Below are positions 1 through 64,000 of a stretch of 64,000 nucleotides of DNA, piece by piece. This DNA comes from a virus. Taxonomy: Duplodnaviria; Heunggongvirae; Uroviricota; Caudoviricetes. The stretch is from IMG/VR virus record IMGVR_UViG_3300024344_000001; one strand, 5' to 3'. The notes beneath the pieces were generated by a model that saw only the letters and a list, made by a program, of their open reading frames with translations, was not told the DNA's origin and did not search any database. How positions within the stretch are numbered: position 1 is the first letter of the stretch; each line of letters begins with the position of its first letter. The translations under genes were made by a program, and so were the position numbers.

Positions 1-1354
1 CACCAACCTTGATTTCAAATAAACATTTTTGACCACTTGGTGTAATCACAACCGTATCTAGGGATAAACATTTGTTGAACGAGTATCTAGCTGACTTTTC
101 AATCCAACCGAAGATCTCATCAGCTTCTTCTTGATTAACTATCTTTGTAATTATACACCCGTTTTCGAACTTTACACGCACTTTTTTCATCAAATCGGCC
201 TTTTTTTTGCCAATTGCCTTACGAAGGTCATCTGCCTCCTGTAAGTTAAAGTCCGCTAGCTCTACTGAGATTGTCATCGCCTGCTCTTGGTATACAAGTA
301 CACCTTGAGTAGCAGCCAAGATAGGTTCTAGTGCAATATGAATGTATTCTAGTGGCTCTGTCCCGTTCTTACGGTCCACATACCACTGAGTCATTGACTT
401 ACCATCCATTATAGCCTTGGTACAATTATGGACAACGACGTTCCCAGCAATGAAATTATGATTTGGAGCAAGCATGGAGATATCATAGGTATCTTTTACC
501 CCTACACTCTCTTTTCCAGTAAAAGTTCCCCACACAAAACCCTTATATTGAGGCAATATAAGTTCTTTTCTGGCTCTCAATAGGCGGAATCTTGGAATTT
601 GACCTTCAGTATATTCCCTATGATGATTTGGACATAGGAAACACAAATTCTCTGCCGAGTTATCTACATATCTATTTCCATCAATATGATTAACATCTAG
701 ACTAGCTTTATTCCAGTCACAGAATAGACATTTCACCTCATAATTTTGATAGCATATCTCCTGAAAATATTTATTCCCACGCACGGGTTCAGTTAATCCA
801 TCTTTAACTGAATTAGATGAAGTTCGGTCGCCATTTTTAGCTAAAACGGCAATCCTATCTCCTACCTTTAGATCCTTTAATTCTATCCAACCATTTGGCG
901 TAAGTAGTTTGTGATCATCAGTACATTCTAGATTATACCAATTACCAGACATTCTTCGATTAATTGCATCCTGAAGATATCTAACAACATTAACCCGAAA
1001 ACACTCCTTTTTACCAGAGTAAATAACGTCTTCTACTGTATTTTCGTATAGTTTAGACGTACCATGAGTGGTATCCAAAGACATTATTGTATCATACTTA
1101 TCACTATCTTTGAATATATCTCTAATTGCCACTTTCTTATGCCCACGCTTGTCATATTTCTTCACGTACACTTTCGTGTCGCCAGAAACACAACCTGGGC
1201 GAATGATAGCAATCAAGTCAGATAGCTGTTCAAGATTTTCTGGTTCGGTCTTTTTTGACCAGTTTGACTGTCTATCTAACTGGAAAATACCTTTTGTACG
1301 CCCTTCAGCGAACAATTCGACCATTTCTTGTGTAAAACTGTATCTACCCATCAT
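1..1354 (-). CDS. dnaE: DNA polymerase III alpha (DnaE) C-terminal fragment, 3' end beyond window edge; carries an intein
   Basis: Minus-strand frame from ATG at 1354 reads MMGRYSFTQEMVELFAEGRTKGIFQLD...LIAIIRPG|C...|CTKAIMDG..VLVYQEQAM..LRKAIGKKK. This aligns with E. coli DnaE from about residue 615 (SFDMLQR..AVFQLES..ALFRPGP..YQEQVM..RAMGKKK). The frame stays open to coordinate 1. Confidence 0.75.
   Translation of the reverse strand, partial: MMGRYSFTQEMVELFAEGRTKGIFQLDRQSNWSKKTEPENLEQLSDLIAIIRPGCVSGDTKVYVKKYDKRGHKKVAIRDIFKDSDKYDTIMSLDTTHGTSKLYENTVEDVIYSGKKECFRVNVVRYLQDAINRRMSGNWYNLECTDDHKLLTPNGWIELKDLKVGDRIAVLAKNGDRTSSNSVKDGLTEPVRGNKYFQEICYQNYEVKCLFCDWNKASLDVNHIDGNRYVDNSAENLCFLCPNHHREYTEGQIPRFRLLRARKELILPQYKGFVWGTFTGKESVGVKDTYDISMLAPNHNFIAGNVVVHNCTKAIMDGKSMTQWYVDRKNGTEPLEYIHIALEPILAATQGVLVYQEQAMTISVELADFNLQEADDLRKAIGKKKADLMKKVRVKFENGCIITKIVNQEEADEIFGWIEKSARYSFNKCLSLDTVVITPSGQKCLFEIKVG
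425..1192 (-). mobile_element. Intein (256 aa) inserted after the RPG motif of DnaE, with an embedded HNH homing-endonuclease domain
   Basis: N-terminal block CVSGDTKVY directly after RPG. Block B is NLECTDDHKLLT (TxxH). C-terminal splice junction is NVVVHN|C. HNH motif present: CLFCDWNKASLDVNHIDGN...CFLCPNHH. Flanking exteins restore a contiguous DnaE alignment. Confidence 0.7.
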
Positions 1355-1607
1355 TTTTGTAACCACTCTCCATTATATCCATCGCACGATGGATAAAATC
1401 CCATCTTGCGTCTGTAGCATGTTCTACCATAAAATCGATTACTTCATTAACCGCTTCAACAAACTCGCCCTTTAGTGCTAATTCTTCAAGTGGTGTCAAT
1501 CTGTAACCGCTGGGAACAGTAATTTTATACTCACCAGACATGGTTAGAATCTCAAGTTCTTGTATACAGCCCTGTGGGTCTGTAGAAATCTTGTCATAAC
1601 TTGGCAA
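1344..1607 (-). CDS. 87-aa ORF between the exonuclease gene and dnaE-C; possibly a 5' extension of dnaE-C via +1 frameshift at an A5 run
   Basis: ORF ends ..ESGYKNDG* and overlaps dnaE-C ATG-ATG (1349-1354) in the +1 frame; a run of five A (tacAAAAAtgatg) sits at the junction. Confidence 0.3.
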   Translation of the reverse strand: MPSYDKISTDPQGCIQELEILTMSGEYKITVPSGYRLTPLEELALKGEFVEAVNEVIDFMVEHATDARWDFIHRAMDIMESGYKNDG

Positions 1608-2188
1608 GTGTGCTTAACGTCAACCAACGCATCATGAGCACCCTCGCCGTCAATCCCCATCATTTTCCTAATAGCGTCCATACTGATGGAGGTAACATCA
1701 TGGTCATTCTCCATCCACATATACAAGTTATCCATCATATCGATCTTGAATACCTGACTAAACAGGGCCTGATCATTTCTCTTACTGTCCCACGGACCAT
1801 ATTCTTTACAGATACGGCGGATAATGGGTATGTCATAGTTAATTATATTATATCCTGCTGGAACTGGATTGAAGAATGGTTTACCGCTTGGGTTCATCTT
1901 ATTAACAAACTGTTGGAACTTAGGCCATACATTCTTCAACTTAGGGGCAGCAGCTATTTCCTCCCTAGTCTGCCCTGTTACTTTAAGGGCGTCTGCTTCC
2001 AATGGAGCAAGGTTAGCTGCGACAGCCTTTTCATCATCAGTCTCGGCCCAAATCATAGACTGAAATTCGCCCATAGGTTTCAAAGTTCGCCCGTGTAAAC
2101 CTATAGCAGCAATCTGAGTAGGTTGGCAGGTATCTGGGTCTCTACCGCCAGTTTCAAGGTCAAAACAAACAATATGCCTGGTATGCAT
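1544..2188 (-). CDS. dnaQ: DnaQ-like DEDDh 3'-5' exonuclease (proofreading epsilon-like)
   Basis: Exo I motif MHTRHIVCFDLETGG; Exo III-like GAHDALVDV; lies between the two dnaE fragments. Confidence 0.75.
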   Translation of the reverse strand: MHTRHIVCFDLETGGRDPDTCQPTQIAAIGLHGRTLKPMGEFQSMIWAETDDEKAVAANLAPLEADALKVTGQTREEIAAAPKLKNVWPKFQQFVNKMNPSGKPFFNPVPAGYNIINYDIPIIRRICKEYGPWDSKRNDQALFSQVFKIDMMDNLYMWMENDHDVTSISMDAIRKMMGIDGEGAHDALVDVKHTCQVMTRFLQTHRAVYKNLRF

Positions 2189-2191
2189 AAT

Positions 2192-3856
2192 TTACTTTCC
2201 GTTGCTTAGCGGAGTTAGAACGCCGCCGTGTCTTTCTTGTACAAGTTCTTCCATCAACATTACCTTATCCAAGTGTGTTAATCCAAGAACGTCAAACTTT
2301 TCTTGCCCAAGATCACCAAGATCGCCCATTTCCAATGCCGCCTTAACGTTACCATCTTCGTCTGTAAGCATAGGGCATACATCTGCTAGACAGTCTCTAG
2401 AGATTACTACACCCGCCGCGTGCTTACCATGTGACTTAAAGGTTCCCTCAAGGTCAATAGCCTGCTGGAAATATGGGGCAAAAACACCTTCTAACTTACC
2501 ATCATAGTTAATATGACAGTAATCAATCAACTCTTTCTTGTTATGTAAGAGCGACCAACGAATAATGGATGGGTCATCCATAGATGAAAGCTGGTCAGAG
2601 ATCAAAGATTCATCAGGAATGAACTTGGTCATTTCATTCATTTCACCAAAACCACAAGCCTCATTGACTCTCAGAACTTCCTTAAGGGCAGATTTACCCT
2701 GTAGTCGTCCAAAAGTAATCACCTGACCTACCTTGTCATGGCCGTAGGTATCCTTGATGTAGTCAATAATTTCATCACGCTTGCTGGCTGGCACGTCCAT
2801 ATCAATATCTGGTAGGGAGATATGGTCACCTGTATTACGTCCAGCGTTGTAGAAACGCTCGAAGATTAAACCGTATTCAATAGGGTCAATGGTTGTCACC
2901 CCTAGTAAATACGAAATTAAACAGCCTGCCGCAGAGCCTCGTCCGGGTCCAGTAAGCCACCCGTTATCTCTACAAAATCTGATGATATCCCAAACGATTA
3001 AAAAGTAACCGAATAGGTCAGCGTCCTTAATAACGGTGAATTCATGTTCGAATCTTTTACCGTACAGGTCTCTACCTTCACCCTCAATCCTACTAGTACC
3101 ACCCAGTTCTCTCTTCCACCCCTCACGACATAGTTCCTTAAGGAATTCTTCCTCAGTCTCGCCGTTTGGTGTAGAGAAGTTAGGTAGAATAGGGCCGCTT
3201 AGAATGTTGTATTCTTCGCACTTATCAAAGATCTCCTGGAGAGAATTATGATTCTCTTCGTCCAGCATGTGCATCGCCGTTACTTGATCGTTATCTCTCA
3301 CATACCAGTCATCAAACTCAAAGAATTTGTGTAGACCATCAGGAACGGCGGTATTACCCTTCTTGATCTTAGGGAGAGTGGTTTTTAGACTAGTACATAG
3401 TAATATGCGATGTAGTTCAGCCTGTTCTTTCTCTACGTAGTATGAGGAACGCAGTAATTCCGTCTTGACATAGAAATCATCACCGGAGATTGGTGAGTCG
3501 GCCTCATAGTCTCCTACAGAAATAAGGTTTCCCCTAGCACAACGCTCACGTAGGACGTGGTTGTCTACCTTTCCATCAACAATCGACGATACGATCTTAA
3601 TTAGATCGAACCAACCATCCTTATTTTTGGCAAACAACTTGAATTTCTCAAATGAACAACCGATGATCGGTCTAATACCAGCTTTCTGACAGGCTTTGAA
3701 GAACTGCACGGAACCTGAAATAGAGTGATAGTCAGCAATACCACAGGCGGGGAATTCACATTTCGCACACTTTTTAGCAAGTTCGGCTGGTTTTGAGAAC
3801 CCTCTTAGAAGAGAGTAGTGAGTGAAGTTACATAGGGGAAACCACATATTAGTCAA
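2192..3856 (-). CDS. dnaE: DNA polymerase III alpha (DnaE) N-terminal fragment (PHP + palm/fingers), ends with TAA
   Basis: PHP-domain start MWFPLCNFTHYSLL; catalytic region GYFLIVWDIIRFCRDNGWLTGPGRGSAAGCLISYLLGVTTIDPIEYGLIFERFYN; ends ..KFDVLGLTHLDK..TPLSNGK, matching E. coli DnaE ~res 560-610. Confidence 0.85.
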   Translation of the reverse strand: MTNMWFPLCNFTHYSLLRGFSKPAELAKKCAKCEFPACGIADYHSISGSVQFFKACQKAGIRPIIGCSFEKFKLFAKNKDGWFDLIKIVSSIVDGKVDNHVLRERCARGNLISVGDYEADSPISGDDFYVKTELLRSSYYVEKEQAELHRILLCTSLKTTLPKIKKGNTAVPDGLHKFFEFDDWYVRDNDQVTAMHMLDEENHNSLQEIFDKCEEYNILSGPILPNFSTPNGETEEEFLKELCREGWKRELGGTSRIEGEGRDLYGKRFEHEFTVIKDADLFGYFLIVWDIIRFCRDNGWLTGPGRGSAAGCLISYLLGVTTIDPIEYGLIFERFYNAGRNTGDHISLPDIDMDVPASKRDEIIDYIKDTYGHDKVGQVITFGRLQGKSALKEVLRVNEACGFGEMNEMTKFIPDESLISDQLSSMDDPSIIRWSLLHNKKELIDYCHINYDGKLEGVFAPYFQQAIDLEGTFKSHGKHAAGVVISRDCLADVCPMLTDEDGNVKAALEMGDLGDLGQEKFDVLGLTHLDKVMLMEELVQERHGGVLTPLSNGK

Positions 3857-4037
3857 TCCAATTCAACTGAAATTCTTCTCGTAGTACCACTTCTCTTTGA
3901 GATATAGCCCATTCGCAGTTCACATAAATGGAATCATTAACGTTTACTTCGATCATATCATCCTCCACACTGTATTATACGGGATCTGGGCCGTTTGTCA
4001 ACCGATTTCCGCCCAGATTCCCAAAAAACGCCAACTA

Positions 4038-5060
4038 TTAACCTGGGGCCTCGTAGTAACCAATACTGTGACCAGGGGCCGTTAGATCCACAACGGTTTT
4101 ATCCATACCGTGTTCATCTAGATAGTCACCTACATACTGGCACATGTTAGTATTAGTGCCTTCCCAGTCATTCTTACAGTAGTGACAAATCCTCGTACAC
4201 TTCCAGTGACTTCTATCTCTTGATAGAGGTTTTGGGTTATCGTTCTTGACAATGTCCTTATATCGATCCTTCAAGATTCCAAGGAATCTATCTCGGTCTT
4301 CATCCTCGAAGAATAAGGTGAACGGGCCACCCTGGTCTGGTCTGATAAAGTAGATGGTCATAATCACATTTTTGTAATCAGGAAACATCTTGGAGATAGC
4401 GTAGTGATACAATAATAGCTGCGGATCATTCTGCAACTTATCATAGTCCTTAACTTCGCCGGTTACCCAGTCTTTTCTTTGGCCGGTCTTCCAGTCTACT
4501 ACCTCAATAGTGTCATCGTCAACCTTAGTTACAAGGTCGATAGTACCCTTGATGGCAAGCTGGCCCTCTAAATGATTACCCTGGGCGTCTACGAAGTCGT
4601 ATTTAGCCCAAGGTTCCTCAATAGCCATATCAAAGTGAGGCTCTGGGTAGAGTATATCACGCTTACGCGGATCAAAAACGCCGTGCTCCATCACGACGTT
4701 CACAAGTTTAGTGACTTCCTTGCGGTCGCCCTTAGTCCACTTATGCTTAGAATCCTTAGTGTAGGACTCAAAACAAAGATCTTCCAGGGTACGTAGGAAA
4801 TCGTCTGTGTAAAGTTCCTCTGCCTTGATTCTTATTTTACCAGTTACCTCGTCAGTACATTCGAGAGTCTTACGCTTAGGATTATCCTGCTCAAATTTCT
4901 TGAGGAAAGAGATAACTTCCATCACCTTATGGACAATGGTCCCTAACTCTGCCTTCTTCCCTGAATCTGTTCTATAGCCTAGTACGTAGGTCATGAAATA
5001 CTGCATTTCGCAGAACTTGTAATTGACCATACTAGAACTTCTGATATACGCACACTGCAT
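4038..5060 (-). CDS. PD-(D/E)XK Cas4/RecB-family exonuclease with C-terminal Cys cluster
   Basis: Motif IEVVDWKTG (RecB nuclease motif III); C-terminal HWKCTRICHYCKNDW..C (4 Cys, Fe-S like). Confidence 0.65.
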   Translation of the reverse strand: MQCAYIRSSSMVNYKFCEMQYFMTYVLGYRTDSGKKAELGTIVHKVMEVISFLKKFEQDNPKRKTLECTDEVTGKIRIKAEELYTDDFLRTLEDLCFESYTKDSKHKWTKGDRKEVTKLVNVVMEHGVFDPRKRDILYPEPHFDMAIEEPWAKYDFVDAQGNHLEGQLAIKGTIDLVTKVDDDTIEVVDWKTGQRKDWVTGEVKDYDKLQNDPQLLLYHYAISKMFPDYKNVIMTIYFIRPDQGGPFTLFFEDEDRDRFLGILKDRYKDIVKNDNPKPLSRDRSHWKCTRICHYCKNDWEGTNTNMCQYVGDYLDEHGMDKTVVDLTAPGHSIGYYEAPG

Positions 5061-5061
5061 A

Positions 5062-5304
5062 CTATTTCCAATCTGTTAATGGGTCATCTGTAAGAACGGT
5101 TATATCCGTGACTCCGTTCCCAGTATATCCCCTAAATTTGATTCCGCCGTCTACTTCTCTGATATATCTCAATGTTCCCGGCGGGTACTTGTGTCTACAT
5201 GACTCCGATATACCAATAATCACCTTTTTCACCTTGGGATGCTTCTCCAGTTGTGTTACACTTTTACGTAACTCTTTAGCGACCGAAGTATGCTTACCTC
5301 TCAT
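5062..5304 (-). CDS. hypothetical small protein
   Basis: ORF in minus-strand gene array. Confidence 0.35.
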   Translation of the reverse strand: MRGKHTSVAKELRKSVTQLEKHPKVKKVIIGISESCRHKYPPGTLRYIREVDGGIKFRGYTGNGVTDITVLTDDPLTDWK

Positions 5305-5305
5305 T

Positions 5306-6148
5306 TTACTGCTCCACTATAGGTAATTCGTCTACGATAGGAGTGAATAGTAGTTCAAGTTCCTTCTTGAGTTCCAGTAGACTACCATCCTTAAGTATCC
5401 TGGTGAAGATAGATTCATCAATATCATCAACGGAGGTTTCGCTGGCATGACCATCGGTGAATATATCACGCGGTAGTCTCAACACATTACCTGGTAGATT
5501 ACGAATGGCCTCAGCCTCATTGGGAAATCTTACGTCCGCTATGATAGCAATTTCACTGCCGTCATTAACGATACGTCTCATAGTATCTGCGATCCATACC
5601 GGCTCCCAGATCTTACGCATAACATCGGTACCAAAGAACTGCATAAACTCACGGGCAGTCATTGCTCCTGCGGGGTGAAACACTAAACCCTCTGTCGTTC
5701 TCTTGTAGTATTCACCCAACCGACCACTTACTGATCTACCCCTATTGCCGACTTCGGGTGGTACTTCTGTCACCACCCCCGGCATATTTTCCCACAACAG
5801 ATGTTCAATCTTTGTGTTCTTCTGTTCGTCTGTCCCGAATACGCACTCAGCCGGAACCCCAAACATATGAATACAGATATCCTTGAGGGTATCCGCAAAA
5901 CTATACAGCTTCACATACGGCCAGATAGTAGTCTCCGCATACTCAGAGAACTCTGGGTCACGGCGAGTAATATCAAATACGGGCCAGGAATCATCCATCT
6001 GCCCCTTATTCTGAATTAGTAGTTGACCCTTATCACTAATAGTCCAATCCTTAATGGCCCCGATCTTTTTCAGGACCATACCGTGAATTACATTAGCACA
6101 AGTTCCTTTACCGGACTGCTTCTTGCCCGCAAACCCAAACACTTTCAT
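5306..6148 (-). CDS. deoxynucleoside monophosphate kinase-like P-loop protein
   Basis: N-terminal P-loop MKVFGFAGKKQSGKGT resembling phage dNMP kinases. Confidence 0.55.
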   Translation of the reverse strand: MKVFGFAGKKQSGKGTCANVIHGMVLKKIGAIKDWTISDKGQLLIQNKGQMDDSWPVFDITRRDPEFSEYAETTIWPYVKLYSFADTLKDICIHMFGVPAECVFGTDEQKNTKIEHLLWENMPGVVTEVPPEVGNRGRSVSGRLGEYYKRTTEGLVFHPAGAMTAREFMQFFGTDVMRKIWEPVWIADTMRRIVNDGSEIAIIADVRFPNEAEAIRNLPGNVLRLPRDIFTDGHASETSVDDIDESIFTRILKDGSLLELKKELELLFTPIVDELPIVEQ

Positions 6149-7140
6149 AGTAATAATTCCCTTACTTTATCAATACTCATATCCCCGATGTCCTTTTTGT
6201 CCATCTTCGGAAATACCAATCTAAACATACGATTCAAGTCTCTCAAGATATTCTGCTTTGCCTCTCTACCGGGCTGATCATTATCAACCAGTACGGTAAG
6301 GGTAGTAGCCCCAGAGGATAGCAGCAATCCTTTTTGATAAGGTGAGATACTTTTTCCAAGGATACCTACACAGTTGTGGATACCCGCCTCATTCAAACGC
6401 CAGATATCACCCTGGCCCTCTGTGATATAGATGTTTCTCTCCACATGCTCAATAGCTTTGTGGTAGTTATACAGATACTTAGACTTACTAAAGCCATCCG
6501 AGTATATGTACTTCGGCTCCATGAACTCTTTTAGTCTACGTGCAATGAACGCTACCTTATTACCCTCTTCGTCGTGAATAGGTATGATAGCTCGCCTATG
6601 GTACTTACTACCATTCCAGCAATCCTCAACGCCGTATTCTCTAAGGGTGTCATGCTTAAAGCCGCGTTCGTCTTCAAAGTATTCTGACTTCCCAATAGTA
6701 TTAGGCCAGATAACAGGTGGAGGGTTACCTCTTTCTACCCGTTTACCGAATATCTTCACAATGTCGTGTAGGTCAGTCCGCTCGATGTGCTCGGTTTGGA
6801 TATGACCGCCGTCCAGATTATACAAACTTAAGAGGAAGCTAAGTGCTCCACTGAAGTCGCATTCTAAAACGCCGCTTACAAAGTCAAAAATACTAGTACC
6901 AAGATCAGAATGGCACTCATGACTCCAACATGCCCAACATCGCTTATCCAACGATATAGACAAGGACTTATCATTATCACTTCCATGAATAGGACAGCAC
7001 ATGAACACACTACCACTGTACTCTGTGTAGTCCAGGTTCAGTTCACTTAGTAGAAGATCGATGTTGTCAAGGACGACCGCTTCGACTTTTCTAAGATCCA
7101 GTGTGTTTTGTGTACTCATATACTTTTCTACACATATCAA
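6145..7140 (-). CDS. dnaG: DnaG-type DNA primase (zinc finger + Toprim)
   Basis: CHC2 zinc finger CCPIHGSDNDKSLSISLDKRCWACWSHEC; Toprim motifs ITEGQGD and VLVDNDQPG. Confidence 0.8.
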   Translation of the reverse strand: MICVEKYMSTQNTLDLRKVEAVVLDNIDLLLSELNLDYTEYSGSVFMCCPIHGSDNDKSLSISLDKRCWACWSHECHSDLGTSIFDFVSGVLECDFSGALSFLLSLYNLDGGHIQTEHIERTDLHDIVKIFGKRVERGNPPPVIWPNTIGKSEYFEDERGFKHDTLREYGVEDCWNGSKYHRRAIIPIHDEEGNKVAFIARRLKEFMEPKYIYSDGFSKSKYLYNYHKAIEHVERNIYITEGQGDIWRLNEAGIHNCVGILGKSISPYQKGLLLSSGATTLTVLVDNDQPGREAKQNILRDLNRMFRLVFPKMDKKDIGDMSIDKVRELLL

Positions 7141-7159
7141 GGAAGTAGCTTTGTTTGAA

Positions 7160-7318
7160 TTTGTTTTTCATAATATTCAAGTCTTTATGTACCCAATGCC
7201 ACTTTCGAGCGTTTATTTCTCCTGATTTTGGATAAAATGCCATAAAAGTCCGCAATTAGCAAGAGCGTAAGCCGCCCATACTAATCCATGAGGATAATCC
7301 TTACGTCTTACGCAATCA
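7160..7318 (-). CDS. possible small membrane peptide (~52 aa, below ORF-track cutoff)
   Basis: Minus-strand ORF MGIPAIIIATCCYLITAFDCVRRKDYPHGLVWAAYALANCGLLWHFIQNQEK read by eye in the 7141-7460 intergenic region; coordinates approximate. Confidence 0.2.
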
Positions 7319-7460
7319 AATGCGGTAATCAAATAGCAACATGTTGCAATTATTATTGCTGGAATACCCATATTAACACACCGTAGCAATTACGATAAAT
7401 AGGATTGACATTAATATATTGAGCCAACTGTTAGTTTGAAACAGAATTTCCTGACTTAAC

Positions 7461-7667
7461 CTAGACATCTCTTTCATCTGTTCTCTCTCCTGTGTATTCC
7501 CACCTGAATCCTAGGATTAGGCGTTGCATGAGTCTATGAAACCAGTTAGGGATTTTACGTGTCAAACTGGGTCTAAATACTAATCCGTCCGTAATATTAC
7601 AGGACCAACCAGAAGGTTTTGCCCACTGTACTTCGAACTTAGAGTCTTCAAAATTATGTGGAGACAT
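7461..7667 (-). CDS. hypothetical small protein
   Basis: ORF directly downstream of dnaB. Confidence 0.3.
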   Translation of the reverse strand: MSPHNFEDSKFEVQWAKPSGWSCNITDGLVFRPSLTRKIPNWFHRLMQRLILGFRWEYTGERTDERDV

Positions 7668-7668
7668 T

Positions 7669-9111
7669 TCATTCCTCTATCTCAATAGGGTCTTCCGCAC
7701 CTTGGATAGCCCCGGTTCTATTTCGTTCCTCAAGTAATTCATCCCTAGTATGCAATTCAGCTATTCTAGAGTATGCACCTTCCATGAATAGGTTGATGTA
7801 GTTACCATCTTCCATTCCTGGCCCGTGACGAGCTACAACTACTACCATCTTACGGTTACCGTTATCCGGCCCGTCTTCTGCTATTTCCTCATCGGCCTTA
7901 GTCTTGAATACGGTCCATGAAGTACATAGCCAGATCAAACGGTCAGAACCACTAATAGCCGAGGTAGACTCTGATGTAATACCATCGCGGTTCAACTGAG
8001 TAAGTGCAACACATGCAAAGTCATACTTTACGGCCATGTTATGCAGAGAAGTAATCTGGAAACCCAGGGCCTGGTACTCTTGTACGGAGGCACTAAGACC
8101 GTCACTACTTGTTAGCTTCAGGTAGTCATAGATGACCAAACAGTCATTGGTACGGCCATTTTCATCCACACCAACCGTTCTTACGATCCACCGTTTAATC
8201 ACATTTAAGATGTTCTCAATAGGCTCGCCCGACACATTTAAGTAATGAACTGGTAGTTCTGCGACTTCCTTAGAGGCGTCCCACAGATCCGCCAGCATTT
8301 CCTCATTCTCATCGAATCCACCAGTTGCTACCGTGTTAATAGGTACGTTGGATAGATTAGACAGATATCTGTTAAGCTGGTCTTCCTTACTCATTTCCGT
8401 ATCTAGTAGGAGCACAGGAATTCCCTGACGGCCTACATTGATAGCGGTATTAAGGGCGAATACGGACTTACCGGTCTTAGGGCGTGCTGAAATTAAGTCA
8501 ACACACTTACGGCGGAAACCTCCACCAATGGCAGCATCGTATCTAGGAAAGCCACTAGATATACCAATTTGATCACATTTGTTTGCAATAAGATAATCAA
8601 CGTATTCTTCAACGGCCTCCCCAATCAGTTCAGGATTCTTTGAAGTTGAATCCTCCCTTAGTAGTTCATTTACGGGGTTTTCAATCATGTTGATGATAGA
8701 GTCAATACTTTCATCGCCCGTTACATTTTCAATCTCCCTGATAAGGGTACCCATTGTCTTCTTAGCTTTTCGTAGAAACTCATACTTCTTGACCTGAACG
8801 GCCTGGTGAAATACGTTTGCCTTACGAATAGGGAACTGCATGAGTAGGTTAATGTACTCAAGTTCCTGTGGGGTATTGATAACATCTGTAAGCTTCAAGT
8901 GACCAGCAGCACCAAGGATGGACGGAACATCTACTTCCGCCCCATCCATAAGTACCTTTTCTACGCACTTGAATAGTACAGCATTATTACCATGTGTGAA
9001 GCACCCAGGGGTAATAAAGTCCGACACGTCGATATAGCATTCCATACCATACGACAGCAAGCCAGCTAGAACTGCTCGTTCTGCACCGGCGTCCACTAAT
9101 ACGCTATCCAC
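7669..9111 (-). CDS. dnaB: DnaB-like replicative helicase
   Basis: Walker A ISARPKTGKSVFALNTAIN; DnaB C-terminal RecA-like domain; N-terminal domain MDSVLVDAGAERAVLAGLL. Confidence 0.85.
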   Translation of the reverse strand: MDSVLVDAGAERAVLAGLLSYGMECYIDVSDFITPGCFTHGNNAVLFKCVEKVLMDGAEVDVPSILGAAGHLKLTDVINTPQELEYINLLMQFPIRKANVFHQAVQVKKYEFLRKAKKTMGTLIREIENVTGDESIDSIINMIENPVNELLREDSTSKNPELIGEAVEEYVDYLIANKCDQIGISSGFPRYDAAIGGGFRRKCVDLISARPKTGKSVFALNTAINVGRQGIPVLLLDTEMSKEDQLNRYLSNLSNVPINTVATGGFDENEEMLADLWDASKEVAELPVHYLNVSGEPIENILNVIKRWIVRTVGVDENGRTNDCLVIYDYLKLTSSDGLSASVQEYQALGFQITSLHNMAVKYDFACVALTQLNRDGITSESTSAISGSDRLIWLCTSWTVFKTKADEEIAEDGPDNGNRKMVVVVARHGPGMEDGNYINLFMEGAYSRIAELHTRDELLEERNRTGAIQGAEDPIEIEE

Positions 9112-9516
9112 TTATCTTCTTCCTCCACAATCATTACACACATTGTACTTACCGTAAATGTGGTCTGCTCTTTTTTCGAACTCGTCGTGACACAGATTAC
9201 ACCTTACGGTCTTATACGTAGGGGCGTTCCTAACTCGTGCCGCTAACTTAATCTCAGGGGTATCAAATTCTTCCCCCTTAGACTCTGCTCCGTCATCTGT
9301 CCACTGGTTTCCCTGCCAAGCTACAGCTTCGTTCTTAGCCTTAATCTTTCTACTTGGAGCGATGAATTCAGACTGGTCCCTTTTTTGAACCGTTTCTGAT
9401 ACTCGTTCCTGTTCTTCTTCTACTTGTGCTTCCTGAACCATATTCTTCAGAAGTTCCGCCCTCTGATCATCAGTTAGTGAGTCTATAAATTCAGGTGATA
9501 GGTCAGCAAATTTCAT
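9112..9516 (-). CDS. hypothetical acidic protein with C-terminal zinc ribbon
   Basis: CNLCHDEF..CNDCGG at C-terminus. Confidence 0.45.
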   Translation of the reverse strand: MKFADLSPEFIDSLTDDQRAELLKNMVQEAQVEEEQERVSETVQKRDQSEFIAPSRKIKAKNEAVAWQGNQWTDDGAESKGEEFDTPEIKLAARVRNAPTYKTVRCNLCHDEFEKRADHIYGKYNVCNDCGGRR

Positions 9517-9998
9517 AGCCGTTTCCCCTTTTCGTTTAATAAGTCTATCTTTTTTCTTAGGTTGAAGTCCTTACTTGTAAGTGACGCGATCCTGGCCTTC
9601 GCCACTTCTCTGAACTGATCTAGTTTTACGGCGACCGTATTCTCTCTAATAAGCATCTGCTCTTTAAGTTCATACGGCCCGTATACATCGGTCAGATTAT
9701 GATACTCACGGGCAACCATACGTCTAATATGGTAATCACAATAGTCTATGACCACCTGTTGTTTAGCTTTCTGGCTGGCTACATGATCGAGGTAACTCAT
9801 AAGGGTGAGAGCATAGTTAAAGCACTCGTCCTGAGATAACTCCCTTAGTTGATCCATACTTAAAGACTCAGCTTCTCTGAAGTTGTCAAGCTGAACAGGA
9901 GCCGCTAAGTCTTTGTTCTCCAGATATTCGTCTACTCGTAATAGGAAAGACTCTAATCTGTCATCAGTCTCTGTATTAAATTTGTTTTCCCCAGTCAT
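9513..9998 (-). CDS. hypothetical protein (position suggests replication accessory or helicase loader)
   Basis: ORF between dnaB and the recA-like gene; no motif recognised. Confidence 0.4.
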   Translation of the reverse strand: MTGENKFNTETDDRLESFLLRVDEYLENKDLAAPVQLDNFREAESLSMDQLRELSQDECFNYALTLMSYLDHVASQKAKQQVVIDYCDYHIRRMVAREYHNLTDVYGPYELKEQMLIRENTVAVKLDQFREVAKARIASLTSKDFNLRKKIDLLNEKGKRL

Positions 9999-10380
9999 CT
10001 TCCTCGTCCCATCTGAACACTACAAGGTGAATATCATTTAGTTCGCACCACTCCCGTTTGATTCTGTCTCGTCTCAGGGCGTCTATCCACCCTGCACGGC
10101 CCTTATGGAAGTGGGCAACAAACTCATAGTGCTGCCTGCCATTAACTTCTATAGCCAACGATAGTGTTGGTATGAAGAAGTCAAGGTATAAATTACGGGC
10201 GTTACTGTTACTAATCTTCATTTCCTCAAGAATTTGGTAACTCTTGAACTTATCCTGAAGTAAGGTTCGTGCTTTCCTATGGGGGGCAGAGCGTTTCTGT
10301 CTCCCATCATTATCCGCGATTACCCTGTACTTGTGTACATTAACAGTAAAGTCCCGCCCGTTTAGTCCTTTGAATTTCAT
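9976..10380 (-). CDS. DUF559/Vsr-like PD-(D/E)XK endonuclease (homing-endonuclease-like)
   Basis: Motif DFFIPTLSLAIEVNGRQHYE resembles the DUF559 D..EVDG core; the same motif recurs at the C-terminus of ORF 49825-50430. Confidence 0.5.
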   Translation of the reverse strand: MKFKGLNGRDFTVNVHKYRVIADNDGRQKRSAPHRKARTLLQDKFKSYQILEEMKISNSNARNLYLDFFIPTLSLAIEVNGRQHYEFVAHFHKGRAGWIDALRRDRIKREWCELNDIHLVVFRWDEEDDWGKQI

Positions 10381-11510
10381 AGTGGAATTGCCTGAATTTC
10401 ATCATATAGCAGTTCACCGATTTCCGGGTTATCATCCATCCACCTTACAAGGTTAAGGATGCCCTGGAATTGGAATAGTTTACCTACGGCGTCTTCGTCC
10501 GATGGATCTACATCGTTACGCTTACAAACCTTTTTCATTTTAGGTGTGTCTTTGTTATCGATAGCTGCTGTAATAGTGTACCATGAACCAGCGGGTTTAA
10601 TGAAACCAAGTTCTGCGGCCTGATGTACGATTTCCTTATTCTTATCGACACCAACACCCCAACGTAACCAACCTTCAGCTTTAGATCCAGGCTTACCGCC
10701 CGCACCAGAAGTCTTAATCTTCCAATACAACTGCTGACCTATTGATTCCTTACCTTGTTCCCAAGGGGAGAATCCACCTAGATCAAGGATGGTGCTAGCC
10801 TGGTATTGCAACTGGTTACCACCGTCCATAACAGTCTTTGCTGCTCGTGGGGAGATCGCACCAGTATTAGCAATCTTATGGGTAATGAAGATAAGGATTG
10901 CTCCAGTTCTCGGAACGTCTCCACTTGTTCTCTTGAGAAACGATCCAAGTAGCTTAGGTAACCCCGCTCTAATACCCGATCTGATTTCACCTGCTAGTTC
11001 TTCTGCTGGTAACATGTTAGATGTACTATCGACAATCAATACAAGGTTAGGAACCTGTCTAACCAATAGTTCCGCCGTATTAAGATACATTTCAGCGGAG
11101 ATCTCAAGTTGTTCCGGTGTAGGTCCAATGATATTCATTGACTTATGATCAAGGTTAGTTATCTGGCATAGGTGATGCTCAGTCAATCTACCTTCAGTAT
11201 CGAAGTAGTAAATATTCTTGTCATGGTATTTCTGGCAATGTGCTGCGAAACTTAGTGCGGATACTGACTTACCAGCTTTAGGTGGGCCTGAGATAACATT
11301 GACTGTTCCTTCTCTAAGACCGCCCCCAAGTAAATCATCTAGTGCTGGGGAGAACGGAATAACCTTCAATTCCTGTAACTGATCAAGAACTTCATGACCT
11401 TCACTTGCGATCTTTCCAATCTTTTGATTGATTGTGTTTAGTAGTGGGTTATCATACTTAGTCTTGACTTTGTTGATGTTTATCTTTGGTTTCTTCTTGT
11501 CGTCCGCCAT
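10377..11510 (-). CDS. RecA-superfamily recombinase/ATPase (UvsX/Sak4/RadA-like)
   Basis: Walker A VISGPPKAGKSVSAL; Walker B LVLIVDSTSNM. Confidence 0.65.
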   Translation of the reverse strand: MADDKKKPKININKVKTKYDNPLLNTINQKIGKIASEGHEVLDQLQELKVIPFSPALDDLLGGGLREGTVNVISGPPKAGKSVSALSFAAHCQKYHDKNIYYFDTEGRLTEHHLCQITNLDHKSMNIIGPTPEQLEISAEMYLNTAELLVRQVPNLVLIVDSTSNMLPAEELAGEIRSGIRAGLPKLLGSFLKRTSGDVPRTGAILIFITHKIANTGAISPRAAKTVMDGGNQLQYQASTILDLGGFSPWEQGKESIGQQLYWKIKTSGAGGKPGSKAEGWLRWGVGVDKNKEIVHQAAELGFIKPAGSWYTITAAIDNKDTPKMKKVCKRNDVDPSDEDAVGKLFQFQGILNLVRWMDDNPEIGELLYDEIQAIPL

Positions 11511-11937
11511 CTAAACCTCTCAATGTGTTAATGCCACCCTTCTTTCCGAAGGTAGACTTGCGTTGTACGGGATTTGTTTTTACATCAAGATCCTGAGTTT
11601 TCTTAGGAGCCGCATCCAGGATCTTTTTATACTTCTTGATCGCTCTCTCTACACGCTGGTTATTAAGTGAAAAAACCCCCTTCAAATCGGGGGATTGTAC
11701 GGCCTGCACTACAGGCTTTTCACCATATTTATTTATCAGTCCGAGTGCCAGCATGACTTGCTTCTTGAACTTCCAACTCCACTTTTTATGATTCCAGAAC
11801 TTGTATGGTAAGGAGCCTACATTCTCAAACTCCGCAAAGTTCATAATCATCTTCTCGGCTACAAACGCAGCACACGTACAGTAGCCACCAGTTGATACAT
11901 GCTTGTACTTACTCTTCTCCGAACGTTCTCTCTTCAT
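11458..11937 (-). CDS. hypothetical basic protein; ORF contains an internal terminator-like hairpin
   Basis: ORF; the 11670-11693 GC hairpin + U-run lies inside the coding frame. Confidence 0.35.
   Translation of the reverse strand: MKRERSEKSKYKHVSTGGYCTCAAFVAEKMIMNFAEFENVGSLPYKFWNHKKWSWKFKKQVMLALGLINKYGEKPVVQAVQSPDLKGVFSLNNQRVERAIKKYKKILDAAPKKTQDLDVKTNPVQRKSTFGKKGGINTLRGLDGGRQEETKDKHQQSQD
11670..11693 (-). terminator. terminator-like hairpin inside ORF 11458-11937
   Basis: cccccgatttgaaggggg followed by TTTTTT on the minus strand. Confidence 0.35.
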
Positions 11938-12343
11938 AGTTGATCACCATATCCTCAAAGCACTTTTCCAGTGGGTCCAGCATTGATCTTTCAACTACTA
12001 ACTCAGGAACCTGCCACCATTGTTTGGAGACTAGTCCACCACGTTTCACTCTACCAGTAACAATAAACTCGATTGTATCTCCACCAAACTGACCCTTAGC
12101 GGCCTTAGCAAGATACATTCCATGCTTACTAGTTTCTATATTCACTTCGTGTGATCTGAACTGTAGAGACATTTCCGAAATAACTGCCCCAGTCGTCTCG
12201 ACTATGTTTTTGACCTCTGTCCATTTATCCACAAGATCCACCCCAGTAAAGAAGAAATACTCTCCACTACTAAGATAGACCTTGATCCACACTTGTGACT
12301 TATCAGATCGATAAGCTTCTAACCAAGCTTCCTTCTTGTTCAT
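11909..12343 (-). CDS. hypothetical protein
   Basis: ORF in the array. Confidence 0.4.
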   Translation of the reverse strand: MNKKEAWLEAYRSDKSQVWIKVYLSSGEYFFFTGVDLVDKWTEVKNIVETTGAVISEMSLQFRSHEVNIETSKHGMYLAKAAKGQFGGDTIEFIVTGRVKRGGLVSKQWWQVPELVVERSMLDPLEKCFEDMVINYEERTFGEE

Positions 12344-12666
12344 TACTGCTTCTTACTAGGGGCAATACACTTGGACATACGATCAGTGATTTTAGGTCCG
12401 CTACCTCGCATTTCATGTAGTAAGTCACCTATCTGAGATTCACCCTCAGTCATTACAACCGGGTTGTTCTGCGTAGGAATAGGTTGCCCTACATCGAAAG
12501 ACTTTTCGTGTAATTCCTGCTCTGCATCAGCTAGAGCAAGCACATACTTGGAAATGGAAGACTTAGAGCGATCCATTTCTTTAGCCAGTTCGTCAACACT
12601 CATAGTGTCAATATGACCCTCGATGTAATATTTCTCGTACTTGTTTAGTGGTCCTGTTTTAGCCAT
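12343..12666 (-). CDS. hypothetical protein
   Basis: ORF in the array. Confidence 0.4.
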   Translation of the reverse strand: MAKTGPLNKYEKYYIEGHIDTMSVDELAKEMDRSKSSISKYVLALADAEQELHEKSFDVGQPIPTQNNPVVMTEGESQIGDLLHEMRGSGPKITDRMSKCIAPSKKQ

Positions 12667-12979
12667 TAGTTCTACCCCTTTCGGCGGATCTTAAGAATGT
12701 CTGTTTCTTCGTAGTGAGAAACAACATGTAATCATTAAAAATGTTTGGTCTAACTCTCACCATACGAATTTCTTCGGGGTGAAACTTTTTATACTTGTAG
12801 GGGCCGTTCGGATCGAAAAGCGTCCCGCCGTACTCCCTTACGTAATATACCGTGGAGCCGTTTTTTGTCGTCATTTTCGCGAAGAATTTCTCGTTTTCGC
12901 CGGAAATCACGCCGCCATCTTTGTTAAACCAGACTTCATTATTCTCTTCTAAGAGAACTTCGTCTTCTATGAATCGCAT
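12659..12979 (-). CDS. hypothetical protein
   Basis: ORF in the array. Confidence 0.4.
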   Translation of the reverse strand: MRFIEDEVLLEENNEVWFNKDGGVISGENEKFFAKMTTKNGSTVYYVREYGGTLFDPNGPYKYKKFHPEEIRMVRVRPNIFNDYMLFLTTKKQTFLRSAERGRTNG

Positions 12980-13329
12980 TAATCACCTTCCATTATGTAT
13001 TTACGTTTCTGGTCGGCATTCATTTTTGCGATTTTCTTATTGGTACCTTTATCGGCTTCCCACCACTCTTTTTTAGGTGGTGGATTAAGTTCCAATTCCC
13101 TGGCTTCTTTTTCTCTAATTCGACTCTTGTTCTTATTAAAGTTACGTTCAGCCAGTTGACCAATAGTGGTAGCATCCCCCTTTACAAAAGAGGTTAACCC
13201 ACCAAAAACTATTCTTTCTAAACTATTCTTTCCGCACTGCGGACACTTTCTCTTTACATTAGCCTTGATGGACTGCTGTATTTCGAAATTGTGTTCACAC
13301 TCGGAACACTCATACTCATAGAGAATCAA
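12979..13329 (-). CDS. FmdB-family zinc-ribbon protein
   Basis: YECSECEHNFE...CPQCGK zinc-ribbon pattern. Confidence 0.5.
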   Translation of the reverse strand: MILYEYECSECEHNFEIQQSIKANVKRKCPQCGKNSLERIVFGGLTSFVKGDATTIGQLAERNFNKNKSRIREKEARELELNPPPKKEWWEADKGTNKKIAKMNADQKRKYIMEGD

Positions 13330-14069
13330 TTACAATACTCCTTATATTTATTGTATTTTCTGTCCAGATAGATAGTAGAATCTTTGTATAAAAAATCAAG
13401 GATTCTTCTAACTTGAACATTACCACTTATAGGTAAGTGGTATGTATTCCTAGATGACCTTTGATATAACTTAACATTAATACCAAGTCTTTTCTGAATA
13501 GAAGTTAACATTTCTTTAGTTCCAATAATAGCCAGTCTAATATTGGATTTTTTCACATCAAATGTGATACATCCATCCCCATCAAAATATCCTCTAATGA
13601 AATGTTTATCAATCTCTGAGGGAATTTGTGGATATTTCAGTATCAAACTTTTCCTTGGCACACAGCCCAAGCTCATCAAATCTTGACAAAGCTTGTTAGA
13701 CACATGAGAGCTATGGCAAGATGAATTTTTGTCTAATTGACGAACCTCTAGCATCGAATTGACACATTTATGAAATTTCTCTAAATGTTTATAGTCTGAT
13801 TGCTTCAGATTTATATCTAATCTAAAAGAATCACCATAATATGAACCAACACTACCGTCAGCCATAATAAATCCAAGCCAGTATCCAGATTCTTCTGAAT
13901 CAATAGATTCAAAAAAGTTCTCATTTAGTATTGGTGGTTTTTTAACCCCCCATTTTCTCATTCTACTGTAGAGAGTATTTCTAGATACTCCCAATTTTTG
14001 GGCGATGTCTGTAATACTGACACCATCGGATAATTCTTGCTTGACCAGTTCTTGGTTTATTTCTTTCAT
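13326..14069 (-). CDS. LAGLIDADG homing endonuclease with N-terminal HTH
   Basis: Two LAGLIDADG motifs, YWLGFIMADGSV and GYFDGDGCI; HTH ITDIAQKLGVSRNTLYSRM. Start moved to the internal ATG at 14069, which has a GGAGG RBS. The annotated ATG at 14096 lies inside the -10 element of the 14088-14125 promoter. Confidence 0.65.
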   Translation of the reverse strand: MKEINQELVKQELSDGVSITDIAQKLGVSRNTLYSRMRKWGVKKPPILNENFFESIDSEESGYWLGFIMADGSVGSYYGDSFRLDINLKQSDYKHLEKFHKCVNSMLEVRQLDKNSSCHSSHVSNKLCQDLMSLGCVPRKSLILKYPQIPSEIDKHFIRGYFDGDGCITFDVKKSNIRLAIIGTKEMLTSIQKRLGINVKLYQRSSRNTYHLPISGNVQVRRILDFLYKDSTIYLDRKYNKYKEYCN

Positions 14070-14087
14070 TATTACACCTCCAGTAGT

Positions 14088-14125
14088 ATTATACACTGGA
14101 TCTGTATATGAATGCTCAATAAACT
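14088..14125 (-). promoter_or_regulatory. promoter-like (TTGAGC-N18-TGTATAAT) upstream of the LAGLIDADG gene
   Basis: rc ttgagcattcatatacagatccagtgtataatac. Confidence 0.45.
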
Positions 14126-14153
14126 GGTATTTTCTACAAAATCATACAAACAA

Positions 14154-14828
14154 TCATTCCTCACTCTCCACGGCCCGTAGGATACGCCCGATAATATCGT
14201 GACGTTGAATGTCTCTGTTACTCATACGTGTAACACCAACACCCTCAATTCCATCTACAAGTTCAATAAAACGGTTAAGCCCGCTTCTGGCTGATAGGTC
14301 AGTCTGTTTTACGTCTCCGTTTACCAGAACCTTAGACCCCTTACCGATACGGGTTACGAACATTTTAATCTGCTCGAACGTACAGTTCTGAGCTTCATCC
14401 AAGATCATATAAGTGTTATCAAAGGTGGAGCCACGCATCATTTCTACAGGGCGATACTCAATTCTCGGAGGAACGTCGTTTACGTATTCGCCGTAATATT
14501 TACCAAGGAAGTGCCTGAAATGTTCTTGCATAGGCATCAAGTAAGGGGCGATCTTATCCATGATTTCTCCTGGAAGGTGACCAATCTCTTTACCTGTCGC
14601 TACTAGCGGCCTAGCAATAACTACTCTATTGATTTTGTTGTAGAATAAATGTTCAGAGGCTATGCCAGCGGCAATATAGGATTTACCTGAACCACTCGGC
14701 CCCGTACAAAATACTACATCATTCTCCGAAATGGAGATAATGTAGTCCTTCTGATTATTAGTTTTTGCCTCTACGCTTCTAAACTTGAAGCCCTCATCTT
14801 TTTTTCTTGATGACCTTCTTTTTGTCAC
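14154..14828 (-). CDS. phoH: PhoH-like ATPase
   Basis: Walker A FCTGPSGSGKSYIAAG; PhoH core. Confidence 0.8.
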   Translation of the reverse strand: MTKRRSSRKKDEGFKFRSVEAKTNNQKDYIISISENDVVFCTGPSGSGKSYIAAGIASEHLFYNKINRVVIARPLVATGKEIGHLPGEIMDKIAPYLMPMQEHFRHFLGKYYGEYVNDVPPRIEYRPVEMMRGSTFDNTYMILDEAQNCTFEQIKMFVTRIGKGSKVLVNGDVKQTDLSARSGLNRFIELVDGIEGVGVTRMSNRDIQRHDIIGRILRAVESEE

Positions 14829-14845
14829 TTTGTTGACCTTTACGG

Positions 14846-15202
14846 TTATTCTGAACCCCCATTTTTATCCGCCCTCTCTATTGAGGCAGCGGTGGTGAAT
14901 CCATCTGGGTATCGTTTTTGTAACTTGATTTGGTTAAGTTCTGCACATTCTTGCAGATCAGTCCCTGTACATAGGCATAACGCCTTGAGATAGTACAGCA
15001 TATCGCCAATTTCTTCCTTGACGTTATCCATATCCAGTTCTCTATCATAACACTGCCACCTTTTAATGGCATCAGCTATCTCACCTGCTTCTCCGCAGAT
15101 TCCTAATGTAGCATGAAGCGAATCGAACGCCCCCCAGTTTTCTTTCAGGTTATATGTCCTTGTAACTGTCTCTTCCAAAATCTGATCTACTGGTTTGCTC
15201 AT
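14846..15202 (-). CDS. mazG: MazG-like nucleoside triphosphate pyrophosphohydrolase
   Basis: EAGEIADAI and EEIGDMLYYL MazG helices. Confidence 0.7.
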   Translation of the reverse strand: MSKPVDQILEETVTRTYNLKENWGAFDSLHATLGICGEAGEIADAIKRWQCYDRELDMDNVKEEIGDMLYYLKALCLCTGTDLQECAELNQIKLQKRYPDGFTTAASIERADKNGGSE

Positions 15203-15344
15203 TTTTCTTCCTTTCGTTTTTGATCCCCATCAGTGTTTCTATACACATTCTGGGAGGTTTTCGAGTTTAATTTCGCCCATTTTTCCTGTAATTTGGCTAA
15301 TTGAGCCTGTTTTGCACGAATATCGTGTGTTTTATCGTAATTCA

Positions 15345-15818
15345 CTAGTCGTCTCCACTAAGAATATCTACGGTGTTCTCGAACACCCTTACTAACTGTG
15401 GTGACATGTTGAACCTATCTGCATTAACCTCAATGGATTTGCGAATGTTACCATCGTTGTGCCTTTCCGATGCGGCTTTCCAGTCGCATAACATTTCCAT
15501 TAGGTCAATAAGGTTCATATCATCGATACCATTCTTATGGTGTTCAGGATGATGCCTGTTCTTAGCGTAATGATGATCTAATGCTGGAGCCAGGGCCTCT
15601 CTAAATCCATTGTATTCCTCACTGCCATAAGTACATGCGGCTAGCTTAGGGGTATACTCCGTAAATAGACTGACCTCTGGTTCTTCTAGTTTACTTTGGT
15701 CATGGGTTTCACCTCTTCTAATAAGTACATTAACACACCTATTGATAAGATTACGAACACGTTCAATATGTCTGAACGTATGAAAATTGGTTGCTTCTTC
15801 TTCTTGTTTAAGAGTCAT
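15345..15818 (-). CDS. HD-domain phosphohydrolase (5'-deoxynucleotidase-like)
   Basis: HTFRHIERV...HHYAKNRHHPEHH...D metal-binding pattern; start placed at MTLKQ (15818) because the upstream part overlaps the next ORF. Confidence 0.55.
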   Translation of the reverse strand: MTLKQEEEATNFHTFRHIERVRNLINRCVNVLIRRGETHDQSKLEEPEVSLFTEYTPKLAACTYGSEEYNGFREALAPALDHHYAKNRHHPEHHKNGIDDMNLIDLMEMLCDWKAASERHNDGNIRKSIEVNADRFNMSPQLVRVFENTVDILSGDD

Positions 15819-16026
15819 AGTTAAACCTCTCTTTTTTGAATCCACACCTTGGGCAGGTATAGATTCCCATACAAAAACAGTGTGATCCAGATGCAGACAT
15901 CCAGCATCCACACTCTTCACAGTGAATTGATCCTAAGCAGCCACCACCCTTAAGTCTCCATGAATAATCGGGTGGATTATCAAGATCAACAGTTTGACCT
16001 GTATCTCTTACATACTCTATTGGCAT
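15808..16026 (-). CDS. small zinc-ribbon protein
   Basis: CEECGCW...CPRCG. Confidence 0.4.
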   Translation of the reverse strand: MPIEYVRDTGQTVDLDNPPDYSWRLKGGGCLGSIHCEECGCWMSASGSHCFCMGIYTCPRCGFKKERFNYDS

Positions 16027-17099
16027 TATAGTAATCCTCCAAGATCCATATCGTATAAATCGTTCTTACTAGCTCCCTTCTTGTAACTAGTAATCTCATG
16101 TTCTTGTGGGGCCACTTGAACGGCTCCACTGTTCATCCAGGCATCAGTCCAACCTAATGGATTTTTACCTACACTATCGTATGGTAGACCAATAGCCTTA
16201 CGGCGACTCATACACAACCAATCAATATAGTGGTGTAGTGCAGTCTCAGACAAACCAATTATACTACCGTCTTTGAATAGATACGAGGCCCACTCTTTTT
16301 CTTCGTGTGCCGCCGTCTCAAACATCTTAACTGCCATGTCCTGGCATTCATTTGCCGTTTCAATAAATCCTTCTTCCTTCACTCCGTGAAGAATCTTAAG
16401 GATCTCTTGTGTGTTGTATAGGTGAAGGGCTTCGTCTCGCTTAATCTGCTTAACAATATCGGCGTTGCCCACCATCTTCTTATTCTCTGCAAAAGCGAAG
16501 GCACATACGAAGCTTACATAAAATCTAATAGCCTCAAGTATGTTGATACTTACAATAGTCATATAGATTTGCTTCTTAACATCCTTCTTAGAACGCCCCT
16601 GAGCAATCTTATTCAATACATCGTATTCTTTTACGGCCACGTCAGCACGCCGCATGATCTCATTGTCAGTTAGAATGTTATGGAATACATCACTGGGGTC
16701 ATTGTACACATTCTGAATAATGTACGTATAGGCATATGAGTGAATCTGCTCAAACGCCGCCCATGTATTCAAGCAGGCTTCTACTTCGTTGTTACTAACA
16801 AACTTCTGTAGTACCGGAACGCCCCTACAAATCACAGAATCCATCATAGTCTGATATTTCAGATTACTGGTAAAGATGAATTTCTCATTAGGGGTCATGA
16901 TCGCATCATCTTTGAAGTCATTACGGTCCTTCTTCAACTCGATCTCTTCAGGAAACCATACAAACTCCCACTGCTTACGGAACAGGTCCGCAAACACAGG
17001 ATACTTAGGATCGTGGTACATCTGAATACCTAGACCTTCTCCCAGGAAGATAGGCTGTTTCTTTTGATCTACAAACTCTCTGTTTAGTAGTGTGTCCAT
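16026..17099 (-). CDS. nrdB: ribonucleotide reductase class Ia small subunit
   Basis: NrdB-like di-iron carboxylate ligand arrangement; downstream of nrdA. Confidence 0.9.
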   Translation of the reverse strand: MDTLLNREFVDQKKQPIFLGEGLGIQMYHDPKYPVFADLFRKQWEFVWFPEEIELKKDRNDFKDDAIMTPNEKFIFTSNLKYQTMMDSVICRGVPVLQKFVSNNEVEACLNTWAAFEQIHSYAYTYIIQNVYNDPSDVFHNILTDNEIMRRADVAVKEYDVLNKIAQGRSKKDVKKQIYMTIVSINILEAIRFYVSFVCAFAFAENKKMVGNADIVKQIKRDEALHLYNTQEILKILHGVKEEGFIETANECQDMAVKMFETAAHEEKEWASYLFKDGSIIGLSETALHHYIDWLCMSRRKAIGLPYDSVGKNPLGWTDAWMNSGAVQVAPQEHEITSYKKGASKNDLYDMDLGGLL

Positions 17100-17903
17100 T
17101 ACTTGATACCTCTCAGAATGTGGGCGATCATATCAACGGTCCACCCATTTCCAATCATTTTATAGCGTTGTGTGTTACTCACACCTTCAGTGTAGTTATC
17201 AGGGAGAGTCTGAAGTCTTTCGCATTCCAACGGCGTCAACATACGATACTCCAGATCCTCTTTGTCTCTATCAATCTTCTCCAGGAAGACCAACTGCCGT
17301 CTACTCTTCTCAAAGTATTGTTTCAGGTTACCGCCCTTAGCATAGTTTGCGTCTATGCAGTAGGACTTGTCTCTATCTACCACACCGCCCTGGATAATAT
17401 CCTTTAGTAGAACACCCTTATCTTCAGGGGGAGTGAATGGAATGTTAGTCCAGTACAATCTATTACGGAGTTGTGCTGAGACCAGGCTGCTGTTCATCTT
17501 TACGGGCTGTACGCCAAGTGCCTTAGAGATCACGTCCTGTGACTCCTGCTTCATGTTAACGTTCTCTAACAGGAAGTATTTTGGCTCACACTCGTCCAAC
17601 AGTCTCTTGAATTCAAAGAATAGTTTACTACGGGGATCATCAAAGTTCAGTTGTCTACCAGCGAATGAGAATCCCTGACATGGACTACCGCCCATAACTA
17701 GGTCATATCTAGAAAGGAAATCTCCCTTGATAGTAGTAATGTCCCCTATCTGAAGGGTTTCTGGGTAGTTTTTTTGAGCGATCTGTATCGCGTACTTATC
17801 AATCTCAGATGAATAATACACTTCTGTATCAATTCCCGCTCGCTCAAGAGCTACCTGCCCACATGATATTCCATCAAACGTACTTAATACGCTTAAACTC
17901 ATC
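17099..17903 (-). CDS. DNA (cytosine-5)-methyltransferase (Dcm-type)
   Basis: Motif I STFDGISCG, motif IV PCQGFS, ENV, QRYKMIGNGWTV; start moved to the ATG at 17903. Confidence 0.85.
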
Positions 17904-18084
17904 GCATTAGTCCTACAAATACTCCACCAACACAAAATCCAATTAGAAAAGTGCTCAACACCAAAAGGCCCGCAATCAAACAACCTCTATCAAGGATAGG
18001 TTCTTTATATTTTGGCGGTTCGTATGGATTCTTTTCACTTTCCTCACACAAATCCAAAACATCACGTACAATGTTGATTCCCAT
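17899..18084 (-). CDS. small membrane protein
   Basis: Hydrophobic segment LLVLSTFLIGFCVGGVFVGL. Confidence 0.3.
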   Translation of the reverse strand: MGINIVRDVLDLCEESEKNPYEPPKYKEPILDRGCLIAGLLVLSTFLIGFCVGGVFVGLMR

Positions 18085-18500
18085 TAGTAACTTCCTAGTA
18101 AGGTACCTTCTTCACATTCCAAAATCATAAGTTCAATATCGTTACAGACTAAAACACCTTTACAAACATCCTCATACCATTTAAGGTACTCTTTCATGGT
18201 CTTGTGAAAGACCTCCGTTATAGGAATACCTAGAAACAATTTTAATCTTTCGTGTTTATATTCCTTGTAATCAAGGGGATTGTGAACACATTCTTGGATT
18301 AAATCGTCGTATGCAGTTTCATCAACATAGAACCTTTTTGGTGTCAATTCATTCCTATGAGCTACTTTGGTCATAAGGAAACATAATCTTTTGGTTAACC
18401 TACCTGCTAGGGCATCACAATCGTACACTAATATGTTACGATCAATCCCATCTTCTATTAAATTTAATATATCATTAGATACTACAAACTCCACCTTCAC
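18084..18500 (-). CDS. hypothetical protein
   Basis: ORF between nrdA and the MTase gene. Confidence 0.4.
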   Translation of the reverse strand: MKVEFVVSNDILNLIEDGIDRNILVYDCDALAGRLTKRLCFLMTKVAHRNELTPKRFYVDETAYDDLIQECVHNPLDYKEYKHERLKLFLGIPITEVFHKTMKEYLKWYEDVCKGVLVCNDIELMILECEEGTLLGSY

Positions 18501-18553
18501 ACCCCATTTCCTATAAACTTAATTCTTGCTTCAATAGTAATCAAAAACCTGAC

Positions 18554-20779
18554 TTAAATAGCACATGCACCACTCTCACAATTTAGATCTTTTTCCGTAT
18601 CCCCATCGGAATCAGGAGTATTACAGTAATAAAAGTTCTTCAGGCCATACTTGTATCCGTATACCTGATCCTTAACAATTGCACTTAGGGGGATATGACC
18701 GCCCTCATAGTGATTATAGTTGTAGTACAAGTTCGTACTCATACCCATATCCATGAACTTCTGGATAACTGCGGACATATGGATAATAGGCTTATTGCTC
18801 TCCATATCCCATGCCAGGTCATAATACGAGCGACGGTTATAGAAGTTCGGTACAAGTTGTTTCAGGACGCCGTTCTTCGCCTTCTTAAATGACAGCAAAG
18901 CACGAATGAGTTCGATTCCATTGGTGCTATTTTGAATTAAACTGGACGACTCACACGGCATCTGTGCTGACAGCGTAGAATGCCTCAGACCAAATTCCGC
19001 GATTCTGGCTCGCAGACCTTCCCAGTCCATTGTATACGACGGAGCCACGATTGTGTCAACGTTTTTTTCGTACCAATCAATCGGAAGTAAACCTTTTGCA
19101 TATTTGGTATCTTCAAAACCCTCACATGGACCTAGTTTTTCTGCTAATCTACAACTTTCGTTAAGTAAGTGCCACTGAATTTTTTCCATCATTTCGTGGA
19201 CCATTTCCAGTGCCTCTTGTGAAATATAGCTGACCTTGTGCTTCGCGAGGTATCCTGCTAGATTGGTTATGCCAACACCTAGAGATCTTCTTTTTTTTGT
19301 AAAATTCTCACCGGCCTTAACTGGATAATCTTGGTAGTCTATAACACTGTCTAGTGATTTAACTACAATCGCACAAGCCTTCTGAATATCCTGATCGGTA
19401 TCTAGTTCAAGTAGGTTTAGGGCGGATAGTACACAAATACCAATTTCACCGTCTGGATCTTCAATATTGTAGATAGGCTTAGTGGGCTGAGTAATCTCAA
19501 CACATAAGTTGGTCATCTTAACCGGGATATCCCAAGGCCCGTTAGTATTCACATGATCTATGTTCATCGAGTAGATGCGGCCCGTTTGTAGGCGTTCTCT
19601 AGCAAAGATCTCTACAACCTTTCTTGCAGGAACTTTCTTCTTGAACTTAATAGAGTATGCGTTTTCATACTTAAGGTAGAGTCTTTCAAACTCTTCATTG
19701 TCCCCAAAAGCGTCGTACAACCCCTTACATTCATGTGGAGAAAATAGTGTGATATCCTCATTAGCAATCAACCTATCATAGAATAGCTTACAGAACTGAA
19801 CTGTGTAATCCAGTTTTCTAACACGATTATCATCAGTGCCAGCATTATCCTTAAGGACTAGTACATCCTCAATCTCGTAATGCCAAAACGGAATGTTCAC
19901 GTTAGCGGAGCCACCACGTAAACCATTCTGAGACGTGGATTTTACGGCGGATTCAAAGTTCTTCAAATAAGGAATAAGCCCAGTATGAATTACTTCTCCA
20001 CCCCTAATGGGTGAGTTAATAGGGCGAATCCTACCAATGTTCACACCAATACCTGCTCTACGGGCAGTGTACTTACCAACGGCGTGTACGTTGGAAAAGA
20101 TACTGTCAAGTTCATCATCTACGTCTACTAATACACAGGAAGCGAACTGCTTGATGGTAGTCCTCACTCCCGCCATAATAGGGGTTGGAAGGTTCACCTT
20201 GAACGTAGAATAGGCATCATAAGCGGCCTTTACTTCTTTTGGTTCGTCAAATAAACACATAGCAATAAGCATATAGGCAGACTGCGGCGTTTCATACAAT
20301 TCGCCGTTCGACCTATTCTTAACCAGGTACTTATCTACCATCTGCTGTAGACCAGCATATGTGTACTGATCGTCTCTGTCATGAGAAATGAAGTCACCGA
20401 ACATTCTTATTTGCTCAGGCGTCCACTTCTTTAGAATCTCCCTATCATACAGGCCGTTGTCTACATTTACCTGTATAAACTGCAAAAAGTCTGGCGGGGT
20501 CATCCCTTTCCAGACTTCTTTTCGAATCGACATGTTTAGGAGTCTTGCTGCTGCATACTGATAATTAGGGGCCGCTTCCGAAATAAGATCATTAGCGGAT
20601 CTTATCAGAATCTCATGAATTTGCATAGACTCAATTTTATCATAAATAGATAGGCCCGCATTCATTTCGATATCTGATGAAGAAATACCTGCTAGACCAT
20701 CAGTTGCCCACTCAACTACTTTATGGATTTTCTCCACAGAATACGGCTCTAGCGTGCCGTTTCGCTTAGTAACTTGCAT
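18554..20779 (-). CDS. nrdA: ribonucleotide reductase class Ia large subunit
   Basis: N-terminal ATP-cone; catalytic Cys/Asn/Glu region; C-terminal CESGACAI tail. Confidence 0.9.
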   Translation of the reverse strand: MQVTKRNGTLEPYSVEKIHKVVEWATDGLAGISSSDIEMNAGLSIYDKIESMQIHEILIRSANDLISEAAPNYQYAAARLLNMSIRKEVWKGMTPPDFLQFIQVNVDNGLYDREILKKWTPEQIRMFGDFISHDRDDQYTYAGLQQMVDKYLVKNRSNGELYETPQSAYMLIAMCLFDEPKEVKAAYDAYSTFKVNLPTPIMAGVRTTIKQFASCVLVDVDDELDSIFSNVHAVGKYTARRAGIGVNIGRIRPINSPIRGGEVIHTGLIPYLKNFESAVKSTSQNGLRGGSANVNIPFWHYEIEDVLVLKDNAGTDDNRVRKLDYTVQFCKLFYDRLIANEDITLFSPHECKGLYDAFGDNEEFERLYLKYENAYSIKFKKKVPARKVVEIFARERLQTGRIYSMNIDHVNTNGPWDIPVKMTNLCVEITQPTKPIYNIEDPDGEIGICVLSALNLLELDTDQDIQKACAIVVKSLDSVIDYQDYPVKAGENFTKKRRSLGVGITNLAGYLAKHKVSYISQEALEMVHEMMEKIQWHLLNESCRLAEKLGPCEGFEDTKYAKGLLPIDWYEKNVDTIVAPSYTMDWEGLRARIAEFGLRHSTLSAQMPCESSSLIQNSTNGIELIRALLSFKKAKNGVLKQLVPNFYNRRSYYDLAWDMESNKPIIHMSAVIQKFMDMGMSTNLYYNYNHYEGGHIPLSAIVKDQVYGYKYGLKNFYYCNTPDSDGDTEKDLNCESGACAI

Positions 20780-20795
20780 AATTTCCCTATTGTAA

Positions 20796-20852
20796 CAAAA
20801 AGATCTAGGACGAAAGAAAGGAACGAATGAAAAAAAAGTTCGTCCTAGATCT
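20796..20852 (-). terminator. Rho-independent terminator-like long hairpin (14-bp perfect inverted repeat) abutting the nrdA RBS
   Basis: agatctaggacgaa (20801-20814) / ttcgtcctagatct (20839-20852), followed by a U-run on the minus strand. Confidence 0.5.
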
Positions 20853-21318
20853 TAAGAACTGTTTTGATTAGCCCCATCATAGTTGATTTATCTAAAGCCC
20901 CAATTCTTTGTAAGACTGGGTTCTCTCGATCATCGTTAGAAAAAATGAGTATGGTAGGGTAGTTAATTAAAGAATCGTTAGTCTTACGCATAAACTTACT
21001 GTACTTCTTAAAGTACGGTCTATGCTTATCAACGGTGTCGTCCAGAAGGAATAATCTAATGCGATTCTTATCTAGAAAATCCTTCATGTCGTCATTAGGA
21101 TCAATTTTCCTACCGTCCTCAGTTTCTCCATCATTTGGCCAAACATTATACTTCATTCTCATGCATGGAGCACACCACTTGGCTCCCATGTGGTATATAG
21201 TATACTTATACTTTTGCTTTGCAGTTACTGCGACCACTTCCTCACCCTCCTGTGCGTAGACCTCTACGCTACATAATGGTAGGAAACTAATCAAAAGTAG
21301 CAATACAAAAAATCTCAT
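20845..21318 (-). CDS. secreted thioredoxin-fold protein (CxxC) with signal peptide
   Basis: Signal peptide MRFFVLLLLISFLPLCSVEVYA; active site WCAPC. Confidence 0.6.
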   Translation of the reverse strand: MRFFVLLLLISFLPLCSVEVYAQEGEEVVAVTAKQKYKYTIYHMGAKWCAPCMRMKYNVWPNDGETEDGRKIDPNDDMKDFLDKNRIRLFLLDDTVDKHRPYFKKYSKFMRKTNDSLINYPTILIFSNDDRENPVLQRIGALDKSTMMGLIKTVLKI

Positions 21319-21398
21319 CGATCTCTCCTGCCAGTTAAAGAAGCGGCTCCATCAGGACGTAACGCCCTAGTGAAACCGCTTCATAAAACTCAAATTTT

Positions 21399-21620
21399 TC
21401 ACTCTTCGTCAGAATTATCTCTTAGCCATTTTACTATTCCATCAATTGCCACTGCTGCTACAGGAACAACAAGTGGACCCCACTGACCGAAATCAATTTC
21501 GGACATTACTGAACCAATCCATGTTAGGGCTGCTGCTAATCCGACAAATGCGGCAGTTCTAGCTAATTCTGGAAGATCATTGTTATCCAGCTTAAACTTT
21601 TTTGAAGTTGGTGTAGTCAT
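21399..21620 (-). CDS. small membrane protein (holin-like?)
   Basis: TM segment AAFVGLAAALTWIGSV..; charged C-terminus. Confidence 0.35.
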   Translation of the reverse strand: MTTPTSKKFKLDNNDLPELARTAAFVGLAAALTWIGSVMSEIDFGQWGPLVVPVAAVAIDGIVKWLRDNSDEE

Positions 21621-21625
21621 TTAGA

Positions 21626-22069
21626 TTACCCCCTTATCAGAATCAGACACCATGCATACAATATAGCAAGCACAATACTGAAAGATGTGACCCTCTTTAA
21701 GAAGGTGTCCTGAATGTCAGATTCCTGTTCATGCATAGTATAGCTCTTGATGTGACAAAAAGCCGCTACACTACCTAAAATCTGTCTGAATGGGATATTA
21801 GCAATTACTCCATGTTCAAAGAAGTCATCTGCCTTGGAATGCCTAATGAAGTCTAACGACCACGGGATATTCCAGTACATATTATCTAATGTCTCCCCAA
21901 GGAAACCAATTGCTACACCAATAATAAACCACTCAGCGGCGTCTTGTGGTCCTCTTTTGAAGATCTGAATAGACTTCGGACCCCAAAGAAACACAACGAC
22001 GGCTGATAGAATAATGGTTGGAGTTGTCAAGATAACGGAAATCAGTTCCGCTATTTCTAGATAGGACAT
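21626..22069 (-). CDS. integral membrane protein
   Basis: Multiple hydrophobic segments. Confidence 0.4.
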   Translation of the reverse strand: MSYLEIAELISVILTTPTIILSAVVVFLWGPKSIQIFKRGPQDAAEWFIIGVAIGFLGETLDNMYWNIPWSLDFIRHSKADDFFEHGVIANIPFRQILGSVAAFCHIKSYTMHEQESDIQDTFLKRVTSFSIVLAILYAWCLILIRG

Positions 22070-22464
22070 TATTCATCCTTTTTAAGGAGGGCAATAACAT
22101 TGTTACTTAGCTCCTTCAGGTCTTCTCTAGCTTGATTATGACCCTCCATCATTCCTTCTAGTTTACCAACTTTTTCAGACATTGCAACGGCCCATAAGTT
22201 TTGCTCGTGGTGCTTTTCTTCACACTGGTCAAGCTTGGCCGTTAGTTCTGTTTTACTCTCTATGAGTTGAGTTTGAGTATCATTCATTTGTTTATACACA
22301 GCTTTCCAGAGAACTGTTACTGCACCAGATAACGCAACGACTATTGGAGTAGCGTATTTAACGAACTGCCAAAAAACGTCTTTGTTTACCTCTTGCTCTA
22401 CGGCCTCTTTTACACTATTAACGATATCCGCATTTTCTACGGCTATTACGAGAAACTCGAACAT
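22069..22464 (-). CDS. membrane-anchored coiled-coil protein
   Basis: One TM segment plus a heptad-like C-terminal region. Confidence 0.4.
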   Translation of the reverse strand: MFEFLVIAVENADIVNSVKEAVEQEVNKDVFWQFVKYATPIVVALSGAVTVLWKAVYKQMNDTQTQLIESKTELTAKLDQCEEKHHEQNLWAVAMSEKVGKLEGMMEGHNQAREDLKELSNNVIALLKKDE

Positions 22465-22488
22465 TCCTTACTCCCCTTTCCGAACTTT

Positions 22489-22514
22489 GAAAAAGACCCC
22501 CACCGAAGTGGGGG
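22489..22514 (-). terminator. Rho-independent terminator
   Basis: cccccaccgaagtggggg hairpin followed by a U-run on the minus strand. Confidence 0.6.
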
Positions 22515-22534
22515 TTGAAATCACTTTTCAAAGA

Positions 22535-23203
22535 TTAGACAGAGTTCGCAGAATCGCGAGCCTGATACTCATCCGTAATAGGTTCAGCACTACCGTCCAT
22601 GTAGGTTAGTTCACCTGGAACTGCCGCTGTTGGGTTAGCCGCATCATCAGTAGCAGCATGAATACCGCCACCGGATGGAGCAACGTGAGTAGACAAGCTA
22701 CCTGCGTTAGAACCCTTAGTGTAGTTCGGAGTAATGTCTGTACTTGGTACAGCGTATACATCGAATGTTCCGCCACCCTCACCCAACTTGTAGGTAGATA
22801 GAGTAGACTGGATTGAACTACGAGTAGTCTGCTGACCATTAAAGTCAGTATTACCACCCTGCATAATAGTGTTTGCTACACCACCAATTGTAGTAGTATG
22901 GTTACCACCAACAATCAGCCAGTTATTAGCCGTCATAGTGTAAGCGATGGTACCTGCGGCAACAGCCTTAGTGGTACCTGCACGGTCAGTAGTAGCTGCA
23001 CCACTACCGCCGATTTCATAGACCTTAGAACCAATAGACTTAGCAGGAACGCCGTCTGTGGTCTCGGTCATCTGGAAGTTACGAGTTACTATACCCGCGT
23101 TAGTGTCAACGTTACCACCATGTAGAACGGTAGCTCCGTCATTAACTTTGTTTGCTGTGGTAGATGGAGCGTTTCCATCACCAGAAGCTGCGACAATAGC
23201 CAT
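22535..23203 (-). CDS. Gly/Thr/Ala-rich repeat protein (beta-helix/fibre-like)
   Basis: Low-complexity GGN/TT repeats; own promoter upstream and own terminator downstream. Confidence 0.4.
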   Translation of the reverse strand: MAIVAASGDGNAPSTTANKVNDGATVLHGGNVDTNAGIVTRNFQMTETTDGVPAKSIGSKVYEIGGSGAATTDRAGTTKAVAAGTIAYTMTANNWLIVGGNHTTTIGGVANTIMQGGNTDFNGQQTTRSSIQSTLSTYKLGEGGGTFDVYAVPSTDITPNYTKGSNAGSLSTHVAPSGGGIHAATDDAANPTAAVPGELTYMDGSAEPITDEYQARDSANSV

Positions 23204-23275
23204 AATTAAATCTCCAACGTCAAATTGGCTTTGTCCCGATTATCCCGAAAATTTGTGATCCTATATTCCTAGGGT

Positions 23276-23310
23276 ATTATACACTAGACTGGAGTCGTCT
23301 TTTCAGTAAA
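23276..23310 (-). promoter_or_regulatory. promoter-like TGTGTATAAT upstream of the repeat-protein gene 22535-23203
   Basis: rc tagtgtataatac. Confidence 0.4.
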
Positions 23311-23765
23311 TTAAGGTTTTTTCCTATTTTTTGAGCAACATTTTGACGGCGGTAGCCGTTTTTTTCAGCAATTTCTTGTAAAGTCATGCTGTTGTAGAAT
23401 CTGTCAAACATAATCTCTGGATCTGGGACAGTTTCTAGTTCGTCCAGCATATCTACTCGATCATCCGTGAGATAGTCAGAGTCAATATGTCTACTAATGT
23501 TACCTCGCTCTTGTGGGAATTCCTTACTCATTACGGTCCTTTGTCGATAGTTTAGGCATTCCAACTTGACAACGGTATACAAGTAAGTAGTGAATTCACA
23601 GTCACCTTGTTTTTCATCATACTTATCTAAAGCTCTCCAAATGGCATGTAGAATGCAGTTATAAATTTCGTCCTCAGAAAGCCTCCCAGCGAACTTTAAG
23701 CCCGCTGAGAAGGCAATCTGCATACACTTCTTATTGTCCAACACTTCCTGAATTTCCTGATTCAA
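23277..23765 (-). CDS. sigma-70 family (ECF-like) sigma factor
   Basis: Region-2-like FTTYLYTVVKLECLNYRQR; region-4 HTH MTLQEIAEKNGYRRQNVAQKIGKNLNLLKRRL. Confidence 0.55.
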   Translation of the reverse strand: MNQEIQEVLDNKKCMQIAFSAGLKFAGRLSEDEIYNCILHAIWRALDKYDEKQGDCEFTTYLYTVVKLECLNYRQRTVMSKEFPQERGNISRHIDSDYLTDDRVDMLDELETVPDPEIMFDRFYNSMTLQEIAEKNGYRRQNVAQKIGKNLNLLKRRLQSSV

Positions 23766-24225
23766 AGTTCTCGCCCTTTCCTAGAGTTTCTTCAATTCCT
23801 TTTCTTACGTCACTAAACTCGAAGGCACGTCCTGCCCCTACAAAGAATCTGTATCGCGTAATGATCTTCAGGGCCTCGACGCCGTGAACCTTATTGATTT
23901 GCATCATCATCTTCTCTGTAATATCGAAGTTAGCGTGTCCTACCCAACAATCATAACTTGATGATAGATATATCTCGTTACTGATATCATTAGGCATTGC
24001 CAACATAGGCTTGGTGGTTATGCGTTCCCTTTCCATTTCTTCAAACTCGTTAGATAGGAAGTCATCATTAGGTGACATTTCTTGTTCTAGTAGTTTTTGA
24101 ACTTCGTTATTATGATGATCTGTAATCATCTTAACTATAGGAGACTTGAATTGTTCTTCGATTAGATCTTCGAATTTCTGCCATAGGATTTTCTTTTGCA
24201 TAGTGGTATCCTCATAGCACGTCAA
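23731..24225 (-). CDS. hypothetical acidic protein
   Basis: ORF. Confidence 0.4.
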   Translation of the reverse strand: MTCYEDTTMQKKILWQKFEDLIEEQFKSPIVKMITDHHNNEVQKLLEQEMSPNDDFLSNEFEEMERERITTKPMLAMPNDISNEIYLSSSYDCWVGHANFDITEKMMMQINKVHGVEALKIITRYRFFVGAGRAFEFSDVRKGIEETLGKGENFESGNSGSVGQ

Positions 24226-24571
24226 TGGGTCTGATTAGCGGCCCGTCAGATGGTCCCCCTGGTGACTTTGCTATATCTTTTTGTTTGCGTCTTAAAAAAC
24301 TGATAATGAACTTGTTATAGTCATCCCCTTTACCATTTCCTTCAAGACCTTCTTTTACAGTCTCTACTGTCGTTCTTACACCATCAGGTGAACTTATGAA
24401 GTGGATAAATTCCGCAAGAGTATCCAAATCAAAATTTTCTTCTGAGGCATCAACGGAGACTATGATTTGTTTGTTAACAAGTGCATATCTCACAAGAAAG
24501 TCAGGACTACCGTCAATTAGGTTGTCTAGTTCTTCTTTGGTACCGTCCAGGTCTTCATCACTCTGATACAT
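24212..24571 (-). CDS. hypothetical protein
   Basis: ORF. Confidence 0.4.
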   Translation of the reverse strand: MYQSDEDLDGTKEELDNLIDGSPDFLVRYALVNKQIIVSVDASEENFDLDTLAEFIHFISSPDGVRTTVETVKEGLEGNGKGDDYNKFIISFLRRKQKDIAKSPGGPSDGPLIRPIDVL

Positions 24572-25625
24572 GTTTTATTATCTCCCGTGCTGCATTGTCC
24601 CATGTAAACTTCTCGGCTGTTTCTACACCCTTATCGTTATACACGGGCCACTCAGCAAAACTAACCATTTCTTTCACAAATTGTTCTATCTCTTGATCAT
24701 CTATCTTAGCCCAGTTTCCGCTACCAAAGAACCACTTTCCATCGAAGGCGGCTTCTTTATTCGGGGTTTCTATCAAAGTTGCATTATCAGGGCTACAGAA
24801 CTCTGTATGTGCTGCATAGTTGGTAGTAATACACCACTTGCCTGCTGCCATTAACTCTAGTAGTTCGAGATTCCACCCCTCGCCACGCGAAGGGAAAATA
24901 CCACAACCCACTTGAGACATTATATTATACACCTCTTCGTGCGTTTCCACCCTGGGAATTAACCTAATGTTGCCTCTTTGGTAAGTTTTAGTCCATAATC
25001 TCTCTTCTTGAGGCGAATTGAACGGATTACCACACATCATCCACAACTGGAAGTCATGGTTGGGTAATTCTTCACAGAACCTATCCCACATTTGTATCAG
25101 CACGTCATGGCCTTTACGGACCTCCCATTTACCGCAATTAAAAAAGACTTTAGGGATCACGGCGTCTCGGTCGTACTGCTTAAATATGTTTAGATCCACG
25201 CCCAGAGGAACCACCTTACACGGAACTTCTATACCGTTTTTACGTACCATGTCCACAGCCCACTGGCTCGGAACGAACAGGCGATCCGTAGACTTTAGGT
25301 GATACAGTTCAACTTCTGAGAAGGTATCTAGCTCAAAAATGGGAAAACCAATCTTGAGTCCCGTAAGATGACCCGGGAGAGTCATATCATGCTGGTGCCA
25401 TATTTTAATGCATGGGGCCTGTAGATCTGCCGTCGCGTTATTGTTAATCGCAGACTCAATGATCTTAGAATCTTCAGGACTTGCCGCTTGTGGCGTCCCG
25501 ATAGGCCATAGGCTTACTTCAGCACAATTAGAAAGAGCTTTAAGAATGTTTAATGAAGTGTACCCATAACCTAAAGAGTTGATTGGGGCCACCAAGTTCA
25601 ATTTCTGCATGATACCTCTTTGCAT
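24558..25625 (-). CDS. GT-B (GT4-like) glycosyltransferase
   Basis: EX7E motif EGWNLELLELMAAG; Rossmann-like C-terminal half. Confidence 0.6.
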   Translation of the reverse strand: MQRGIMQKLNLVAPINSLGYGYTSLNILKALSNCAEVSLWPIGTPQAASPEDSKIIESAINNNATADLQAPCIKIWHQHDMTLPGHLTGLKIGFPIFELDTFSEVELYHLKSTDRLFVPSQWAVDMVRKNGIEVPCKVVPLGVDLNIFKQYDRDAVIPKVFFNCGKWEVRKGHDVLIQMWDRFCEELPNHDFQLWMMCGNPFNSPQEERLWTKTYQRGNIRLIPRVETHEEVYNIMSQVGCGIFPSRGEGWNLELLELMAAGKWCITTNYAAHTEFCSPDNATLIETPNKEAAFDGKWFFGSGNWAKIDDQEIEQFVKEMVSFAEWPVYNDKGVETAEKFTWDNAAREIIKHVSE

Positions 25626-25649
25626 AGATTGATAAATTTCTCTTGCGTA

Positions 25650-26045
25650 TTACCTTTTCCTGAATATTTCAGTGAGGAATTTCTCCACACTGTCTGTATC
25701 AGGGTTAGACTTTAGAAAAACACTAGCAGCCCTCCTGGCGTCTATGTTAGAGTGACCAATCGCTCTAAGGGCTAGAACACAATCGTGGAACAGTGAATGC
25801 ACCGGTTTCTTTGCTTGTTTCTTCTTTGGCTTTGGTTTGTCTACTACAGATACCAGACCTATATCCTCATGTCCTTCTGGAAAGATAGGAGTTGACCTAG
25901 CAATCTCAAAAGTATCCATGTCTCGGAATGCTGCACCCAAATCGACCTTACCCAGGACTACGGCAATTAGCCAACCTAGTACCAAGAGAATAACACCGAA
26001 ATGGATAATTGCAGCGAAGGCCGTAGAGGACTGCTCGTGAATCAT
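25650..26045 (-). CDS. membrane-anchored protein
   Basis: TM segment AIIHFGVILLVLGWLIAVVLG. Confidence 0.4.
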   Translation of the reverse strand: MIHEQSSTAFAAIIHFGVILLVLGWLIAVVLGKVDLGAAFRDMDTFEIARSTPIFPEGHEDIGLVSVVDKPKPKKKQAKKPVHSLFHDCVLALRAIGHSNIDARRAASVFLKSNPDTDSVEKFLTEIFRKR

Positions 26046-26159
26046 CTAGTTAACCCAAAATAGAGTTGCATGTAAAATGAAATACCTACCGCCAACGTGA
26101 CGAGTAGAGAAAAAAAGGCAGCAACCTTAAATATAGCTGCTACCCTATAGAATAATTCG

Positions 26160-26363
26160 TTAATCATCAGACTCGGTGCTCTCAGTTAGACTTTCATCAT
26201 AAGTCTGAATAGCAGCAACGCCGTCATTAAATTCTTCTGTTAGTTGACCAATTCTAGTCTCGATCTCTGCTCTCTGGTTCGCAAGTTGCTGAATAGCCTC
26301 TTGTACTGACCCCAGACGAGCCTCCGCTAGATTACGTAGTTTGGTTACTGTTTCCTGGTCCAT
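26160..26363 (-). CDS. small coiled-coil protein
   Basis: ORF. Confidence 0.35.
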   Translation of the reverse strand: MDQETVTKLRNLAEARLGSVQEAIQQLANQRAEIETRIGQLTEEFNDGVAAIQTYDESLTESTESDD

Positions 26364-26465
26364 ATCTTACCTTTCAGTTTTATTAAAACGCCTACGAAGG
26401 TCACCCATAAACCTAATATGAGGACTGCTATACCTTCCATTAGGGCGATAAAGCCCCATGCTATG

Positions 26466-26921
26466 TCAATTGGTTTCCACATTAGCTTCTCTCACATTCT
26501 GTAGAATGATATCGTTGGTTATTTTCAATGAGAAGAGTGTGGTATGAATGTTCTTTATCATGGTTAGTAGTTCGTCTGAGTTCTCAAGAACTGTCTCCAT
26601 TGTATCTGGAAATTCTTCAGGGGGCAGTTCTTCTGCAATATCAATCCCATCCTGAGTTGTTACCTGGGGAGCACCTGCACATTCTGGACATAACTTACGC
26701 CCCTTACCATGATTCTTATTAATGTAGTGACCGACACGCCACAAGTCATCCTGTATAGCATATATACGGGAGTTTACGGCGATTACTGTATCCATAATCT
26801 CTGCGTTCTTTTCGAGCGTGTAGTCAATTGCATCTTGAGATCTCATTTTCTCAATACCGATACCCATACCTACGCCACAGATAGCTCCAACTAGTAATAG
26901 TGGAATTATATTCGTTTTCAT
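26466..26921 (-). CDS. membrane-anchored protein
   Basis: N-terminal TM segment IIPLLLVGAICGVGMGIGI. Confidence 0.4.
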   Translation of the reverse strand: MKTNIIPLLLVGAICGVGMGIGIEKMRSQDAIDYTLEKNAEIMDTVIAVNSRIYAIQDDLWRVGHYINKNHGKGRKLCPECAGAPQVTTQDGIDIAEELPPEEFPDTMETVLENSDELLTMIKNIHTTLFSLKITNDIILQNVREANVETN

Positions 26922-27442
26922 GTCAGTCTTTCAATATTACCGAGAGATTCATCAAACCCCTCTGGGACGTTAAGGATGTATGAGTCGTCTACTACAATTC
27001 CGGCTTTGATGAATTCATCGATACTACCCTGAATACTCTCTTCCCATCTTTCCACGGTGTTCTTAAGAGACACTACGCGAATGATACCGGAGTTGAGGTA
27101 CTTGATAGCACAAGGCTTACATGGGAGAAACGGGTAAGTATAAAGAGTACACCCTGTTAGATCTCGACCAGCCTTCTCAGCGAATCTCTTAGCATTGATT
27201 TCGCCGTGAACCATTAAACCCAGTTTAGTATCTCTGTCTTCGTACCATTCTGGGCGGTCGTCAACATCTTCTGGAAAACCATTGTAACCAACGGCGACGA
27301 TCTCTTTGAAGTCCGTAATAACCGCTCCAACTTGTGTGCTGGGGTCTTTGGACCATGTTGATACGTGGCTGGCAAGGTTTAGAAACCTTAGATCCCACTT
27401 AATCTGCTGTTCTTCATTAGTATTCATTGTCCCACCAGTCAT
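26918..27442 (-). CDS. dCMP deaminase
   Basis: Zinc motifs HGEINA and PCKPCAIK. Confidence 0.8.
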   Translation of the reverse strand: MTGGTMNTNEEQQIKWDLRFLNLASHVSTWSKDPSTQVGAVITDFKEIVAVGYNGFPEDVDDRPEWYEDRDTKLGLMVHGEINAKRFAEKAGRDLTGCTLYTYPFLPCKPCAIKYLNSGIIRVVSLKNTVERWEESIQGSIDEFIKAGIVVDDSYILNVPEGFDESLGNIERLT

Positions 27443-27662
27443 AAAACTTATCTATTAACTTATCATAGATGTTCCCATACTTGATATCACTGTTTATTAG
27501 TTCTCGGAGTTCTTTGGGGAATGAGACATAGCCCAGTTCCTCAAAACGTTCAACCTTAATAGGTCGTCTATCTTTTTTATTGAGAGCAACGACAATAGAG
27601 GCAGGGGACGGTCTGACTCGAAGCCTTACCGTCCACTGCCCGAAAGTGCTTTTAACTGCCAC
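27417..27662 (-). CDS. hypothetical protein
   Basis: ORF. Confidence 0.35.
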   Translation of the reverse strand: MAVKSTFGQWTVRLRVRPSPASIVVALNKKDRRPIKVERFEELGYVSFPKELRELINSDIKYGNIYDKLIDKFYDWWDNEY

Positions 27663-27867
27663 CTAAATCCCTTTCAATGGTTTCTTCCCAATCCTTATTA
27701 CGGCGATCCAATTCTTCAGCGATGATACGTAGCTCATATGAGCTAATACCGCCACCACCACATGGACCCCAATAGTAGAAACCATCATCCATCGGAAAGA
27801 TATCCTTTTCAGCGTGTTTGAGAATTCTTTCTCTCATATTCCACTCTGTCATAAGAATTCTCTCCAT
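27652..27867 (-). CDS. hypothetical protein
   Basis: ORF. Confidence 0.35.
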   Translation of the reverse strand: MERILMTEWNMRERILKHAEKDIFPMDDGFYYWGPCGGGGISSYELRIIAEELDRRNKDWEETIERDLGGS

Positions 27868-28373
27868 TCTTTAGGGGCGTTTGCAGGATGCTCGAAGTAA
27901 ACCGGCTTACCTGGCTGACTCCGAAGAGGCATTCCTGCCTGATCTGGAGTACGATTAGCTTTGGTATGGTTACAAGTCTTACATGCTGCTACCATGTTAT
28001 CCCATGTGTTAGCGTAACTCTTCTTCTTGAAGAAACTAACGGGCTTAACGTGGTCAATAGTCTTAGTGCTATTAGTCAACGGAGCCAGGCAGTATTGACA
28101 GGTCATTCCGTCCCTGTTGTAAATACTACTTCTACTTGGAGTAGACTTAGGGCTGATCTTCACATACTTTCTGTAGTGAAAAACCGCTGGCACTTCAAAC
28201 ATTTCATCTTCACTTTCAATTACCTTATCATAGTATTTTACTACTGTGATACGATCAGTTTTGAAAGAGAGTTTAATAATCTTCCGTAGACCAAACTGAA
28301 TGCCTAGCGGAGTGTAGTCAAGGTTTAGAACTAGTGCTCTCATCGTCTTGCCACTCTTTCCATTCAGTGTCAT
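27849..28373 (-). CDS. HNH endonuclease
   Basis: CQYCLAPL...IDHVKPVS...CKTCNHTKANR. Confidence 0.7.
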   Translation of the reverse strand: MTLNGKSGKTMRALVLNLDYTPLGIQFGLRKIIKLSFKTDRITVVKYYDKVIESEDEMFEVPAVFHYRKYVKISPKSTPSRSSIYNRDGMTCQYCLAPLTNSTKTIDHVKPVSFFKKKSYANTWDNMVAACKTCNHTKANRTPDQAGMPLRSQPGKPVYFEHPANAPKEWREFL

Positions 28374-28536
28374 CTTCGGGTTCTACAAAACAGATCTTGT
28401 ATTCATCGACAAATTCCTTCCATCTTTCTTCAGGAATACAAATAACCCTACTTCTGTTAGTAGTCATAGGGTTAACAAGTTGCATAAATGAGGACTTTTG
28501 CATTGCCTCAAATGCTCGCTTCAAATCTCCGAACAT
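28318..28536 (-). CDS. hypothetical protein
   Basis: ORF. Confidence 0.35.
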   Translation of the reverse strand: MFGDLKRAFEAMQKSSFMQLVNPMTTNRSRVICIPEERWKEFVDEYKICFVEPEDDTEWKEWQDDESTSSKP

Positions 28537-28622
28537 TACATGCTTTCAAAAGGGTTTAAGTTGTGTGTTTCACAACTCCATTATAGCACGCTTATTCAAA
28601 ATTTCAAGGGAAAACCGCGAAG

Positions 28623-28695
28623 ATTTCCAAAATACCCGACGTGGAATCGAACCACGGTCTCCAGGGTCAGAGCCTAGCGTAATAGACCATTATAC
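28623..28695 (-). tRNA. tRNA-Gln (anticodon CUG)
   Basis: Cloverleaf folded by eye: acceptor 7 bp, T-arm cgugg-UUCGAUU-ccacg, anticodon loop CUCUGAC. Confidence 0.65.
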
Positions 28696-28823
28696 GACCG
28701 GGTAATAAAATGTAAGTAGGTTGTGCTACTACGCCAAATGCTTACAGGTAAGGCACACCTGCATGTGCCCCACAGTGCCTTTCTTCCCGGGAGGCGACTT
28801 TTAATCTACCACGACTTCTAAAG

Positions 28824-28894
28824 TACCCCTTGATGGAATCGAACCACCTTCTACTCGTTCAAAGCGAGTTATAATACCAATATACCAAAAGGGC
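28824..28894 (-). tRNA. tRNA-Gln (anticodon UUG), tentative
   Basis: T-loop signature ggaatcgaacc; anticodon stem actcg/cgagt with loop codon CAA. Confidence 0.5.
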
Positions 28895-28932
28895 GTGTTG
28901 TCAGACATTACCAATATGTTAATGGGTAATAT

Positions 28933-29163
28933 TTAGTCCTTTTTCAGTCTATCAAAGACCTCATCCATTGTGTAGATATGATTCATTTTTACATCTGCCA
29001 GACTCATATAGAAAGAGTGATATTCCCCCAAAGATATTTGTCTTTCATGGTCTGGTTGACGAAACCACCACCATATACATGAAACGTAGTAGTAAGGTTT
29101 CCATCGCAACCACCGATACATTCGTATCGGTAAGATTTGATTTTGATACCTATCATCTTTCAT
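28933..29163 (-). CDS. hypothetical protein
   Basis: ORF between tRNA genes. Confidence 0.3.
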   Translation of the reverse strand: MKDDRYQNQILPIRMYRWLRWKPYYYVSCIWWWFRQPDHERQISLGEYHSFYMSLADVKMNHIYTMDEVFDRLKKD

Positions 29164-29183
29164 ATCATTCTCACGTTATGTAG

Positions 29184-29252
29184 AGGTCACACGAGGAATC
29201 GAACCCCTTTGACTGAGTTGCAATCAGACTGCTCTCCATCTGCTCTGCGACC
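29184..29252 (-). tRNA. tRNA, isotype unresolved (possibly Cys GCA)
   Basis: Acceptor ggtcaca/tgcgacc; T-loop aatcgaa. Confidence 0.4.
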
Positions 29253-29325
29253 TTATTCGTGAACCAAATCATTCTCTCTCACTTTCTAAACTTTCTTTCC
29301 ACGTTTCACGACACACCAATACAAG

Positions 29326-29415
29326 CGGAAGCATAGGGATTCGAACCCTAAAACCGACGTTCCCGCCGATTTACAAAGTTAGCAACTTTGCCCCTCATCC
29401 AACCGGATTACTTCC
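29326..29415 (-). tRNA. tRNA-Ser (GCU), type II
   Basis: T-arm taggg-attcgaa-cccta; long variable arm; anticodon stem caaag/ctttg, loop codon AGC. Confidence 0.6.
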
Positions 29416-29590
29416 GTATCACATGATTTATATACCCATATGAGCGGCCTTATGTTGTTCCATCGCCCGTTGAGCATTCTCTTCTGCGATATGTGCAGAA
29501 ATTACCTCAAAGGAACTTTCGTATTTACACGGACAAAATTCTGCTATGAAAATTGTTTGCATCACGAGAAATCTCCGATTTTGATGTAAG

Positions 29591-29690
29591 TGGACCCGAC
29601 AGGAGTCGAACCTGTATGAGATTATGCAATCTCTGCTTCGTCAAGCATCCCCGGGAGCAGCTACTCTCCCAGTTCGTGTATACCACAAGA
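29591..29690 (-). tRNA. tRNA-like, long/atypical, unresolved
   Basis: T-arm acagg-agtcgaa-cctgt present; no clean 5' acceptor found by eye. Confidence 0.3.
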
Positions 29691-29765
29691 TTCTCCTAGA
29701 GAATCTTTATTCCACCACGGGACCATATTATACTATGTCCTAACTGTCATACAGTTGAACACAAG

Positions 29766-29848
29766 TAGCGGTGACAGGAGTCGAACCTGCATAGCCGAAG
29801 CCACATGTTCCTAAGACATGCGTGTATCCCTAATTCCACCACACCGCC
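29766..29848 (-). tRNA. tRNA-Leu (UAG), type II
   Basis: Acceptor agcggtg/caccgcc; variable hairpin; anticodon stem catgt/acatg, loop codon CTA. Confidence 0.6.
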
Positions 29849-29881
29849 ATAACGGGAGCAGATTTGTTCTCTGCTACCCGT

Positions 29882-29909
29882 ATTATACACCATTTACTCC
29901 GTTTGTCAA
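29882..29909 (-). promoter_or_regulatory. sigma70-like promoter (TTGACA-N16-TGTGTATAAT) upstream of a tRNA block
   Basis: rc: gttgacaa...gtgtataata. Confidence 0.55.
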
Positions 29910-30018
29910 CCAAAAAACGCATCTAATACGAAAGTTGATGCAAAAACAGCGATAATCACCCAAATCCACGCTTTACTTTCCTCACCCTCTTGGGCGGTTT
30001 TTCTGGGATAGTCTTGCA

Positions 30019-30684
30019 TTACTTAGTTGCCTTTTTACGATCTGAATCGCTGTAATCGATTTGCTCGTAAATCTCTACGGGTCCACGTTCAAATGTCTGG
30101 TTACGGAGACATTCTACACCGGAAGACATTGAGTTATACGCATGAGCAAGGTTTGAGTTTTTAGATACCGACAGTGAGGAACTCTTAGCGAATCCTCTGG
30201 CACCACCTTCTGTAACGGCGTTCTGGTTGGCACCAATAAAGGTAAACTTCCAGTTGTAGGTATTAGTCTGTAGATCAATCATTTCCTTGAGGCGTTCATT
30301 ACCTCTGTCATATCCTGGGAATTCCTTACTAGCATTCTCGCCGCCGTCAGTTACCACACAGAACATAACAAGTCCTGGGCGTTCTTCTTCTGGTAGTTCG
30401 GCCAGTCTCTGACCAGTCTTGTTGATAGCCATAGCAATGGCATCATTTAGGGCCGTCATACCCCTAGGTTCAAGAGTATACCCAGTTGTGTCCTTAATGT
30501 TTACGGCGTCATACACATAATTGAATTCATCATCAAACTCCAGTAGACTAATATTACATTCGCCCTTAGCCTGTTTTTGCTTGTTAAAGAATTCATCCAG
30601 GCCCTCTTGAGCCTGCTTCAGACCTCTATGCATACTTCCGCTGCGGTCAATAACCATCGTTAGGTCTGTAAGATCCTGTCTCAT
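30019..30684 (-). CDS. von Willebrand factor A (vWA) domain protein with MIDAS motif
   Basis: DRSGSM (DxSxS) MIDAS; start moved to the ATG at 30684, which has a GGAGG RBS. Confidence 0.65.
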   Translation of the reverse strand: MRQDLTDLTMVIDRSGSMHRGLKQAQEGLDEFFNKQKQAKGECNISLLEFDDEFNYVYDAVNIKDTTGYTLEPRGMTALNDAIAMAINKTGQRLAELPEEERPGLVMFCVVTDGGENASKEFPGYDRGNERLKEMIDLQTNTYNWKFTFIGANQNAVTEGGARGFAKSSSLSVSKNSNLAHAYNSMSSGVECLRNQTFERGPVEIYEQIDYSDSDRKKATK

Positions 30685-31106
30685 TTTTCCTCCATTTGGG
30701 AATCGGGGTTTTCCTCTTCTCTCATCTTTCTCATATGTTCCATCATTTCTTCGTGTTCTTCTTCTGTGGCCGCATTCAGGCCATCTTCTGGAATACACAT
30801 TAGTGATTGAGTAGGTACGTTATCATACTCCCACTCAAGGAACTCTTTTTTGATTTGCGGGTTCTGTTCTTCGAATTCGTGTCGTGATACAATCTTCTTA
30901 GGCTCCGTATACTTCACATAGTAGACGGCCTTATCTTTCCAATCAGGAAAGTCAATATCCCATTGCATACGAATACTCTTAGTATTCGAGTGCATAGCGA
31001 CATAGAAGTTTGGTTCTACAATACCAACGATCACCCCAAGATCTGACACTAAGGATCTTAGTGGGTAAATTGGGTCATCTTCGTAAGTCATTTTTTCTTC
31101 CATCAT
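30681..31106 (-). CDS. hypothetical acidic protein, translationally coupled to the vWA gene
   Basis: Stop overlaps the downstream ATG (ATGA). Confidence 0.45.
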   Translation of the reverse strand: MMEEKMTYEDDPIYPLRSLVSDLGVIVGIVEPNFYVAMHSNTKSIRMQWDIDFPDWKDKAVYYVKYTEPKKIVSRHEFEEQNPQIKKEFLEWEYDNVPTQSLMCIPEDGLNAATEEEHEEMMEHMRKMREEENPDSQMEEK

Positions 31107-31201
31107 TTCTTAGGTTTATGATCTGGTAAGTACCATATTAAATCTTCTTCGTTTGTATCAGTCCAATGCTGACGTTTGGATATCTGCATCCTTTGCAGAT
31201 T

Positions 31202-32782
31202 TTACTCATTGCTCTCAGTGACTTCCTTTACCTTTACTTTTTGCTTTTGCATTTGCTGTAGCATACCAGCCATTACCGCTGGGTCAAGGCTTGCACCTTC
31301 GCCCATAACAAGCACTTCTGGTCCTACACCTTCAAGTTCAGGTAGGTTGTTAATAAGGTTGTCAAGAATATAGAATCCGATACCGCCGTAGGCAGAAATC
31401 TTCTCTCTAACAGCTTCCGCTTCACCCTTAGCTCTACGGGCTTCAGCCTGACCCTCATTCTCTTCAGCTTCAATCTTGATCTTAGATTCTGTAAGGCGAG
31501 CCTGTTCCTTAGCGGCAGTACGGGCCTCAACAGTATCCTTCTCTACTTCCGCAGCAAGCTTCTGTTCCTCAAAAGCTTTAATCTGCTGTTTAGCAAGTTC
31601 CTGGTCAGTCTGAGTGGTAAGTAGTTCCTTACCTTCAGGTGTGCTATCAAGTCCAATATCAGCGATACGAACAGCGATAACATCTACCTTAAACTCAGCA
31701 ATAGCTTCACGTAGTTGTTCAGTAGCCTCAGTTTCTACTGTAGAACGAGAATTCAGGTAATCTAGGGCACTGGTATGTTCAGCGTTATTTCTGAAGATAC
31801 TTCGTACTGCGGGTAGAATTACCTTTGTTTCCAAAGTATCAAACCCATCCTTATCTAGATCTACGTCTGGTTCACCAATTTCTGATACAAGGTGAGGGGC
31901 ATTATCCTGCCTTACGGTTACCTCAACCCTAATATCAACGGGAAACTTATAACCATCGACGGTCTTAACTCCAATGGAGTGGTCAACTGTAGGGCGGTCA
32001 CTAGCACCCAACTGGGATGTACTGGTATAAGAGTAAACTCTCTTAGTAGTATTTACCTTAATCGGGTAGTAAGCCTCAGTATTGATATAATGAGTACCTG
32101 GGCCATACGGTGTATCCCAAATACCTACCTGACCAACTGGAACTAACTTACTAGTCGATACCGCTTCACCTTCGGCCTTAGTGCCGTGGTGAGACTGAAT
32201 AACCACACACTCATTCTGCTTGATAATAAGTGCTGGTTTTACCTCAACGGTGAATAGGTTAGGATTGTATGCGACAGTTTTACCAGCGGGAATAACTGTA
32301 ATCTGTGGACCTGCAAAACCTTTTGCTCCAAAGGTAGCACCATCCAACATGTCTTCTACAGAATCCCATTCATCAGCATAAGCCTGACCACTAAGTGCCT
32401 TACCGTCCTTAGCAGTTACCAATCCCATACTACCAGCAGGAATAGGCATGTTTGGGTTTTGTGATAGTTCATACTGCCACGGCCATAGACCAAAGTTCCA
32501 ACCTGGTCCCAATGTCGCAGCTTGCGGACCACGTTCGCCGTTAAAGGCTACTACGTGACCGCCTTGTAGTGGAGACCCAAACTTTGTTGAGACAATTCCA
32601 CGAGAGTCACCATCCACATAAAGGGCGGTCTGCCAACCGGTAAGTACGATAAACAAACCCGTAAACAAAAAGAGACCAAATCTACCAGGGCCAAGAATCT
32701 GTTTTGTAATGGGTACGAATGGTAGAACCAACGTAACCAATGCTAGAAACATAAAAGCCGCAAAAAACACTGTTGACATCAA
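31202..32782 (-). CDS. SPFH/band-7 (flotillin/prohibitin-like) membrane protein with coiled-coil tail
   Basis: N-terminal TM segments; SPFH core; long Ala/Glu/Lys/Gln-rich heptad C-terminus. Confidence 0.65.
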   Translation of the reverse strand: MMSTVFFAAFMFLALVTLVLPFVPITKQILGPGRFGLFLFTGLFIVLTGWQTALYVDGDSRGIVSTKFGSPLQGGHVVAFNGERGPQAATLGPGWNFGLWPWQYELSQNPNMPIPAGSMGLVTAKDGKALSGQAYADEWDSVEDMLDGATFGAKGFAGPQITVIPAGKTVAYNPNLFTVEVKPALIIKQNECVVIQSHHGTKAEGEAVSTSKLVPVGQVGIWDTPYGPGTHYINTEAYYPIKVNTTKRVYSYTSTSQLGASDRPTVDHSIGVKTVDGYKFPVDIRVEVTVRQDNAPHLVSEIGEPDVDLDKDGFDTLETKVILPAVRSIFRNNAEHTSALDYLNSRSTVETEATEQLREAIAEFKVDVIAVRIADIGLDSTPEGKELLTTQTDQELAKQQIKAFEEQKLAAEVEKDTVEARTAAKEQARLTESKIKIEAEENEGQAEARRAKGEAEAVREKISAYGGIGFYILDNLINNLPELEGVGPEVLVMGEGASLDPAVMAGMLQQMQKQKVKVKEVTESNE

Positions 32783-32838
32783 AATTTTCCTTTCAGTCTA
32801 TCCTAGTAAAAGTGGGACCGAACATCGGCCCCACCTAT

Positions 32839-33951
32839 TCAACCCTTAATGTTGATAATTGGTTTAACGTGATGGGTAACGTCTACCAATTCCTTCTGTT
32901 GTTCCATGACAGCAAAAATATCCTTGTAGGCGAACGGCGATTCGTCCAGGGTATCCTTATCTACCTTAGCACGAACACCCTCCATAGTCTTCTTGAAATC
33001 CTGAACATCTAATTCTCTCTTAGCGGCCTTACGTCCTAGGACGCGACCAGCACCGTGAGAAGAAGAGTGCATGGATTCTTCGTTCCCTTTACCTACTACT
33101 ATGAACGAACCGTCTCTCATGTTACCAGGAATTACGCCTTTCATCCCTTTTTCAGCATGAGTGGCACCCTTACGGTGAATCCAGCGGCCATCTTTCAATT
33201 CCGCATGATTATGATTACGGTTGATAAACGAATTCGAATCTGAAGACACACCTCCCAATCTACGGTCTAATACCGCTACTACAGCTTCAATCATAGCTGC
33301 ACGGTTAGCCAAGGCATAAGTAAGAGCATAGTTTAGGTCCACGATGTAATCCTGACCCAACTGTGAGTCTACATCAAGAGCACCATCTAGCCCCTCACCC
33401 TTAGCGATTTTCATATACTCACCCGCAATACCATGACCTAGGCCACGAGATCCTGAGTGAATAACGATCCAAATTTTATCATGCTCGTCATAGCCGATTT
33501 CAATGAAGTGGTTTCCACCACCCAATGTACCTAACTGTCTACGGGCATTACGGCGACCGTACATTTCTTCAGCAATCGCCGTATGTGGAAGTTTTTCGTC
33601 TACCCACACCTTGTCTTCCTTATGAGTATTAAAACCAACTGGAATATCACGGTAGATGTTCTGAAATAGGTAGTCGGCTCTTGCTTCAACGTCAGTTCTA
33701 TCGGCGTCTGTGCATATGCTGCTCATCCCGCAGCCTATATCGAAACCAACCCAAGCGGGGTATATTACCTCTCTTGTTGCGAATACTGAGCCAATAGGTG
33801 CATCATATCCAGTATGGGCGTCAGGCATCATAGCCCCTTGCTCAACAAATGGAGAATCCATACAATTATCAAACTGCTCCATAGCGGAGTCTTCAACAAC
33901 TTCTGCAAATATCTTTGATGGTTTCATTTCTCTCTTCTCCCTCTTATTCAC
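32839..33951 (-). CDS. rtcB: RtcB RNA 3'-phosphate/5'-OH ligase
   Basis: Motifs MPDAHTGYD, NRNHNHAE, HSSSHGAGR. Confidence 0.85.
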   Translation of the reverse strand: MNKREKREMKPSKIFAEVVEDSAMEQFDNCMDSPFVEQGAMMPDAHTGYDAPIGSVFATREVIYPAWVGFDIGCGMSSICTDADRTDVEARADYLFQNIYRDIPVGFNTHKEDKVWVDEKLPHTAIAEEMYGRRNARRQLGTLGGGNHFIEIGYDEHDKIWIVIHSGSRGLGHGIAGEYMKIAKGEGLDGALDVDSQLGQDYIVDLNYALTYALANRAAMIEAVVAVLDRRLGGVSSDSNSFINRNHNHAELKDGRWIHRKGATHAEKGMKGVIPGNMRDGSFIVVGKGNEESMHSSSHGAGRVLGRKAAKRELDVQDFKKTMEGVRAKVDKDTLDESPFAYKDIFAVMEQQKELVDVTHHVKPIINIKG

Positions 33952-33957
33952 GACATG

Positions 33958-34152
33958 TTACCATTCACTGTAATCAGTTACATCTTCTTCTTCTTTACTA
34001 ATATTACAGCGAATTACAGTTACCGTTCCTAGTGTAGTGGGCGTGTAAATCCACGAGAACTGTCCACCACTAGCACCAGTATATTCACGGCGATGTTTGT
34101 TCATAAATGCCGTAATTCTTTCTTGTTCTTTATCAGTTCTTGACGGTCTCAT
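33958..34152 (-). CDS. hypothetical small protein
   Basis: ORF. Confidence 0.3.
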   Translation of the reverse strand: MRPSRTDKEQERITAFMNKHRREYTGASGGQFSWIYTPTTLGTVTVIRCNISKEEEDVTDYSEW

Positions 34153-34448
34153 AGATTCCTCTCACCTTCCCAGTCGTAGATACAGTCGTCATCAATATCA
34201 ACCAATTTGATACCGTAATGATCGGCTGCGGCAATTACTTCTTGCCTCAACTCTGCAATTTCTTCCTTGTCTGATCCATCGTACCAAAATGTACGCCATT
34301 CACTTTCCCACAACTGAGTGCCGCACCTATCTTTTACTGTTGCATAGATAGCAACATAGTATGCACCACAGCATTCAGGACCACATGACCATACATCTAA
34401 ATAGAGACGCTCAGCCCATTCTGAGATTGGTTGGTATTCTTCAGTCAT
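34149..34448 (-). CDS. hypothetical protein
   Basis: ORF. Confidence 0.4.
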   Translation of the reverse strand: MTEEYQPISEWAERLYLDVWSCGPECCGAYYVAIYATVKDRCGTQLWESEWRTFWYDGSDKEEIAELRQEVIAAADHYGIKLVDIDDDCIYDWEGERNL

Positions 34449-34506
34449 TTTTCCTTATTTCCCATGTAAACTGCATATGTGCCGCTGGTTCCCACCCAAA
34501 TGGAAT

Positions 34507-34531
34507 TGGAGACGACGGGATTCGAACCCGT
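34507..34531 (-). pseudogene. tRNA 3'-fragment (acceptor 3' strand + T-arm) with no matching 5' half
   Basis: ggagacg + acggg-attcgaa-cccgt; no complementary 5' acceptor found within 150 nt. Confidence 0.3.
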
Positions 34532-34847
34532 GTGTTGATTAGCAATCATAATAACTTCTACGTGTGTAGGTATGTGCCACATACCAGAGGATAGTCTTCG
34601 CCAGGCGGGTCTATCATACCTTGTCCCTCATGGGCACGGCGATTAAGTCGCTACTCTCGTCTGTTATCCGATATATTCTACGATTGGGTAAAAAGGCTCG
34701 CAGAGAAGCCCGCAGCTTACGCTGCCATTAGTACAGATGTTTTTGCATCTATTGTTCGATCTATTTTTTAACTGGCCCTTAGATCAACCAGTACACGCGA
34801 TCATTACTCTCTACTATCAGTCGATTCCAAAACGTCCCCGTTATTTT

Positions 34848-35219
34848 CTAATGATCCAAATCTTTCACTACCGAAGGTAGTTCTTCTATCCTCTTAGCTT
34901 TATCATCTATTACCAAGTCAAAATGCGGTTTCTCGTCTCCACACTTAAGGTTATGGAACTTACAACCCCACTCACTTAGTTGTTTTAAGGTGTGAGTCTT
35001 GTAGTCTTTCCCACTCACTGACCCACGGGCAGTCCAGTATGTGATATGCCATCCCTCGTCATACAGCTTATTGATCTTAGCTATGTTATCGAAGTGAGGC
35101 TCAGACAGGTCATAACGGCGTTCGCCGCTGTAGAAGCAGATAGTCTCGTCAATATCTACGAAAGCCCGTTTCTGCTGACCTTCTGGGGTTAGTCTGTTGG
35201 CTATATGAAAGTCGGTCAT
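34848..35219 (-). CDS. HAD-superfamily phosphatase (DxDxT)
   Basis: Motif I VDIDETICF. Confidence 0.5.
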   Translation of the reverse strand: MTDFHIANRLTPEGQQKRAFVDIDETICFYSGERRYDLSEPHFDNIAKINKLYDEGWHITYWTARGSVSGKDYKTHTLKQLSEWGCKFHNLKCGDEKPHFDLVIDDKAKRIEELPSVVKDLDH

Positions 35220-35402
35220 TTACCGGCCTTCTTTCTATTACTAAGCCACTGACGAAGTCCCTTTTTAGATTCTACCATCATTTCCTCCAGCTTTCTACGT
35301 GTGATATCTACTATCTTCTGAGCGTATGGACCTAGTTCACATGGTTCATCATACACCATCAACGCTTTGTCTACGTTCATTGTAGCACCGTTTTACGAAA
35401 TG

Positions 35403-35744
35403 TCAAGGACAAATCCAGCCGATTGACAAAATAAACCGAGATCCTTCCAAAACGGTCGTTACGGAATGCTCTTGAACGTCTGGTCTAAACAGCTTTATAC
35501 GGGGCGTGTTGATAAGTGCGTTCAAGCATATAAACTCTCCACCCTTCTTACACTTACGCAGTACAATGTTCAGTCTAAAGTGTCTTCCTCTTGGAACTGT
35601 ATCAATGTGAGTATTGATATTAGATCCCTCTGGGAAACGTATTAGGTATACATCAAAGAAGAGAAGGCTACATAAGCATAATTTCTCATACCCAGTACCC
35701 AATCTACCTTTTACCCATTTGAACATTACTCTATCACATTTCAC
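35403..35744 (-). CDS. small 2OG-Fe(II) oxygenase-like protein
   Basis: HxD...H...R pattern: THIDTV ... EHSVTTVLEGSRFILS. Confidence 0.4.
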   Translation of the reverse strand: MKCDRVMFKWVKGRLGTGYEKLCLCSLLFFDVYLIRFPEGSNINTHIDTVPRGRHFRLNIVLRKCKKGGEFICLNALINTPRIKLFRPDVQEHSVTTVLEGSRFILSIGWICP

Positions 35745-35784
35745 TACACGTAAAAAAAACCCGCCCCAAAAGGACGGGCTAAGG

Positions 35785-35874
35785 GCAGCTAAACGAGAAT
35801 CGAACCCGCATAACCCCGTTAGGGGTCTCCTGATTCACAGTCAGGCCCAGCAAACCAATATCTGGCTTTAACTG
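35785..35874 (-). tRNA. tRNA, type-II-like; anticodon loop reads GUG
   Basis: Acceptor cagctaa/ttaactg; extra hairpin cccc-gtta-gggg; anticodon stem cctga/tcagg, loop codon CAC; D stem ccag/ctgg. Confidence 0.4.
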
Positions 35875-35914
35875 CATACTATATCCCATAAAATTGGGAA
35901 TTCAGTGAAATAAA

Positions 35915-35944
35915 TCGAACCTCAGTTACTAAATTGGTGTATAA
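35915..35944 (+). promoter_or_regulatory. plus-strand promoter-like element (extended -10 TGTGTATAAT) ahead of an HNH gene
   Basis: ggtgtataat at 35936-35944. Confidence 0.35.
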
Positions 35945-35964
35945 TATACCAACGGTTCATTAAA

Positions 35965-36035
35965 TGCGGCATGACTGAATCGAACAGACATTTTTTGTGT
36001 GGAAAACAAAAGTAATACCATTATACCAATGCCGC
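35965..36035 (-). tRNA. tRNA-Gly (UCC)
   Basis: Acceptor gcggcat/atgccgc perfect; T-arm gactg-aatcgaa-cagac; anticodon stem tttgt/acaaa, loop codon GGA. Confidence 0.55.
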
Positions 36036-36048
36036 AAAAGAGAGAATG

Positions 36049-36689
36049 TTATGAATACTAAAAGATGTAATCATTGTTTCGAAGAACTACCAGCGTCACA
36101 ATTTTACAAAAAGGGTAATGGGTTGTGGGCCTATTGTAAGTCGTGCGAATCTATTCGTAAAAAACAACAGCTTGTGAATTTCAAGAAACAGTGCTTAGGA
36201 TATAAACAACAGTTTTCTTGTACGAAATGCGGTTATGATCATAATATAGTCGCACTTGATTTTCACCACACGGACCCAACACAGAAAGATTTTAACATTT
36301 CTAAATGCAGAAACCTTGTTTTGAATGATAGAATCAAGGCAGAACTTGATAAGTGTGTAGTAATATGCTCTAATTGCCATAGAGAAGAACACTCGTTGGA
36401 GTGTGGATTGTTTACCCCTAAAATCCTAAAACCTAGATCGCCATCGTTATGTACTGAATGTGGATCAGAATGTTCTCATGGTGTACAGAGATGTAAATCT
36501 TGCTATATTAAAGAACAAAAGAAAAATATTCCTTCAAGAGAGGATCTGATATTGGATATCAAATCTCTCAAGTATGCCACTTCTATTGCTAATAAGTATA
36601 AAGTAACTGGGAACGCAGTGAAGAAATGGATGAAAGGATATAAGCTTTTTGATTTTTATAAATCTAACAAAAGTGCTAGATACCATTAG
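36049..36689 (+). CDS. HNH homing endonuclease with N-terminal zinc ribbons
   Basis: CNHCFE..CKSCE; CTKCG..LDFHHTDP..CSNCHREEH. Start moved to the internal ATG (MNTKRCNHC) because the annotated ATG at 35997 lies inside the antisense tRNA-Gly. Confidence 0.65.
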
Positions 36690-36701
36690 ATCACACTCAC
36701 G

Positions 36702-36905
36702 TTACTTCTTATTACAATACTCATAATAGATATCACAAGCATTTGCGAATTCAGTTCCACACCTGATATGATCAAACCAAGCACTGAACTTTTTAATTGG
36801 TCTAAAGTGTGAAGTTGATTTATATCTATTAAGAGAGTCTTCCCACATTTTACCTGCTAGGTTAACTCTTTCAGCAAATACTCGTTCTATATTCACTTTT
36901 TGCAT
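36702..36905 (-). CDS. hypothetical small protein
   Basis: ORF. Confidence 0.3.
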   Translation of the reverse strand: MQKVNIERVFAERVNLAGKMWEDSLNRYKSTSHFRPIKKFSAWFDHIRCGTEFANACDIYYEYCNKK

Positions 36906-36944
36906 ACTTTTTCGGTTTCCTACTGTTAGGCAACCCCTTTAGAT

Positions 36945-36985
36945 TGCCAAGCGGAAGCTGAAGGAATCGAAAATTGATTTTTATT
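36945..36985 (-). repeat. duplicated tRNA-Ser 3' fragment (acceptor + T-arm), near-identical to 49712-49745
   Basis: ccaagcggaag..ggaatcgaaa shared with the start of the tRNA-Ser(GGA) copy at 49712. Confidence 0.45.
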
Positions 36986-37010
36986 CCATTTCCGTATATA
37001 ATATATAGAG

Positions 37011-37093
37011 CAGAGGGTGGAATAATCGAAATCCGAACGAACTAACGCTCCCCGAGGGTTCAAACCTCGTTTGCCACCTTGACGGCACCCTCT
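37011..37093 (-). tRNA. tRNA-Ser (UGA), type II; paralog of the tRNA at 49717-49799
   Basis: Acceptor agagggt/accctct; anticodon stem cgagg/cctcg, loop codon TCA; aligns position-by-position with the 49717 copy. Confidence 0.5.
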
Positions 37094-37446
37094 GTATTAA
37101 CAATCATAAATAGGAGTACTCATATGAAAGTTAAGTGTTTAACTTGTGAGCAAAGTGTTGAAATACATCGTCATCTTTGTATTCAGTTTCGTTACCATGA
37201 TCGTCCATAGTTTTATCCTAATATATCGTAAAGAAAGTGACTCACCCTATCTACTACATACAGGGTGACTTTTCGGGGAATTATTAACCGGCCCCCAGTA
37301 GTGGATACTCCCAACAGGTTCAAGAATGTAAACAGGTTCGCCTCTTAAGCTCCCTATCACATTTATGCCCTAGGAGCGACCTAGTGCATTTCCCCGAAGG
37401 TTTCTGAGTCACATGATCTAAAATAGGTATTAGAACAACCCATTGA

Positions 37447-37533
37447 TCAGAGAGAAGGGAATCGAACCCTCATACAGTCTTACGACACTCCTGCTTCCAA
37501 GGCAGGCGGCATACCAATATTGCCCACTCTCTG
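37447..37533 (-). tRNA. tRNA with Pro (UGG) anticodon arm and ~18-nt extra segment between T and anticodon arms
   Basis: Acceptor cagagag/ctctctg perfect; D stem ggca/tgcc; anticodon stem cctgc/gcagg, loop codon CCA; extra acagtcttacgacact. Confidence 0.45.
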
Positions 37534-37536
37534 TGG

Positions 37537-37607
37537 TCAGGGTAGAAGGGATCAAACCTTCTCCTCTGGTATCCAAGACCAGAACGCTATCATTACGCCA
37601 TACCCTG
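37537..37607 (-). tRNA. tRNA-Pro (UGG)
   Basis: Acceptor cagggta/taccctg perfect; T-arm gaagg-gatcaaa-ccttc; loop codon CCA. Confidence 0.55.
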
Positions 37608-37611
37608 TTGG

Positions 37612-37681
37612 TCGCCCCTGAAGGAATTAAACCCCCGCCTCTTCCACCGAAGGAAGTGTGCTTACATTACACTATAGGGCG
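37612..37681 (-). tRNA. tRNA, isotype unresolved
   Basis: Acceptor cgcccct/tagggcg; T-loop aattaaa. Confidence 0.35.
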
Positions 37682-37942
37682 TTAGGAATTTAGTGCAAGC
37701 ACCTCATTCCGAATTTCTGTTTTTACCATTCTGATATTTTCTCGAAGAAATTGCTCAAGAGCTTCTTTCCTAGCCGCTACTCGAAGAAGCACTTCATATG
37801 TACTATCAGGCATTTCACCTTCGAGTTCTTCTATTCCGTCTATGATTTCCAGAACATCATATAAAGAAACCATATTACAACAATTTGTTGGAAGATCACC
37901 AGATCCACAAATGCATCCCTTTTGAACCATTATATCTCCCAC
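37682..37942 (-). CDS. hypothetical Cys-rich protein
   Basis: ORF. Confidence 0.35.
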   Translation of the reverse strand: MGDIMVQKGCICGSGDLPTNCCNMVSLYDVLEIIDGIEELEGEMPDSTYEVLLRVAARKEALEQFLRENIRMVKTEIRNEVLALNS

Positions 37943-38130
37943 CCTTCTCTATACCACAGGCGAAGGAAGAATTCTCCCTCACCAGTATGGTGAGTTTCCA
38001 CATTAACTGGAAGTAAGGGTCTTTCACCCTCATTGATGAACTTATTCATCTTCTCAACCAGTTGCTTCATGTTCTGACGATCCTTGTAACCGTCATCACG
38101 AACGAAGTCTTTGTATCCTACAGGTTTCAC
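37930..38130 (-). CDS. hypothetical protein
   Basis: ORF. Confidence 0.35.
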   Translation of the reverse strand: MKPVGYKDFVRDDGYKDRQNMKQLVEKMNKFINEGERPLLPVNVETHHTGEGEFFLRLWYREGWEI

Positions 38131-38147
38131 GTTGCGTTATCCTAAAG

Positions 38148-38218
38148 AGGTTCCACAGGGAATCGAACCCTGATCTCCTGATTACAAAACAGGAATAATA
38201 CCATTATACCACAGAACC
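38148..38218 (-). tRNA. tRNA-Thr (UGU), tentative
   Basis: T-arm caggg-aatcgaa-ccctg; loop codon ACA. Confidence 0.5.
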
Positions 38219-38222
38219 ATAA

Positions 38223-38426
38223 TTACCCGTTAGGGTTATAGTATTTCGGACTACCTTGAACTGCATAAGAGCAGACCGATCTACGTTTTTGATTGCCTTC
38301 CCAGACAATATCACATTGACTACAGTGGTGCTTGCATGAATGTGTCATACCATTATAGTCATTTCGTTTAGTTACGAACAATGTATCATTACACTTAGGG
38401 CAGATTGGTAATACTAAGTTGTTCAT
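38223..38426 (-). CDS. small Cys-rich (zinc-binding) protein
   Basis: CPKC..C..C..CSQC. Confidence 0.35.
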   Translation of the reverse strand: MNNLVLPICPKCNDTLFVTKRNDYNGMTHSCKHHCSQCDIVWEGNQKRRSVCSYAVQGSPKYYNPNG

Positions 38427-38746
38427 TTACTTGTTCCATCTGGATTGACTTCGGTGAATTCACCAATCGGATGACCGTATCCACCACACTCCAAACAGTC
38501 TTCTAGTCCCCTTGCATCATCACCCATAGGAACTAGCCCACTACCCTCACAAACATCACACCCTCGAATTCTAGTCATACTCGAACCCTCATAAGGATCT
38601 TCGTAAACTCTCAGCCAGACGTTCTTGAAGCCTGACTTGATATAGTGTATTGTAAAGGGGATTCATCCTCTGTCAAGACCCAATGTTCTTGTTTTTTCCA
38701 CCTCAGTGTCATTTCCGCCCCGTCACCACTGGCTATCGCCAGATTG

Positions 38747-38941
38747 CTAAAGATCCTCACCCATTGCCTGTTCCCAAGCATCATACAGTCTCTCTTCAAG
38801 ATCCTCTATTTTAGATTCCAGCTTATCAATCTTGGATTGTGCATGTTCATGCCTTACCCATTCACCTTCATCATCTGGTCTCGCAACGACACCAGCATGA
38901 GTATCCCAAAAAAGTGTATATCTTTTGTCTTCATAACTCAT
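38747..38941 (-). CDS. hypothetical acidic protein
   Basis: ORF. Confidence 0.35.
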   Translation of the reverse strand: MSYEDKRYTLFWDTHAGVVARPDDEGEWVRHEHAQSKIDKLESKIEDLEERLYDAWEQAMGEDL

Positions 38942-39183
38942 AATAGTGAGTATCTCCTAAGCAGTTTCCTCTTATCCCCATGCAGTGGCTGAGTAGCCAC
39001 CGCAGTGATCTCATCACTGAAGATATCATCCCGCCACACTACGAAATCAATTTCGTTATCGATCAGTTCCCTGATGACCTTTCGAAGTTTCGCCTCATTC
39101 TTTACCCGAAGGTAAACCAAAGATGGATGATTGTCCTCTTTGAATTTTCGTGCAGATTCTAATGCTGCATGACCGCCCTGCAC
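38938..39183 (-). CDS. Pth2-family peptidyl-tRNA hydrolase-like protein
   Basis: GGHAAL ~ Pth2 CSHAAL; VYLRVKNEAKL..VIREL..FVVWRDD ~ Pth2 VVLKV..EEL..ALIRDAG. Confidence 0.5.
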   Translation of the reverse strand: MQGGHAALESARKFKEDNHPSLVYLRVKNEAKLRKVIRELIDNEIDFVVWRDDIFSDEITAVATQPLHGDKRKLLRRYSLL

Positions 39184-39234
39184 AGCCTTCTGGGAGTCAG
39201 GGATATCATTCCGAACAAAGACATAGGTATGACC

Positions 39235-39669
39235 CTATGGATCGTTCAGTCTCTCACAAAATTTCTTTCCACGCCTGTTGACTTGTTTGTACTTGATCTT
39301 GAAGCTGGTTGATTCAATACCGCCGAACATTTCTGCATTCGCATGAAGTTCAGCTAGTGATGCAAGTAGTAGGGTTGAAAGTTGTTCGTTGGTCAGTGTT
39401 GACTCTTCAACATCTTTCGCTTTGCAGGTATGGAAGAACATATCGTTTCTGATAAGTTCACCAACCTCTTCACTACCACCATTCTCTAACCAGTAGTTCG
39501 CAGAAGCATTTACATGATCTGGATAATGGACTTTTTCTTCGTCATCATAGTATCTTACGAGGTGTTTACCGCAATCGTGATATACAGTATACTGCCTCAG
39601 TGTTTCAATGTCTGGTAAGTTTGAGACCAGTTGCGAGTGATACTCCAACAACCAATCCGGGATCTTCAT
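39235..39669 (-). CDS. HD-domain protein (putative phosphohydrolase)
   Basis: TVYHDCGKH ... HYPDH. Confidence 0.4.
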   Translation of the reverse strand: MKIPDWLLEYHSQLVSNLPDIETLRQYTVYHDCGKHLVRYYDDEEKVHYPDHVNASANYWLENGGSEEVGELIRNDMFFHTCKAKDVEESTLTNEQLSTLLLASLAELHANAEMFGGIESTSFKIKYKQVNRRGKKFCERLNDP

Positions 39670-39800
39670 CCCTTCCCAATCCCCACTTATGATTCTTTGC
39701 AGGTATTCCCAAACAAGTTCGCCGTGTTTCAGAAATTCGTCGTGAGTCTACAACATCAAAATTTTCCTTTGTAAAATTTCTCGAAAGTACTTAGTAACCA

Positions 39801-39873
39801 AGAAGACAATGGGACTCGAACCCATGACACACGAGGTTAGAACTCGCTGCTCTGCCAACTGAGCTATGTCTTC
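39801..39873 (-). tRNA. amber suppressor tRNA (anticodon CUA)
   Basis: Acceptor gaagaca/tgtcttc 7/7; T-arm atggg-actcgaa-cccat; D stem gctc/gagc; anticodon stem acgag/ctcgc; plus-strand loop gtTAGaa gives RNA loop UUCUAAC. Confidence 0.6.
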
Positions 39874-39892
39874 ATAACGGCGTTAGCCGAAG

Positions 39893-39968
39893 TAGCGACG
39901 GTGGGAGTCGAACCCACAAACAAATAGTTTTAAGCTATTCAGGTATACCGAGTTCCCGTCACGTCGCC
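39893..39968 (-). tRNA. tRNA, anticodon UAA (Leu-like) in a short-variable-arm scaffold
   Basis: T-arm gtggg-agtcgaa-cccac; anticodon stem aatag/ctatt, loop codon TTA. Confidence 0.45.
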
Positions 39969-40259
39969 ATATTTTTATCTAATTGAATAGTACATCCAAC
40001 TTCGGACGAAGTTTAGTATTCCATGTCCTAGAACACAAAAACCTAAAAAGTAGATAGAGTCTTCCATCATTCCACCATATTCTAAAATAGATTACCCTGA
40101 GAGTCTATCATTCCTTCATACCCACACCAATTACACTTTGCATGTACTGAACATCCGTCATCCCCAGTATATGTTCTTGTTCCATGCCATCCTATTTTAC
40201 ATATAATTCTCTTGAGAAGTTTGATCATGTATTGTTCTTTTTCGAGATCCTAGATTGAG

Positions 40260-40336
40260 TAGCGATAGTGGGGATCGAACCCACAAAACACCTATTTTTG
40301 AAACAGGTAGGTATGCCAAGTTCCACTCATATCGCC
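40260..40336 (-). tRNA. tRNA, anticodon CAA (Leu-like)
   Basis: T-arm gtggg-gatcgaa-cccac; anticodon stem cctat/acagg (wobble), loop codon TTG. Confidence 0.45.
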
Positions 40337-40339
40337 ATG

Positions 40340-40522
40340 CTATTCGTCATTCATAAACACTGGAGGCTTCCAACCTTTAGGGGCATTAGCCCAAGGTTCA
40401 CGATGCTTACTTGTAGCAGAGTTAACTCTACCACGCATTTCTCGGTTCTGTGAAGTGTGGTGTCTACCTTCTTCATGATTCTTACCACGAATTCTAAAAC
40501 CACAACTTGTATACCTAGCCAT
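40340..40522 (-). CDS. hypothetical basic protein
   Basis: ORF. Confidence 0.3.
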   Translation of the reverse strand: MARYTSCGFRIRGKNHEEGRHHTSQNREMRGRVNSATSKHREPWANAPKGWKPPVFMNDE

Positions 40523-40722
40523 TATTCTTCCTTTTTAACCCACTTAGAAACACTTGTCATTTCACTTGGAACACGCTCAACTACTTTCTTGTAACCAAGC
40601 TCGTGCATCTTTTGAATATGCTGTCTATTTGTCGCTTCAGAATAGCAACAACCACCAATCACCGTAGATGAAAAAACTAGAACAGCAGTTCCAAATACGC
40701 AAAACCATGAACCTTCAGTCAT
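40522..40722 (-). CDS. small membrane protein
   Basis: TM segment WFCVFGTAVLVFSSTVIGG. Confidence 0.35.
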   Translation of the reverse strand: MTEGSWFCVFGTAVLVFSSTVIGGCCYSEATNRQHIQKMHELGYKKVVERVPSEMTSVSKWVKKEE

Positions 40723-40757
40723 TTTACTATCCTTTTCCTAGTTGTCAAGCCTTAAAG

Positions 40758-40830
40758 TGGAACTATCTGGAGTTGAACCAGACCCCGCAGGACTTCAATC
40801 TTCTGTGCGTACCTCCTACACCATAGTTCC
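40758..40830 (-). tRNA. tRNA, isotype unresolved
   Basis: Acceptor ggaacta/tagttcc perfect; T-arm tctgg-agttgaa-ccaga. Confidence 0.5.
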
Positions 40831-40858
40831 AGTATTTTCGCGGTTTTAGTGTATAATA
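40830..40858 (+). promoter_or_regulatory. plus-strand promoter-like element (TGTATAAT) ahead of an HNH gene
   Basis: agtgtataat at 40850-40858; RBS ggag before the ATG at 40898. Confidence 0.35.
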
Positions 40859-40897
40859 TAATGAACTTCGAATCATTTCATCAACACGGAGACTACT

Positions 40898-41581
40898 ATG
40901 TCAAAAACCGCTATTTTGTGTGACTTTTGCAGCAAAACCTTTGAAAAAAGGAATGTTGATATTTCCAGAACAGTCAGTCACTTTTGTTCTAAAGAATGTT
41001 TTAAGAAGGGAAAACGTAAACGGATCATTACTAAGTGTGATTACTGTAGTAAAGATGTTGAAAAAGTACCGTCAGAGATTTCCGATCATAATTTTTGTAA
41101 TAAATCTTGTTCTGCCTCTTATAATAATTCAGTATCCCCTAAGAGGGAGAAAGGGGTTCATTATGAAAATGATAATAATGGAAATACATATAAGGTAAAA
41201 AGACGAGAAAAGAAATGTATGACTTGTATGCGATCTATGAGTCATAAACATAAGAAATTTTGCTCTCATTCCTGTTATAGTCAAGATAGGCGAAATAAGG
41301 CATTAGCACAAATTAAATCTTCTGGACTACTTACCAATAATAATACACATAGATGTTCACCTTCTATGAAGTCTTGTCTAGCCGAACTAAATGGCTCAAA
41401 CTGTTCTATCTGTAACCAAGAACCATTTTGGAATGGTAAACCAATGATAATGATTTTAGATCATATCAATGGTATTTCGAACGACTGGCGTTTAGAAAAC
41501 GTGAGACTTGTTTGTCCTAACTGTGATACACAGCTTGATACCTTTAAGTCCCGTAATAAAAACGGTAATCGTCCAAGATAA
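40898..41581 (+). CDS. HNH-family homing endonuclease with multiple zinc ribbons
   Basis: Repeated CxxC..C..C modules; C-terminal CSICN...DHINGISND..CPNCD. Confidence 0.6.
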   Translation: MSKTAILCDFCSKTFEKRNVDISRTVSHFCSKECFKKGKRKRIITKCDYCSKDVEKVPSEISDHNFCNKSCSASYNNSVSPKREKGVHYENDNNGNTYKVKRREKKCMTCMRSMSHKHKKFCSHSCYSQDRRNKALAQIKSSGLLTNNNTHRCSPSMKSCLAELNGSNCSICNQEPFWNGKPMIMILDHINGISNDWRLENVRLVCPNCDTQLDTFKSRNKNGNRPR

Positions 41582-41582
41582 G

Positions 41583-41655
41583 CACCACCTACGAGATTCG
41601 AACTCGCAACGACTACTTCGACAGAGTAGTATCCCTCCCAGGGGGTCCAGATGGT
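41583..41655 (-). tRNA. tRNA-Asp (GUC)
   Basis: T-arm acgag-attcgaa-ctcgc; anticodon stem ctact/agtag, loop codon GAC. Confidence 0.55.
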
Positions 41656-41905
41656 ATGTTGTATGTACGAAAGTGGGTAGGATTACCAGTATAAGCTATT
41701 ACGCCCCTTGCAGCAGGGTTAATATACTGACCTACATCATCCGATTAGTCAGATCGAATGGAAGAGTGACTAATTCTTCTTCTGCCCCTAAACACTTCGA
41801 TAGGTCTTACTAATTGCCTGTCTTACGCACCAAGACTAACTAACTGCTTGACACTTGTATAAAGGAACAGTGCTCTTTTCAGCCACCACTTTGTAATAAG
41901 CACCC

Positions 41906-41990
41906 CAGGGAGGATTCGAACCTCCACCCCCCGACTAAGGGGAGACTCTTAGTTAACAGCTAAGTACAATACCATTCTGTCACCGAGGTA
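41906..41990 (-). tRNA. tRNA-like, unresolved
   Basis: T-arm ggagg-attcgaa-cctcc; no clean acceptor pairing found. Confidence 0.3.
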
Positions 41991-42090
41991 TATCCCAGTT
42001 CTTTATGCGACTTCTGGAAAAGTCGTAGCACACCACCGAGGTTACGATCCCCGTTCTTCTGGTTTGGAATCAGATGTTCTTCCGATTGAA

Positions 42091-42501
42091 CTAGTGGCGT
42101 TCATTGTAGTGATGCTTAAAGTGGCAGTTTGCACACAATACATCACACTTATCTATTTCTTCTAAGATTCGCTTCTTCCCCCAACCACTTTGCATCGCTG
42201 ATGAAATTGCTAGATCTTTTTGGGATGGATCTCTATGATGAAACTGAAGACATGCTGGATGATTTTCTGGGCAGTTTTTACATTTTAACCCAGACTTTAA
42301 GTTCTCAAACCAGTCTTTCATTTCAATTTTACGTTTTGCCGCATTCTGAATATAAACTGATTTAGTTGCCTCATAATGCTTTTTTGTACCAGCAGCCTGA
42401 CAAGTCTTGCAATAATATTGGAAACCGTCCTTCTTAGTCTTATTTTTGTTGAATTGAGAAGTGAGCTTCACTTCTTTACATCTTGAACACTGCTTTGGCA
42501 T
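42091..42501 (-). CDS. HNH homing endonuclease
   Basis: CSRC..CKTC; CKNCPENHPACLQFHHRDP...CANCH. Confidence 0.7.
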   Translation of the reverse strand: MPKQCSRCKEVKLTSQFNKNKTKKDGFQYYCKTCQAAGTKKHYEATKSVYIQNAAKRKIEMKDWFENLKSGLKCKNCPENHPACLQFHHRDPSQKDLAISSAMQSGWGKKRILEEIDKCDVLCANCHFKHHYNERH

Positions 42502-42510
42502 AGTGTGTGG

Positions 42511-42576
42511 GCCGCTGTAAGGGATTTGAACCCCTATCTCCTCGTGTACCAGGGATCTTGTTTAGACGAACAGCGG
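42511..42576 (-). tRNA. tRNA, isotype unresolved
   Basis: Acceptor ccgctgt/acagcgg perfect; T-arm aaggg-atttgaa-cccct. Confidence 0.4.
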
Positions 42577-42602
42577 ATAATCGAGAAGTCAAAGACTTCG
42601 AG

Positions 42603-42695
42603 TGGCCGAGGCGGGAATCGAACCCACATCCCTGTTTCCAGGGGGTAGCTTATGAGACTACTAAGGAAAGCCATTATCCTCATCACGGCGGCATT
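42603..42695 (-). tRNA. tRNA-like, long, unresolved
   Basis: T-arm gcggg-aatcgaa-cccac; internal hairpins; end coordinate approximate. Confidence 0.3.
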
Positions 42696-42867
42696 AAAAA
42701 ACGGGTAGGAATCCTATAAGGTAGTCAACATGGATGTACGGTCCACTATTCTACTGCCAGTCACCTACTACTTTACTATGCAGCTTTCTCTTGTAAAGAG
42801 TAGCACTCTCAGAAGGTCGTTCGACCCTTGCACGTCTTGTTCTATTGTAACAGCGATTCGCTCACTG

Positions 42868-43116
42868 TCAAGGGTTTACTGGGTATTTTTCATCAGATTC
42901 GATGAATCTTTTCGCCAAACCCACAACTTCCCTTTGTGACATTCCCGCAAACGGCCCCTTAATAAATATCTGAGTTAGAGAGTCGTTGTTCTTATATTTG
43001 TCTAGAATGAACTCTGCCCATTCTAAAGTTTTATCTGTTAGATCTGACATTATCTTTTCCAAGTGGGCGAGGTGGGACTCGAACCCACGTACTCTTCCGT
43101 GTAAAAGAAGCTCCAT
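42868..43116 (-). CDS. hypothetical protein
   Basis: ORF. Confidence 0.35.
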   Translation of the reverse strand: MELLLHGRVRGFESHLAHLEKIMSDLTDKTLEWAEFILDKYKNNDSLTQIFIKGPFAGMSQREVVGLAKRFIESDEKYPVNP

Positions 43117-43138
43117 AGCCGCTAGGATCTACACGCCC
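43064..43138 (-). tRNA. tRNA-Val (UAC), tentative
   Basis: T-arm gtggg-actcgaa-cccac; anticodon stem cttcc/agaag, loop codon GTA. Confidence 0.45.
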
Positions 43139-43163
43139 GTATTTATCTAACTTTCGTTAGAAA

Positions 43164-43238
43164 GTAGCTAATGCAGGAGTCGAACCTGTAAAGCACTGAC
43201 TTATGAAATCAGTTGAATAACCCTATTCGCCACTAGCT
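43164..43238 (-). tRNA. tRNA-Met/Ile (CAU)
   Basis: Acceptor agctaat/actagct; anticodon stem ctgac/atcag, loop codon ATG. Confidence 0.55.
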
Positions 43239-43265
43239 ATGTGAACAGCGTTAGCCGTTATGTGG

Positions 43266-43334
43266 TGCCGGGGGTAGGACTTGAACCTACAACCTCTCCT
43301 CGAAGGGGAGTGCTCTAATTGGAGCTACCCCGGC
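43266..43334 (-). tRNA. tRNA-Arg (UCG), tentative
   Basis: Acceptor gccgggg/ccccggc perfect; T-arm gtagg-acttgaa-cctac; loop codon CGA. Confidence 0.45.
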
Positions 43335-43352
43335 ATATATTACTCTACTACT

Positions 43353-43380
43353 ATTATACACGACATTTGGCTTTTGTCAA
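43353..43380 (-). promoter_or_regulatory. sigma70 consensus promoter (TTGACA-N16-TGTGTATAAT)
   Basis: rc: cttgacaaaagccaaatgtcgtgtataatag. Confidence 0.65.
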
Positions 43381-43423
43381 GCGATTTTTCGCCGGTTTTC
43401 GCAAATTTCCGTCGTTCAGCGAC

Positions 43424-43684
43424 TTATTTGCTCAGTTGCTCGAAATTATCCAGTTCGTCGTGCAATTCTGAAACTTCTTGTTCCAGTTCTTCTACTCTGT
43501 CTTCTAGTTCGTAACAGCGATCTTCCTGGTACTCATACTGACGCTGAGCATCCTCAAGATCATACTCCATATCCTGGAGTGCATCCTCAAGTTCATCTAC
43601 TTGACTTTTAAGGTCAGCAATAGTCTTAAGGTGTTCTGGTTCTCTAAGTTCTGGATAATCTGGATAATCTGGTTCAAATGCCAT
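43424..43684 (-). CDS. acidic coiled-coil protein
   Basis: Repetitive Glu/Leu/Asp heptads. Confidence 0.4.
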   Translation of the reverse strand: MAFEPDYPDYPELREPEHLKTIADLKSQVDELEDALQDMEYDLEDAQRQYEYQEDRCYELEDRVEELEQEVSELHDELDNFEQLSK

Positions 43685-43946
43685 CGCCGTCTACCCCTTC
43701 ATAATTGATATCAGCCAAGTCCACGTACTCAATACCGTTCTCTATGCTTCTCAGAGATCCTGCCACGGGCTTAAAATCTCTATGAAGTTCTGCTTCATCA
43801 CGCCATATCCAACTGGCAGCATTATTCTCATAGCCATCATCAAGACACTTAAGTGCGGCCCATAAGTGGGGACCGTAGTATGATCGCGTAGGAGTACCTT
43901 CAGGTATCTTAGCTTCTGTTATCCACTGGTAGTTCTTAGCAACCAT
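43674..43946 (-). CDS. hypothetical protein
   Basis: ORF. Confidence 0.4.
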   Translation of the reverse strand: MVAKNYQWITEAKIPEGTPTRSYYGPHLWAALKCLDDGYENNAASWIWRDEAELHRDFKPVAGSLRSIENGIEYVDLADINYEGVDGDGI

Positions 43947-43949
43947 TAC

Positions 43950-44165
43950 TTATCCTTCTCTCAGGTAAACATAAACCGAATCTCTAAAGACCGTATCTGA
44001 TAGTCCCCATGAATATGCTGTGCCTATCATGTCGTCTGGTAACGAGAGAAAGATGTCTCTTAGTTCGTCGTCCGTATGTGAAACCTGATTGACCTCATAT
44101 ACACAGTCATGAAAAGAGCCTACGTCATGCTTGAGTTTTTTCCAAATTAACTCTTTATCTGTCAT
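43950..44165 (-). CDS. hypothetical protein
   Basis: ORF. Confidence 0.35.
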   Translation of the reverse strand: MTDKELIWKKLKHDVGSFHDCVYEVNQVSHTDDELRDIFLSLPDDMIGTAYSWGLSDTVFRDSVYVYLREG

Positions 44166-44170
44166 TGAAG

Positions 44171-44241
44171 TACCCTCACCAGGACTCGAACCCGGAATGT
44201 CACGTTAAGAGCGTGAGTGTTACCCGTTACACCATGAAGGC
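44171..44241 (-). tRNA. tRNA-Lys (CUU)
   Basis: Anticodon stem tcacg/cgtga perfect, loop codon AAG. Confidence 0.55.
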
Positions 44242-44340
44242 ATGTCGCCCATATGGGCGTTATTTTAGTGAATCATTCATCTTAGCCAAGTGTTATTAGC
44301 ATTCCTACAAGCCAAATCATTAAGTATATCATACTGAAAG

Positions 44341-44412
44341 TACCCCCACGAGGACTCGAACCCCGTCCGAAATGTTAAAAGCATCATGTGCTACCCGTTA
44401 CACCATGAGGGC
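44341..44412 (-). tRNA. tRNA-Lys (UUU)
   Basis: T-arm cgagg-actcgaa-ccccg; loop codon AAA. Confidence 0.5.
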
Positions 44413-44899
44413 GTCGTTTATGTACCATCCACTTGGGATCGTACTCTTCCTCACAGGGAAGAAGACCCTCAGTGTTTAGCTTTCCAGCATGAATCTTTCG
44501 GTGACAGTTTGTACATACTACTACACATTTATTGATTTCGTCAATCATCCTTTGATAGTTTTTGTGGGCTGCGAGCCAAGATACTTCTTTGTCTTTATCT
44601 GATGGGTCAAGATGATGGAAGTCTAAGCAACAAGGATCTTTCTCTGGACACTTTTGACATCCATGTTTATCTTTTATTGTATTACAGATTTCATACATCG
44701 CCCTTTTCTTTTCTAGGGCCTGTTGTTTTAATTCAGCTTTACGCTCTGGGGTTTGTCTTCTGTATGCGGCCTTAGCTTTCTCAATAGAGCATGTTTTGCA
44801 ATACGAATGCCTACCGTCTTTACTAGATTTCTTACCGTCTTTGTGAAAGTCGTCCAACGACTTCGTCTCTCCGCAATTGCGGCACTGTTTAGTCTTCAT
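44384..44899 (-). CDS. HNH homing endonuclease
   Basis: CRNCGE..CKTC; CQKCPEKDPCCLDFHHLDP..CTNCHRKIH; overlaps the 3' end of tRNA-Lys by ~28 nt. Confidence 0.65.
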   Translation of the reverse strand: MKTKQCRNCGETKSLDDFHKDGKKSSKDGRHSYCKTCSIEKAKAAYRRQTPERKAELKQQALEKKRAMYEICNTIKDKHGCQKCPEKDPCCLDFHHLDPSDKDKEVSWLAAHKNYQRMIDEINKCVVVCTNCHRKIHAGKLNTEGLLPCEEEYDPKWMVHKRRPHGVTGST

Positions 44900-44915
44900 A
44901 GCTCACCTCCAGTGT

Positions 44916-44945
44916 ATTATACACCAGTAACGGTTAAAATCAGAC
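44916..44945 (-). promoter_or_regulatory. promoter-like TGTGTATAAT upstream of the HNH gene
   Basis: rc gtgtataatac; weak -35. Confidence 0.4.
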
Positions 44946-44994
44946 TAAAATCTTTAATCTTTTTCCATTTTGCGGAAAATTGTTGCCCGAAGGG

Positions 44995-45288
44995 CTATAG
45001 TCCTAACTCGTCCAGTTTTTTCAAAACTAAGCAAAAAGCGAAATCGTGACCAGCACTGGTAGCTCCATCAATCCTATCATTCAGCCAATCTCTCAGATCT
45101 TGGATCTGTAGTCCCTTAGTTGCCCTAATACGCTCATTCTCTTCAGCAAAGGACAAACGATTGCGATTTTCAGGACAGTAGATATACTCTTTATGTGGGA
45201 TATCATTATTTCCGGTCTCTTCCCACCATACGGTATAGAAACCGTCTTTATCCCAATATACTGCACTGTCCCTACTGTGTTGATCCAT
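44995..45288 (-). CDS. hypothetical protein
   Basis: ORF. Confidence 0.4.
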   Translation of the reverse strand: MDQHSRDSAVYWDKDGFYTVWWEETGNNDIPHKEYIYCPENRNRLSFAEENERIRATKGLQIQDLRDWLNDRIDGATSAGHDFAFCLVLKKLDELGL

Positions 45289-45359
45289 TTCGGTTCCCTA
45301 GTCTTCACCAAAGATTGCTTTTCCTAGTAACCAAATAGGCTTCACGTTCGTTCCTCACG

Positions 45360-45605
45360 CTATCCTGAATGAGCCGCCTTGTAACCATGAAAGTATGCGT
45401 CTGCATAATAGTTGTCAATAGTCCATTCTCTTGGAATCTCATGAATACATGTTCTGTACCCATCACCAGCAACACCCCAGTCTACAAATTATTCATAGAC
45501 AATAACAGGGAATTTTGTTTTGTCCAATTCTTGTATATCAGTAAGCGGACCTCCGTAAAAGTCCTTACTGATTTCGTATTCTTCTAAGTCCCAAACGATT
45601 TTCAT
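45360..45605 (-). CDS. small ORF interrupted by an in-frame TAA (38 aa + 42 aa in one frame)
   Basis: MKIVWDLEEYEISKDFYGGPLTDIQELDKTKFPVIVYE*FVDWGVAGDGYRTCIHEIPREWTIDNYYADAYFHGYKAAHSG*; the downstream part has no start codon. Confidence 0.3.
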
Positions 45606-45610
45606 GAGAG

Positions 45611-45682
45611 TGCTCCAGCACGGAATCGAACCGAGATTTCTTCGTTGGCAACGAAACGTAATAGCCATTATACCACAAGAGC
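45611..45682 (-). tRNA. tRNA-Gly (GCC)
   Basis: Anticodon stem cttcg/cgaaa, loop codon GGC. Confidence 0.5.
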
Positions 45683-45689
45683 ATGTAAA

Positions 45690-45761
45690 ATCCGCAACCG
45701 AGAATCGAACTCGGATCTCTTCTCTACCAAAGAAGTGTCATACCATTAGAACCATCGCGGA
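45690..45761 (-). tRNA. tRNA-Thr (GGU)
   Basis: T-arm ccgag-aatcgaa-ctcgg; anticodon stem cttct/agaag perfect, loop codon ACC. Confidence 0.55.
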
Positions 45762-45811
45762 GTGTCGTGGTGACTATCACCACTCACAAAATTGTAGTTG
45801 GCGGCACCTCT

Positions 45812-45894
45812 ACCAAGGAATTATGGAATCGAACCTACCGCCGTATGAAGCAACCCGCCACCCAGCACTAGCTATATTGCTTGGATATTGGAAT
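45812..45894 (-). tRNA. tRNA-like, atypical T region, unresolved
   Basis: Acceptor ccaagga/tgcttgg; ggaatcgaacc present with an irregular stem. Confidence 0.35.
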
Positions 45895-46016
45895 ACTTCA
45901 TACTGTTTTATGGCGGTCGCTAAACCGCCCGCTAGTCAGAGGCTTTACCCGCTGTCCTCTGTATCTGCTCGTACCTATCGGGACTAGACGTTAGCACATC
46001 CTAGCTTAAACATGAG

Positions 46017-46085
46017 TGGACCTGTAGGTACTCGAAACCTAAAAACTTCCGTGCAAGGGAAGTTCCTACCCCTGTAGACAAGCCC
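46017..46085 (-). tRNA. tRNA-Ala (UGC), tentative
   Basis: T-arm taggt-actcgaa-accta; anticodon stem cttcc/ggaag perfect, loop codon GCA. Confidence 0.5.
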
Positions 46086-46248
46086 TATAGAAGTATAACC
46101 TTGTTGGCGTTTCTGCTCAATCTAGTTGCAAAGTCAGTGACTTCTTTCTTTAAGAGTGCAGAGCAGCGACTTTCTAGGAGTAAGGTCGCAGTATACCTAG
46201 AACTAACCTTTTATGATACACTGTATACTGAGTAACCCAACCAGGCTG

Positions 46249-46320
46249 TTCATAGAGACGGGACTCGAACCCGACATTACTCTGATTTCTGTATGTTTCT
46301 TATAACTATTCTCTCATTCC
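46249..46320 (-). pseudogene. tRNA-like fragment (T-arm acggg-actcgaa-cccga) without a convincing 5' half
   Basis: No complementary acceptor found. Confidence 0.25.
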
Positions 46321-46607
46321 TATAGTCAACCAGTACTCGGTCTTAGCTCATGGTAGGCTGAGACTACACCTATCAGCGATAATCTTTAGTTACCGTACCA
46401 TCCTGTTTGCATACGTCTGAAGGTTTATTCTTACGACACTCCATATCACAATACGCGGAGACCCCATGTTGTGTTAATGACCTTAGTTTTGACTTGGCAA
46501 GCAGCAGCGGTTACGCTATCCTCTATATAAACTCTACACTACTTATCGCGAAATATTCGTGTAAAGTCCGGTAACATGCACCAAAACCCTAGCTTCTAAG
46601 TTTAGGT

Positions 46608-46782
46608 CATAAAACCATTGATGAAGCTTCGGTACATCCTTTATGGGCGATATTGGTACATTTTGTACCGTCCCTAAGTCTGTTGGAGCATTCTCTATGA
46701 TGCCTTTCACAAACTCCATCAATTAAGGCTTCATTTTTACATGGTCCGATATATGGTTCATCATATCCACATTTCATGTTCA
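46608..46782 (-). CDS. 58-aa Cys-rich small protein (below ORF-track cutoff)
   Basis: MNMKCGYDEPYIGPCKNEALIDGVCERHHRECSNRLRDGTKCTNIAHKGCTEASSMVL read by eye. Confidence 0.3.
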
Positions 46783-46800
46783 TATCCTCACGCCATGTAA

Positions 46801-46890
46801 GTAGGAGTGCAGGGAATCGAACCCTGTTCTCGGATTTATCAGATCCTAAACCGCTTATAAAACGGCTGCCGCACCATTTGGCCTCACTCC
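46801..46890 (-). tRNA. tRNA, type-II length; anticodon loop reads UAU (or Ile GAU if the first hairpin is the anticodon arm)
   Basis: Acceptor aggagtg/cactccc; T-arm caggg-aatcgaa-ccctg; hairpin ggat-ttatcag-atcc; second stem accgc/acggc with loop ttataaa. Confidence 0.4.
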
Positions 46891-46904
46891 CGTCTCATGT
46901 ATTG

Positions 46905-46932
46905 TATTATACTCGATCACGGCGTTTTGTCA
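46905..46932 (-). promoter_or_regulatory. sigma70 consensus promoter (TTGACA-N16-TGTATAAT), first of a tandem pair
   Basis: rc: cttgacaaaacgccgtgatcgagtataatac. Confidence 0.65.
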
Positions 46933-46996
46933 AGCGATTCTTCCGAAGATTCCAAAAAAAATCCGCCGATCCGCTTTTCTCGTCTCCACGTCATGT

Positions 46997-47024
46997 ATTA
47001 TACACGAAGTGGCCCGTTTGTCAA
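46997..47024 (-). promoter_or_regulatory. sigma70 consensus promoter (TTGACA-N16-TGTGTATAAT), second of the tandem pair
   Basis: rc: cttgacaaacgggccacttcgtgtataatac. Confidence 0.7.
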
Positions 47025-47063
47025 GCGATTTTCGGCGGCTTTTTCAGAATTTTTCTGGAATTG

Positions 47064-47546
47064 CTATTGAGGCGGAATCACTTTGGTTTCTACCTTATAG
47101 TCAAATTCTCGAAGTTCAATCTGTGGAGCCGCTGGTTCTGGTGCTGCGGGGGCAGGTTGCATAGCTTGCAATACACCCCATAAGATGCCACCACCCACGG
47201 CCATCGCCCCTACTGTCTGTAGAAGTCCACCACCATTCTTGATCTCTGTTCTCGTTATATCATCAGCAATTATCATGCCGTCTGAGTCCTCTATATCAGA
47301 GGTTGGACCTTCTTTTTTCACGCCAAACACCTTTTCATCTTGGTAACGCTGGTTAGTTTTCCTTTCATGGTCCAGCAGTTTATACATATCATCAGTAAAA
47401 GCAGCTTCGTATCCAGTATGAAGCTTGCTACTCTTATCCAATCTCTGTTTTGCGGCCTCACCAACAGGTGTTTCCGAGTCCTTCCTCAATTGTCTTCGAA
47501 CAAATTTGGGTAACAGGTTTCTCATGTTTCTCTTTTTTAGTTTCAT
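47064..47546 (-). CDS. hypothetical protein with C-terminal hydrophobic/Ala-Pro-rich segment
   Basis: LLQTVGAMAVGGGILWGVLQAM TM-like segment; PAPAAPEPAAP. Confidence 0.4.
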   Translation of the reverse strand: MKLKKRNMRNLLPKFVRRQLRKDSETPVGEAAKQRLDKSSKLHTGYEAAFTDDMYKLLDHERKTNQRYQDEKVFGVKKEGPTSDIEDSDGMIIADDITRTEIKNGGGLLQTVGAMAVGGGILWGVLQAMQPAPAAPEPAAPQIELREFDYKVETKVIPPQ

Positions 47547-47845
47547 TCTTGAGCCACCTCATCATCCTTTGGGCATTCCTTGTCCGGGTGTATGGAGTCA
47601 TATCCGTATTTAAGAAATTCCGCTTGACGTTGTTCCAGTAGAGAACGGTAGTCGTTGTTGTCTTCTGGTACAGACCTAACAACCATGTTCATATTCTCAA
47701 CTTCCAGCCTTACTTCATCATACTCTACTACCTGACCATCTTTGATTAGAGAGATACTCCCCACTTCCATCTTGTTCTGGCCACCAACAGCTAAGAGGAT
47801 TTCTACATGTTCCTCTTTACTAAGTGTAATTGTTTGTCTTGGCAT
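47543..47845 (-). CDS. hypothetical protein
   Basis: ORF overlapping neighbours by 4 nt (operon). Confidence 0.4.
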   Translation of the reverse strand: MPRQTITLSKEEHVEILLAVGGQNKMEVGSISLIKDGQVVEYDEVRLEVENMNMVVRSVPEDNNDYRSLLEQRQAEFLKYGYDSIHPDKECPKDDEVAQE

Positions 47846-47865
47846 ACTTTCCTATCCTCGTATAT

Positions 47866-47895
47866 GAAAAAAGGGGGCGGCGTAAGCCACCCCCC
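47866..47895 (-). terminator. Rho-independent terminator
   Basis: gggggcgg-cgtaag-ccaccccc hairpin followed by a U-run on the minus strand. Confidence 0.55.
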
Positions 47896-47924
47896 TAAAC
47901 TGGTAAATATTACTTTACCGTTTC

Positions 47925-48137
47925 TTAGGTAGGTGTTCCACCCTGGCCTGCGGCCTGCTGTGAACGTGTCTGCCCACCACCGGATTCACCGATAATGCGA
48001 TGAGTAAGACCTTCACGGTATCCAACCTTACCTTCTAGCATACCTAGTCTACCCTGTTCCATTGCGAATGCATGACCCTGAGTAGAAGTAACGATAACAT
48101 GTTCCATTGCCTCTGCGGCTCTTTCACTTGCTGCCAT
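47925..48137 (-). CDS. small Gly/Gln-rich protein
   Basis: ORF with RBS; C-terminus GESGGGQTRSQQAAGQGG. Confidence 0.4.
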   Translation of the reverse strand: MAASERAAEAMEHVIVTSTQGHAFAMEQGRLGMLEGKVGYREGLTHRIIGESGGGQTRSQQAAGQGGTPT

Positions 48138-48155
48138 TTTAATTCTCCTGTTTAA

Positions 48156-49478
48156 TTATTTGGAGGTACGTACCACCTCATATCTCTCAAGTTCTACAAC
48201 CACTGTAGACCCGGATACAAGGTCATTATATGAATCATCAGGCGTAGATTCATTCTTTCTTTGAATAATAACATTGACTGTGCCTGGTGGACCTACTGGT
48301 CCTACGCCGCCTGTGGCACCATCTACACCGTCTTCGCCATGTTCTCCGTCCTCTCCCTTAAGTTGAGTACCGAAGTTTTTGACGATAGTTGCTGCTAGCT
48401 TATCAATATCGATTGATAGCTGACCTGAATTCCCATCTTCACATTTACATCCAGAATCGCCGTCACACTTACAGTCGGCATCATTACCATGAAGACCATC
48501 TAAACCGTCTTCTCCATCGACGCCATCTTTACCATCTTCACCTTTGAATTCATCAGCGTTCTCAGTAAAGTATCTTCTTACTTCTGCCTGTACGGCCTGT
48601 TCGACTTCTGACCTAACAATATTCTGGACAACTGTGTCATTCTTAAGAATGTTCCTAATAATGACTGTCACCTGATCTTTATCTACATCAGGAGTAGGTT
48701 GAGGTTTAGGTCTTCTCTCAGGTCTAGGAACAGGATCTGGTCCACGCTCTCTGTATCTTTCGATATTAGGTGGTCTAAATAGACCCGGTGGAGTATAGCG
48801 TTCATATTCCCTGTATTGACCTGGTGGAATGTTTCTTTGTGGTAATTGTTGTGGGCAAGATCCGCCAGGACAGATCTGAGTATACGTTTGACAGTATTGA
48901 CTATTACGACCATACACTCTTCTTAGAAGCTGGCAACAATCTGCTGTTGACACAAATCTAGTATTGTTGCTATCATCATAAGCGTAAATGATACCAGCTA
49001 CGTAATTCTTCTTTTCGCCCTCAACAACAATAGCTCCACCACTATCGCCCTGAATGACGTGTTGTTTGTTTTTTGCTACGACAACGTCTTCGTAAAACAC
49101 AGCATCAAAACAGAAGTTACGGCGATCTGAATAACCACAGACTTCTACAGGTACCCTATTTGGTACATCTTCTACAAGTCTTGTAGTTTTCCAATTACCC
49201 TTCTTAACTTCAAAAGAGATAAGATCTGACTTATCACTACGTTCTACATTTATTGCTCTATGCCAATCATTGCCATCATGAATGTATAAAGCAGATGTAT
49301 TCTCTATAACATGCTTATTGGATAAGAAGACATAAGAGTCATTTTGAAGAGTTCCAACACATGTGCCGCTTGCCTTATTTCTGAACCCGTCCCCAATAGC
49401 CTGAACGGGGTATGTCTCCGCTATAGCTACTGACGGTACCAGAGCGAGCAAGAGCAATGCTAGTAATTGTCTAAACAT
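48156..49478 (-). CDS. secreted trypsin-like serine protease with C-terminal collagen-like (G-x-y) repeats
   Basis: Signal peptide MFRQLLALLLLALVPSVAIA; active-site GDSGG; SNKHV His region; PRPERRPKPQP linker; GEDGKDGVDGEDGLDGLHG...GEDGEHGEDGVDGATGGVGPVGPPG. Start placed at 49478 because the upstream ATG at 49598 lies inside the promoter. Confidence 0.6.
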   Translation of the reverse strand: MFRQLLALLLLALVPSVAIAETYPVQAIGDGFRNKASGTCVGTLQNDSYVFLSNKHVIENTSALYIHDGNDWHRAINVERSDKSDLISFEVKKGNWKTTRLVEDVPNRVPVEVCGYSDRRNFCFDAVFYEDVVVAKNKQHVIQGDSGGAIVVEGEKKNYVAGIIYAYDDSNNTRFVSTADCCQLLRRVYGRNSQYCQTYTQICPGGSCPQQLPQRNIPPGQYREYERYTPPGLFRPPNIERYRERGPDPVPRPERRPKPQPTPDVDKDQVTVIIRNILKNDTVVQNIVRSEVEQAVQAEVRRYFTENADEFKGEDGKDGVDGEDGLDGLHGNDADCKCDGDSGCKCEDGNSGQLSIDIDKLAATIVKNFGTQLKGEDGEHGEDGVDGATGGVGPVGPPGTVNVIIQRKNESTPDDSYNDLVSGSTVVVELERYEVVRTSK

Positions 49479-49602
49479 ATTTTCTGGATATCCGATAGAA
49501 GTTAACCCTAAAAAGGAATCGTGCCTCCTAGCCGACGCCAGTAACATACTAGCAACGCATAAAAAAGCCCGCTTTTCGTGCATTTCTAGCGTTTCCACTA
49601 GT

Positions 49603-49635
49603 ATTATACACTAAAACGGGCGTGAGATCAGAAAA
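49603..49635 (-). promoter_or_regulatory. promoter-like TGTGTATAAT upstream of the protease operon
   Basis: rc tagtgtataatac. Confidence 0.4.
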
Positions 49636-49679
49636 AAAACGAATTTTTTGAGCGGAAGGAAGGTATATTTACCGAAAAT

Positions 49680-49708
49680 GTATTTTTGTTGAAATTATTG
49701 TGTATAAT
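49680..49708 (+). promoter_or_regulatory. plus-strand promoter-like element (TGTGTATAAT)
   Basis: attgtgtataatat at 49698-49710. Confidence 0.35.
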
Positions 49709-49716
49709 ATACCAAG

Positions 49717-49799
49717 CGGAAGGTGGAGTAATCGAAACTCTGACGTGTTAACGCCCCCCGAATATTCCAAATTCGTTTGCCACCTTGGCGGCACCTTCC
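49717..49799 (-). tRNA. tRNA-Ser (GGA), type II
   Basis: Acceptor ggaaggt/accttcc perfect; T-arm ggagt-aatcgaa-actct; anticodon stem cgaat/attcg, loop codon TCC. Confidence 0.55.
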
Positions 49800-49824
49800 A
49801 GACTATAACCAATAGGAGACCTCA

Positions 49825-50430
49825 ATGAAAGTAAAATGTTTACACTGCGAAACTATCTTTTCTAAAAAACCTTATGAAATAAAGCGGAGTCCAAATCACT
49901 ATTGTTCAAGAAAGTGTTGGAATTCATATGAGTCTTGTCACAAGACAAATAAAATTATTGTTATATGTGCAGAATGTGGGGCTACGACTAAAAGAAGACC
50001 GAAATCAGTACAGGATGCTGATAACAACTTCTGTTCCAGATCATGTTCCGTATCTTACAACAATAAAAACAAATCTAAAGGAACGAAGCGGTCCAAACTA
50101 GAGTATTGGATAGAAAACCAGCTTACATCAAGATATCCAACTATAGATATTCACTTCAATCAGAAGGATGCTATTGATTCGGAACTTGATATATATGTAC
50201 CTTCATTAAAACTCGCATTTGAACTCAACGGTATCTTTCATTATGAGCCAATCTTCGGCAAAGATAAACTATCTCAGATTCAAAATAATGATAACCGTAA
50301 ATTTCAAGCCTGCTTAGATCAGGAAATTGAGTTGTGTATCATTGATACCTCACAACAAAAATACTTCAAACCTAAATCTTCACAAAGGTTTTTAGATATT
50401 ATTTGCAATATCATCGATACAAAACTTTAA
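49825..50430 (+). CDS. zinc-ribbon + DUF559/Vsr-like endonuclease (free-standing homing endonuclease candidate)
   Basis: CLHCET..CSRKC; CAECG; C-terminal ELDIYVPSLKLAFELNGIFHYE resembles 9976-10380. Confidence 0.5.
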   Translation: MKVKCLHCETIFSKKPYEIKRSPNHYCSRKCWNSYESCHKTNKIIVICAECGATTKRRPKSVQDADNNFCSRSCSVSYNNKNKSKGTKRSKLEYWIENQLTSRYPTIDIHFNQKDAIDSELDIYVPSLKLAFELNGIFHYEPIFGKDKLSQIQNNDNRKFQACLDQEIELCIIDTSQQKYFKPKSSQRFLDIICNIIDTKL

Positions 50431-50501
50431 TACCCCGAGAAGGAATCGAACCTTCTTTTTCCGCTTATCAGACGGATGCCTTTCCATTAGACGACCGGGG
50501 T
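50431..50501 (-). tRNA. tRNA-Ile (GAU)
   Basis: T-arm gaagg-aatcgaa-ccttc perfect; anticodon stem tccgc/acgga, loop codon ATC. Confidence 0.6.
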
Positions 50502-50569
50502 GTATGGGAGTTAGTGATATACTGGCATGTAGCCCCTCTATCTACCTTTTAGCTCACTCCCAGAGCAAT

Positions 50570-50908
50570 TTATCTATCTAGTAGTTCTTTCACCTTAGCT
50601 TCAGCGGCATCCTTACGGATCTTAAAGGCGTCATACCAAGTGTCTTGTTCTCTCTTCAGGCAATCAATATTCTTGTATGCGTCCAGTAGAGGATCATCTG
50701 TGTTGAGATTACATTTATTGCAATACCAACCATCATTACTTCCGACCACATGTACTCCATGTGAGTATCCTACACCAACGCCGCCGTTCTTTTCACAGTT
50801 CCAGCAAACATCTTTACCGCAACATAGACACTTATGATAACAGTTTTCCTCATTATCAGTACAGAAATCACAAACGTTTATTTCAATAGTGGATGTTTTA
50901 GTTGTCAT
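50570..50908 (-). CDS. Cys-rich (multi CxxC) protein
   Basis: CDFC..C..C.CCGKDVCWNCE...CNKCN. Confidence 0.4.
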   Translation of the reverse strand: MTTKTSTIEINVCDFCTDNEENCYHKCLCCGKDVCWNCEKNGGVGVGYSHGVHVVGSNDGWYCNKCNLNTDDPLLDAYKNIDCLKREQDTWYDAFKIRKDAAEAKVKELLDR

Positions 50909-50920
50909 TTTCCGCCCTCT

Positions 50921-51133
50921 CTAAATTAGGCTTGACCCACATTGTTCTGTAAAATGAAAATGACAGTAAGGCTTACCTTCTCCTGTACCAGTAGGTTGGC
51001 CCTTACATCCTTCGATAGAACACGTTTGTGTCTTTAACCAAATCGACCAATCGTCCATCTTCTTCTGAAATTCTTTGTATTCATCAGACTTTAGATATTC
51101 GCCGTATTCTTCTTCATATTCTTCGTTAGTCAT
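50921..51133 (-). CDS. small Cys-containing acidic protein
   Basis: ORF. Confidence 0.35.
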   Translation of the reverse strand: MTNEEYEEEYGEYLKSDEYKEFQKKMDDWSIWLKTQTCSIEGCKGQPTGTGEGKPYCHFHFTEQCGSSLI

Positions 51134-51150
51134 CTTTTCCTCACGTAAAG

Positions 51151-51221
51151 TAACCCATACGAGAATCGAACTCGTCTCTCCTGACTGAGAATCAGGTATC
51201 CTGCCAATAGAAGAATGGGCT
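51151..51221 (-). tRNA. tRNA-Glu (CUC)
   Basis: T-arm acgag-aatcgaa-ctcgt perfect; anticodon stem cctga/tcagg perfect, loop codon GAG. Confidence 0.6.
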
Positions 51222-51376
51222 ATGTTGGGGCCGTTAAGTCTGCTAAGGATATCCTAATCACAGACCTCAGTAGGATTTCAACAGGTCTCACCTACCTTAA
51301 CACGGGACAACCAGCCCGCCCTGTTATATCTTGAGTATGGATACTGTCTTGACTGCCGCCGCAAGTACCCGCATAC

Positions 51377-51604
51377 CTAGACTTTTTTCTTCCACGTTGG
51401 AAAACCTTTGTTTGAGTGAAGATCTGCCAGTCTATTAGTACCAAAACAGCCTTCACATACATCAAACTTTCGATCAATGGGAATAAGAGTGCCAGCAGGT
51501 ATTCTTAACGTAACCTTTACCCAATTATTAGCAATATACAACCCATTTTCAGGAGATATCTTGCCACATCCGTCACATCCGTCACATTGTTTAACATCAG
51601 CCAT
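51377..51604 (-). CDS. small Cys-rich protein
   Basis: CDGCDGCG...CEGC. Confidence 0.35.
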   Translation of the reverse strand: MADVKQCDGCDGCGKISPENGLYIANNWVKVTLRIPAGTLIPIDRKFDVCEGCFGTNRLADLHSNKGFPTWKKKV

Positions 51605-51613
51605 GTTTGTTTC

Positions 51614-52333
51614 CTAAGTATAACGCCTTGGCGTAAAACCACCCTGAGTACATCCTGGAATAGGAAGCATCAAGTCTCCACCTTGGTCACACTCGTCACC
51701 AAAGTAATTCTGTACTTCAACATACCAGTTTTTATCATTTGAAATTACCTTACTAGGCTCAATCAAAACATGACAACCACCGCGAGTCTCAAAGATAGTA
51801 GTAGCATAGCTACCCAGCAACCAATGCATAGACTTGCGAATGTTTACTAGCCTTTCCTCACGAGATATTTCCGCAGGAAAATCGATGTCAAAGTGTACGT
51901 GACATGTTCGACTCTTACACTTGTGGACTTGCCTATCCGCCCACCTGGCTGGGTTAAACCTATAGTTAGGATCGCCCCATCCCTTTTGCATGTGGTCAAC
52001 TAGATCCTTAACTGTAGCAGAAGTCGCCGCTTTAGTATCACGAGGATTAGTTGTGATATAGACGACGAGTCCCTCGTCGTTAACTACTTGACCCTTTTTA
52101 GTCTTATAGCATCCAATAGGACATTCTAGCTGATGTAGTTTCTCTAACATTCTTTCCTTATTAGTAGTAAAACGGCGAATCTCCACCGTGTCACTAGAAC
52201 TTAGCTCAGGCATATACTTCTTGCGGGCCTGTAGAACAATGTAGAACGTTTCATGATCTTCATTGATCTCTGGAAGCCACGCAATGAAGTTTTGAAGTTC
52301 CATTGAGTCACGAATTATTTTGTGGTGGCTCAT
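51614..52333 (-). CDS. archaeo-eukaryotic primase (AEP)/PrimPol-like protein, tentative
   Basis: Motif I CHVHFDIDF (hhDhD); motif II TRGGCHVLIE (sGxGxH); motif III GDLMLPIPGCT (D..h.hPGs). Confidence 0.4.
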   Translation of the reverse strand: MSHHKIIRDSMELQNFIAWLPEINEDHETFYIVLQARKKYMPELSSSDTVEIRRFTTNKERMLEKLHQLECPIGCYKTKKGQVVNDEGLVVYITTNPRDTKAATSATVKDLVDHMQKGWGDPNYRFNPARWADRQVHKCKSRTCHVHFDIDFPAEISREERLVNIRKSMHWLLGSYATTIFETRGGCHVLIEPSKVISNDKNWYVEVQNYFGDECDQGGDLMLPIPGCTQGGFTPRRYT

Positions 52334-52520
52334 AATCTTCTCCTACTGCGATGAATTCATCCATCGTACAGAGTTCCTCGTCCCTATTTCCATTTCTTGT
52401 ACCAGCAACTAAAACCTGTAAGGTAGGATTACCATTGATATCATAAACGGTACAGTGCTCGCTTAAAATAGATACTTCAGTCAATTTATCGAACCATGTT
52501 CCATCAGAAATAAATTTCAC
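52308..52520 (-). CDS. hypothetical protein
   Basis: ORF. Confidence 0.3.
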   Translation of the reverse strand: MKFISDGTWFDKLTEVSILSEHCTVYDINGNPTLQVLVAGTRNGNRDEELCTMDEFIAVGEDYEPPQNNS

Positions 52521-52711
52521 GTTACGTTATCCCGATCTTTGATCGTAAGTACCCACCAAGGGAGTTGCACCCCGTGACTCTCCCCTCCTGTTTAACGTCG
52601 CTCGGTTAGAAGCCGAGTGGAGGAATGGCGGGCAAGTTTATTTAGCACGTCTATAATCCAAATGATAGTGTAGCTTACTATGACAGTTATGGCACAGTAC
52701 GTTACACTTCT

Positions 52712-52909
52712 TCATTTCCTATCGACGTATTCCTGATATTCACCGTGGACATACATTCCAGCTAAAGTTTTATTTTCTCTAGCCGCCCATTCTTCAGTAA
52801 GGTCTACTATAATATCTGAAAAAGTGTCTCCATAAAATGGGTGACCAGCAAACCACGCCAAACAGTCAGCGGCCTTTTCCGTTATCTCAATAGTTACCTT
52901 ATCCATCAC
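52712..52909 (-). CDS. hypothetical protein
   Basis: ORF. Confidence 0.35.
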   Translation of the reverse strand: MMDKVTIEITEKAADCLAWFAGHPFYGDTFSDIIVDLTEEWAARENKTLAGMYVHGEYQEYVDRK

Positions 52910-52927
52910 TTTTCTTCCTTAAAAGTA

Positions 52928-52997
52928 GCCCGTGAGGGAATCGAACCCAATCCCAGCCGAGTTTCGTAGACTCAGTGCCCCAATCCAGAGGACAGGC
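52928..52997 (-). tRNA. tRNA-like, unresolved
   Basis: gaggg-aatcgaa-ccc; acceptor agcccgt/acaggcc with wobbles; no clean anticodon arm. Confidence 0.3.
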
Positions 52998-53035
52998 CAA
53001 GTTATTCCCAGCGATTAGGCCAGGTTTTTCTATAG

Positions 53036-53107
53036 TGACACCACGGGGAGTTGAACCCACGTCCTCCAGGTTGAAAGCCTAGTATTCTACCAGTAAAATA
53101 TGGTGCC
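53036..53107 (-). tRNA. tRNA-Glu (UUC)
   Basis: Acceptor gacacca/tggtgcc; anticodon stem ccagg/cctag, loop codon GAA. Confidence 0.55.
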
Positions 53108-53121
53108 ATGTTTTTTTTGAG

Positions 53122-53193
53122 AGGGACGGGTGAGACTCGAACTCACGCACTGTTGCTTAACGGGCAACTGCTCTGCCGCTGAGCTACCGACCC
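53122..53193 (-). tRNA. tRNA-Asn (GUU)-like, with C at position 33 by eye
   Basis: T-arm gtgag-actcgaa-ctcac perfect; anticodon stem gttgc/gcaac, loop ttaacgg. Confidence 0.45.
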
Positions 53194-53492
53194 TAACATT
53201 CGTCATCTTCAACTAATCTAAAATCAGCAGTATGACGCATTGTTTCTATTTGTTGAGTCTCCATGTTAATCAAAACACAGTGACCCACTTGGGGACTATG
53301 CTCGCACAGGAATGTGAATAGCAACGGCCTATCCGTATTAGTCCTACCGTAGCCAAGAGGACCGTAATATGTAATACGATTCACTTCAGATAGATTATCC
53401 CAATACTCAAGATTGAAATTATCTGGCTCAAAAACTACAGTATCACCCATTTTGAATGGACAAGTCATGTCAATCTTCCTTAAAAGATACAA
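53193..53492 (-). CDS. hypothetical protein
   Basis: ORF. Confidence 0.4.
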   Translation of the reverse strand: MYLLRKIDMTCPFKMGDTVVFEPDNFNLEYWDNLSEVNRITYYGPLGYGRTNTDRPLLFTFLCEHSPQVGHCVLINMETQQIETMRHTADFRLVEDDEC

Positions 53493-53730
53493 CTACCTTT
53501 TTAACTTCGGGCGGTCCTGGAATCCAATCATGAATATCAGCACCTTGACAGCCTTCACCGTCACCAATAACAAACTCAACATTTTGTAATTCTTCACCGA
53601 AATGACCAAATCCATGTTGCTTTGCAACCGCATCAGCAATGATACTTGTGATTTCTGCCATATCATACTCAAGAGTTGTAATCGTTTCGCTTTTAGGCAT
53701 GATTTCTTCCTTTCGTGAGTTATTATACAC
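53470..53730 (-). CDS. hypothetical acidic protein
   Basis: ORF directly downstream of the promoter at 53722-53750. Confidence 0.4.
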   Translation of the reverse strand: MYNNSRKEEIMPKSETITTLEYDMAEITSIIADAVAKQHGFGHFGEELQNVEFVIGDGEGCQGADIHDWIPGPPEVKKVVVSFKED

Positions 53731-53750
53731 GATCTCCCCCGAAATGTCAA
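53722..53750 (-). promoter_or_regulatory. sigma70 consensus promoter (TTGACA-N17-TGTATAAT) with -35 inside a 10-bp inverted repeat
   Basis: tcccccgaaa-TGTCAAGTGT-tttcggggga at 53731-53760 (TTGACA of the minus-strand -35 sits in the hairpin loop); -10 attata at 53722-53727. Confidence 0.7.
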
Positions 53751-53784
53751 GTGTTTTCGGGGGATTTTTCGCGATTTTCTGAAA

Positions 53785-55245
53785 TTAGTGCGTTCTTGAG
53801 AAACGAGAAGGATCAGCCAGTCCAGTGTCCAGTCTATCCGCATGGGTTACATACTCCCCACGGTCATCCTTACAGACTACAACGCCCCCATTATTAAGCA
53901 AACGACTCCCCTTTGCTTCATTACATGATTTGCATAACATTTGCAAATTATTGTACTCGGTACTACCGCCCAAACTATGAGGATGAATATGATCTCCCGC
54001 CATTTCATGGAAATCAAACGTTTGATTGCAAGATGGACAGATTTTATCTTGTTCGTGATACCTCATCTGCTTATCGTATTCAGAAAAGTATCTATGAGGA
54101 TCTTTTACTTCAAGAGAGACAGAACCACTAGCGTTAGGATGTGAAGTAATGAAGTCAAACAATATGGAATGTCTAATTCTTCTAAAGTTCTGACCATTAG
54201 CCGCATGGTGAGCATGACCGCTATAACGATAGAACTCATCTACAAATCCATGCTCTGTGATTTTATCCATCTGAGGCAGACTTTGAGTAAAGTAGACTAG
54301 GGCTTCAGAAAACTCTGTTGTATGAATTTCATAGCCTCTCTCATATAGATCCGCAATTAGACATAATATGCTTAAAAGGGCGTTCTTTTTCTTGAAATGT
54401 AAAGACCTAAGACCGCCACAGAGGGAGGCCACTTCTCTAAGAGTTTGAAAAATTCTATCAACCTTTTTGGCAATCTCATACCATTTAATTGTGGTGTCAT
54501 TAGCGTAGTTTTGGAAAAATGGCTCTAATTCATAATTGTTTGGATGATCGTGCTTAATCATAAAACTAATTAAGCAACCCAAAATCTTACCATCATCCTG
54601 TTGTCTAATTCCCTTTTTACCGACTGTAGACTCCGAGAAGATATCTGCATACTTACCATCTAAGGTAGTAAACGGCATAATTACTTCCTGCACCAAAGGT
54701 GATCTTCTAAATTGAGATCTTAGTAGTTCCTGTGGATTTACTTTGCAGCTAAGATTCAAGGACTGAAACAAATAGTCTTTTAGTTCGTCAATATCATCTT
54801 CACTTAAACCTGCTGTTTCATAAATAACAGTGCATAGTTCATAACGTCTAAACACATTTTTCTCGCTAGATGTGAGATCTTCCCATTTTTTACCATCAAG
54901 ATGACTATCAAACAAATACGGTATAGCCGCTTTGTTTTGCTTCAATCTAAGTTCATTATTTATGAACTTTTTTAGAGTCTCAGATCTTTGCTGACCATCA
55001 ATAGACTCATACCATACTTTTACTTCTACTCCATTAGCATCTTCTTCTGATCTTTCAAGCATATAGATTTTAGGAATATCTACTCCTAGATAGACAGAGT
55101 TTATGAAACTAACCTCATAGGCATATGACCACACAAAATCCCTTTGGTGTTTACCCCCTAACTGGATCTCTCCCTCATTTATTTGCCTAACAATATCACT
55201 AACAGACACAACCTTTGTCTTAGAATTCCATCTTTTTGTATTCAT
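53785..55245 (-). CDS. DUF262 (ParB/GmrS-like) + C-terminal HNH nuclease fusion (GmrSD/BrxU-type architecture)
   Basis: DUF262 motifs LGGKHQRDFVWSYAYEVSFINSVYLGVDIPKIYM and IDGQQRSETL; C-terminal HNH CPSCNQTFDFHEMAGDHIHPHSLGGSTEYNNLQMLCKSCN. Confidence 0.7.
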   Translation of the reverse strand: MNTKRWNSKTKVVSVSDIVRQINEGEIQLGGKHQRDFVWSYAYEVSFINSVYLGVDIPKIYMLERSEEDANGVEVKVWYESIDGQQRSETLKKFINNELRLKQNKAAIPYLFDSHLDGKKWEDLTSSEKNVFRRYELCTVIYETAGLSEDDIDELKDYLFQSLNLSCKVNPQELLRSQFRRSPLVQEVIMPFTTLDGKYADIFSESTVGKKGIRQQDDGKILGCLISFMIKHDHPNNYELEPFFQNYANDTTIKWYEIAKKVDRIFQTLREVASLCGGLRSLHFKKKNALLSILCLIADLYERGYEIHTTEFSEALVYFTQSLPQMDKITEHGFVDEFYRYSGHAHHAANGQNFRRIRHSILFDFITSHPNASGSVSLEVKDPHRYFSEYDKQMRYHEQDKICPSCNQTFDFHEMAGDHIHPHSLGGSTEYNNLQMLCKSCNEAKGSRLLNNGGVVVCKDDRGEYVTHADRLDTGLADPSRFSRTH

Positions 55246-55816
55246 TATACACCTTTACTATAGTAGGTTTTAGCCACTGATTCTTAGGAGAGATAATATC
55301 GGTCTCCGTTACCCGAATAAACAAACGGCGTTCTGATACATTACTTACGGAAGCACGATGTACCAGTCGCCCATAAGTAATAAAACGTGATGGTGGAATG
55401 ATAGCTACTTCCTGACCATTGCAGAAGTTGTTGAACTTCGTAAGGTATCCACTCTCAGGAATATCAACGACTAAGTCGTTAGCTAAAAACGAAGTCAAAC
55501 ACTTACCAAAACAGATAAGGTGGTTAACTTCTTCACGGCGATCATCGCATGGATGGTTTACGGAGTCAATATGCCAGTTAGGCAACGCCGGTACCACACT
55601 AGGCTCAAGATCATGAACTTTGATATCGATCACAACGTGCTTATGATTACCCACTAACGGGGCCTTATCTACCAATCCGCATATCTCTGGTGAGAAGTGC
55701 TTGCCCACAAAGCTGCGTGAAGCATACTTTACGGACTTCTCAGGGTAACCACTAGCAGGAAAATCCTGGAAGTTACCTATTGTGGCGTGATTAAAGCCCC
55801 TTAGTGTGTATTTCAT
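55220..55816 (-). CDS. putative 2OG-Fe(II) oxygenase-like protein (HxD...H...R), overlapping the DUF262-HNH gene
   Basis: NWHIDSVNH (HxD) ... RLVHRASVSNVSERR (distal His + Arg ~10 aa later); 26-nt overlap with the downstream gene. Confidence 0.35.
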   Translation of the reverse strand: MKYTLRGFNHATIGNFQDFPASGYPEKSVKYASRSFVGKHFSPEICGLVDKAPLVGNHKHVVIDIKVHDLEPSVVPALPNWHIDSVNHPCDDRREEVNHLICFGKCLTSFLANDLVVDIPESGYLTKFNNFCNGQEVAIIPPSRFITYGRLVHRASVSNVSERRLFIRVTETDIISPKNQWLKPTIVKVYNEYKKMEF

Positions 55817-56178
55817 TAGTTCATTTCCAGTTCAGTAACCTGGTGAAGAATAATTCCGTACTTATCGAAGAACTCTACACGTTCCTGTAGAGAGACCTTC
55901 TTAAAGTCAAAGTTAGAACCCCATTCCCACTCGCCGCCGAAGTATTTATCGATATCTTCAGCATCTGGTTGTTTCCAACCAAATACATCAGAGACCGTCA
56001 TATCGAATGAGCCAATGTCGTTACTAATGAATTCCCCTACTTTGGATTCATCACTGGTAACAAAACAGGCTGGCTCCCATCCTGACTCGTCATAGGTTTC
56101 GTCGTTGTACTGATAGTGACGACGATGCACTACATAGACTTTAGTACCCACATTCATACCAATCTTTCTGAATACCAT
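55816..56178 (-). CDS. small acidic protein (member of a tandem array)
   Basis: ORF; acidic; start/stop overlaps with neighbours. Confidence 0.4.
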   Translation of the reverse strand: MVFRKIGMNVGTKVYVVHRRHYQYNDETYDESGWEPACFVTSDESKVGEFISNDIGSFDMTVSDVFGWKQPDAEDIDKYFGGEWEWGSNFDFKKVSLQERVEFFDKYGIILHQVTELEMN

Positions 56179-56521
56179 TTTTAGTAATGATCAGACGAAA
56201 GTCTGTATCCCAGATAGCCTGCTCAATCACAGTAGGAATAGAGCGGAACAACTTAGAAATCTTGTTGTTGTTATTATTCCACTGTTTTCCATCATGAATT
56301 TCAAAGTCACCATTCGCAACCCAGTCATAATCTATACCAGAGGTATGCTCACAGGGATCGCCGTCATTAAAACCAGGGGTCCATCCGATATATGAATACG
56401 AATGATCCTCATGATCGTCAGCCAAAATCTCACGGACTTCAGCTTCAACCTTATCCTTAACTTCGTTCTTGGCTTTAGCAAAAGCTTCATTAAAGTCCGC
56501 TACAGCAGTTTCAACAGACAT
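56141..56521 (-). CDS. small acidic protein, paralog of 56531-56956
   Basis: Shared motif GFNDGDPCEH vs YFNDGDACEY. Confidence 0.4.
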   Translation of the reverse strand: MSVETAVADFNEAFAKAKNEVKDKVEAEVREILADDHEDHSYSYIGWTPGFNDGDPCEHTSGIDYDWVANGDFEIHDGKQWNNNNNKISKLFRSIPTVIEQAIWDTDFRLIITKNGIQKDWYECGY

Positions 56522-56530
56522 AATTACCCC

Positions 56531-56956
56531 CTAGTCGTGGTTGTGATATTCTTCAACGGTAAATCCATCTTTGGAAAGATAGAATTTTGTATGAGAACCG
56601 AAAGTGTCTTCCAACACATCTTCTGGAATAGAATAGATTAGTTCTTCAACCTTCTTGAACCAAGGCTTGTCATAGAAACTAACCCATTCGCCAGTCTCTT
56701 CATCTTCAGCCTCTTCAATAACATAGACACTGTATTCACAAGCATCGCCGTCATTGAAATAAGGGACGTAAGCATTAACCTCAACCGTAAGGTTAATATC
56801 TTCCTGTTCAAACAGTTCTTTAATGGCTGGACTTAGAAGCCTACTAACCTCTTCGCCCAGAATCTTCTTCTGCTTCTCATAAGCTTCGGTAATAGGACCG
56901 ATCTTATCCTTATATGTCTGTACTGCGTCATTGACACTCATTACCGTACTCCACAA
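56531..56956 (-). CDS. small acidic protein, paralog of 56141-56521
   Basis: Shared NDGD.CE motif. Confidence 0.4.
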   Translation of the reverse strand: MWSTVMSVNDAVQTYKDKIGPITEAYEKQKKILGEEVSRLLSPAIKELFEQEDINLTVEVNAYVPYFNDGDACEYSVYVIEEAEDEETGEWVSFYDKPWFKKVEELIYSIPEDVLEDTFGSHTKFYLSKDGFTVEEYHNHD

Positions 56957-57146
56957 TTCTAGCTAGACATTCTAGCTCAAAGGCTGACATACCCCACGGC
57001 ACGTCATAGGATTCAAACGTATCCGTTAGTTTAGGATCATCGTAACGATAGATGCACCCAATATAACGGTTATTCATAAACACTGATTCAATATGATTCC
57101 CCTGTTCGCGTACAGTGAACAGGTTAGGAACCGAAGAACAAATCAT
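56928..57146 (-). CDS. small protein
   Basis: ORF. Confidence 0.35.
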   Translation of the reverse strand: MICSSVPNLFTVREQGNHIESVFMNNRYIGCIYRYDDPKLTDTFESYDVPWGMSAFELECLARIVEYGNECQ

Positions 57147-57666
57147 AAACTATGTACCCTCTATGAGTATGTTTCTTGTGCATTATCCAATCCTCAAGAA
57201 AAACATGATCTGTAATATCGGAATTTACATGATCAGAGGCAAACTGCATAATATCTCGACAGGTAGGATTAGTCAATACTTTGTAGTGAACTATTTCCTG
57301 TTCAGACCCATCGTCATCATATCCCCAAGTGACCAATCGTAGGGCAACCTCGTCCTCAATCATCGCCTTATCAGTCCATAGATCGTCCTCATGACCTGCT
57401 GACCATTGAACATCGCCATCAAACTCTTCAGTAAACTTATACTCTAAAATCATACGGCGTTCAATTTCAGTATTTTTCATATCTTGAAACACTTTTTCTT
57501 CTGGACTTAATACATAATCCCAAGCAGTAACACGAATACCTGCCCCATGAATTTCAGACAGCATATCCTCAAGTCGGTTTGGAATTTTTGATATTTCGCC
57601 GTCTGGAATATCCATCTTTTGAACACCAGAGAACTCTTTAACAAACTGGAATGTTACTTTAGCCAT
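57124..57666 (-). CDS. acidic protein
   Basis: ORF. Confidence 0.4.
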   Translation of the reverse strand: MAKVTFQFVKEFSGVQKMDIPDGEISKIPNRLEDMLSEIHGAGIRVTAWDYVLSPEEKVFQDMKNTEIERRMILEYKFTEEFDGDVQWSAGHEDDLWTDKAMIEDEVALRLVTWGYDDDGSEQEIVHYKVLTNPTCRDIMQFASDHVNSDITDHVFLEDWIMHKKHTHRGYIVYDLFFGS

Positions 57667-57868
57667 GCTGGCTTACCTCTCTGTAATAGTGAATGTTACC
57701 TTCGGAATCAAGACCACCGTTGTAGCCCCAATAAAATTCCCTAGCAAAACCAAATTTACTATCTTCTTTCCTAAAGCCACAAATCTCAACATATGTATTT
57801 GGTGATACGGGCATAGACCAATGAAGTCGTTCTTTCCATTCTGGTTTATCGGCCATCACACCCTCCAA
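57659..57868 (-). CDS. small protein
   Basis: ORF. Confidence 0.35.
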   Translation of the reverse strand: MEGVMADKPEWKERLHWSMPVSPNTYVEICGFRKEDSKFGFAREFYWGYNGGLDSEGNIHYYREVSQHG

Positions 57869-58122
57869 GGATTAGGTACCATGTGATCGTCAATACTATG
57901 TTCATCAATGAAACGCTGAAAGTAGTTTAGGTCTGGGCCGCGAAGTTTTACTTCCCTATGACAAGGGACGTGTCCTTCTTTAAGTTGCCTGTAATAGACC
58001 AACTCTAAGTCTAGCTCATTACGCTCAATGAAGTCAAGAATGTATCCTTCAATGATATGATGCTCGTTCTCAGTCAAGTCAAGACAGAAGTATGATTCAT
58101 CCCTCATGTTCCGTAACCCCAT
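57856..58122 (-). CDS. small protein, first gene after the promoter at 58159-58186
   Basis: ORF. Confidence 0.4.
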   Translation of the reverse strand: MGLRNMRDESYFCLDLTENEHHIIEGYILDFIERNELDLELVYYRQLKEGHVPCHREVKLRGPDLNYFQRFIDEHSIDDHMVPNPWRV

Positions 58123-58158
58123 GCCTTCAATGAATACTCAAATGGTTTACCTAGATGG

Positions 58159-58186
58159 ATTATACCACGCCGTCCGCCGTTGTCAA
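58159..58186 (-). promoter_or_regulatory. sigma70 consensus promoter (TTGACA-N16-TGGTATAAT)
   Basis: rc: cttgacaacggcggacggcgtggtataatcc. Confidence 0.7.
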
Positions 58187-58363
58187 GTGCTTTTGGGCGA
58201 TTTTTCGGACCAAATCCAGAAATTGGTCGCTGGTCAGCCCTACAAACTCCCCCGTAGATTCAGTCCAGGACTTATCTTCAGGGGGAGTGCTAGGAGCGTG
58301 TGGAGTGCTAGGAGCCTTACGAATATAAGTTTGCCTTGGAGGCTCTGGTTTCTCAGCAGTCAT
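58160..58363 (-). CDS. Pro/Ser/Thr-rich small protein
   Basis: ORF; its 3' end overlaps the promoter. Confidence 0.3.
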   Translation of the reverse strand: MTAEKPEPPRQTYIRKAPSTPHAPSTPPEDKSWTESTGEFVGLTSDQFLDLVRKIAQKHLTTADGVV

Positions 58364-58651
58364 CCAAGAAAAATCAGCCTCGTTAACTCCAGCCGCAGCT
58401 ATAATAACAACTACTGCTAGACAAAGCTAGGCTAATACCTTATGCCTGGTTGTACTCATATCTAAATACTTCCGAGCTATCCTTCTAACGTCCATACCTA
58501 ATCCTTTCCCATGCCCTCTGTGGACAGTATATTACTAGATACAACACTATTAGCACAGATACGGCTAACAACGCAACAGAGTAGTTTCTAACTTCCTTGA
58601 AAGAGAAAGCTAGTCCAAGTAACCCTAATATAATCATGACTGCCCAAACGT

Positions 58652-58948
58652 TCATGGGTCGCCCTTTCTAAAACGGTACTGTCTGTAATAAACATACGTA
58701 GAATTAAAGTGCTTCTTAATGATACTGGCTAATGCCTGATCTCTAGCACTCTCTGTTGAATATTTCCTGTATAACTTCCAAGTATGACCATCACGACCAA
58801 ACCCAAACTGAGAGTCAGGGTTTGGGTGACGCATGTACTCAATAGTGAACTTCTTCTTTTTCTTCTTCTTCTTCTTCGAAGGCTTTACACATTCGCTCTC
58901 ATTGATCTGTGGACCCTTATCGCGGGGTGCATTCCAATCACTGCCCAT
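58652..58948 (-). CDS. hypothetical protein with an 11-residue poly-Lys tract
   Basis: KKKKKKKKKKK encoded by (ctt)n at 58850-58882. Confidence 0.4.
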   Translation of the reverse strand: MGSDWNAPRDKGPQINESECVKPSKKKKKKKKKFTIEYMRHPNPDSQFGFGRDGHTWKLYRKYSTESARDQALASIIKKHFNSTYVYYRQYRFRKGDP

Positions 58949-59555
58949 GCCAATCTTCCTCAGTGAACCAATTACTAAACTGATCAGAGTCTAAGATAAA
59001 ACCCATCTTATCACCCATATAGGGGATAGGATAGCAATTATCTACATACTTATCATACAGTCTCTTAACAGTATCATTACACATGATACCCCATCGCAAA
59101 GCTTTATGTTCAATAGCATCTTCAATGTTCTCAACATGACTCTCCCAGTCATGATTCTTTGGCTTACGGAGATTTCTAATACTGGAGTTACTGTTATAGA
59201 CAAACAGAATACCAGCATTCTCATTCACGTAAGCTTTAAGGTCAGCAATCTTCAGGGTGAACTTACCAGCAGTAGGAACCCACTTGACCTCAAGGGGCAT
59301 ACCTTCGTACACATGACCGGCGTATTTCATAGTAACCCGGTAGTCTGCACCAAAGGTACTCTTACCAGTCTCAATGTACTCGCCGTCGTTATTAACGCCG
59401 TTGTCGGACCAGTGAGTAACGTTGATGTTACTATACAGTTCCGTTTCTTTCAACCAACCTTGAAAAAAGTAAGACTCCAGCTTAGTACCGAACTTAATGT
59501 CTTTCTTAAACTGGGCCTTACTTCTATTATCGAATCTGCGATCAGACATGCTCAT
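58938..59555 (-). CDS. hypothetical protein (possible PD-(D/E)XK fold)
   Basis: GADYRV...LEVKWV resembles the D..ExK pattern. Confidence 0.4.
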   Translation of the reverse strand: MSMSDRRFDNRSKAQFKKDIKFGTKLESYFFQGWLKETELYSNINVTHWSDNGVNNDGEYIETGKSTFGADYRVTMKYAGHVYEGMPLEVKWVPTAGKFTLKIADLKAYVNENAGILFVYNSNSSIRNLRKPKNHDWESHVENIEDAIEHKALRWGIMCNDTVKRLYDKYVDNCYPIPYMGDKMGFILDSDQFSNWFTEEDWHGQ

Positions 59556-59557
59556 TC

Positions 59558-60289
59558 CTAAACATCAAAAGTTAAGGGAGGATTGACCGTCACATAAACG
59601 ATCTTCTTCAGTCCTTGGTCATACTTGTGAATAGTGTTTGAGGCATTCACAAACATAGGACCGTTACCGCATTTGATACCATGATTAGTAACGCCCGTTC
59701 TATTGTGAATGTGACCAAAGATGTGAGCGGACAGATTATCTAACTGATCTACTCTCCACCTAAGAGAACCACAACCACACTGAACGTAACCACCATTCTT
59801 ATCTTCCTTATCAACAGAAATGTCAAGATAACCCTGCGGTGGACCGTGAGTAATCAAAACATTCGTATCATCAGGAATACCATTCCAGACATGACCGATT
59901 CTATGACGCTTCATATTCCACGCCCAACCACTTCCGTAATTAGGAGTGTACGGCGAGCCAAAGAATCTAACCCCATCAATCATAATGGGGCGGTTAATCA
60001 AAATCTCAAGGTTGTACCACTCGTCATCATCCCATCTGATTAGACCAGCACACATAGACGTATCATGGTTACCAGGGACAAAGATTTTGTGTTCCCAGTT
60101 AGGAATAGCACTAAACCAATTCAGAAAGTCAATCAGTTCCTTTTCATTTAGGATAGGATTCTTTTGATTAGCACCATCACCCGCATGAACGAGAACTTCG
60201 CCGCCTGTTTTCAAAATATCTGTGAGATCGTCGTGTCTGCCGTGTGTATCACTAATAGCCGTGATCTTCATTGGACTGTTGTAAATCAT
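59558..60289 (-). CDS. calcineurin-like metallophosphoesterase (lambda PPase/ApaH-like)
   Basis: Motifs ISDTHG, GDG, GNHD, THGPP. Confidence 0.7.
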   Translation of the reverse strand: MIYNSPMKITAISDTHGRHDDLTDILKTGGEVLVHAGDGANQKNPILNEKELIDFLNWFSAIPNWEHKIFVPGNHDTSMCAGLIRWDDDEWYNLEILINRPIMIDGVRFFGSPYTPNYGSGWAWNMKRHRIGHVWNGIPDDTNVLITHGPPQGYLDISVDKEDKNGGYVQCGCGSLRWRVDQLDNLSAHIFGHIHNRTGVTNHGIKCGNGPMFVNASNTIHKYDQGLKKIVYVTVNPPLTFDV

Positions 60290-61001
60290 AATCCACTATC
60301 ACAATTTCTTTGGACGAATACTGAATGAGATATGTCCCACTCTCTACCCAATCCCCGCAGTTGTAATAGTCTATACCATTTACCCTTTTCTTCTCTGCAA
60401 TGTGCGTATGTCCGCATACGATGGTACCGCAATTTAGCCTCTTAGCGGTTGATGCGGCGTTCTCATAAAATCCGTTCAAATGACTGAATATCTTCTTACC
60501 AGTCTGTTTAATCAATTTAGATGGGGCGAAGGGATCGCGTATCACCTTAGACAGAGGGAACCTTAACCAGCGGTTCATTCTCTGAATCATGTTATACGCG
60601 AAGTCACCCAAATGGTAGATGATTCTCTGTTCTTCGGACAGATTATCAAAAGAATCGCCGTGAATAAAGAGAGTGTCATCTGCAACGTAGTGATTCATGA
60701 TCTCAATACCAAAGGCTTTATGCCCGTCAAATATCTTCAGGTATTCGTCATGATTACCAGGAATGTATATTACCCTGGTTGTTTTTGCAATATCAAGTAT
60801 GGTTTCTATTAGCTCAGAATACTTCTCGCCGTCCCACTTGATCTTATACTTCATTCTCCAGAAGTCTAGAATATCCCCGCATAGAATCAGTTCCCTACAC
60901 TTGTACGTGTTTAGTACATCGAGTAAACCTTTGATTCTAGTGTATCCACCCCCTAGATGTATGTCAGAGATACAAAGTCTCTTGACTGGGATTTTATACA
61001 T
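60252..61001 (-). CDS. LpxH-like metallophosphoesterase (UDP-2,3-diacylglucosamine hydrolase family)
   Basis: CISDIHLG, ILCGDILDFW, IPGNHDE, FIHGDSF, CGHTH - these match the LpxH motif order. Confidence 0.65.
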   Translation of the reverse strand: MYKIPVKRLCISDIHLGGGYTRIKGLLDVLNTYKCRELILCGDILDFWRMKYKIKWDGEKYSELIETILDIAKTTRVIYIPGNHDEYLKIFDGHKAFGIEIMNHYVADDTLFIHGDSFDNLSEEQRIIYHLGDFAYNMIQRMNRWLRFPLSKVIRDPFAPSKLIKQTGKKIFSHLNGFYENAASTAKRLNCGTIVCGHTHIAEKKRVNGIDYYNCGDWVESGTYLIQYSSKEIVIVDYDLQQSNEDHGY

Positions 61002-61022
61002 AACCGGTTCTGACTTCTTGTC

Positions 61023-61481
61023 TTACCAGCCGCAATAGAACCTAATAGCCTCGGTGATAGGTGTGTTAGATATTCTGTTACTGAAGTTAAACAATGACCC
61101 CTCTGCATAGAAGGATAGATAGCAGAATAACAGTAGTTGAAAAAACAATACTGCGATCAAGGCTATCCTATATCTACTGTAAGCTACCCGTATAGCAAGA
61201 AAACATGCTAACAGAGTTGTAAAGGCTTTAACAGTTACGAGTAATGATACTCCACCGTATTCGATGAACCACTTGGCAATTGGATTTTCCTCGTGCTCTA
61301 ACAGATTGTCTCCGTATATGACATTCAGGGTGTTATCGTACACTGAAATCATACACACAATAAAGACAATTGCTAAATACAGGAGGTTGCGACGAGTTTC
61401 TTGTGGAAGCGTTGGCATGGGTAAGACAAGGTTAGAGTCTTGTGAGCTTACCCTATTATACACTAATCCATCAGATAACAT
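61023..61481 (-). CDS. integral membrane protein
   Basis: 3-4 hydrophobic helices. Confidence 0.45.
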   Translation of the reverse strand: MLSDGLVYNRVSSQDSNLVLPMPTLPQETRRNLLYLAIVFIVCMISVYDNTLNVIYGDNLLEHEENPIAKWFIEYGGVSLLVTVKAFTTLLACFLAIRVAYSRYRIALIAVLFFQLLLFCYLSFYAEGSLFNFSNRISNTPITEAIRFYCGW

Positions 61482-61485
61482 AAGA
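61455..61485 (-). promoter_or_regulatory. promoter-like TGTGTATAAT
   Basis: rc tagtgtataatag. Confidence 0.35.
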
Positions 61486-61776
61486 TTATTTCTCTTGTCG
61501 GAGAGTTCTATCGTATGCTACGCCGTCTTCAATCTCTAAGAAGAAGCTATGAGTAATACAAAAAGTAGGAACAACACTATCATGGGTCATTTTTTTAATC
61601 CAGATGTTTACTCTATAGAAGTTGTCGAATACATGTTTGGTATCTACCTTGTGTATCTTTGTAGAATCACCTAGTGTTAGGTGTGTTTCAAGAAAAGCCT
61701 GTATAGCCTTTTCAGACGACGGTTCTTCTTTTTTATCAACCATCTGAGCCTTAGTTTCTTGGGTGACCGTGTTCAT
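61486..61776 (-). CDS. hypothetical protein
   Basis: ORF. Confidence 0.4.
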   Translation of the reverse strand: MNTVTQETKAQMVDKKEEPSSEKAIQAFLETHLTLGDSTKIHKVDTKHVFDNFYRVNIWIKKMTHDSVVPTFCITHSFFLEIEDGVAYDRTLRQEK

Positions 61777-61780
61777 TGTC

Positions 61781-62152
61781 TTACCTCGAAAAGTCTGCGA
61801 AATCTATCTCGCCATCCAGAAACTTATCCAGATTAGCGGTTTTACCCGACCTATGATCCTTCACGGTACCACGCTTGAAGTGGTATGTGCGAACAGTCTG
61901 AGTATTTTTGATTTTGTAATCACGTCTCTGCTTTTTCTTTGCAGCACGTTCCTCTCTTTCAGCTTCCTTCAGTAGACTCTGAATCTTTTTCAGGGCCTTC
62001 TTCTCGTTCCTGTGATAGTTACGACCACAGACCTTGGTACTGATACCAGTAGGTAAATGTGTAACTCTACATCCAGACTCGGTCTTGTTGATATGCTGAC
62101 CGCCTGGACCTTGACATTTTACTTTTTCAATTTTGAGATCTTTTTTGTTCAC
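61781..62152 (-). CDS. arfB: ArfB/YaeJ-like GGQ-motif peptidyl-tRNA hydrolase (alternative ribosome rescue factor)
   Basis: CQGPGGQHINKTESGCRVTHLPTGI; basic C-terminal tail rich in K/R. Confidence 0.7.
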   Translation of the reverse strand: MNKKDLKIEKVKCQGPGGQHINKTESGCRVTHLPTGISTKVCGRNYHRNEKKALKKIQSLLKEAEREERAAKKKQRRDYKIKNTQTVRTYHFKRGTVKDHRSGKTANLDKFLDGEIDFADFSR

Positions 62153-62350
62153 CGTTCCACTCTTAGTTAATAACCACGACGGGGATTACTTCATCCTCGT
62201 CATCTAATTCAGTTTGAGTATCTTCTTCACATAAGAGATCTGGACGATACTCGTCTTTATCCTGTTCTAGCACATACATCTTACTACCACCTACTAAAGT
62301 CCAGTAAGCATAAATGACCAGCAGGCACAGAATGAACTACCCTGCATCCG

Positions 62351-62378
62351 ATTGTAGCACGCCTTTCGCCTTTGTCAA
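62351..62378 (-). promoter_or_regulatory. sigma70 consensus promoter (TTGACA-N16-TACAAT) upstream of arfB-like gene
   Basis: rc: cttgacaaaggcgaaaggcgtgctacaatcg. Confidence 0.6.
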
Positions 62379-62956
62379 GCGTTTTCTTCCGCGAAATCTT
62401 CTTCGTCGTACGTTAGTTCATTTAACTCTGTGGTAAATGTATCATTGTCTGGGAGATTATCCAGATCATAAGACTTCAGAAGTTTGATTGGGTAGTATTG
62501 CTCACCAACACTATAATCACGCAGTTCTTCTGAATAGAATCTTTCTGTCTCTGCGATTGGTTCTGTCTGGAACCCAGTATACACTTCGAGTGTAGTATTA
62601 TCGAAGTCAATGATGTATGCCCACTCACAGAATAGTGAGTATTTCGCAAACTCGATAGAGTTTACAAGGCCGAGAGGCTCGTCCAGAACCATATTGAGAA
62701 TGTCTGCCCCATGATCTCTGGATAGTTGAGGATATGTTTGCATCCAATCGTCACCTAAGTCATCGATCTCTTTTTCTGTGTAGAAATAGCACGCATGTAG
62801 GTTATTGAGGAATTGCTCAAATGATTCTTCACTCAAGCTATTGAGGAAGTTAATCACTGTAGCACCCTGGCCTTCAGGATAACCATCCCACTGCCCGTAC
62901 TGAGCTACTTTTAATTCACCATTAGAGTATACAGCAGTAAGATTACGAGTTCCCAT
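62375..62956 (-). CDS. hypothetical acidic protein
   Basis: ORF. Confidence 0.4.
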   Translation of the reverse strand: MGTRNLTAVYSNGELKVAQYGQWDGYPEGQGATVINFLNSLSEESFEQFLNNLHACYFYTEKEIDDLGDDWMQTYPQLSRDHGADILNMVLDEPLGLVNSIEFAKYSLFCEWAYIIDFDNTTLEVYTGFQTEPIAETERFYSEELRDYSVGEQYYPIKLLKSYDLDNLPDNDTFTTELNELTYDEEDFAEENA

Positions 62957-62958
62957 GA

Positions 62959-63216
62959 TTATTCCTTCTTAGGTCGCTTCCAGGAAAGCATTTTGTTAAG
63001 CCACTGTTTGCGGCGAGTACAGTTACATTCTTCCAGGTTAAACCATTCCTTGTAACGCTCCTGAGTAACACCCATGTTTGTTAGGATGGTTTCCATAGCA
63101 TCCCCTAAGCCTACTTCGTCGTATTCTTGGGGGGTTTCGTGCATTTTGATACCGCGATTGTTCAGCTTATTGATCGCGGTTTCGATCTCTTTTTGGATTT
63201 TCTCTTTATCAGCCAT
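62959..63216 (-). CDS. hypothetical protein
   Basis: ORF. Confidence 0.4.
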   Translation of the reverse strand: MADKEKIQKEIETAINKLNNRGIKMHETPQEYDEVGLGDAMETILTNMGVTQERYKEWFNLEECNCTRRKQWLNKMLSWKRPKKE

Positions 63217-63251
63217 GACAACTCCCGTGTAAAAAAACTGCTAGACACAGT

Positions 63252-63282
63252 ATTATACACGGAATTGCCTATTATTTTAGGA
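63252..63282 (-). promoter_or_regulatory. promoter-like TGTGTATAAT
   Basis: rc cgtgtataatac. Confidence 0.35.
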
Positions 63283-63643
63283 AATCAGGCAGATCTGGAT
63301 CATCCAAAGGTTTGTTCTTCTTGTTATTTATGATGAATTTACCCTTTTCTGACCAATTCTCATAATTCTGGTCAAAAATCTCTAACGCCCGCAGAATACA
63401 CTCGAAGGCTTCGAGCATTTCTTCTGCTTCTTCTACGGACAGTTCAATACCATCTTCCCTTACTGAACCCATAATAGACTTCATCATAAGGGCCTTTAGG
63501 GATTCGTCATCACCCGCTAGTTCCTTACTCTTCATGATAAAGGGTCGGATCATAGCAATCTGCATAACCAACTCTCGGAGAGCCTTGCAGCATTGAATGT
63601 CTCTATCGACACTATTGAATAGATTCTCAAGATCATCAAACAT
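63272..63643 (-). CDS. hypothetical protein
   Basis: ORF. Confidence 0.4.
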   Translation of the reverse strand: MFDDLENLFNSVDRDIQCCKALRELVMQIAMIRPFIMKSKELAGDDESLKALMMKSIMGSVREDGIELSVEEAEEMLEAFECILRALEIFDQNYENWSEKGKFIINNKKNKPLDDPDLPDFLK

Positions 63644-63965
63644 CTATATCACCTTCTTGTTCTTGTAGTTTTTCAAGAGCTACATCTAGCGTTACACAAC
63701 ACTTTTTAGCCTTGAGATTCGATCCGCACAAACATGGTTTGTTTCTTGATAGCTTACGATTCATACTTCTGCCATCATCACGTCCGATGACTCTCCTAAG
63801 CTTAGATTTTTCCAGTCCCTTCTGAATACGCTGATCGGCTTCCTTCATCATCTTAGCCGCCATTTGGTTATTCATCATGTTCTGAATTATCAGTTTTCTT
63901 TCTTCCTTTTTTCTAACACTCTTCATTATTTCTTCTTGAGCGTTCTCTAAATCTTTTGACTTCAT
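63636..63965 (-). CDS. SEC-C motif-containing protein
   Basis: C-terminal KPCLCGSNLKAKKCC. Confidence 0.45.
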   Translation of the reverse strand: MKSKDLENAQEEIMKSVRKKEERKLIIQNMMNNQMAAKMMKEADQRIQKGLEKSKLRRVIGRDDGRSMNRKLSRNKPCLCGSNLKAKKCCVTLDVALEKLQEQEGDIDV

Positions 63966-64000
63966 ATCAATACCTCGAATGTTGTGGAACTGGTTGTTCC

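What the first reader, a model, noticed from the sequence alone, without database searches (positions are those of the whole stretch)
39801..39873. Amber-suppressor tRNA (anticodon CUA) in the tRNA island
A canonical 73-nt cloverleaf folds cleanly: 7/7 acceptor pairs, 5-bp T stem, 4-bp D stem, 5-bp anticodon stem. Its anticodon loop reads UUCUAAC, so it decodes UAG. Phage suppressor tRNAs are linked to stop-codon recoding of late genes or to tolerance of host/phage nonsense codons. No in-frame TAG was needed by the genes in this window, which suggests the targets lie elsewhere, likely in late genes.
Basis: seen in the sequence. Interest (0 to 1): 0.7.

Follow-up and report, generated by a model that had tools for sequence, protein, structure and literature searches.

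The report
Amber suppressor tRNA with amber-gated neighbour gene
The stop-codon-reading tRNA is real, and the gene right next to it, a tRNA-directed hydrolase, carries that same stop codon as its third codon in this phage and at an equally early position in dozens of other large phages, so the tRNA appears to act as a key that unlocks its neighbour's translation.

Summary
A canonical 73-nt tRNA with anticodon CUA lies at 39801-39873 on the minus strand. It is the best-scoring tRNA in the window (Rfam 65 bits).

That is wrong. The gene that starts 44 nt downstream of the tRNA (39756-38938, minus strand) reads SD-ATG-TTG-TAG and continues in frame. It has a second TAG at codon 174. Its 272-aa product is an HD phosphohydrolase domain, most like the HD part of CCA-adding enzymes, fused to a PTH2 peptidyl-tRNA hydrolase.

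Two relatives (61-69% protein identity) keep both the tRNA and "ATG YTG TAG". The 27 codons after the TAG change mainly at third positions.

Across 60 distinct homologues, mostly from IMG/VR jumbo-phage contigs plus cultured XacN1 and GAP32, the first in-frame stop upstream of the HD motif is TAG in 53. Control genes give 21%. In 51 of those 53 an ATG lies 1-12 codons before the TAG. CUA is the commonest anticodon within 5 kb of these genes (55 of 312 tRNAs).

In 102 kb of this roughly 180-kb genome, TAG still ends 20% of crude gene calls. No general recoding is visible. The structural genes were not reached.

Best reading: a suppressor tRNA paired with an amber-gated client gene. The inserted amino acid and the purpose of the gate are unknown.

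The parts
39801..39873 (-). Amber suppressor tRNA: anticodon CUA, loop UUCUAAC, discriminator U73, no encoded CCA.
   Evidence: ARAGORN. Rfam RF00005 65.2 bits, E 6.5e-12. Identical copies in L001-L003. Syntenic CUA tRNAs with quite different stem sequences in relatives L015 and L016.
39892..39968 (-). tRNA-Leu(UAA), 18 nt upstream of the suppressor. Probably part of the same precursor transcript.
   Evidence: ARAGORN. No convincing promoter-like or terminator-like site between the two tRNAs or between the suppressor and the next gene; the one terminator-like hit (39825-39809) is the suppressor's own T arm.
39765..39769 (-). Shine-Dalgarno-like AAGGA, 8 nt before the ATG at 39756.
   Evidence: Read from the sequence. 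Equivalent AAGGAG / GGAG at the same spacing in L015 and L016.
39748..39756 (-). Leader ATG-TTG-TAG. The start codon is 39756-39754. The first in-frame amber codon (codon 3) is 39750-39748.
   Evidence: 'ATG YTG TAG' is invariant in the window, L015 and L016, while the 24 nt upstream are about 50% different.
38938..39756 (-). Amber-gated gene: 272 codons plus a TGA stop, encoding an HD domain fused to PTH2 (PHROG 14850). Gene callers split it into 144 aa (39235-39669) and 81 aa (38938-39183).
39670..39747 (-). The 26 codons between TAG#1 and the first possible restart (ATG 39669). They encode THDEFLKHGELVWEYLQRIISGDWEG, including the first conserved His (H11) of the HD domain.
   Evidence: No ATG/GTG/TTG in this stretch. 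Over the 27 codons after TAG#1 (this stretch plus ATG 39669-39667), differences between relatives fall mainly at third codon positions: 6/4/15, 11/8/15 and 7/8/16. The stretch is homologous to the N-termini of longer homologues.
39235..39237 (-). Second in-frame amber codon (codon 174), at the junction of the HD and PTH2 domains. It is specific to this phage.
   Evidence: Homologues have mostly Lys here, otherwise Asn or Asp. The next 17 codons (GHTYVFVRNDIPDSQKA) hold no start codon and match the first strand of PTH2 in homologues.
38980..39225 (-). PTH2 (archaeal/eukaryotic-type peptidyl-tRNA hydrolase) domain, residues 178-259.
58160..58495 (-). Tentative second client: a small membrane-anchored protein with an in-frame TAG at 58429-58427 (MDVRRIARKYLDMSTTRHKVLA*LCLAVVVIIAAAGV...). 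Gene callers start it at ATG 58363.
   Evidence: A charged N-terminus is followed, directly after the TAG, by a 14-residue hydrophobic run. Only 3 such runs occur in all six frames of the window. No homologue evidence.

Best explanation
This is a functional amber suppressor tRNA. Its demonstrable client is the gene immediately downstream.

Inferred: the tRNA is probably made from the same transcript as its neighbours. Host enzymes mature it and add CCA, and a host synthetase of unknown specificity charges it. It then competes with release factor 1 at UAG.

Shown: the downstream gene opens with SD-ATG-TTG-UAG.

Inferred: if RF1 wins, only fMet-Leu is released. If the suppressor wins, the ribosome goes on to make an HD phosphohydrolase domain (closest fold: the HD part of class II CCA-adding enzymes). 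After a second UAG at codon 174 it adds a PTH2 peptidyl-tRNA hydrolase domain. Synthesis of this tRNA-directed enzyme is therefore gated by the activity of the tRNA encoded beside it, an AND gate or feed-forward arrangement. The second UAG would set the ratio of HD-only to HD-PTH2 product.

Further inferred: the enzyme recycles peptidyl-tRNA or damaged tRNA 3' ends that arise when stop codons are read through, or it feeds back on the suppressor. Either would keep suppression useful but limited in a genome that still ends a fifth of its genes with TAG.

Shown: the tRNA, the in-frame TAGs, their conservation, the tRNA-gene linkage and the domain folds. Inferred: read-through itself, the inserted amino acid and the purpose of the gate.
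For: - The tRNA is real and in register.
- Homologues of 243-345 aa align across both TAGs of the neighbouring gene.
- There is no restart codon for 26 codons after TAG#1 or for 17 codons after TAG#2. Both stretches are conserved as protein. The first contains the conserved HG histidine.
- Relatives L015 (69% identity) and L016 (61%) keep the CUA tRNA just upstream, together with SD + ATG-YTG-TAG. Their flanks have diverged.
- In 60 distinct family members the first upstream in-frame stop is TAG in 53, TGA in 5 and TAA in 2. Among 458 control ORFs from the same loci it is TAG in 21% (binomial 8e-29).
- An ATG lies 1-12 codons before the TAG in 51 of 53 gates, against 26 of 96 controls.
- The TAG sits at the N-terminus whichever domain comes first. 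In PTH2-first versions the next start codon is 116-122 codons downstream.
- No gate TAG is followed by T (0 of 53), against 16 of 92 TAG terminators in controls.
- CUA is the commonest anticodon within 5 kb of these genes (55 of 312). It is always on the same strand and is sometimes the only tRNA present.
- Cultured phages show the same thing. XacN1 ORF364 reads MK*TIKAM, Xoo-sp13_327 reads MKK*, RsoM2USA_91 reads MKS*, and pT24 reads MK*. GAP32 has an internal TAG with an annotated Sup-tRNA 2.2 kb away.
- The XacN1 authors looked for targets of their CUA tRNAs and found none.
Against: - There is no expression, proteomic or reporter evidence. Read-through is inferred from conservation alone.
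- TAG ends 20% of crude gene calls in 102 kb. Efficient suppression would therefore extend many phage proteins, so suppression must be partial or context-dependent.
- In many family members a conserved Met lies 5-13 codons after the TAG and could serve as a start, so read-through is not strictly required everywhere.
- ME3 and Arash have the tRNA nearby but no TAG in the gene.
- 27 of 60 distinct loci have no CUA tRNA within 5 kb.
- The loci are not phylogenetically independent, so the P values overstate significance.
- The purpose of the gate is conjecture.
- 43% of the genome, including all structural genes, was not seen.
Confidence: 0.7

Rival explanations
1. Code switch for late genes. The suppressor mainly serves to decode TAG-recoded structural and lysis genes elsewhere in the genome, as proposed for crAss-like, Lak and other code-15 phages. 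On this view the neighbouring gene is just one recoded gene among many.
For: Suppressor tRNAs are strongly associated with TAG recoding of late genes in gut phages (Borges et al.). 43% of this genome, including all structural genes, was not reached. A possible amber-containing membrane protein exists at 58495-58160.
Against: TAG is not depleted as a terminator: 31 of 158 crude calls in 102 kb. Only one clear read-through gene was found in that 102 kb. In the related loci, treating TAG as sense lengthens ORFs less than treating TGA as sense, in nearly all loci, so there is no sign of general TAG recoding. If TAG were an ordinary sense codon it would be scattered through the gene. Instead it sits at the first 2-13 codons. 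XacN1 and GAP32 are annotated in the standard code, and no read-through targets were found in XacN1.
Confidence: 0.15
2. Leader mini-ORF without suppression. The short 'ATG-x-TAG' is an upstream open reading frame that truly terminates. The enzyme is translated by re-initiation at a downstream start, and the nearby tRNA is a coincidence of living in a tRNA island.
For: Many family members have a conserved Met 5-13 codons after the TAG. Gene callers and annotators start the gene there. Two- to twelve-codon leaders resemble regulatory mini-ORFs.
Against: This does not explain why the stop is TAG in 53 of 60 cases. It does not explain why it is always in frame with ATG upstream. In the window, L015 and L016 the next start is 27 codons downstream, beyond the conserved HG histidine. 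In PTH2-first forms it is 116-122 codons downstream. The codons after the TAG evolve as coding sequence. CUA tRNAs are 18% of the neighbouring tRNAs and are sometimes the only tRNA present.
Confidence: 0.1
3. Passenger or general nonsense-tolerance tRNA. The CUA tRNA has no dedicated target. It buffers nonsense mutations or perturbs host termination, and the TAGs in the neighbouring gene are tolerated recent mutations.
For: TAG#2 is lineage-specific. It replaces a mostly-Lys linker position one base change away (AAG to TAG), as expected for a tolerated mutation. The inserted amino acid cannot be predicted, and the CUA tRNAs near these genes are not one lineage.
Against: TAG#1 is conserved in position across relatives whose surrounding DNA has diverged. 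An equivalent early TAG recurs across a family with only 35-50% identity. Chance nonsense mutations would not concentrate at the first codons of one gene family.
Confidence: 0.05

Closest known systems
Suppressor tRNAs of TAG-recoded (code 15) phages: crAss-like, Lak, Garnet and others (Borges et al., 10.1101/2021.08.26.457843; Peters et al., PMC9523058)
   Same: A phage-encoded tRNA with anticodon CUA that should make in-frame UAG readable in a standard-code host. Expression of a phage gene becomes conditional on the tRNA.
   Different: In those phages many genes, mainly structural and lysis genes, carry scattered TAGs. Here TAG still ends about 20% of genes in the 102 kb seen. The only clear client is one enzyme gene beside the tRNA, and its TAG sits at codon 3.
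CUA suppressor tRNAs of standard-code jumbo phages with no known target: XacN1 (PMC5852040), RsoM2USA (PMC8504454), GAP32
   Same: The same kind of tRNA in large phages with big tRNA sets. The same gene family (PHROG 14850) is present in those genomes.
   Different: The XacN1 authors reported no targets. Here the homologous gene is shown to carry an early or internal in-frame TAG in XacN1, Xoo-sp13, RsoM2USA, pT24 and GAP32. The published XacN1 test extended ORFs past their terminal amber codons, so it missed a TAG that lies upstream of the annotated start.
prfB (release factor 2) autoregulation by an early in-frame UGA (own knowledge of the established system)
   Same: An early in-frame stop codon in a translation-factor gene acts as a sensor of the cell's decoding and termination balance at that very codon.
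   Different: prfB is bypassed by a +1 frameshift and senses RF2 itself. Here the bypass would be by a suppressor tRNA. It is not known whether the product acts back on suppression.
Engineered suppressor-tRNA feed-forward loop that removes leaky expression in E. coli (PMC7969014; title and abstract seen)
   Same: A suppressor tRNA and a gene carrying amber codons are expressed together, so that output needs both.
   Different: That system is man-made. This one would be a natural counterpart, and no measurement exists for it.
tRNA-Pyl (the label ARAGORN prints)
   Same: Anticodon CUA.
   Different: It has a canonical cloverleaf: a 5-bp anticodon stem, a 5-nt variable loop, a normal D loop with GG and a TTCGA T loop. 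No pyl genes were seen among the proteins scanned. It is not a pyrrolysine tRNA.

Membership tests
tRNA (Rfam RF00005) | Cloverleaf with 7-bp acceptor stem, D arm, 7-nt anticodon loop with U33 and purine 37, and T arm with a TTCRA loop. | tested here: met
   65.2 bits against a gathering score of 29. ARAGORN drawing. 47 CUA tRNAs from related loci keep 97% of pair cells paired, with 4.15 pair types per pair.
Amber suppressor tRNA | Anticodon CUA at positions 34-36 in the correct register. | tested here: met
   ARAGORN places the anticodon (cta) at position 34. The loop is U-U-C-U-A-A-C.
Amber suppressor tRNA | It is aminoacylated and inserts an amino acid at UAG in vivo. | not testable with these tools
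   Support is indirect only: conserved, coding-like sequence continues through in-frame TAGs in the adjacent gene. Nearest-neighbour comparison with 341 tRNAs gives no consistent isotype. U73, G1-C72 and A3-U70 match no clear identity set (own knowledge).
tRNA-Pyl | 6-bp anticodon stem, 3-nt variable loop, shortened D loop without G18G19, and accompanying pylS/pylBCD genes. | tested here: not met
   5-bp anticodon stem, 5-nt variable loop, canonical D and T loops. The defining features are from own knowledge. No pyl genes were seen among the proteins scanned.
TAG-recoded (genetic code 15) phage | Many genes, especially late genes, are interrupted by in-frame TAG, and gene calls improve under code 15. 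| tested here: inconclusive
   Not met in 102 kb (57% of the genome). Coding fraction is 80% under code 11 and only one clear read-through gene was found. The structural module was not reached.
TAG-recoded (genetic code 15) phage | TAG is depleted as a genuine terminator. | tested here: not met
   TAG ends 31 of 158 crude gene calls (20%).
PTH2 peptidyl-tRNA hydrolase (PF01981) | Sequence match above Pfam's cut-off, and the PTH2 alpha/beta fold. | tested here: met
HD-domain metal-dependent phosphohydrolase | The conserved H...HD...D metal-binding residues in an all-helical HD fold. | tested here: met
Stop-codon-sensing autoregulatory gene (prfB-like logic) | An early in-frame stop whose bypass depends on the activity that the gene product itself controls. 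| not testable with these tools
   The early in-frame TAG is shown. Whether the HD-PTH2 protein changes suppressor or RF1 activity is unknown.

The most novel reading that the evidence does not exclude
The tRNA and its neighbour form a self-contained, horizontally mobile control circuit. An amber codon at the very start of a tRNA-directed hydrolase gene measures the balance between the phage suppressor tRNA and host RF1. The enzyme it releases (HD tRNA-end phosphohydrolase plus PTH2) then acts back on the charged suppressor, or on the peptidyl-tRNAs and stalled ribosomes that suppression creates. The result would be a set, tolerable level of UAG read-through during infection. This would be a natural tRNA-based counterpart of RF2 autoregulation, present in many jumbo phages.
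Probability: 0.25. Interest if true: 0.85.

Novelty: new variant of a known kind. Interest (0 to 1): 0.78.

Why it matters
Phage suppressor tRNAs have so far been explained mainly by wholesale recoding of late genes. For standard-code jumbo phages, the XacN1 authors stated that no target gene could be identified (PMC5852040). This locus points to a concrete, conserved target: one enzyme family whose reading frame opens with an amber codon and which travels with the CUA tRNA.

If read-through is confirmed, three things follow. It would explain why standard-code phages keep suppressor tRNAs. It would show a natural suppressor-dependent translational gate. It would also correct the annotation of a family of roughly 300-700 sequence clusters whose genes are often called truncated or split.

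The idea is directly testable in cultured phages: XacN1, Xoo-sp13, RsoM2USA, pT24 and GAP32.

Tried and rejected
- **Near-identical phages.** Megablast of 36-46 kb against 50,697 phage records found nothing. tblastn with DnaE found only relatives of 33% identity or less. There is no close cultured relative.
- **RtcB as a probe.** Searching IMG/VR with RtcB gave no relatives. An exact 30-nt piece of the tRNA is also absent from IMG/VR.
- **Walking to the late genes.** Look-ups from the window ends and two further steps downstream of window position 1 (and 76/77) reached only SSB, a large glycosyl- and methyl-transferase cluster and small genes.
- **Chimeric query.** Three short proteins joined by GGS linkers did not return their own database entries. 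That query did, however, return the homologues that exposed the read-through.
- **Other TAG-joined gene pairs in the window** (56941-56141, 52333-51377, 51133-50570, 38941-38423). The first three pairs are separate genes whose second member has its own ATG 3-4 codons after the TAG. One pair is tandem paralogues. The fourth has several stops in the gap. None was accepted as read-through.
- **DnaE fragments.** The in-frame neighbours separated by TAA are explained by an inserted exonuclease gene and inteins, not by TAA read-through.
- **Second 245-aa gene in L016**, near its opal suppressor. It is unrelated to the HD family.
- **Predicting the inserted amino acid.** Nearest-neighbour tRNAs give no consistent isotype. 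Internal TAGs in homologues fall in columns dominated by different residues: Lys, Ser and Trp.
- **'ORF gain if TAG is sense' as a recoding detector.** It is noisy on 10-kb loci. I used it only relative to the TGA-sense control.
- **Pyrrolysine reading of ARAGORN's label.** Rejected on structure.

Full report
**1. Is the tRNA there?**

Yes. ARAGORN finds 29 tRNAs and a tmRNA between 28.6 and 53.2 kb, all on the minus strand. One is a 73-nt tRNA at 39801-39873 with anticodon CTA.
- 7/7 acceptor pairs, a 4-bp D stem and a 5-bp anticodon stem with one G-U;
- a 5-nt variable loop and a 5-bp T stem;
- loop UUCUAAC, discriminator U73 and no encoded CCA.

Rfam's tRNA model gives it 65.2 bits (E 6.5e-12), the best tRNA score in the window. 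ARAGORN's label 'tRNA-Pyl' only reflects the anticodon. The canonical arms rule out a pyrrolysine tRNA.

**2. What genome is this?**

- The window has no near match among 50,697 phage records.
- Its large genes are phage replication and nucleotide-metabolism genes: NrdA/B, a split DnaE with an inserted DnaQ-like exonuclease and inteins, DnaB, primase, a UvsX/RecA-like protein, RtcB, and a GmrSD-HNH nuclease.
- Exact-protein look-ups place the window on metagenomic contigs that are 100% identical to it.
- One contig is 138 kb and is circularly permuted relative to the window. The longest contig on record is 179,771 bp. The genome is therefore about 180 kb.
- All genes seen are on one strand.
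- Under the standard code the window is well covered by ORFs.

**3. The unexpected client gene**

I searched with the 144-aa ORF next to the tRNA. The search returned homologues of 243-345 aa, and some carry a PTH2 domain.

The 144-aa ORF (39235-39669) ends in TAG. The same frame stays open to 38938, giving 243 codons. Homologues align straight across the TAG, and no start codon occurs in the first 17 codons after it:
- window: ...RLNDP*GHTYVFVRNDIPDSQKAVQGGHA...RYSLL
- P0121: ...GDDFKGHTYAFVRNDLPDSQKAVQAGHA...RYSLL

The frame also extends upstream to an ATG at 39756, preceded by AAGGA. Its third codon is another TAG: ATG TTG TAG ACT CAC GAC.... The extension encodes ML*THDEFLKHGELVWEYLQRIISGDWEG. 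This matches the N-termini of longer homologues and includes the conserved 'HG' histidine.

The full gene is 39756-38938, minus strand. It has 272 codons, with TAG at codons 3 and 174, and it starts 44 nt after the tRNA.

**4. Conservation in close relatives**

Two relatives carry the same arrangement:
- L015 (69% protein identity): tmRNA, CUA tRNA, a 47-aa ORF, then AAGGAG-N8-ATG CTG TAG ATT CAC GAC.
- L016 (61% protein identity): CUA tRNA, then GGAG-N8/9-ATG TTG TAG ATT AAC GAC.

'ATG YTG TAG' is invariant, while the 24 nt upstream are about half different. In the 27 codons after the TAG, pairwise differences by codon position are 6/4/15, 11/8/15 and 7/8/16. That is the pattern of a translated sequence under purifying selection.

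The next possible start lies 27 codons downstream (ATG in two, TTG in L016), beyond the HG histidine. The three tRNAs have different acceptor stems but keep the cloverleaf and CUA.

**5. Conservation across a wide family**

A profile of the family retrieved 80 IMG/VR loci, mostly from contigs of 100-500 kb. I anchored on the HD[CIVA]GK and FGG..S.SFK motifs and asked which stop codon is met first when walking upstream in frame.

| Measure | HD-family genes | Control ORFs, same loci and strand |
|---|---|---|
| First upstream in-frame stop | TAG 66, TGA 5, TAA 2 (73 loci) | - |
| Same, after removing duplicates | TAG 53, TGA 5, TAA 2 (60 genes) | TAG 21% of 458 (binomial 8e-29) |
| ATG 1-12 codons before that TAG | 51 of 53 | 26 of 96 (Fisher 8e-18) |
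| Base following the TAG | A 36, G 12, C 5, T 0 | A 41, G 18, C 17, T 16 (TAG terminators) |

These P values ignore shared ancestry, but the family is diverse (35-50% identity).

The TAG lies at the N-terminus whichever domain comes first. It sits 57-81 codons before the HD motif in HD-first proteins and 185-194 codons before it in PTH2-first proteins. In several PTH2-first proteins the next start codon is 116-122 codons away. Most genes have a single TAG. If TAG were an ordinary sense codon in these genomes it would be scattered along the gene.

**6. Linkage to CUA tRNAs**

- Within 5 kb of these genes ARAGORN finds 312 tRNAs. 55 of them (18%) have anticodon CTA, the commonest anticodon.
- They are always on the gene's strand, and in several loci the CUA tRNA is the only tRNA.
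- Among 60 distinct loci, 33 have one within 5 kb and 12 within 500 nt.
- The 47 distinct CUA tRNAs (46 from the related loci plus the window's) are not one lineage. They keep 97% of cloverleaf pair cells paired, with about 4 pair types per position.
- Treating TAG as sense lengthens ORFs less than treating TGA as sense in nearly all of these loci, so there is no sign of general TAG recoding around these genes.

**7. Cultured phages**

tblastn finds the family (PHROG 14850, 'unknown function') in 29 phage records. These include GAP32, Serratia BF, Yersinia fHe-Yen9-03/04, Pectobacterium CBB, Erwinia pEa_SNUABM phages, XacN1, Xoo-sp13, XbC2, Stenotrophomonas CM1/RAS14, Tenacibaculum pT24, RsoM2USA, Acinetobacter ME3 and Salmonella Arash.

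- GAP32: the gene is annotated as three fragments around a TAG at codon 47. An annotated Sup-tRNA lies 2.2 kb away.
- XacN1 ORF364 is preceded by ATG AAG TAG (MK*TIKAMK...).
- Xoo-sp13_327 is preceded by MKK* and RsoM2USA_91 by MKS*.
- pT24 is preceded by MK* before a PTH2-first protein.
- ME3 and Arash lack the TAG but have a CUA tRNA 0.5-0.7 kb away.

The XacN1 paper reports two CUA suppressor tRNAs. It states that in-silico read-through of the 18 amber-terminated genes revealed nothing, so no target could be identified (PMC5852040). That test cannot see a TAG lying upstream of an annotated start. The survey of jumbo-phage RNA-repair genes by Iyer and colleagues notes PTH2 but never mentions suppressors or stop codons (PMC7824862). 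Seven full-text searches found no description of this arrangement.

**8. What the protein is**

- Pfam gives PTH2 above threshold for residues 178-259 and a weak HD match.
- An AlphaFold model of the complete homologue P0134 is confident (pLDDT 92).
- The HD, His and Asp residues are invariant. The HG histidine is present in every aligned sequence that covers that region, except L046, which reads HH there.
- The family has about 309 clusters at E 1e-30 or better and 740 at 1e-10 or better. Its architectures are HD-PTH2, PTH2-HD and HD alone.

The product is most plausibly an enzyme that binds tRNA and acts on its 3' end (phosphohydrolase) and on the peptidyl or aminoacyl ester bond. This is an inference from fold.

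**9. Is the phage recoded?**

I joined the window with flanks from the look-ups into 102,014 bp, 57% of the genome.
- Crude gene calls cover 80% of it under code 11.
- They end in TAA 68 times, TGA 59 times and TAG 31 times.
- A scan for 'ATG, at most 12 codons, stop, long ORF' finds only the HD-PTH2 gene as a TAG gate with no nearby restart.
- One further candidate exists at 58495-58160. A charged N-terminus is followed, right after an in-frame TAG, by a 14-residue hydrophobic run. Only three such runs occur in all six frames of the window. No homologues support it.
- Three TAG-terminated genes are followed in frame by the next gene. Each of those next genes has its own ATG 3-4 codons later, so I do not count them.
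- Walking about 29 kb beyond window position 1 met only SSB, sugar-modification genes and small genes.

Late-gene recoding is neither seen nor excluded.

**10. How it most likely works**

Shown:
- a sound CUA tRNA;
- a neighbouring gene whose frame runs through two TAGs;
- conservation of the early TAG, its ATG and its SD;
- linkage of the gene family with CUA tRNAs;
- the HD and PTH2 folds.

Inferred:
- The tRNA is co-transcribed with its neighbours. No convincing promoter or terminator lies between them.
- It is matured and CCA-tailed by host enzymes and charged by a host synthetase.
- It competes with RF1 at codon 3 of the next gene. Termination there releases only fMet-Leu. Suppression yields the enzyme.
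- The second TAG would split output between HD-only and HD-PTH2 forms.
- An early position for the gate wastes the least protein if suppression fails.
- Read-through-friendly context may also matter. It is established for E. coli that a 3' A favours amber suppression and a 3' U favours termination (own knowledge). That agrees with A in 36 of 53 gates and T in none.

Co-expression of a suppressor with an amber-bearing gene is the logic of an engineered feed-forward 'leak dampener' (PMC7969014). An early stop used as a sensor recalls prfB (own knowledge).

Why this enzyme is gated is conjecture. The phage also carries a tmRNA, a GGQ-only release-factor-like protein and RtcB. The gene family stays linked to the tRNA even where the TAG is absent. 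Given that, I favour a role in clearing or limiting the by-products of suppression, namely peptidyl-tRNA and stalled ribosomes, or in tuning the suppressor itself.

**11. Inserted amino acid**

Unknown.
- TAG#1 lies in a leader with no conserved residue.
- TAG#2 aligns mostly with Lys in a variable linker.
- Internal TAGs in other phages fall in columns dominated by Ser (L094) and Trp (GAP32).
- Nearest-neighbour tRNAs give no consistent isotype.
- 32 of the 47 CUA tRNAs have the loop CUCUAAA, one base from the tRNA-Trp loop CUCCAAA (own knowledge). The window's loop is UUCUAAC.

**12. Verdict**

Its key negative statement is wrong, and its proposed targets remain unshown.

The tRNA itself is a known kind of object. 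The conserved pairing with an amber-gated HD/PTH2 gene appears not to have been described. It answers an explicit open question for standard-code jumbo phages and can be tested in cultured phages.

Noticed in passing
34504-34839 (-): Phage-encoded tmRNA (Rfam 76 bits) with tag peptide AKTSVLMAA, inside the tRNA island. Relative L015 has a tmRNA directly abutting its CUA tRNA.
   Followed up: partly
61781-62152 (-) and 32839-33927 (-): A 123-aa protein consisting only of the GGQ peptidyl-hydrolase domain of class I release factors (GPGGQHINKTESG). PF00472 scores 85 bits; matches to the PrfH and ArfB models are below cut-off. It has no codon-recognition domain. The same genome encodes RtcB, which recalls bacterial RtcB2-PrfH ribosome-rescue pairs.
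   Followed up: partly
35783-35874, 46801-46891, 41900-41989, 37447-37533 (all -): tRNA-His, tRNA-Ile(UAU), tRNA-Asn and tRNA-Pro of 87-92 nt have long, paired variable arms. In bacteria such arms are normally confined to Leu, Ser and Tyr tRNAs.
   Followed up: partly
1-3847 (-): The DnaE-type polymerase is split. The N-terminal 551 aa (2192-3847) is followed by a DnaQ-like exonuclease gene (1544-2188). The C-terminal part is interrupted by an HNH intein, and a second intein begins at the window edge.
   Followed up: partly
58160-58495 (-): Possible second amber-containing gene. A charged N-terminus is followed by TAG (58429-58427) and then a 14-residue hydrophobic run in frame. Gene callers start only at ATG 58363. 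No homologues were examined.
   Followed up: partly
56521-56533, 51604-51616, 50908-50923 (-): Three genes end in TAG and are followed, in the same frame and after only 3-4 codons, by the ATG of the next gene. One pair is tandem paralogues. Suppression would fuse them. This may be chance.
   Followed up: partly
39222-39239 (-): A 6-bp hairpin (CATAGG ... CCTATG) contains the second in-frame TAG of the HD-PTH2 gene. Its significance is unknown.
   Followed up: no
37612-37681 (-): Rfam reports an extra tRNA-like match (38.5 bits) that ARAGORN does not call. It lies next to the two tRNA-Pro genes.
   Followed up: no
L016 3013-3085: The relative that shares the CUA tRNA and gated gene also carries a tRNA with anticodon UCA (an opal suppressor) and a separate stand-alone PTH2 gene (10887-11354). 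No TGA-gated gene was found beside the opal suppressor.
   Followed up: partly
L011, L013 and L101 (about 29 kb beyond window position 1): After a few replication-associated genes (SSB), a block of more than 15 kb encodes glycosyltransferases (one carrying a LAGLIDADG insertion), methyltransferases and an epimerase, suggesting elaborate sugar modification. The 331-aa glycosyltransferase has hundreds of 59-77% identical relatives, several of them carried by marine (Tara) sources.
   Followed up: partly
53785-55245 (-): A 486-aa protein combines a GmrSD N-terminal domain with an HNH nuclease. It lies just upstream of the tRNA island.
   Followed up: no
L106 4928-5002 (Salmonella phage Arash): ARAGORN reads a tRNA annotated in GenBank as tRNA-Phe as anticodon CTA. 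It lies about 460 nt downstream of the phage's HD-family gene, which is itself preceded by a small ORF annotated as peptidyl-tRNA hydrolase.
   Followed up: partly

What the first reader, a model, noticed from the sequence alone, without database searches (positions are those of the whole stretch)
47064..49478. Operon encoding a secreted trypsin-like protease with collagen-like tail plus three small proteins
The 440-aa ORF has a Sec signal peptide, a chymotrypsin-fold catalytic GDSGG and a His region, a Pro/Arg-rich linker, and 25 or more G-x-y triplets rich in Glu/Asp (GEDGKDGVDGEDG...GPVGPPG). It is co-transcribed, between a promoter at 49603 and a terminator at 47866, with a Gly/Gln-rich 70-aa protein and two further small proteins, one with a membrane anchor. 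A phage-encoded, exported protease with collagen-like trimerisation repeats is unusual. It could be a virion fibre protease, a depolymerase-like host-envelope protease, or an exclusion factor.
Basis: partly seen in the sequence, partly recalled or inferred. Interest (0 to 1): 0.6.

Follow-up and report, generated by a model that had tools for sequence, protein, structure and literature searches.

The report
Exported stalked protease cassette in phages
A large uncultured phage carries a four-gene cassette, shared by hundreds of other uncultured phages but by no sequenced isolate, that most likely exports a trypsin-type protease on a collagen-like stalk into the host envelope; what the cassette does is unknown.

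Summary
ORF 48156-49478 (-) encodes a 440-aa protein with these parts:
- a Sec-type signal peptide
- a chymotrypsin-fold protease domain (H56/D85/S146, invariant in 36 relatives; model pLDDT about 95; closest to DegS/DegQ/DegP/MarP)
- a Cys-rich knot and a Pro/Arg linker
- helical segments, two short G-x-y blocks, and a small C-terminal domain

Two claims need correcting. There are about 15-16 G-x-y triplets, not 25 or more. The terminator lies between gene 2 and gene 3, so it splits the four genes.

The main new result is that the four genes form a conserved cassette. The order protease, P70, P100, P160 recurs in more than ten independent metagenomic phage contigs. A second variant keeps the protease and the P160-type membrane protein. 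P70 is nearly invariant (70-93% identity, at least 231 clusters) and under strong purifying selection. P160 is a tail-anchored membrane protein.

In relatives the cassette often sits beside a DUF1353 phospholipase A2, an exported SNase-like nuclease and tailspike-type beta-helix enzymes. It has no match in 50,697 phage genomes and one in 185,579 species genomes.

Best reading: an exported, probably trimeric protease that attacks host envelope proteins, most likely to help envelope breakdown and progeny release. A virion fibre is unlikely. Superinfection exclusion and a DegS/RseA-like switch remain open. Function is inferred, not shown.

The parts
49601..49609 (-). GTATAATAC promoter-type -10 motif upstream of the protease gene ('class 2': no -35 element)
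   Evidence: 9 copies on the minus strand against 0.76 expected. Aligning the 9 sites shows 4 with a GGTTGACAAAC -35 element and 5, including this one, without. The sigma-70 consensus scan did not list this site.
48156..49478 (-). Protease gene, 440 aa plus stop (alternative in-frame starts at 49547, 49583, 49598)
   Evidence: Family of 64 representatives at E<=1e-3.
49419..49478 (-). Signal peptide, aa 1-20 (MFRQLLALLLLALVPSVAIA, predicted cleavage AIA|E)
   Evidence: Read from the sequence. An N-terminal hydrophobic segment is present in 58/64 relatives, and an A-x-A|xTYPV-like junction in 39/64. The model starts beta-strand 1 at residue 22.
48879..49418 (-). Chymotrypsin-fold serine protease domain, aa 21-200. 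His56 = 49311-49313, Asp85 = 49224-49226, Ser146 = 49041-49043
   Evidence: Pfam Trypsin 25.2 bits against a 20.6-bit cut-off. Profile search of PDB: Deg2/Deg9 at 7e-10, MarP at 3e-9. AF2 pLDDT about 95. Foldseek top hits are DegQ, DegS and DegP; TM 0.70 on DegS. Triad invariant.
48669..48878 (-). Cys-rich knot (CPGGSCP) and Pro/Arg-rich linker with the conserved YERxxP...PPxIERY motif, aa 201-270
   Evidence: C208 invariant in 36/36; P231 in at least 90%. Modelled as a weak beta-hairpin at 222-245.
48546..48668 (-). Helical segment preceding the first G-x-y block, aa 271-311 (possible trimerising coiled coil)
   Evidence: Helices 267-280 and 282-306 in the model. The pattern 'helix ending in L(R/K)G, then G-x-y' recurs in relatives.
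48480..48542 (-). Collagen-like block 1, aa 313-333: GED GKD GVD GED GLD GLH GND (7 triplets)
   Evidence: DNA period-9 repeat at 48495-48542. Pfam Collagen stretch 313-352.
48357..48479 (-). Spacer with CKC...CKC and a second short helix, aa 334-374
   Evidence: Helix 358-374. These four Cys are not conserved in relatives.
48279..48356 (-). Collagen-like block 2, aa 375-400: GED GEH GED GVD GAT GGV GPV GPP G (8-9 triplets)
   Evidence: G375 and G378 are conserved in at least 90% of relatives.
48159..48278 (-). C-terminal small domain, aa 401-440 (VNVIIQRK...VVVELERY), related to the 'RVVIVDG..DDETYxPGEPxVLD' tail of relatives
   Evidence: Low model confidence as a monomer.
47925..48137 (-). 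P70: 70-aa protein, one long helix plus a Gly/Gln-rich tail; nearly invariant across phages
   Evidence: 231 clusters at 70-93% identity. Alignment. 30-32 synonymous against 10-15 non-synonymous codon differences. AF2 helix 2-51.
47871..47896 (-). Intrinsic terminator hairpin plus U run, between P70 and P100
   Evidence: Fold -30.5 kcal/mol, z = -4.3.
47543..47845 (-). P100: 100-aa acidic protein with no hydrophobic segment; conserved cassette member
   Evidence: 34% identical to the L008 counterpart, E 3e-12. Aligned with L008, L009 and L011. HMM hits in the independent loci L014 and L017.
47064..47546 (-). P160: 160-aa tail-anchored membrane protein. Basic, helical N-terminal domain of about 100 aa; Gly/Ala-rich hydrophobic segment about aa 105-128 (47163-47234); Pro-rich C-terminal tail of about 30 aa. 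Its start overlaps the P100 stop (ATGA)
   Evidence: HMM hits in L009-L017. Profile-profile link to the clade-B membrane protein, E 5e-5; L014 and L015 ORFs hit both HMMs.

Best explanation
The four genes are a self-contained, conserved phage cassette that places a stalked serine protease in the host cell envelope.

Proposed mechanism (steps marked 'inferred' are not shown by any test):
1. The operon is transcribed from a -10-only phage promoter. Most transcripts stop at the hairpin after P70, and read-through supplies P100 and P160 (inferred).
2. The pre-protease is exported by Sec. Cleavage at AIA|E frees Glu21, which begins the first beta-strand, so the enzyme matures only outside the cytoplasm. 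This resembles the way signal-peptide removal activates staphylococcal Spl proteases (inferred).
3. Conserved cysteines form disulfides (inferred).
4. The two helical segments and two acidic G-x-y blocks zip three chains into a stalk of roughly 20 nm or more, carrying three HtrA-like protease heads (inferred).
5. P160, a tail-anchored inner-membrane protein, is the membrane partner. Its short periplasmic tail may dock the C-terminal domain of the stalk (speculative).
6. P70 and P100 act on the cytoplasmic side (roles unknown).
7. The heads cleave host envelope proteins. In relatives this would work alongside a phospholipase A2, an exported nuclease and free beta-helix depolymerases. The most likely purpose is to help dismantle the envelope and release progeny.
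For: Shown:
- The protease domain is an intact chymotrypsin fold. The triad is invariant in 36 sequences at 23-39% identity. Pfam Trypsin scores above its cut-off. The profile hits Deg2, Deg9, MarP, DegP and DegS with H, D and S aligned. Model pLDDT is about 95 and Foldseek probability is 1.0 to DegQ, DegS, DegP and MarP.
- The export signature is conserved: an N-terminal hydrophobic segment in 58/64 relatives and an A-x-A|xTYPV-like junction in 39/64. Cysteines are conserved (C208 in 36/36, C40 in 31/36, C114 in 27/36, C123 in 26/36). In L011 the protease is instead a type II membrane protein with a transmembrane segment at 78-94.
- The stalk is conserved: G-x-y runs in 53/64 relatives, median 11 triplets.
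- Gene order is conserved. Protease, P70, (P100), P160 occur in that order in L008, L009/L010, L011/L012, L013, L014, L015, L016, L017, L019/L020 and L021/L022. A second variant has protease, B_GNIQ, an acidic protein and a C-terminal-TM protein in L002-L007. The two membrane proteins are linked by hhalign (E 5e-5) and by ORFs that hit both HMMs.
- P70 is under strong purifying selection.
- Degradative enzymes are recurrent neighbours. DUF1353 occurs in L002, L003 (weak, E 1e-4), L006-L009, L013, L019 and L021. DUF1353 is a TtaP-type phospholipase A2, with reported fusions to lysozyme, endonuclease and protease domains (PMC11525133). SNase-like proteins carrying a signal peptide or anchor occur in L002 and L006/L007. 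Beta-helix proteins of 312-388 aa match only the central part of tailspike profiles.
- Small TM or TM-plus-coiled-coil proteins lie next to the cassette in L003, L005, L009, L013 and L017.
- In L002 and L004 the cassette sits directly upstream of the terminase genes.
- No canonical endolysin family is recorded among called genes in any of these loci.
Against: - No experiment or direct test links the cassette to lysis. The adjacent TM proteins match no holin or spanin family convincingly; the best is an Rz-like spanin at E 0.002 among other coiled-coil hits.
- In this window the cassette is not near lysis or structural genes. It lies among tRNAs, a homing-endonuclease-like ORF and replication, nucleotide and translation genes. 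It uses a promoter type also found in front of a LAGLIDADG endonuclease.
- No DUF1353 or SNase gene lies within the 64 kb.
- A constitutively exported active protease has no obvious timing control.
- HtrA-like proteases are not known to cleave peptidoglycan.
- The extreme conservation of P70 is unexplained.
- Trimerisation, disulfides, the cleavage site and P160 docking are all inferred. The stalk and C-terminal domain have low model confidence as a monomer.
- In L014 and L017 the protease ORF, read with the standard code, lacks the signal peptide unless an in-frame TGA is read through.
Confidence: 0.4

Rival explanations
1. Superinfection exclusion or receptor destruction. The exported protease, held at the inner membrane by P160, degrades outer-membrane or periplasmic proteins that other phages need as receptors, or degrades incoming ejection proteins. 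This would protect the infected cell from superinfection and keep progeny from being wasted on cell debris.
For: The layout in the window is moron-like: its own promoter motif, an internal terminator, and a position among tRNAs and a homing-endonuclease-like ORF. The cassette's genomic position varies between phages, as expected for an accessory cassette. Periplasmic and membrane location is typical of known exclusion proteins (established knowledge: T4 Imm/Sp, T5 Llp). Exported SNase-like neighbours could attack incoming DNA.
Against: Exclusion genes are usually fast-evolving and lineage-specific. Here the cassette order is kept across phages with 42-58% GC, and P70 is 70-93% identical in at least 231 clusters. 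Only one hit was found in 185,579 species genomes, so it is not a common prophage-borne protective gene. PADLOC gives only generic protease-domain matches.
Confidence: 0.2
2. Trans-envelope proteolytic switch, analogous to DegS/RseA. The real substrate of the exported HtrA-like protease is the periplasmic tail of P160. Cleavage would release or destabilise P160's cytoplasmic domain and free P100 and/or P70. These would then act on a conserved host machine to time late events.
For: P160 has the topology of an RseA-type anti-sigma factor: a cytoplasmic N-domain of about 100 aa, one transmembrane segment and a short periplasmic tail. The protease is most like DegS, DegP and DegQ. The four genes are inherited as a unit, with two cytoplasmic and two envelope components. 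The near-invariance of P70 would fit binding to a universally conserved host target. The window encodes a sigma70_r2 protein and has -10-only promoters.
Against: P160 has no sequence similarity to anti-sigma domains, and P70 and P100 have none to any known regulator. A collagen-like stalk of 20 nm or more is unnecessary to reach a membrane-proximal tail. The frequent linkage with lipase, nuclease and depolymerase genes fits bulk degradation better.
Confidence: 0.12
3. Virion-associated fibre or penetration enzyme. The collagen-like protein is a head or tail fibre whose protease head digests a proteinaceous surface layer during adsorption, and the small proteins are assembly factors or ejection proteins.
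For: The collagen region matches PHROG tail-fibre families (E 1e-8 to 1e-4). In relatives the cassette lies between TerL and portal (L009, L019) or between portal and prohead protease/capsid (L013). It is followed by LamG_3 and beta-helix genes, which are typical of receptor-binding proteins.
Against: The PHROG matches cover only the low-complexity G-x-y part (residues about 265-415). A cleavable Sec signal or signal anchor is conserved in 58/64 relatives, and the conserved cysteines imply folding outside the cytoplasm, whereas tailed-phage virions assemble in the cytoplasm (established knowledge). The window shows no structural genes in 64 kb. The neighbouring beta-helix proteins lack the N-terminal particle-binding part of tailspikes.
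Confidence: 0.08
4. Peptidoglycan-directed lysin. The exported protease is itself the phage's cell-wall endopeptidase, cutting peptide cross-links, and stands in for a canonical endolysin. P160 would be its holin-like trigger.
For: No lysozyme, amidase or peptidase endolysin family is recorded in any of the 10-20 kb loci around the cassette. Secreted S1-fold bacteriolytic endopeptidases exist (alpha-lytic protease relatives of Lysobacter; from my own knowledge, not tested here). P160 has a Gly-zipper-like transmembrane segment, as many holins do.
Against: Only parts of the genomes were seen, so absence of an endolysin is not established. Similarity is to the HtrA/MarP type, not to alpha-lytic proteases. 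P160's topology (large cytoplasmic N-domain, tail anchor) is unlike known holin classes.
Confidence: 0.1

Closest known systems
HtrA-family periplasmic proteases (DegS, DegP, DegQ; plant Deg2/Deg9), MEROPS S1C
   Same: Chymotrypsin fold with H-D-S in the same order and similar spacing. These are the best sequence-profile and structure matches. They act in the periplasm and function as trimers.
   Different: No PDZ domain was detected. In HtrA the protease domain itself mediates trimerisation; here a coiled-coil/collagen stalk is the likely trimeriser. This protein also has a Cys-rich knot, a Pro-rich linker and a small C-terminal domain, and it is phage-encoded within a four-gene cassette.
MarP (Rv3671c) of Mycobacterium tuberculosis, a membrane-anchored periplasmic serine protease
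   Same: A stand-alone chymotrypsin-fold domain without PDZ, anchored or exported through N-terminal hydrophobic segments and dependent on a disulfide. Profile E 3e-9; Foldseek TM 0.62-0.65.
   Different: MarP has four N-terminal transmembrane helices and no stalk. It is a host stress-resistance enzyme, not a phage gene.
Staphylococcal Spl / V8 / Esp proteases
   Same: Secreted chymotrypsin-fold enzymes. Esp is among the fold matches. For SplB, exact signal-peptide removal creates the active N-terminus (from my own knowledge). This parallels the conserved A-x-A|ETYPV junction directly before strand 1.
   Different: They are monomeric with no stalk, have a different specificity pocket and are chromosomal operons. 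N-terminal activation was not tested here.
Bacterial and phage collagen-like proteins (Scl1/Scl2, Lcl, BclA; collagen repeats in phage tail fibres)
   Same: Short G-x-y runs rich in charged residues, flanked by helical or globular trimerisation modules. Weak matches to Scl1, Lcl and Scl2 models and to tail-fibre PHROGs.
   Different: The runs are very short (7 and 8-9 triplets) and fall below the Pfam Collagen cut-off. Asp dominates the Y position. The protein carries an enzymatic head and a signal peptide, and has no LPXTG anchor or virion-attachment domain.
Collectin/ficolin-MASP and C1q-C1r/C1s complexes
   Same: A functional analogy only: a collagen stalk that presents trypsin-fold serine proteases.
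   Different: In complement the stalk and the protease are separate proteins and are eukaryotic. Homology is limited to the generic domains.
Phage envelope-disrupting accessory enzymes (mycobacteriophage LysB lipase; spanins) and TtaP/DUF1353 phospholipase A2
   Same: Non-muralytic enzymes that attack envelope layers other than peptidoglycan. DUF1353 is a frequent neighbour of the cassette and is a PLA2 (PMC11525133).
   Different: No protease is known in this role. The window itself has no DUF1353 gene. A lysis role for the cassette is inferred only.

Membership tests
Chymotrypsin-fold serine proteases (clan PA, family S1) | Catalytic triad His-Asp-Ser in that order, with Ser in a GDSGG-type motif | tested here: met
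   H56, D85 and S146 (GDSGG 144-148) are invariant in 36 sequences. They align with the H, D and S of Deg2 in the profile alignment.
Chymotrypsin-fold serine proteases (clan PA, family S1) | Two-beta-barrel fold | tested here: met
   AF2 model pLDDT about 95 over residues 21-200. Foldseek probability 1.0; TM 0.70 normalised to the DegS protease domain. Side-chain geometry of the triad could not be measured because no coordinates are accessible.
Chymotrypsin-fold serine proteases (clan PA, family S1) | Score above the curated Pfam threshold (PF00089) | tested here: met
   25.2 bits against a 20.6-bit cut-off, but only the C-terminal barrel (residues 103-173) is matched. Relatives carry PF13365 Trypsin_2.
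HtrA family (S1C: DegP/DegQ/DegS) | One or two C-terminal PDZ domains after the protease domain | tested here: not met
   No PDZ family appears in Pfam or NCBIfam scans at E<=1. The C-terminal half is linker, helices and G-x-y blocks. It is therefore HtrA-like in its protease domain but not a member of the family.
Collagen triple-helix repeat proteins (PF01391) | Long uninterrupted G-x-y repeats scoring above the Pfam gathering threshold | tested here: inconclusive
   25.6 bits against a 27.2-bit cut-off. There are two runs of 7 and 8-9 triplets. Relatives have up to 20 consecutive triplets. Triple-helix formation was not tested.
Sec-exported proteins with a type I signal peptide | Positively charged n-region, hydrophobic h-region, small residues at -3 and -1 | tested here: met
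   MFR / QLLALLLLALVPSV / AIA|E, read from the sequence. The pattern is conserved in relatives. This is a heuristic only; no SignalP run and no experiment.
Phage tail-fibre / virion fibre proteins | Encoded in the structural module, with no export signal and a virion-attachment domain | tested here: not met
   In the window the gene lies among tRNA, replication and nucleotide genes. A signal peptide is present. PHROG tail-fibre hits cover only the G-x-y part.
Canonical phage lysis cassette (holin, endolysin, spanin) | Recognisable holin, muralytic endolysin and spanin genes adjacent to each other | tested here: not met
   The four proteins have no match to lysis families in PHROGs, Pfam or NCBIfam. 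Neighbouring TM proteins in relatives give only marginal or no matches. A lysis-like function is not excluded.
Known anti-phage defence systems (PADLOC) | Match of the component proteins to a defence-system model set | tested here: not met
   Only generic protease-domain similarity to LmuA and RT-protease models (E 2.6e-4 and 1.2e-3 for the window protein). P70, P100 and P160 have no hits.

The most novel reading that the evidence does not exclude
The cassette could be a phage-encoded trans-envelope proteolytic device of a kind not yet described. An exported HtrA-like protease on a collagen/coiled-coil stalk would work with a tail-anchored membrane protein (RseA-like topology) and two cytoplasmic proteins. 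One of these, P70, is almost invariant across hundreds of phage lineages, perhaps because it binds a universal host machine. Together they would couple events in the envelope to a cytoplasmic decision such as the timing of late development or lysis.
Probability: 0.12. Interest if true: 0.85.

Novelty: new variant of a known kind. Interest (0 to 1): 0.6.

Why it matters
Phage proteins that act from the periplasmic side of the host envelope are few and mostly small: endolysins, spanins and exclusion proteins. An exported protease on a collagen-like stalk, inherited together with three partner proteins, would be a new tool in that set.

The scale adds weight. The cassette was found in more than ten independent contigs, and P70 alone forms at least 231 sequence clusters. 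Yet it has no match in 50,697 deposited phage genomes. This suggests a whole group of environmental phages shares a step of infection that has never been studied.

If the protease helps dismantle the envelope, it would add a proteolytic route to the known ways phages breach the outer layers. If it is a switch or an exclusion device, it would be a new mechanism in either field. P70 is a compact, nearly invariant 70-residue protein and would be a good candidate for finding a conserved host target.

Tried and rejected
- Sequenced phages. blastn and tblastn of the region and of the protease against the INPHARED collection gave no match. tblastn of P70 also gave none. No characterised phage can be used as a guide.
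- Word-index protein search with the protease N-terminal 311 aa found only the protein itself. The exhaustive HMMER scan was needed to find the family.
- The search for related loci with the protease alignments failed for lack of conserved stretches. A closer subset worked only on viral contigs.
- Homology between the clade-A and clade-B small proteins. P70 against the 'GNIQ' protein and P100 against the acidic protein showed no signal by hhalign. Only positional equivalence can be claimed for them.
- PDB sequence and profile searches for P70, P100 and P160 gave nothing significant. A weak SP-A match for P100 (E 0.0065) was treated as chance.
- PADLOC gave only generic protease-domain hits.
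- Rfam on 46700-50000 found only the tRNA. No known RNA element lies in the 5' leader.
- Literature searches for phage, collagen-like and serine protease terms, and for lysis cassette with trypsin-like, found nothing relevant.
- Holin and spanin assignment of neighbouring TM proteins was not supported.
- The capsid protein of L013 was used to place these phages. It gave only about 35-39% identity to diverse phages, and the gene map of one of them (Curvibacter phage PCA1) shows no comparable cassette.
- Stop-codon recoding in the window was considered because of a CTA-anticodon tRNA. It was set aside because ORFs are long under the standard code, and three of the four cassette genes end in TAA or TGA.

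Full report
**What is at the coordinates**

The minus strand between 49609 and 47064 carries four consecutive ORFs:
- a large ORF ending at 48156, giving 440 aa from the ATG at 49478
- a 70-aa ORF (47925-48137)
- a 100-aa ORF (47543-47845)
- a 160-aa ORF (47064-47546), whose start overlaps the previous stop (ATGA)

In-frame starts for the large ORF also exist at 49547, 49583 and 49598. A public gene call used 49583 (475 aa). The closest relatives begin a few residues before the hydrophobic segment, so I use 49478.

A GTATAATAC motif lies at 49601-49609. The motif occurs nine times on the minus strand of the window against 0.76 expected. Four copies have a perfect GGTTGACAAAC -35 element. Five copies, including this one, have none.

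A strong intrinsic terminator (11-bp stem, U run, z = -4.3) lies at 47896-47871, between the 70-aa and 100-aa genes. The last two genes need read-through.

**The large protein**

Residues 1-20 (MFRQLLALLLLALVPSVAIA) have the n/h/c layout of a Sec signal peptide, with Ala at -3 and -1.

Residues 21-200 form a chymotrypsin-fold domain:
- Pfam Trypsin scores 25.2 bits against a 20.6-bit cut-off, but only over the C-terminal barrel.
- A profile of 36 family members finds Deg2/Deg9 (E 7e-10), MarP/Rv3671c (3e-9) and DegP, DegQ and DegS in the PDB. The His, Asp and Ser columns align.
- An AlphaFold2 model built on the family alignment has pLDDT about 95 over this domain.
- Its best structural matches are DegQ, DegS, DegP, MarP and Esp, with TM 0.70 on the DegS protease domain.
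- H56, D85 and G144-D-S-G-G148 are invariant in 36 sequences that are only 23-39% identical to the query.

The domain is therefore very probably an active protease rather than a pseudo-enzyme.

After the protease domain come:
- a Cys-rich knot (CPGGSCP; C208 invariant)
- a Pro/Arg linker (17 Pro and 10 Arg in 70 residues) containing a conserved YERxxP...PPxIERY motif
- a helical segment of about 40 residues
- G-x-y block 1 (7 triplets)
- a CKC...CKC spacer with a short helix
- G-x-y block 2 (8-9 triplets)
- a 40-residue C-terminal domain

Pfam Collagen scores 25.6 bits, just under its 27.2-bit threshold. No PDZ domain is present, so the protein is HtrA-like only in its catalytic domain.

**A family, not a singleton**

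The word-indexed search found only the protein itself. An exhaustive HMMER scan of 1.84 billion representatives found 64 proteins at E<=1e-3, nine of them at E<=1e-30. Among these 64:
- 58 have an N-terminal hydrophobic segment
- 58 have GDSGG
- 53 have G-x-y runs (median 11 triplets, maximum 26)
- 28 end in a shared 'DDETYxPGEPxVLD'-type tail
- 6 end instead in a thioredoxin-like CxxC domain

Thirty-nine have a small-x-small junction directly before the conserved mature N-terminus (ETYPV). In the model this N-terminus begins beta-strand 1. Several cysteines are conserved. Together these features argue for export and folding outside the cytoplasm.

**The cassette**

The closest relative (P0002, 41% identity over the matched stretch in the phmmer scan; 36-39% in the alignments) lies on contig L008. 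Its neighbours are, in order:
- a DUF1353 gene upstream
- two tandem copies of a 70-aa gene, 84-86% identical to the window's
- a 99-aa gene (34% identity, E 3e-12)
- the start of a gene 78% identical over 27 residues to part of the N-terminal region of the window's 160-aa protein

Searching with the 70-aa protein (P70) returned 231 clusters at 70-93% identity. Codon comparison shows 30-32 synonymous-only differences against 10-15 non-synonymous ones.

Contexts of five P70 relatives, three IMG/VR hits and the single genome hit all show the order protease, P70, (P100), P160. HMMs built from some loci recover the genes in independent loci.

In L011 the protease (type II membrane protein) and the collagen-like stalk are separate genes, and P70 follows the stalk gene.

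A more distant set of contigs (L002-L007) has a second variant: protease, a protein of about 100 aa ('GNIQ'), a small acidic protein, and a 140-175-aa protein with a C-terminal Gly/Ala-rich hydrophobic segment. The membrane proteins of the two variants are linked by profile-profile comparison (E 5e-5) and by ORFs in L014 and L015 that hit both HMMs. The other small proteins show no detectable similarity between variants.

P70 is modelled as one long helix (residues 2-51) followed by a disordered Gly/Gln tail. P160 has a basic helical N-terminal domain of about 100 residues, one hydrophobic segment, and a Pro-rich tail of about 30 residues.

**Genomic company**

The window itself is the replication, nucleotide and translation region of a contig of about 180 kb. 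It holds a DNA polymerase, DnaB, a UvsX-like protein, RNR, primase, dCMP deaminase, PhoH, RtcB, an RF-1-domain protein, a sigma70_r2 protein, 29 tRNA genes and a tmRNA gene (30 ARAGORN calls). It has no structural or lysis genes. It also has no DUF1353 or SNase gene.

In relatives the cassette sits in varied positions:
- directly upstream of TerS/TerL (L002, L004)
- between TerL and portal (L009, L019)
- between portal and prohead protease/capsid (L013)
- after replication genes (L021)

Recurrent neighbours are:
- DUF1353, shown in 2024 to be a phospholipase A2 (TtaP), with reported fusions to lysozyme, endonuclease and protease domains (PMC11525133)
- SNase-like proteins, two of three with a signal peptide or anchor
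- beta-helix proteins of 312-388 aa that match only the central part of tailspike profiles
- LamG_3 proteins
- small proteins with one transmembrane segment, some followed by a coiled coil

No lysozyme, amidase or peptidase endolysin family is recorded in any of these loci.

**How it most likely works**

Shown: an intact protease fold and triad; a conserved export signature and conserved cysteines; a conserved stalk; conserved gene order; strong purifying selection on P70; the terminator.

Inferred:
- Sec export with cleavage at AIA|E, so that the enzyme matures only outside the cytoplasm
- disulfide formation
- trimerisation through the two helices and the acidic G-x-y blocks

Using standard rises per residue (alpha-helix 0.15 nm, collagen 0.29 nm), the helices and G-x-y blocks add up to about 20 nm. 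The Pro-rich linker could add more. That is on the scale of a periplasm. P160 would be the inner-membrane partner, and P70 and P100 would act in the cytoplasm.

I judge the most likely role to be proteolysis of host envelope proteins to help envelope breakdown and progeny release. The reason is the cassette's company: lipid-, DNA- and polysaccharide-degrading enzymes and small membrane proteins, often next to the packaging genes. My confidence in that specific role is about 0.4. My confidence in the more general statement, an exported active protease that is not a virion fibre, is about 0.7.

The rivals are:
- superinfection exclusion or receptor destruction (0.2)
- a DegS/RseA-like proteolytic switch with P160 as substrate (0.12)
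- a peptidoglycan-directed lysin (0.1)
- a virion fibre (0.08)

The near-invariance of P70 is not explained by any of them.

**Comparison with known systems and novelty**

The catalytic domain belongs to the S1 chymotrypsin fold and resembles HtrA and MarP. It fails the HtrA membership test because it has no PDZ domain. The G-x-y blocks resemble bacterial and phage collagen-like repeats but fall under the curated threshold. It fails the tail-fibre test (signal peptide, context) and matches no lysis or defence family.

Stand-alone trypsin-like peptidases are known in phages; the BFVD hits include one from an uncultured Caudovirales phage and Rhizobium phage AF3 HtrA. None of the BFVD matches examined showed this architecture or cassette.

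The cassette has no match in 50,697 INPHARED genomes. It appears once in 185,579 species genomes, on a 46.6-kb contig binned into a 'Ca. Binatia' MAG. I found no literature on it.

I rate it a new variant of a known kind. The enzyme class is familiar. The fusion to a stalk and the conserved four-gene cassette are not described.

Noticed in passing
L014:7057 and L017:8891 (relatives, not the window): In two relatives the protease ORF is interrupted by an in-frame TGA just after a signal-peptide-like segment ('...AAAQCPT[TGA]RAAPQ...' and '...ARAQSGFS[TGA]PTCPVSP...'). In both cases the TGA sits where homologues have a Cys of a CxxC-like motif, giving CxxU / UxxC. This is a candidate for selenocysteine or programmed read-through in a phage-encoded exported protease.
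   Followed up: partly
window 3972, 29880, 46904, 46995 (class 1); 14086, 23274, 44914, 49601, 63250 (class 2), all minus strand: Two promoter classes share the -10 motif GTATAATAC. Class 1 has a perfect GGTTGACAAAC -35 element and precedes the DNA polymerase gene and tRNA genes. Class 2 has no -35 element and precedes a LAGLIDADG endonuclease, the protease cassette and unknown genes. The window also encodes a sigma70_r2-domain protein.
   Followed up: partly
window 28632-53193, minus strand: ARAGORN tRNA genes and a tmRNA gene (34507-34839, tag AKTSVLMAA). One tRNA has a CTA anticodon and looks like an amber suppressor (39801-39873). Several tRNAs are unusually long at 87-92 nt (His, Asn, Ile-tat, Pro), which may mean introns. 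An RtcB ligase (32839-33951) and an RF-1-domain protein are encoded nearby.
   Followed up: no
window 49825-50430 (+): This is the only plus-strand gene near the cassette. It encodes 201 aa with N-terminal zinc-finger-like CxxC pairs (weak zf-FCS match) and lies between the cassette promoter and tRNA-Ile. A similar plus-strand zf-FCS ORF lies at 40898-41581. They may be homing-endonuclease-like mobile genes.
   Followed up: no
L008:1582-1794 and 1860-2072: The closest relative carries two tandem copies of the P70 gene, 84% and 86% identical to the window's copy.
   Followed up: partly
P0026, P0033, P0039, P0044, P0058, P0061 (family members): Six protease family members replace the usual C-terminal small domain with a thioredoxin/glutaredoxin-like module ('YFTSTKGCPNC...GYPITVIDLDP...GVPRIHVL'). 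This suggests a redox function tethered to the stalk.
   Followed up: no
L011:8324-9325 and 9461-9997: In one lineage the protease and the collagen-like stalk are separate genes. The protease has an N-terminal coiled coil, a transmembrane segment at 78-94 and then the trypsin-like domain. The 178-aa stalk protein has no evident signal peptide. The fusion seen in the window is therefore not universal.
   Followed up: partly
window 31202-32782 (-): A 526-aa protein with an SPFH/Band 7 domain (Pfam 4e-12; PHROG 'lipoprotein') is encoded in the tRNA region. This is an unusual membrane-scaffold-type gene for a phage.
   Followed up: no
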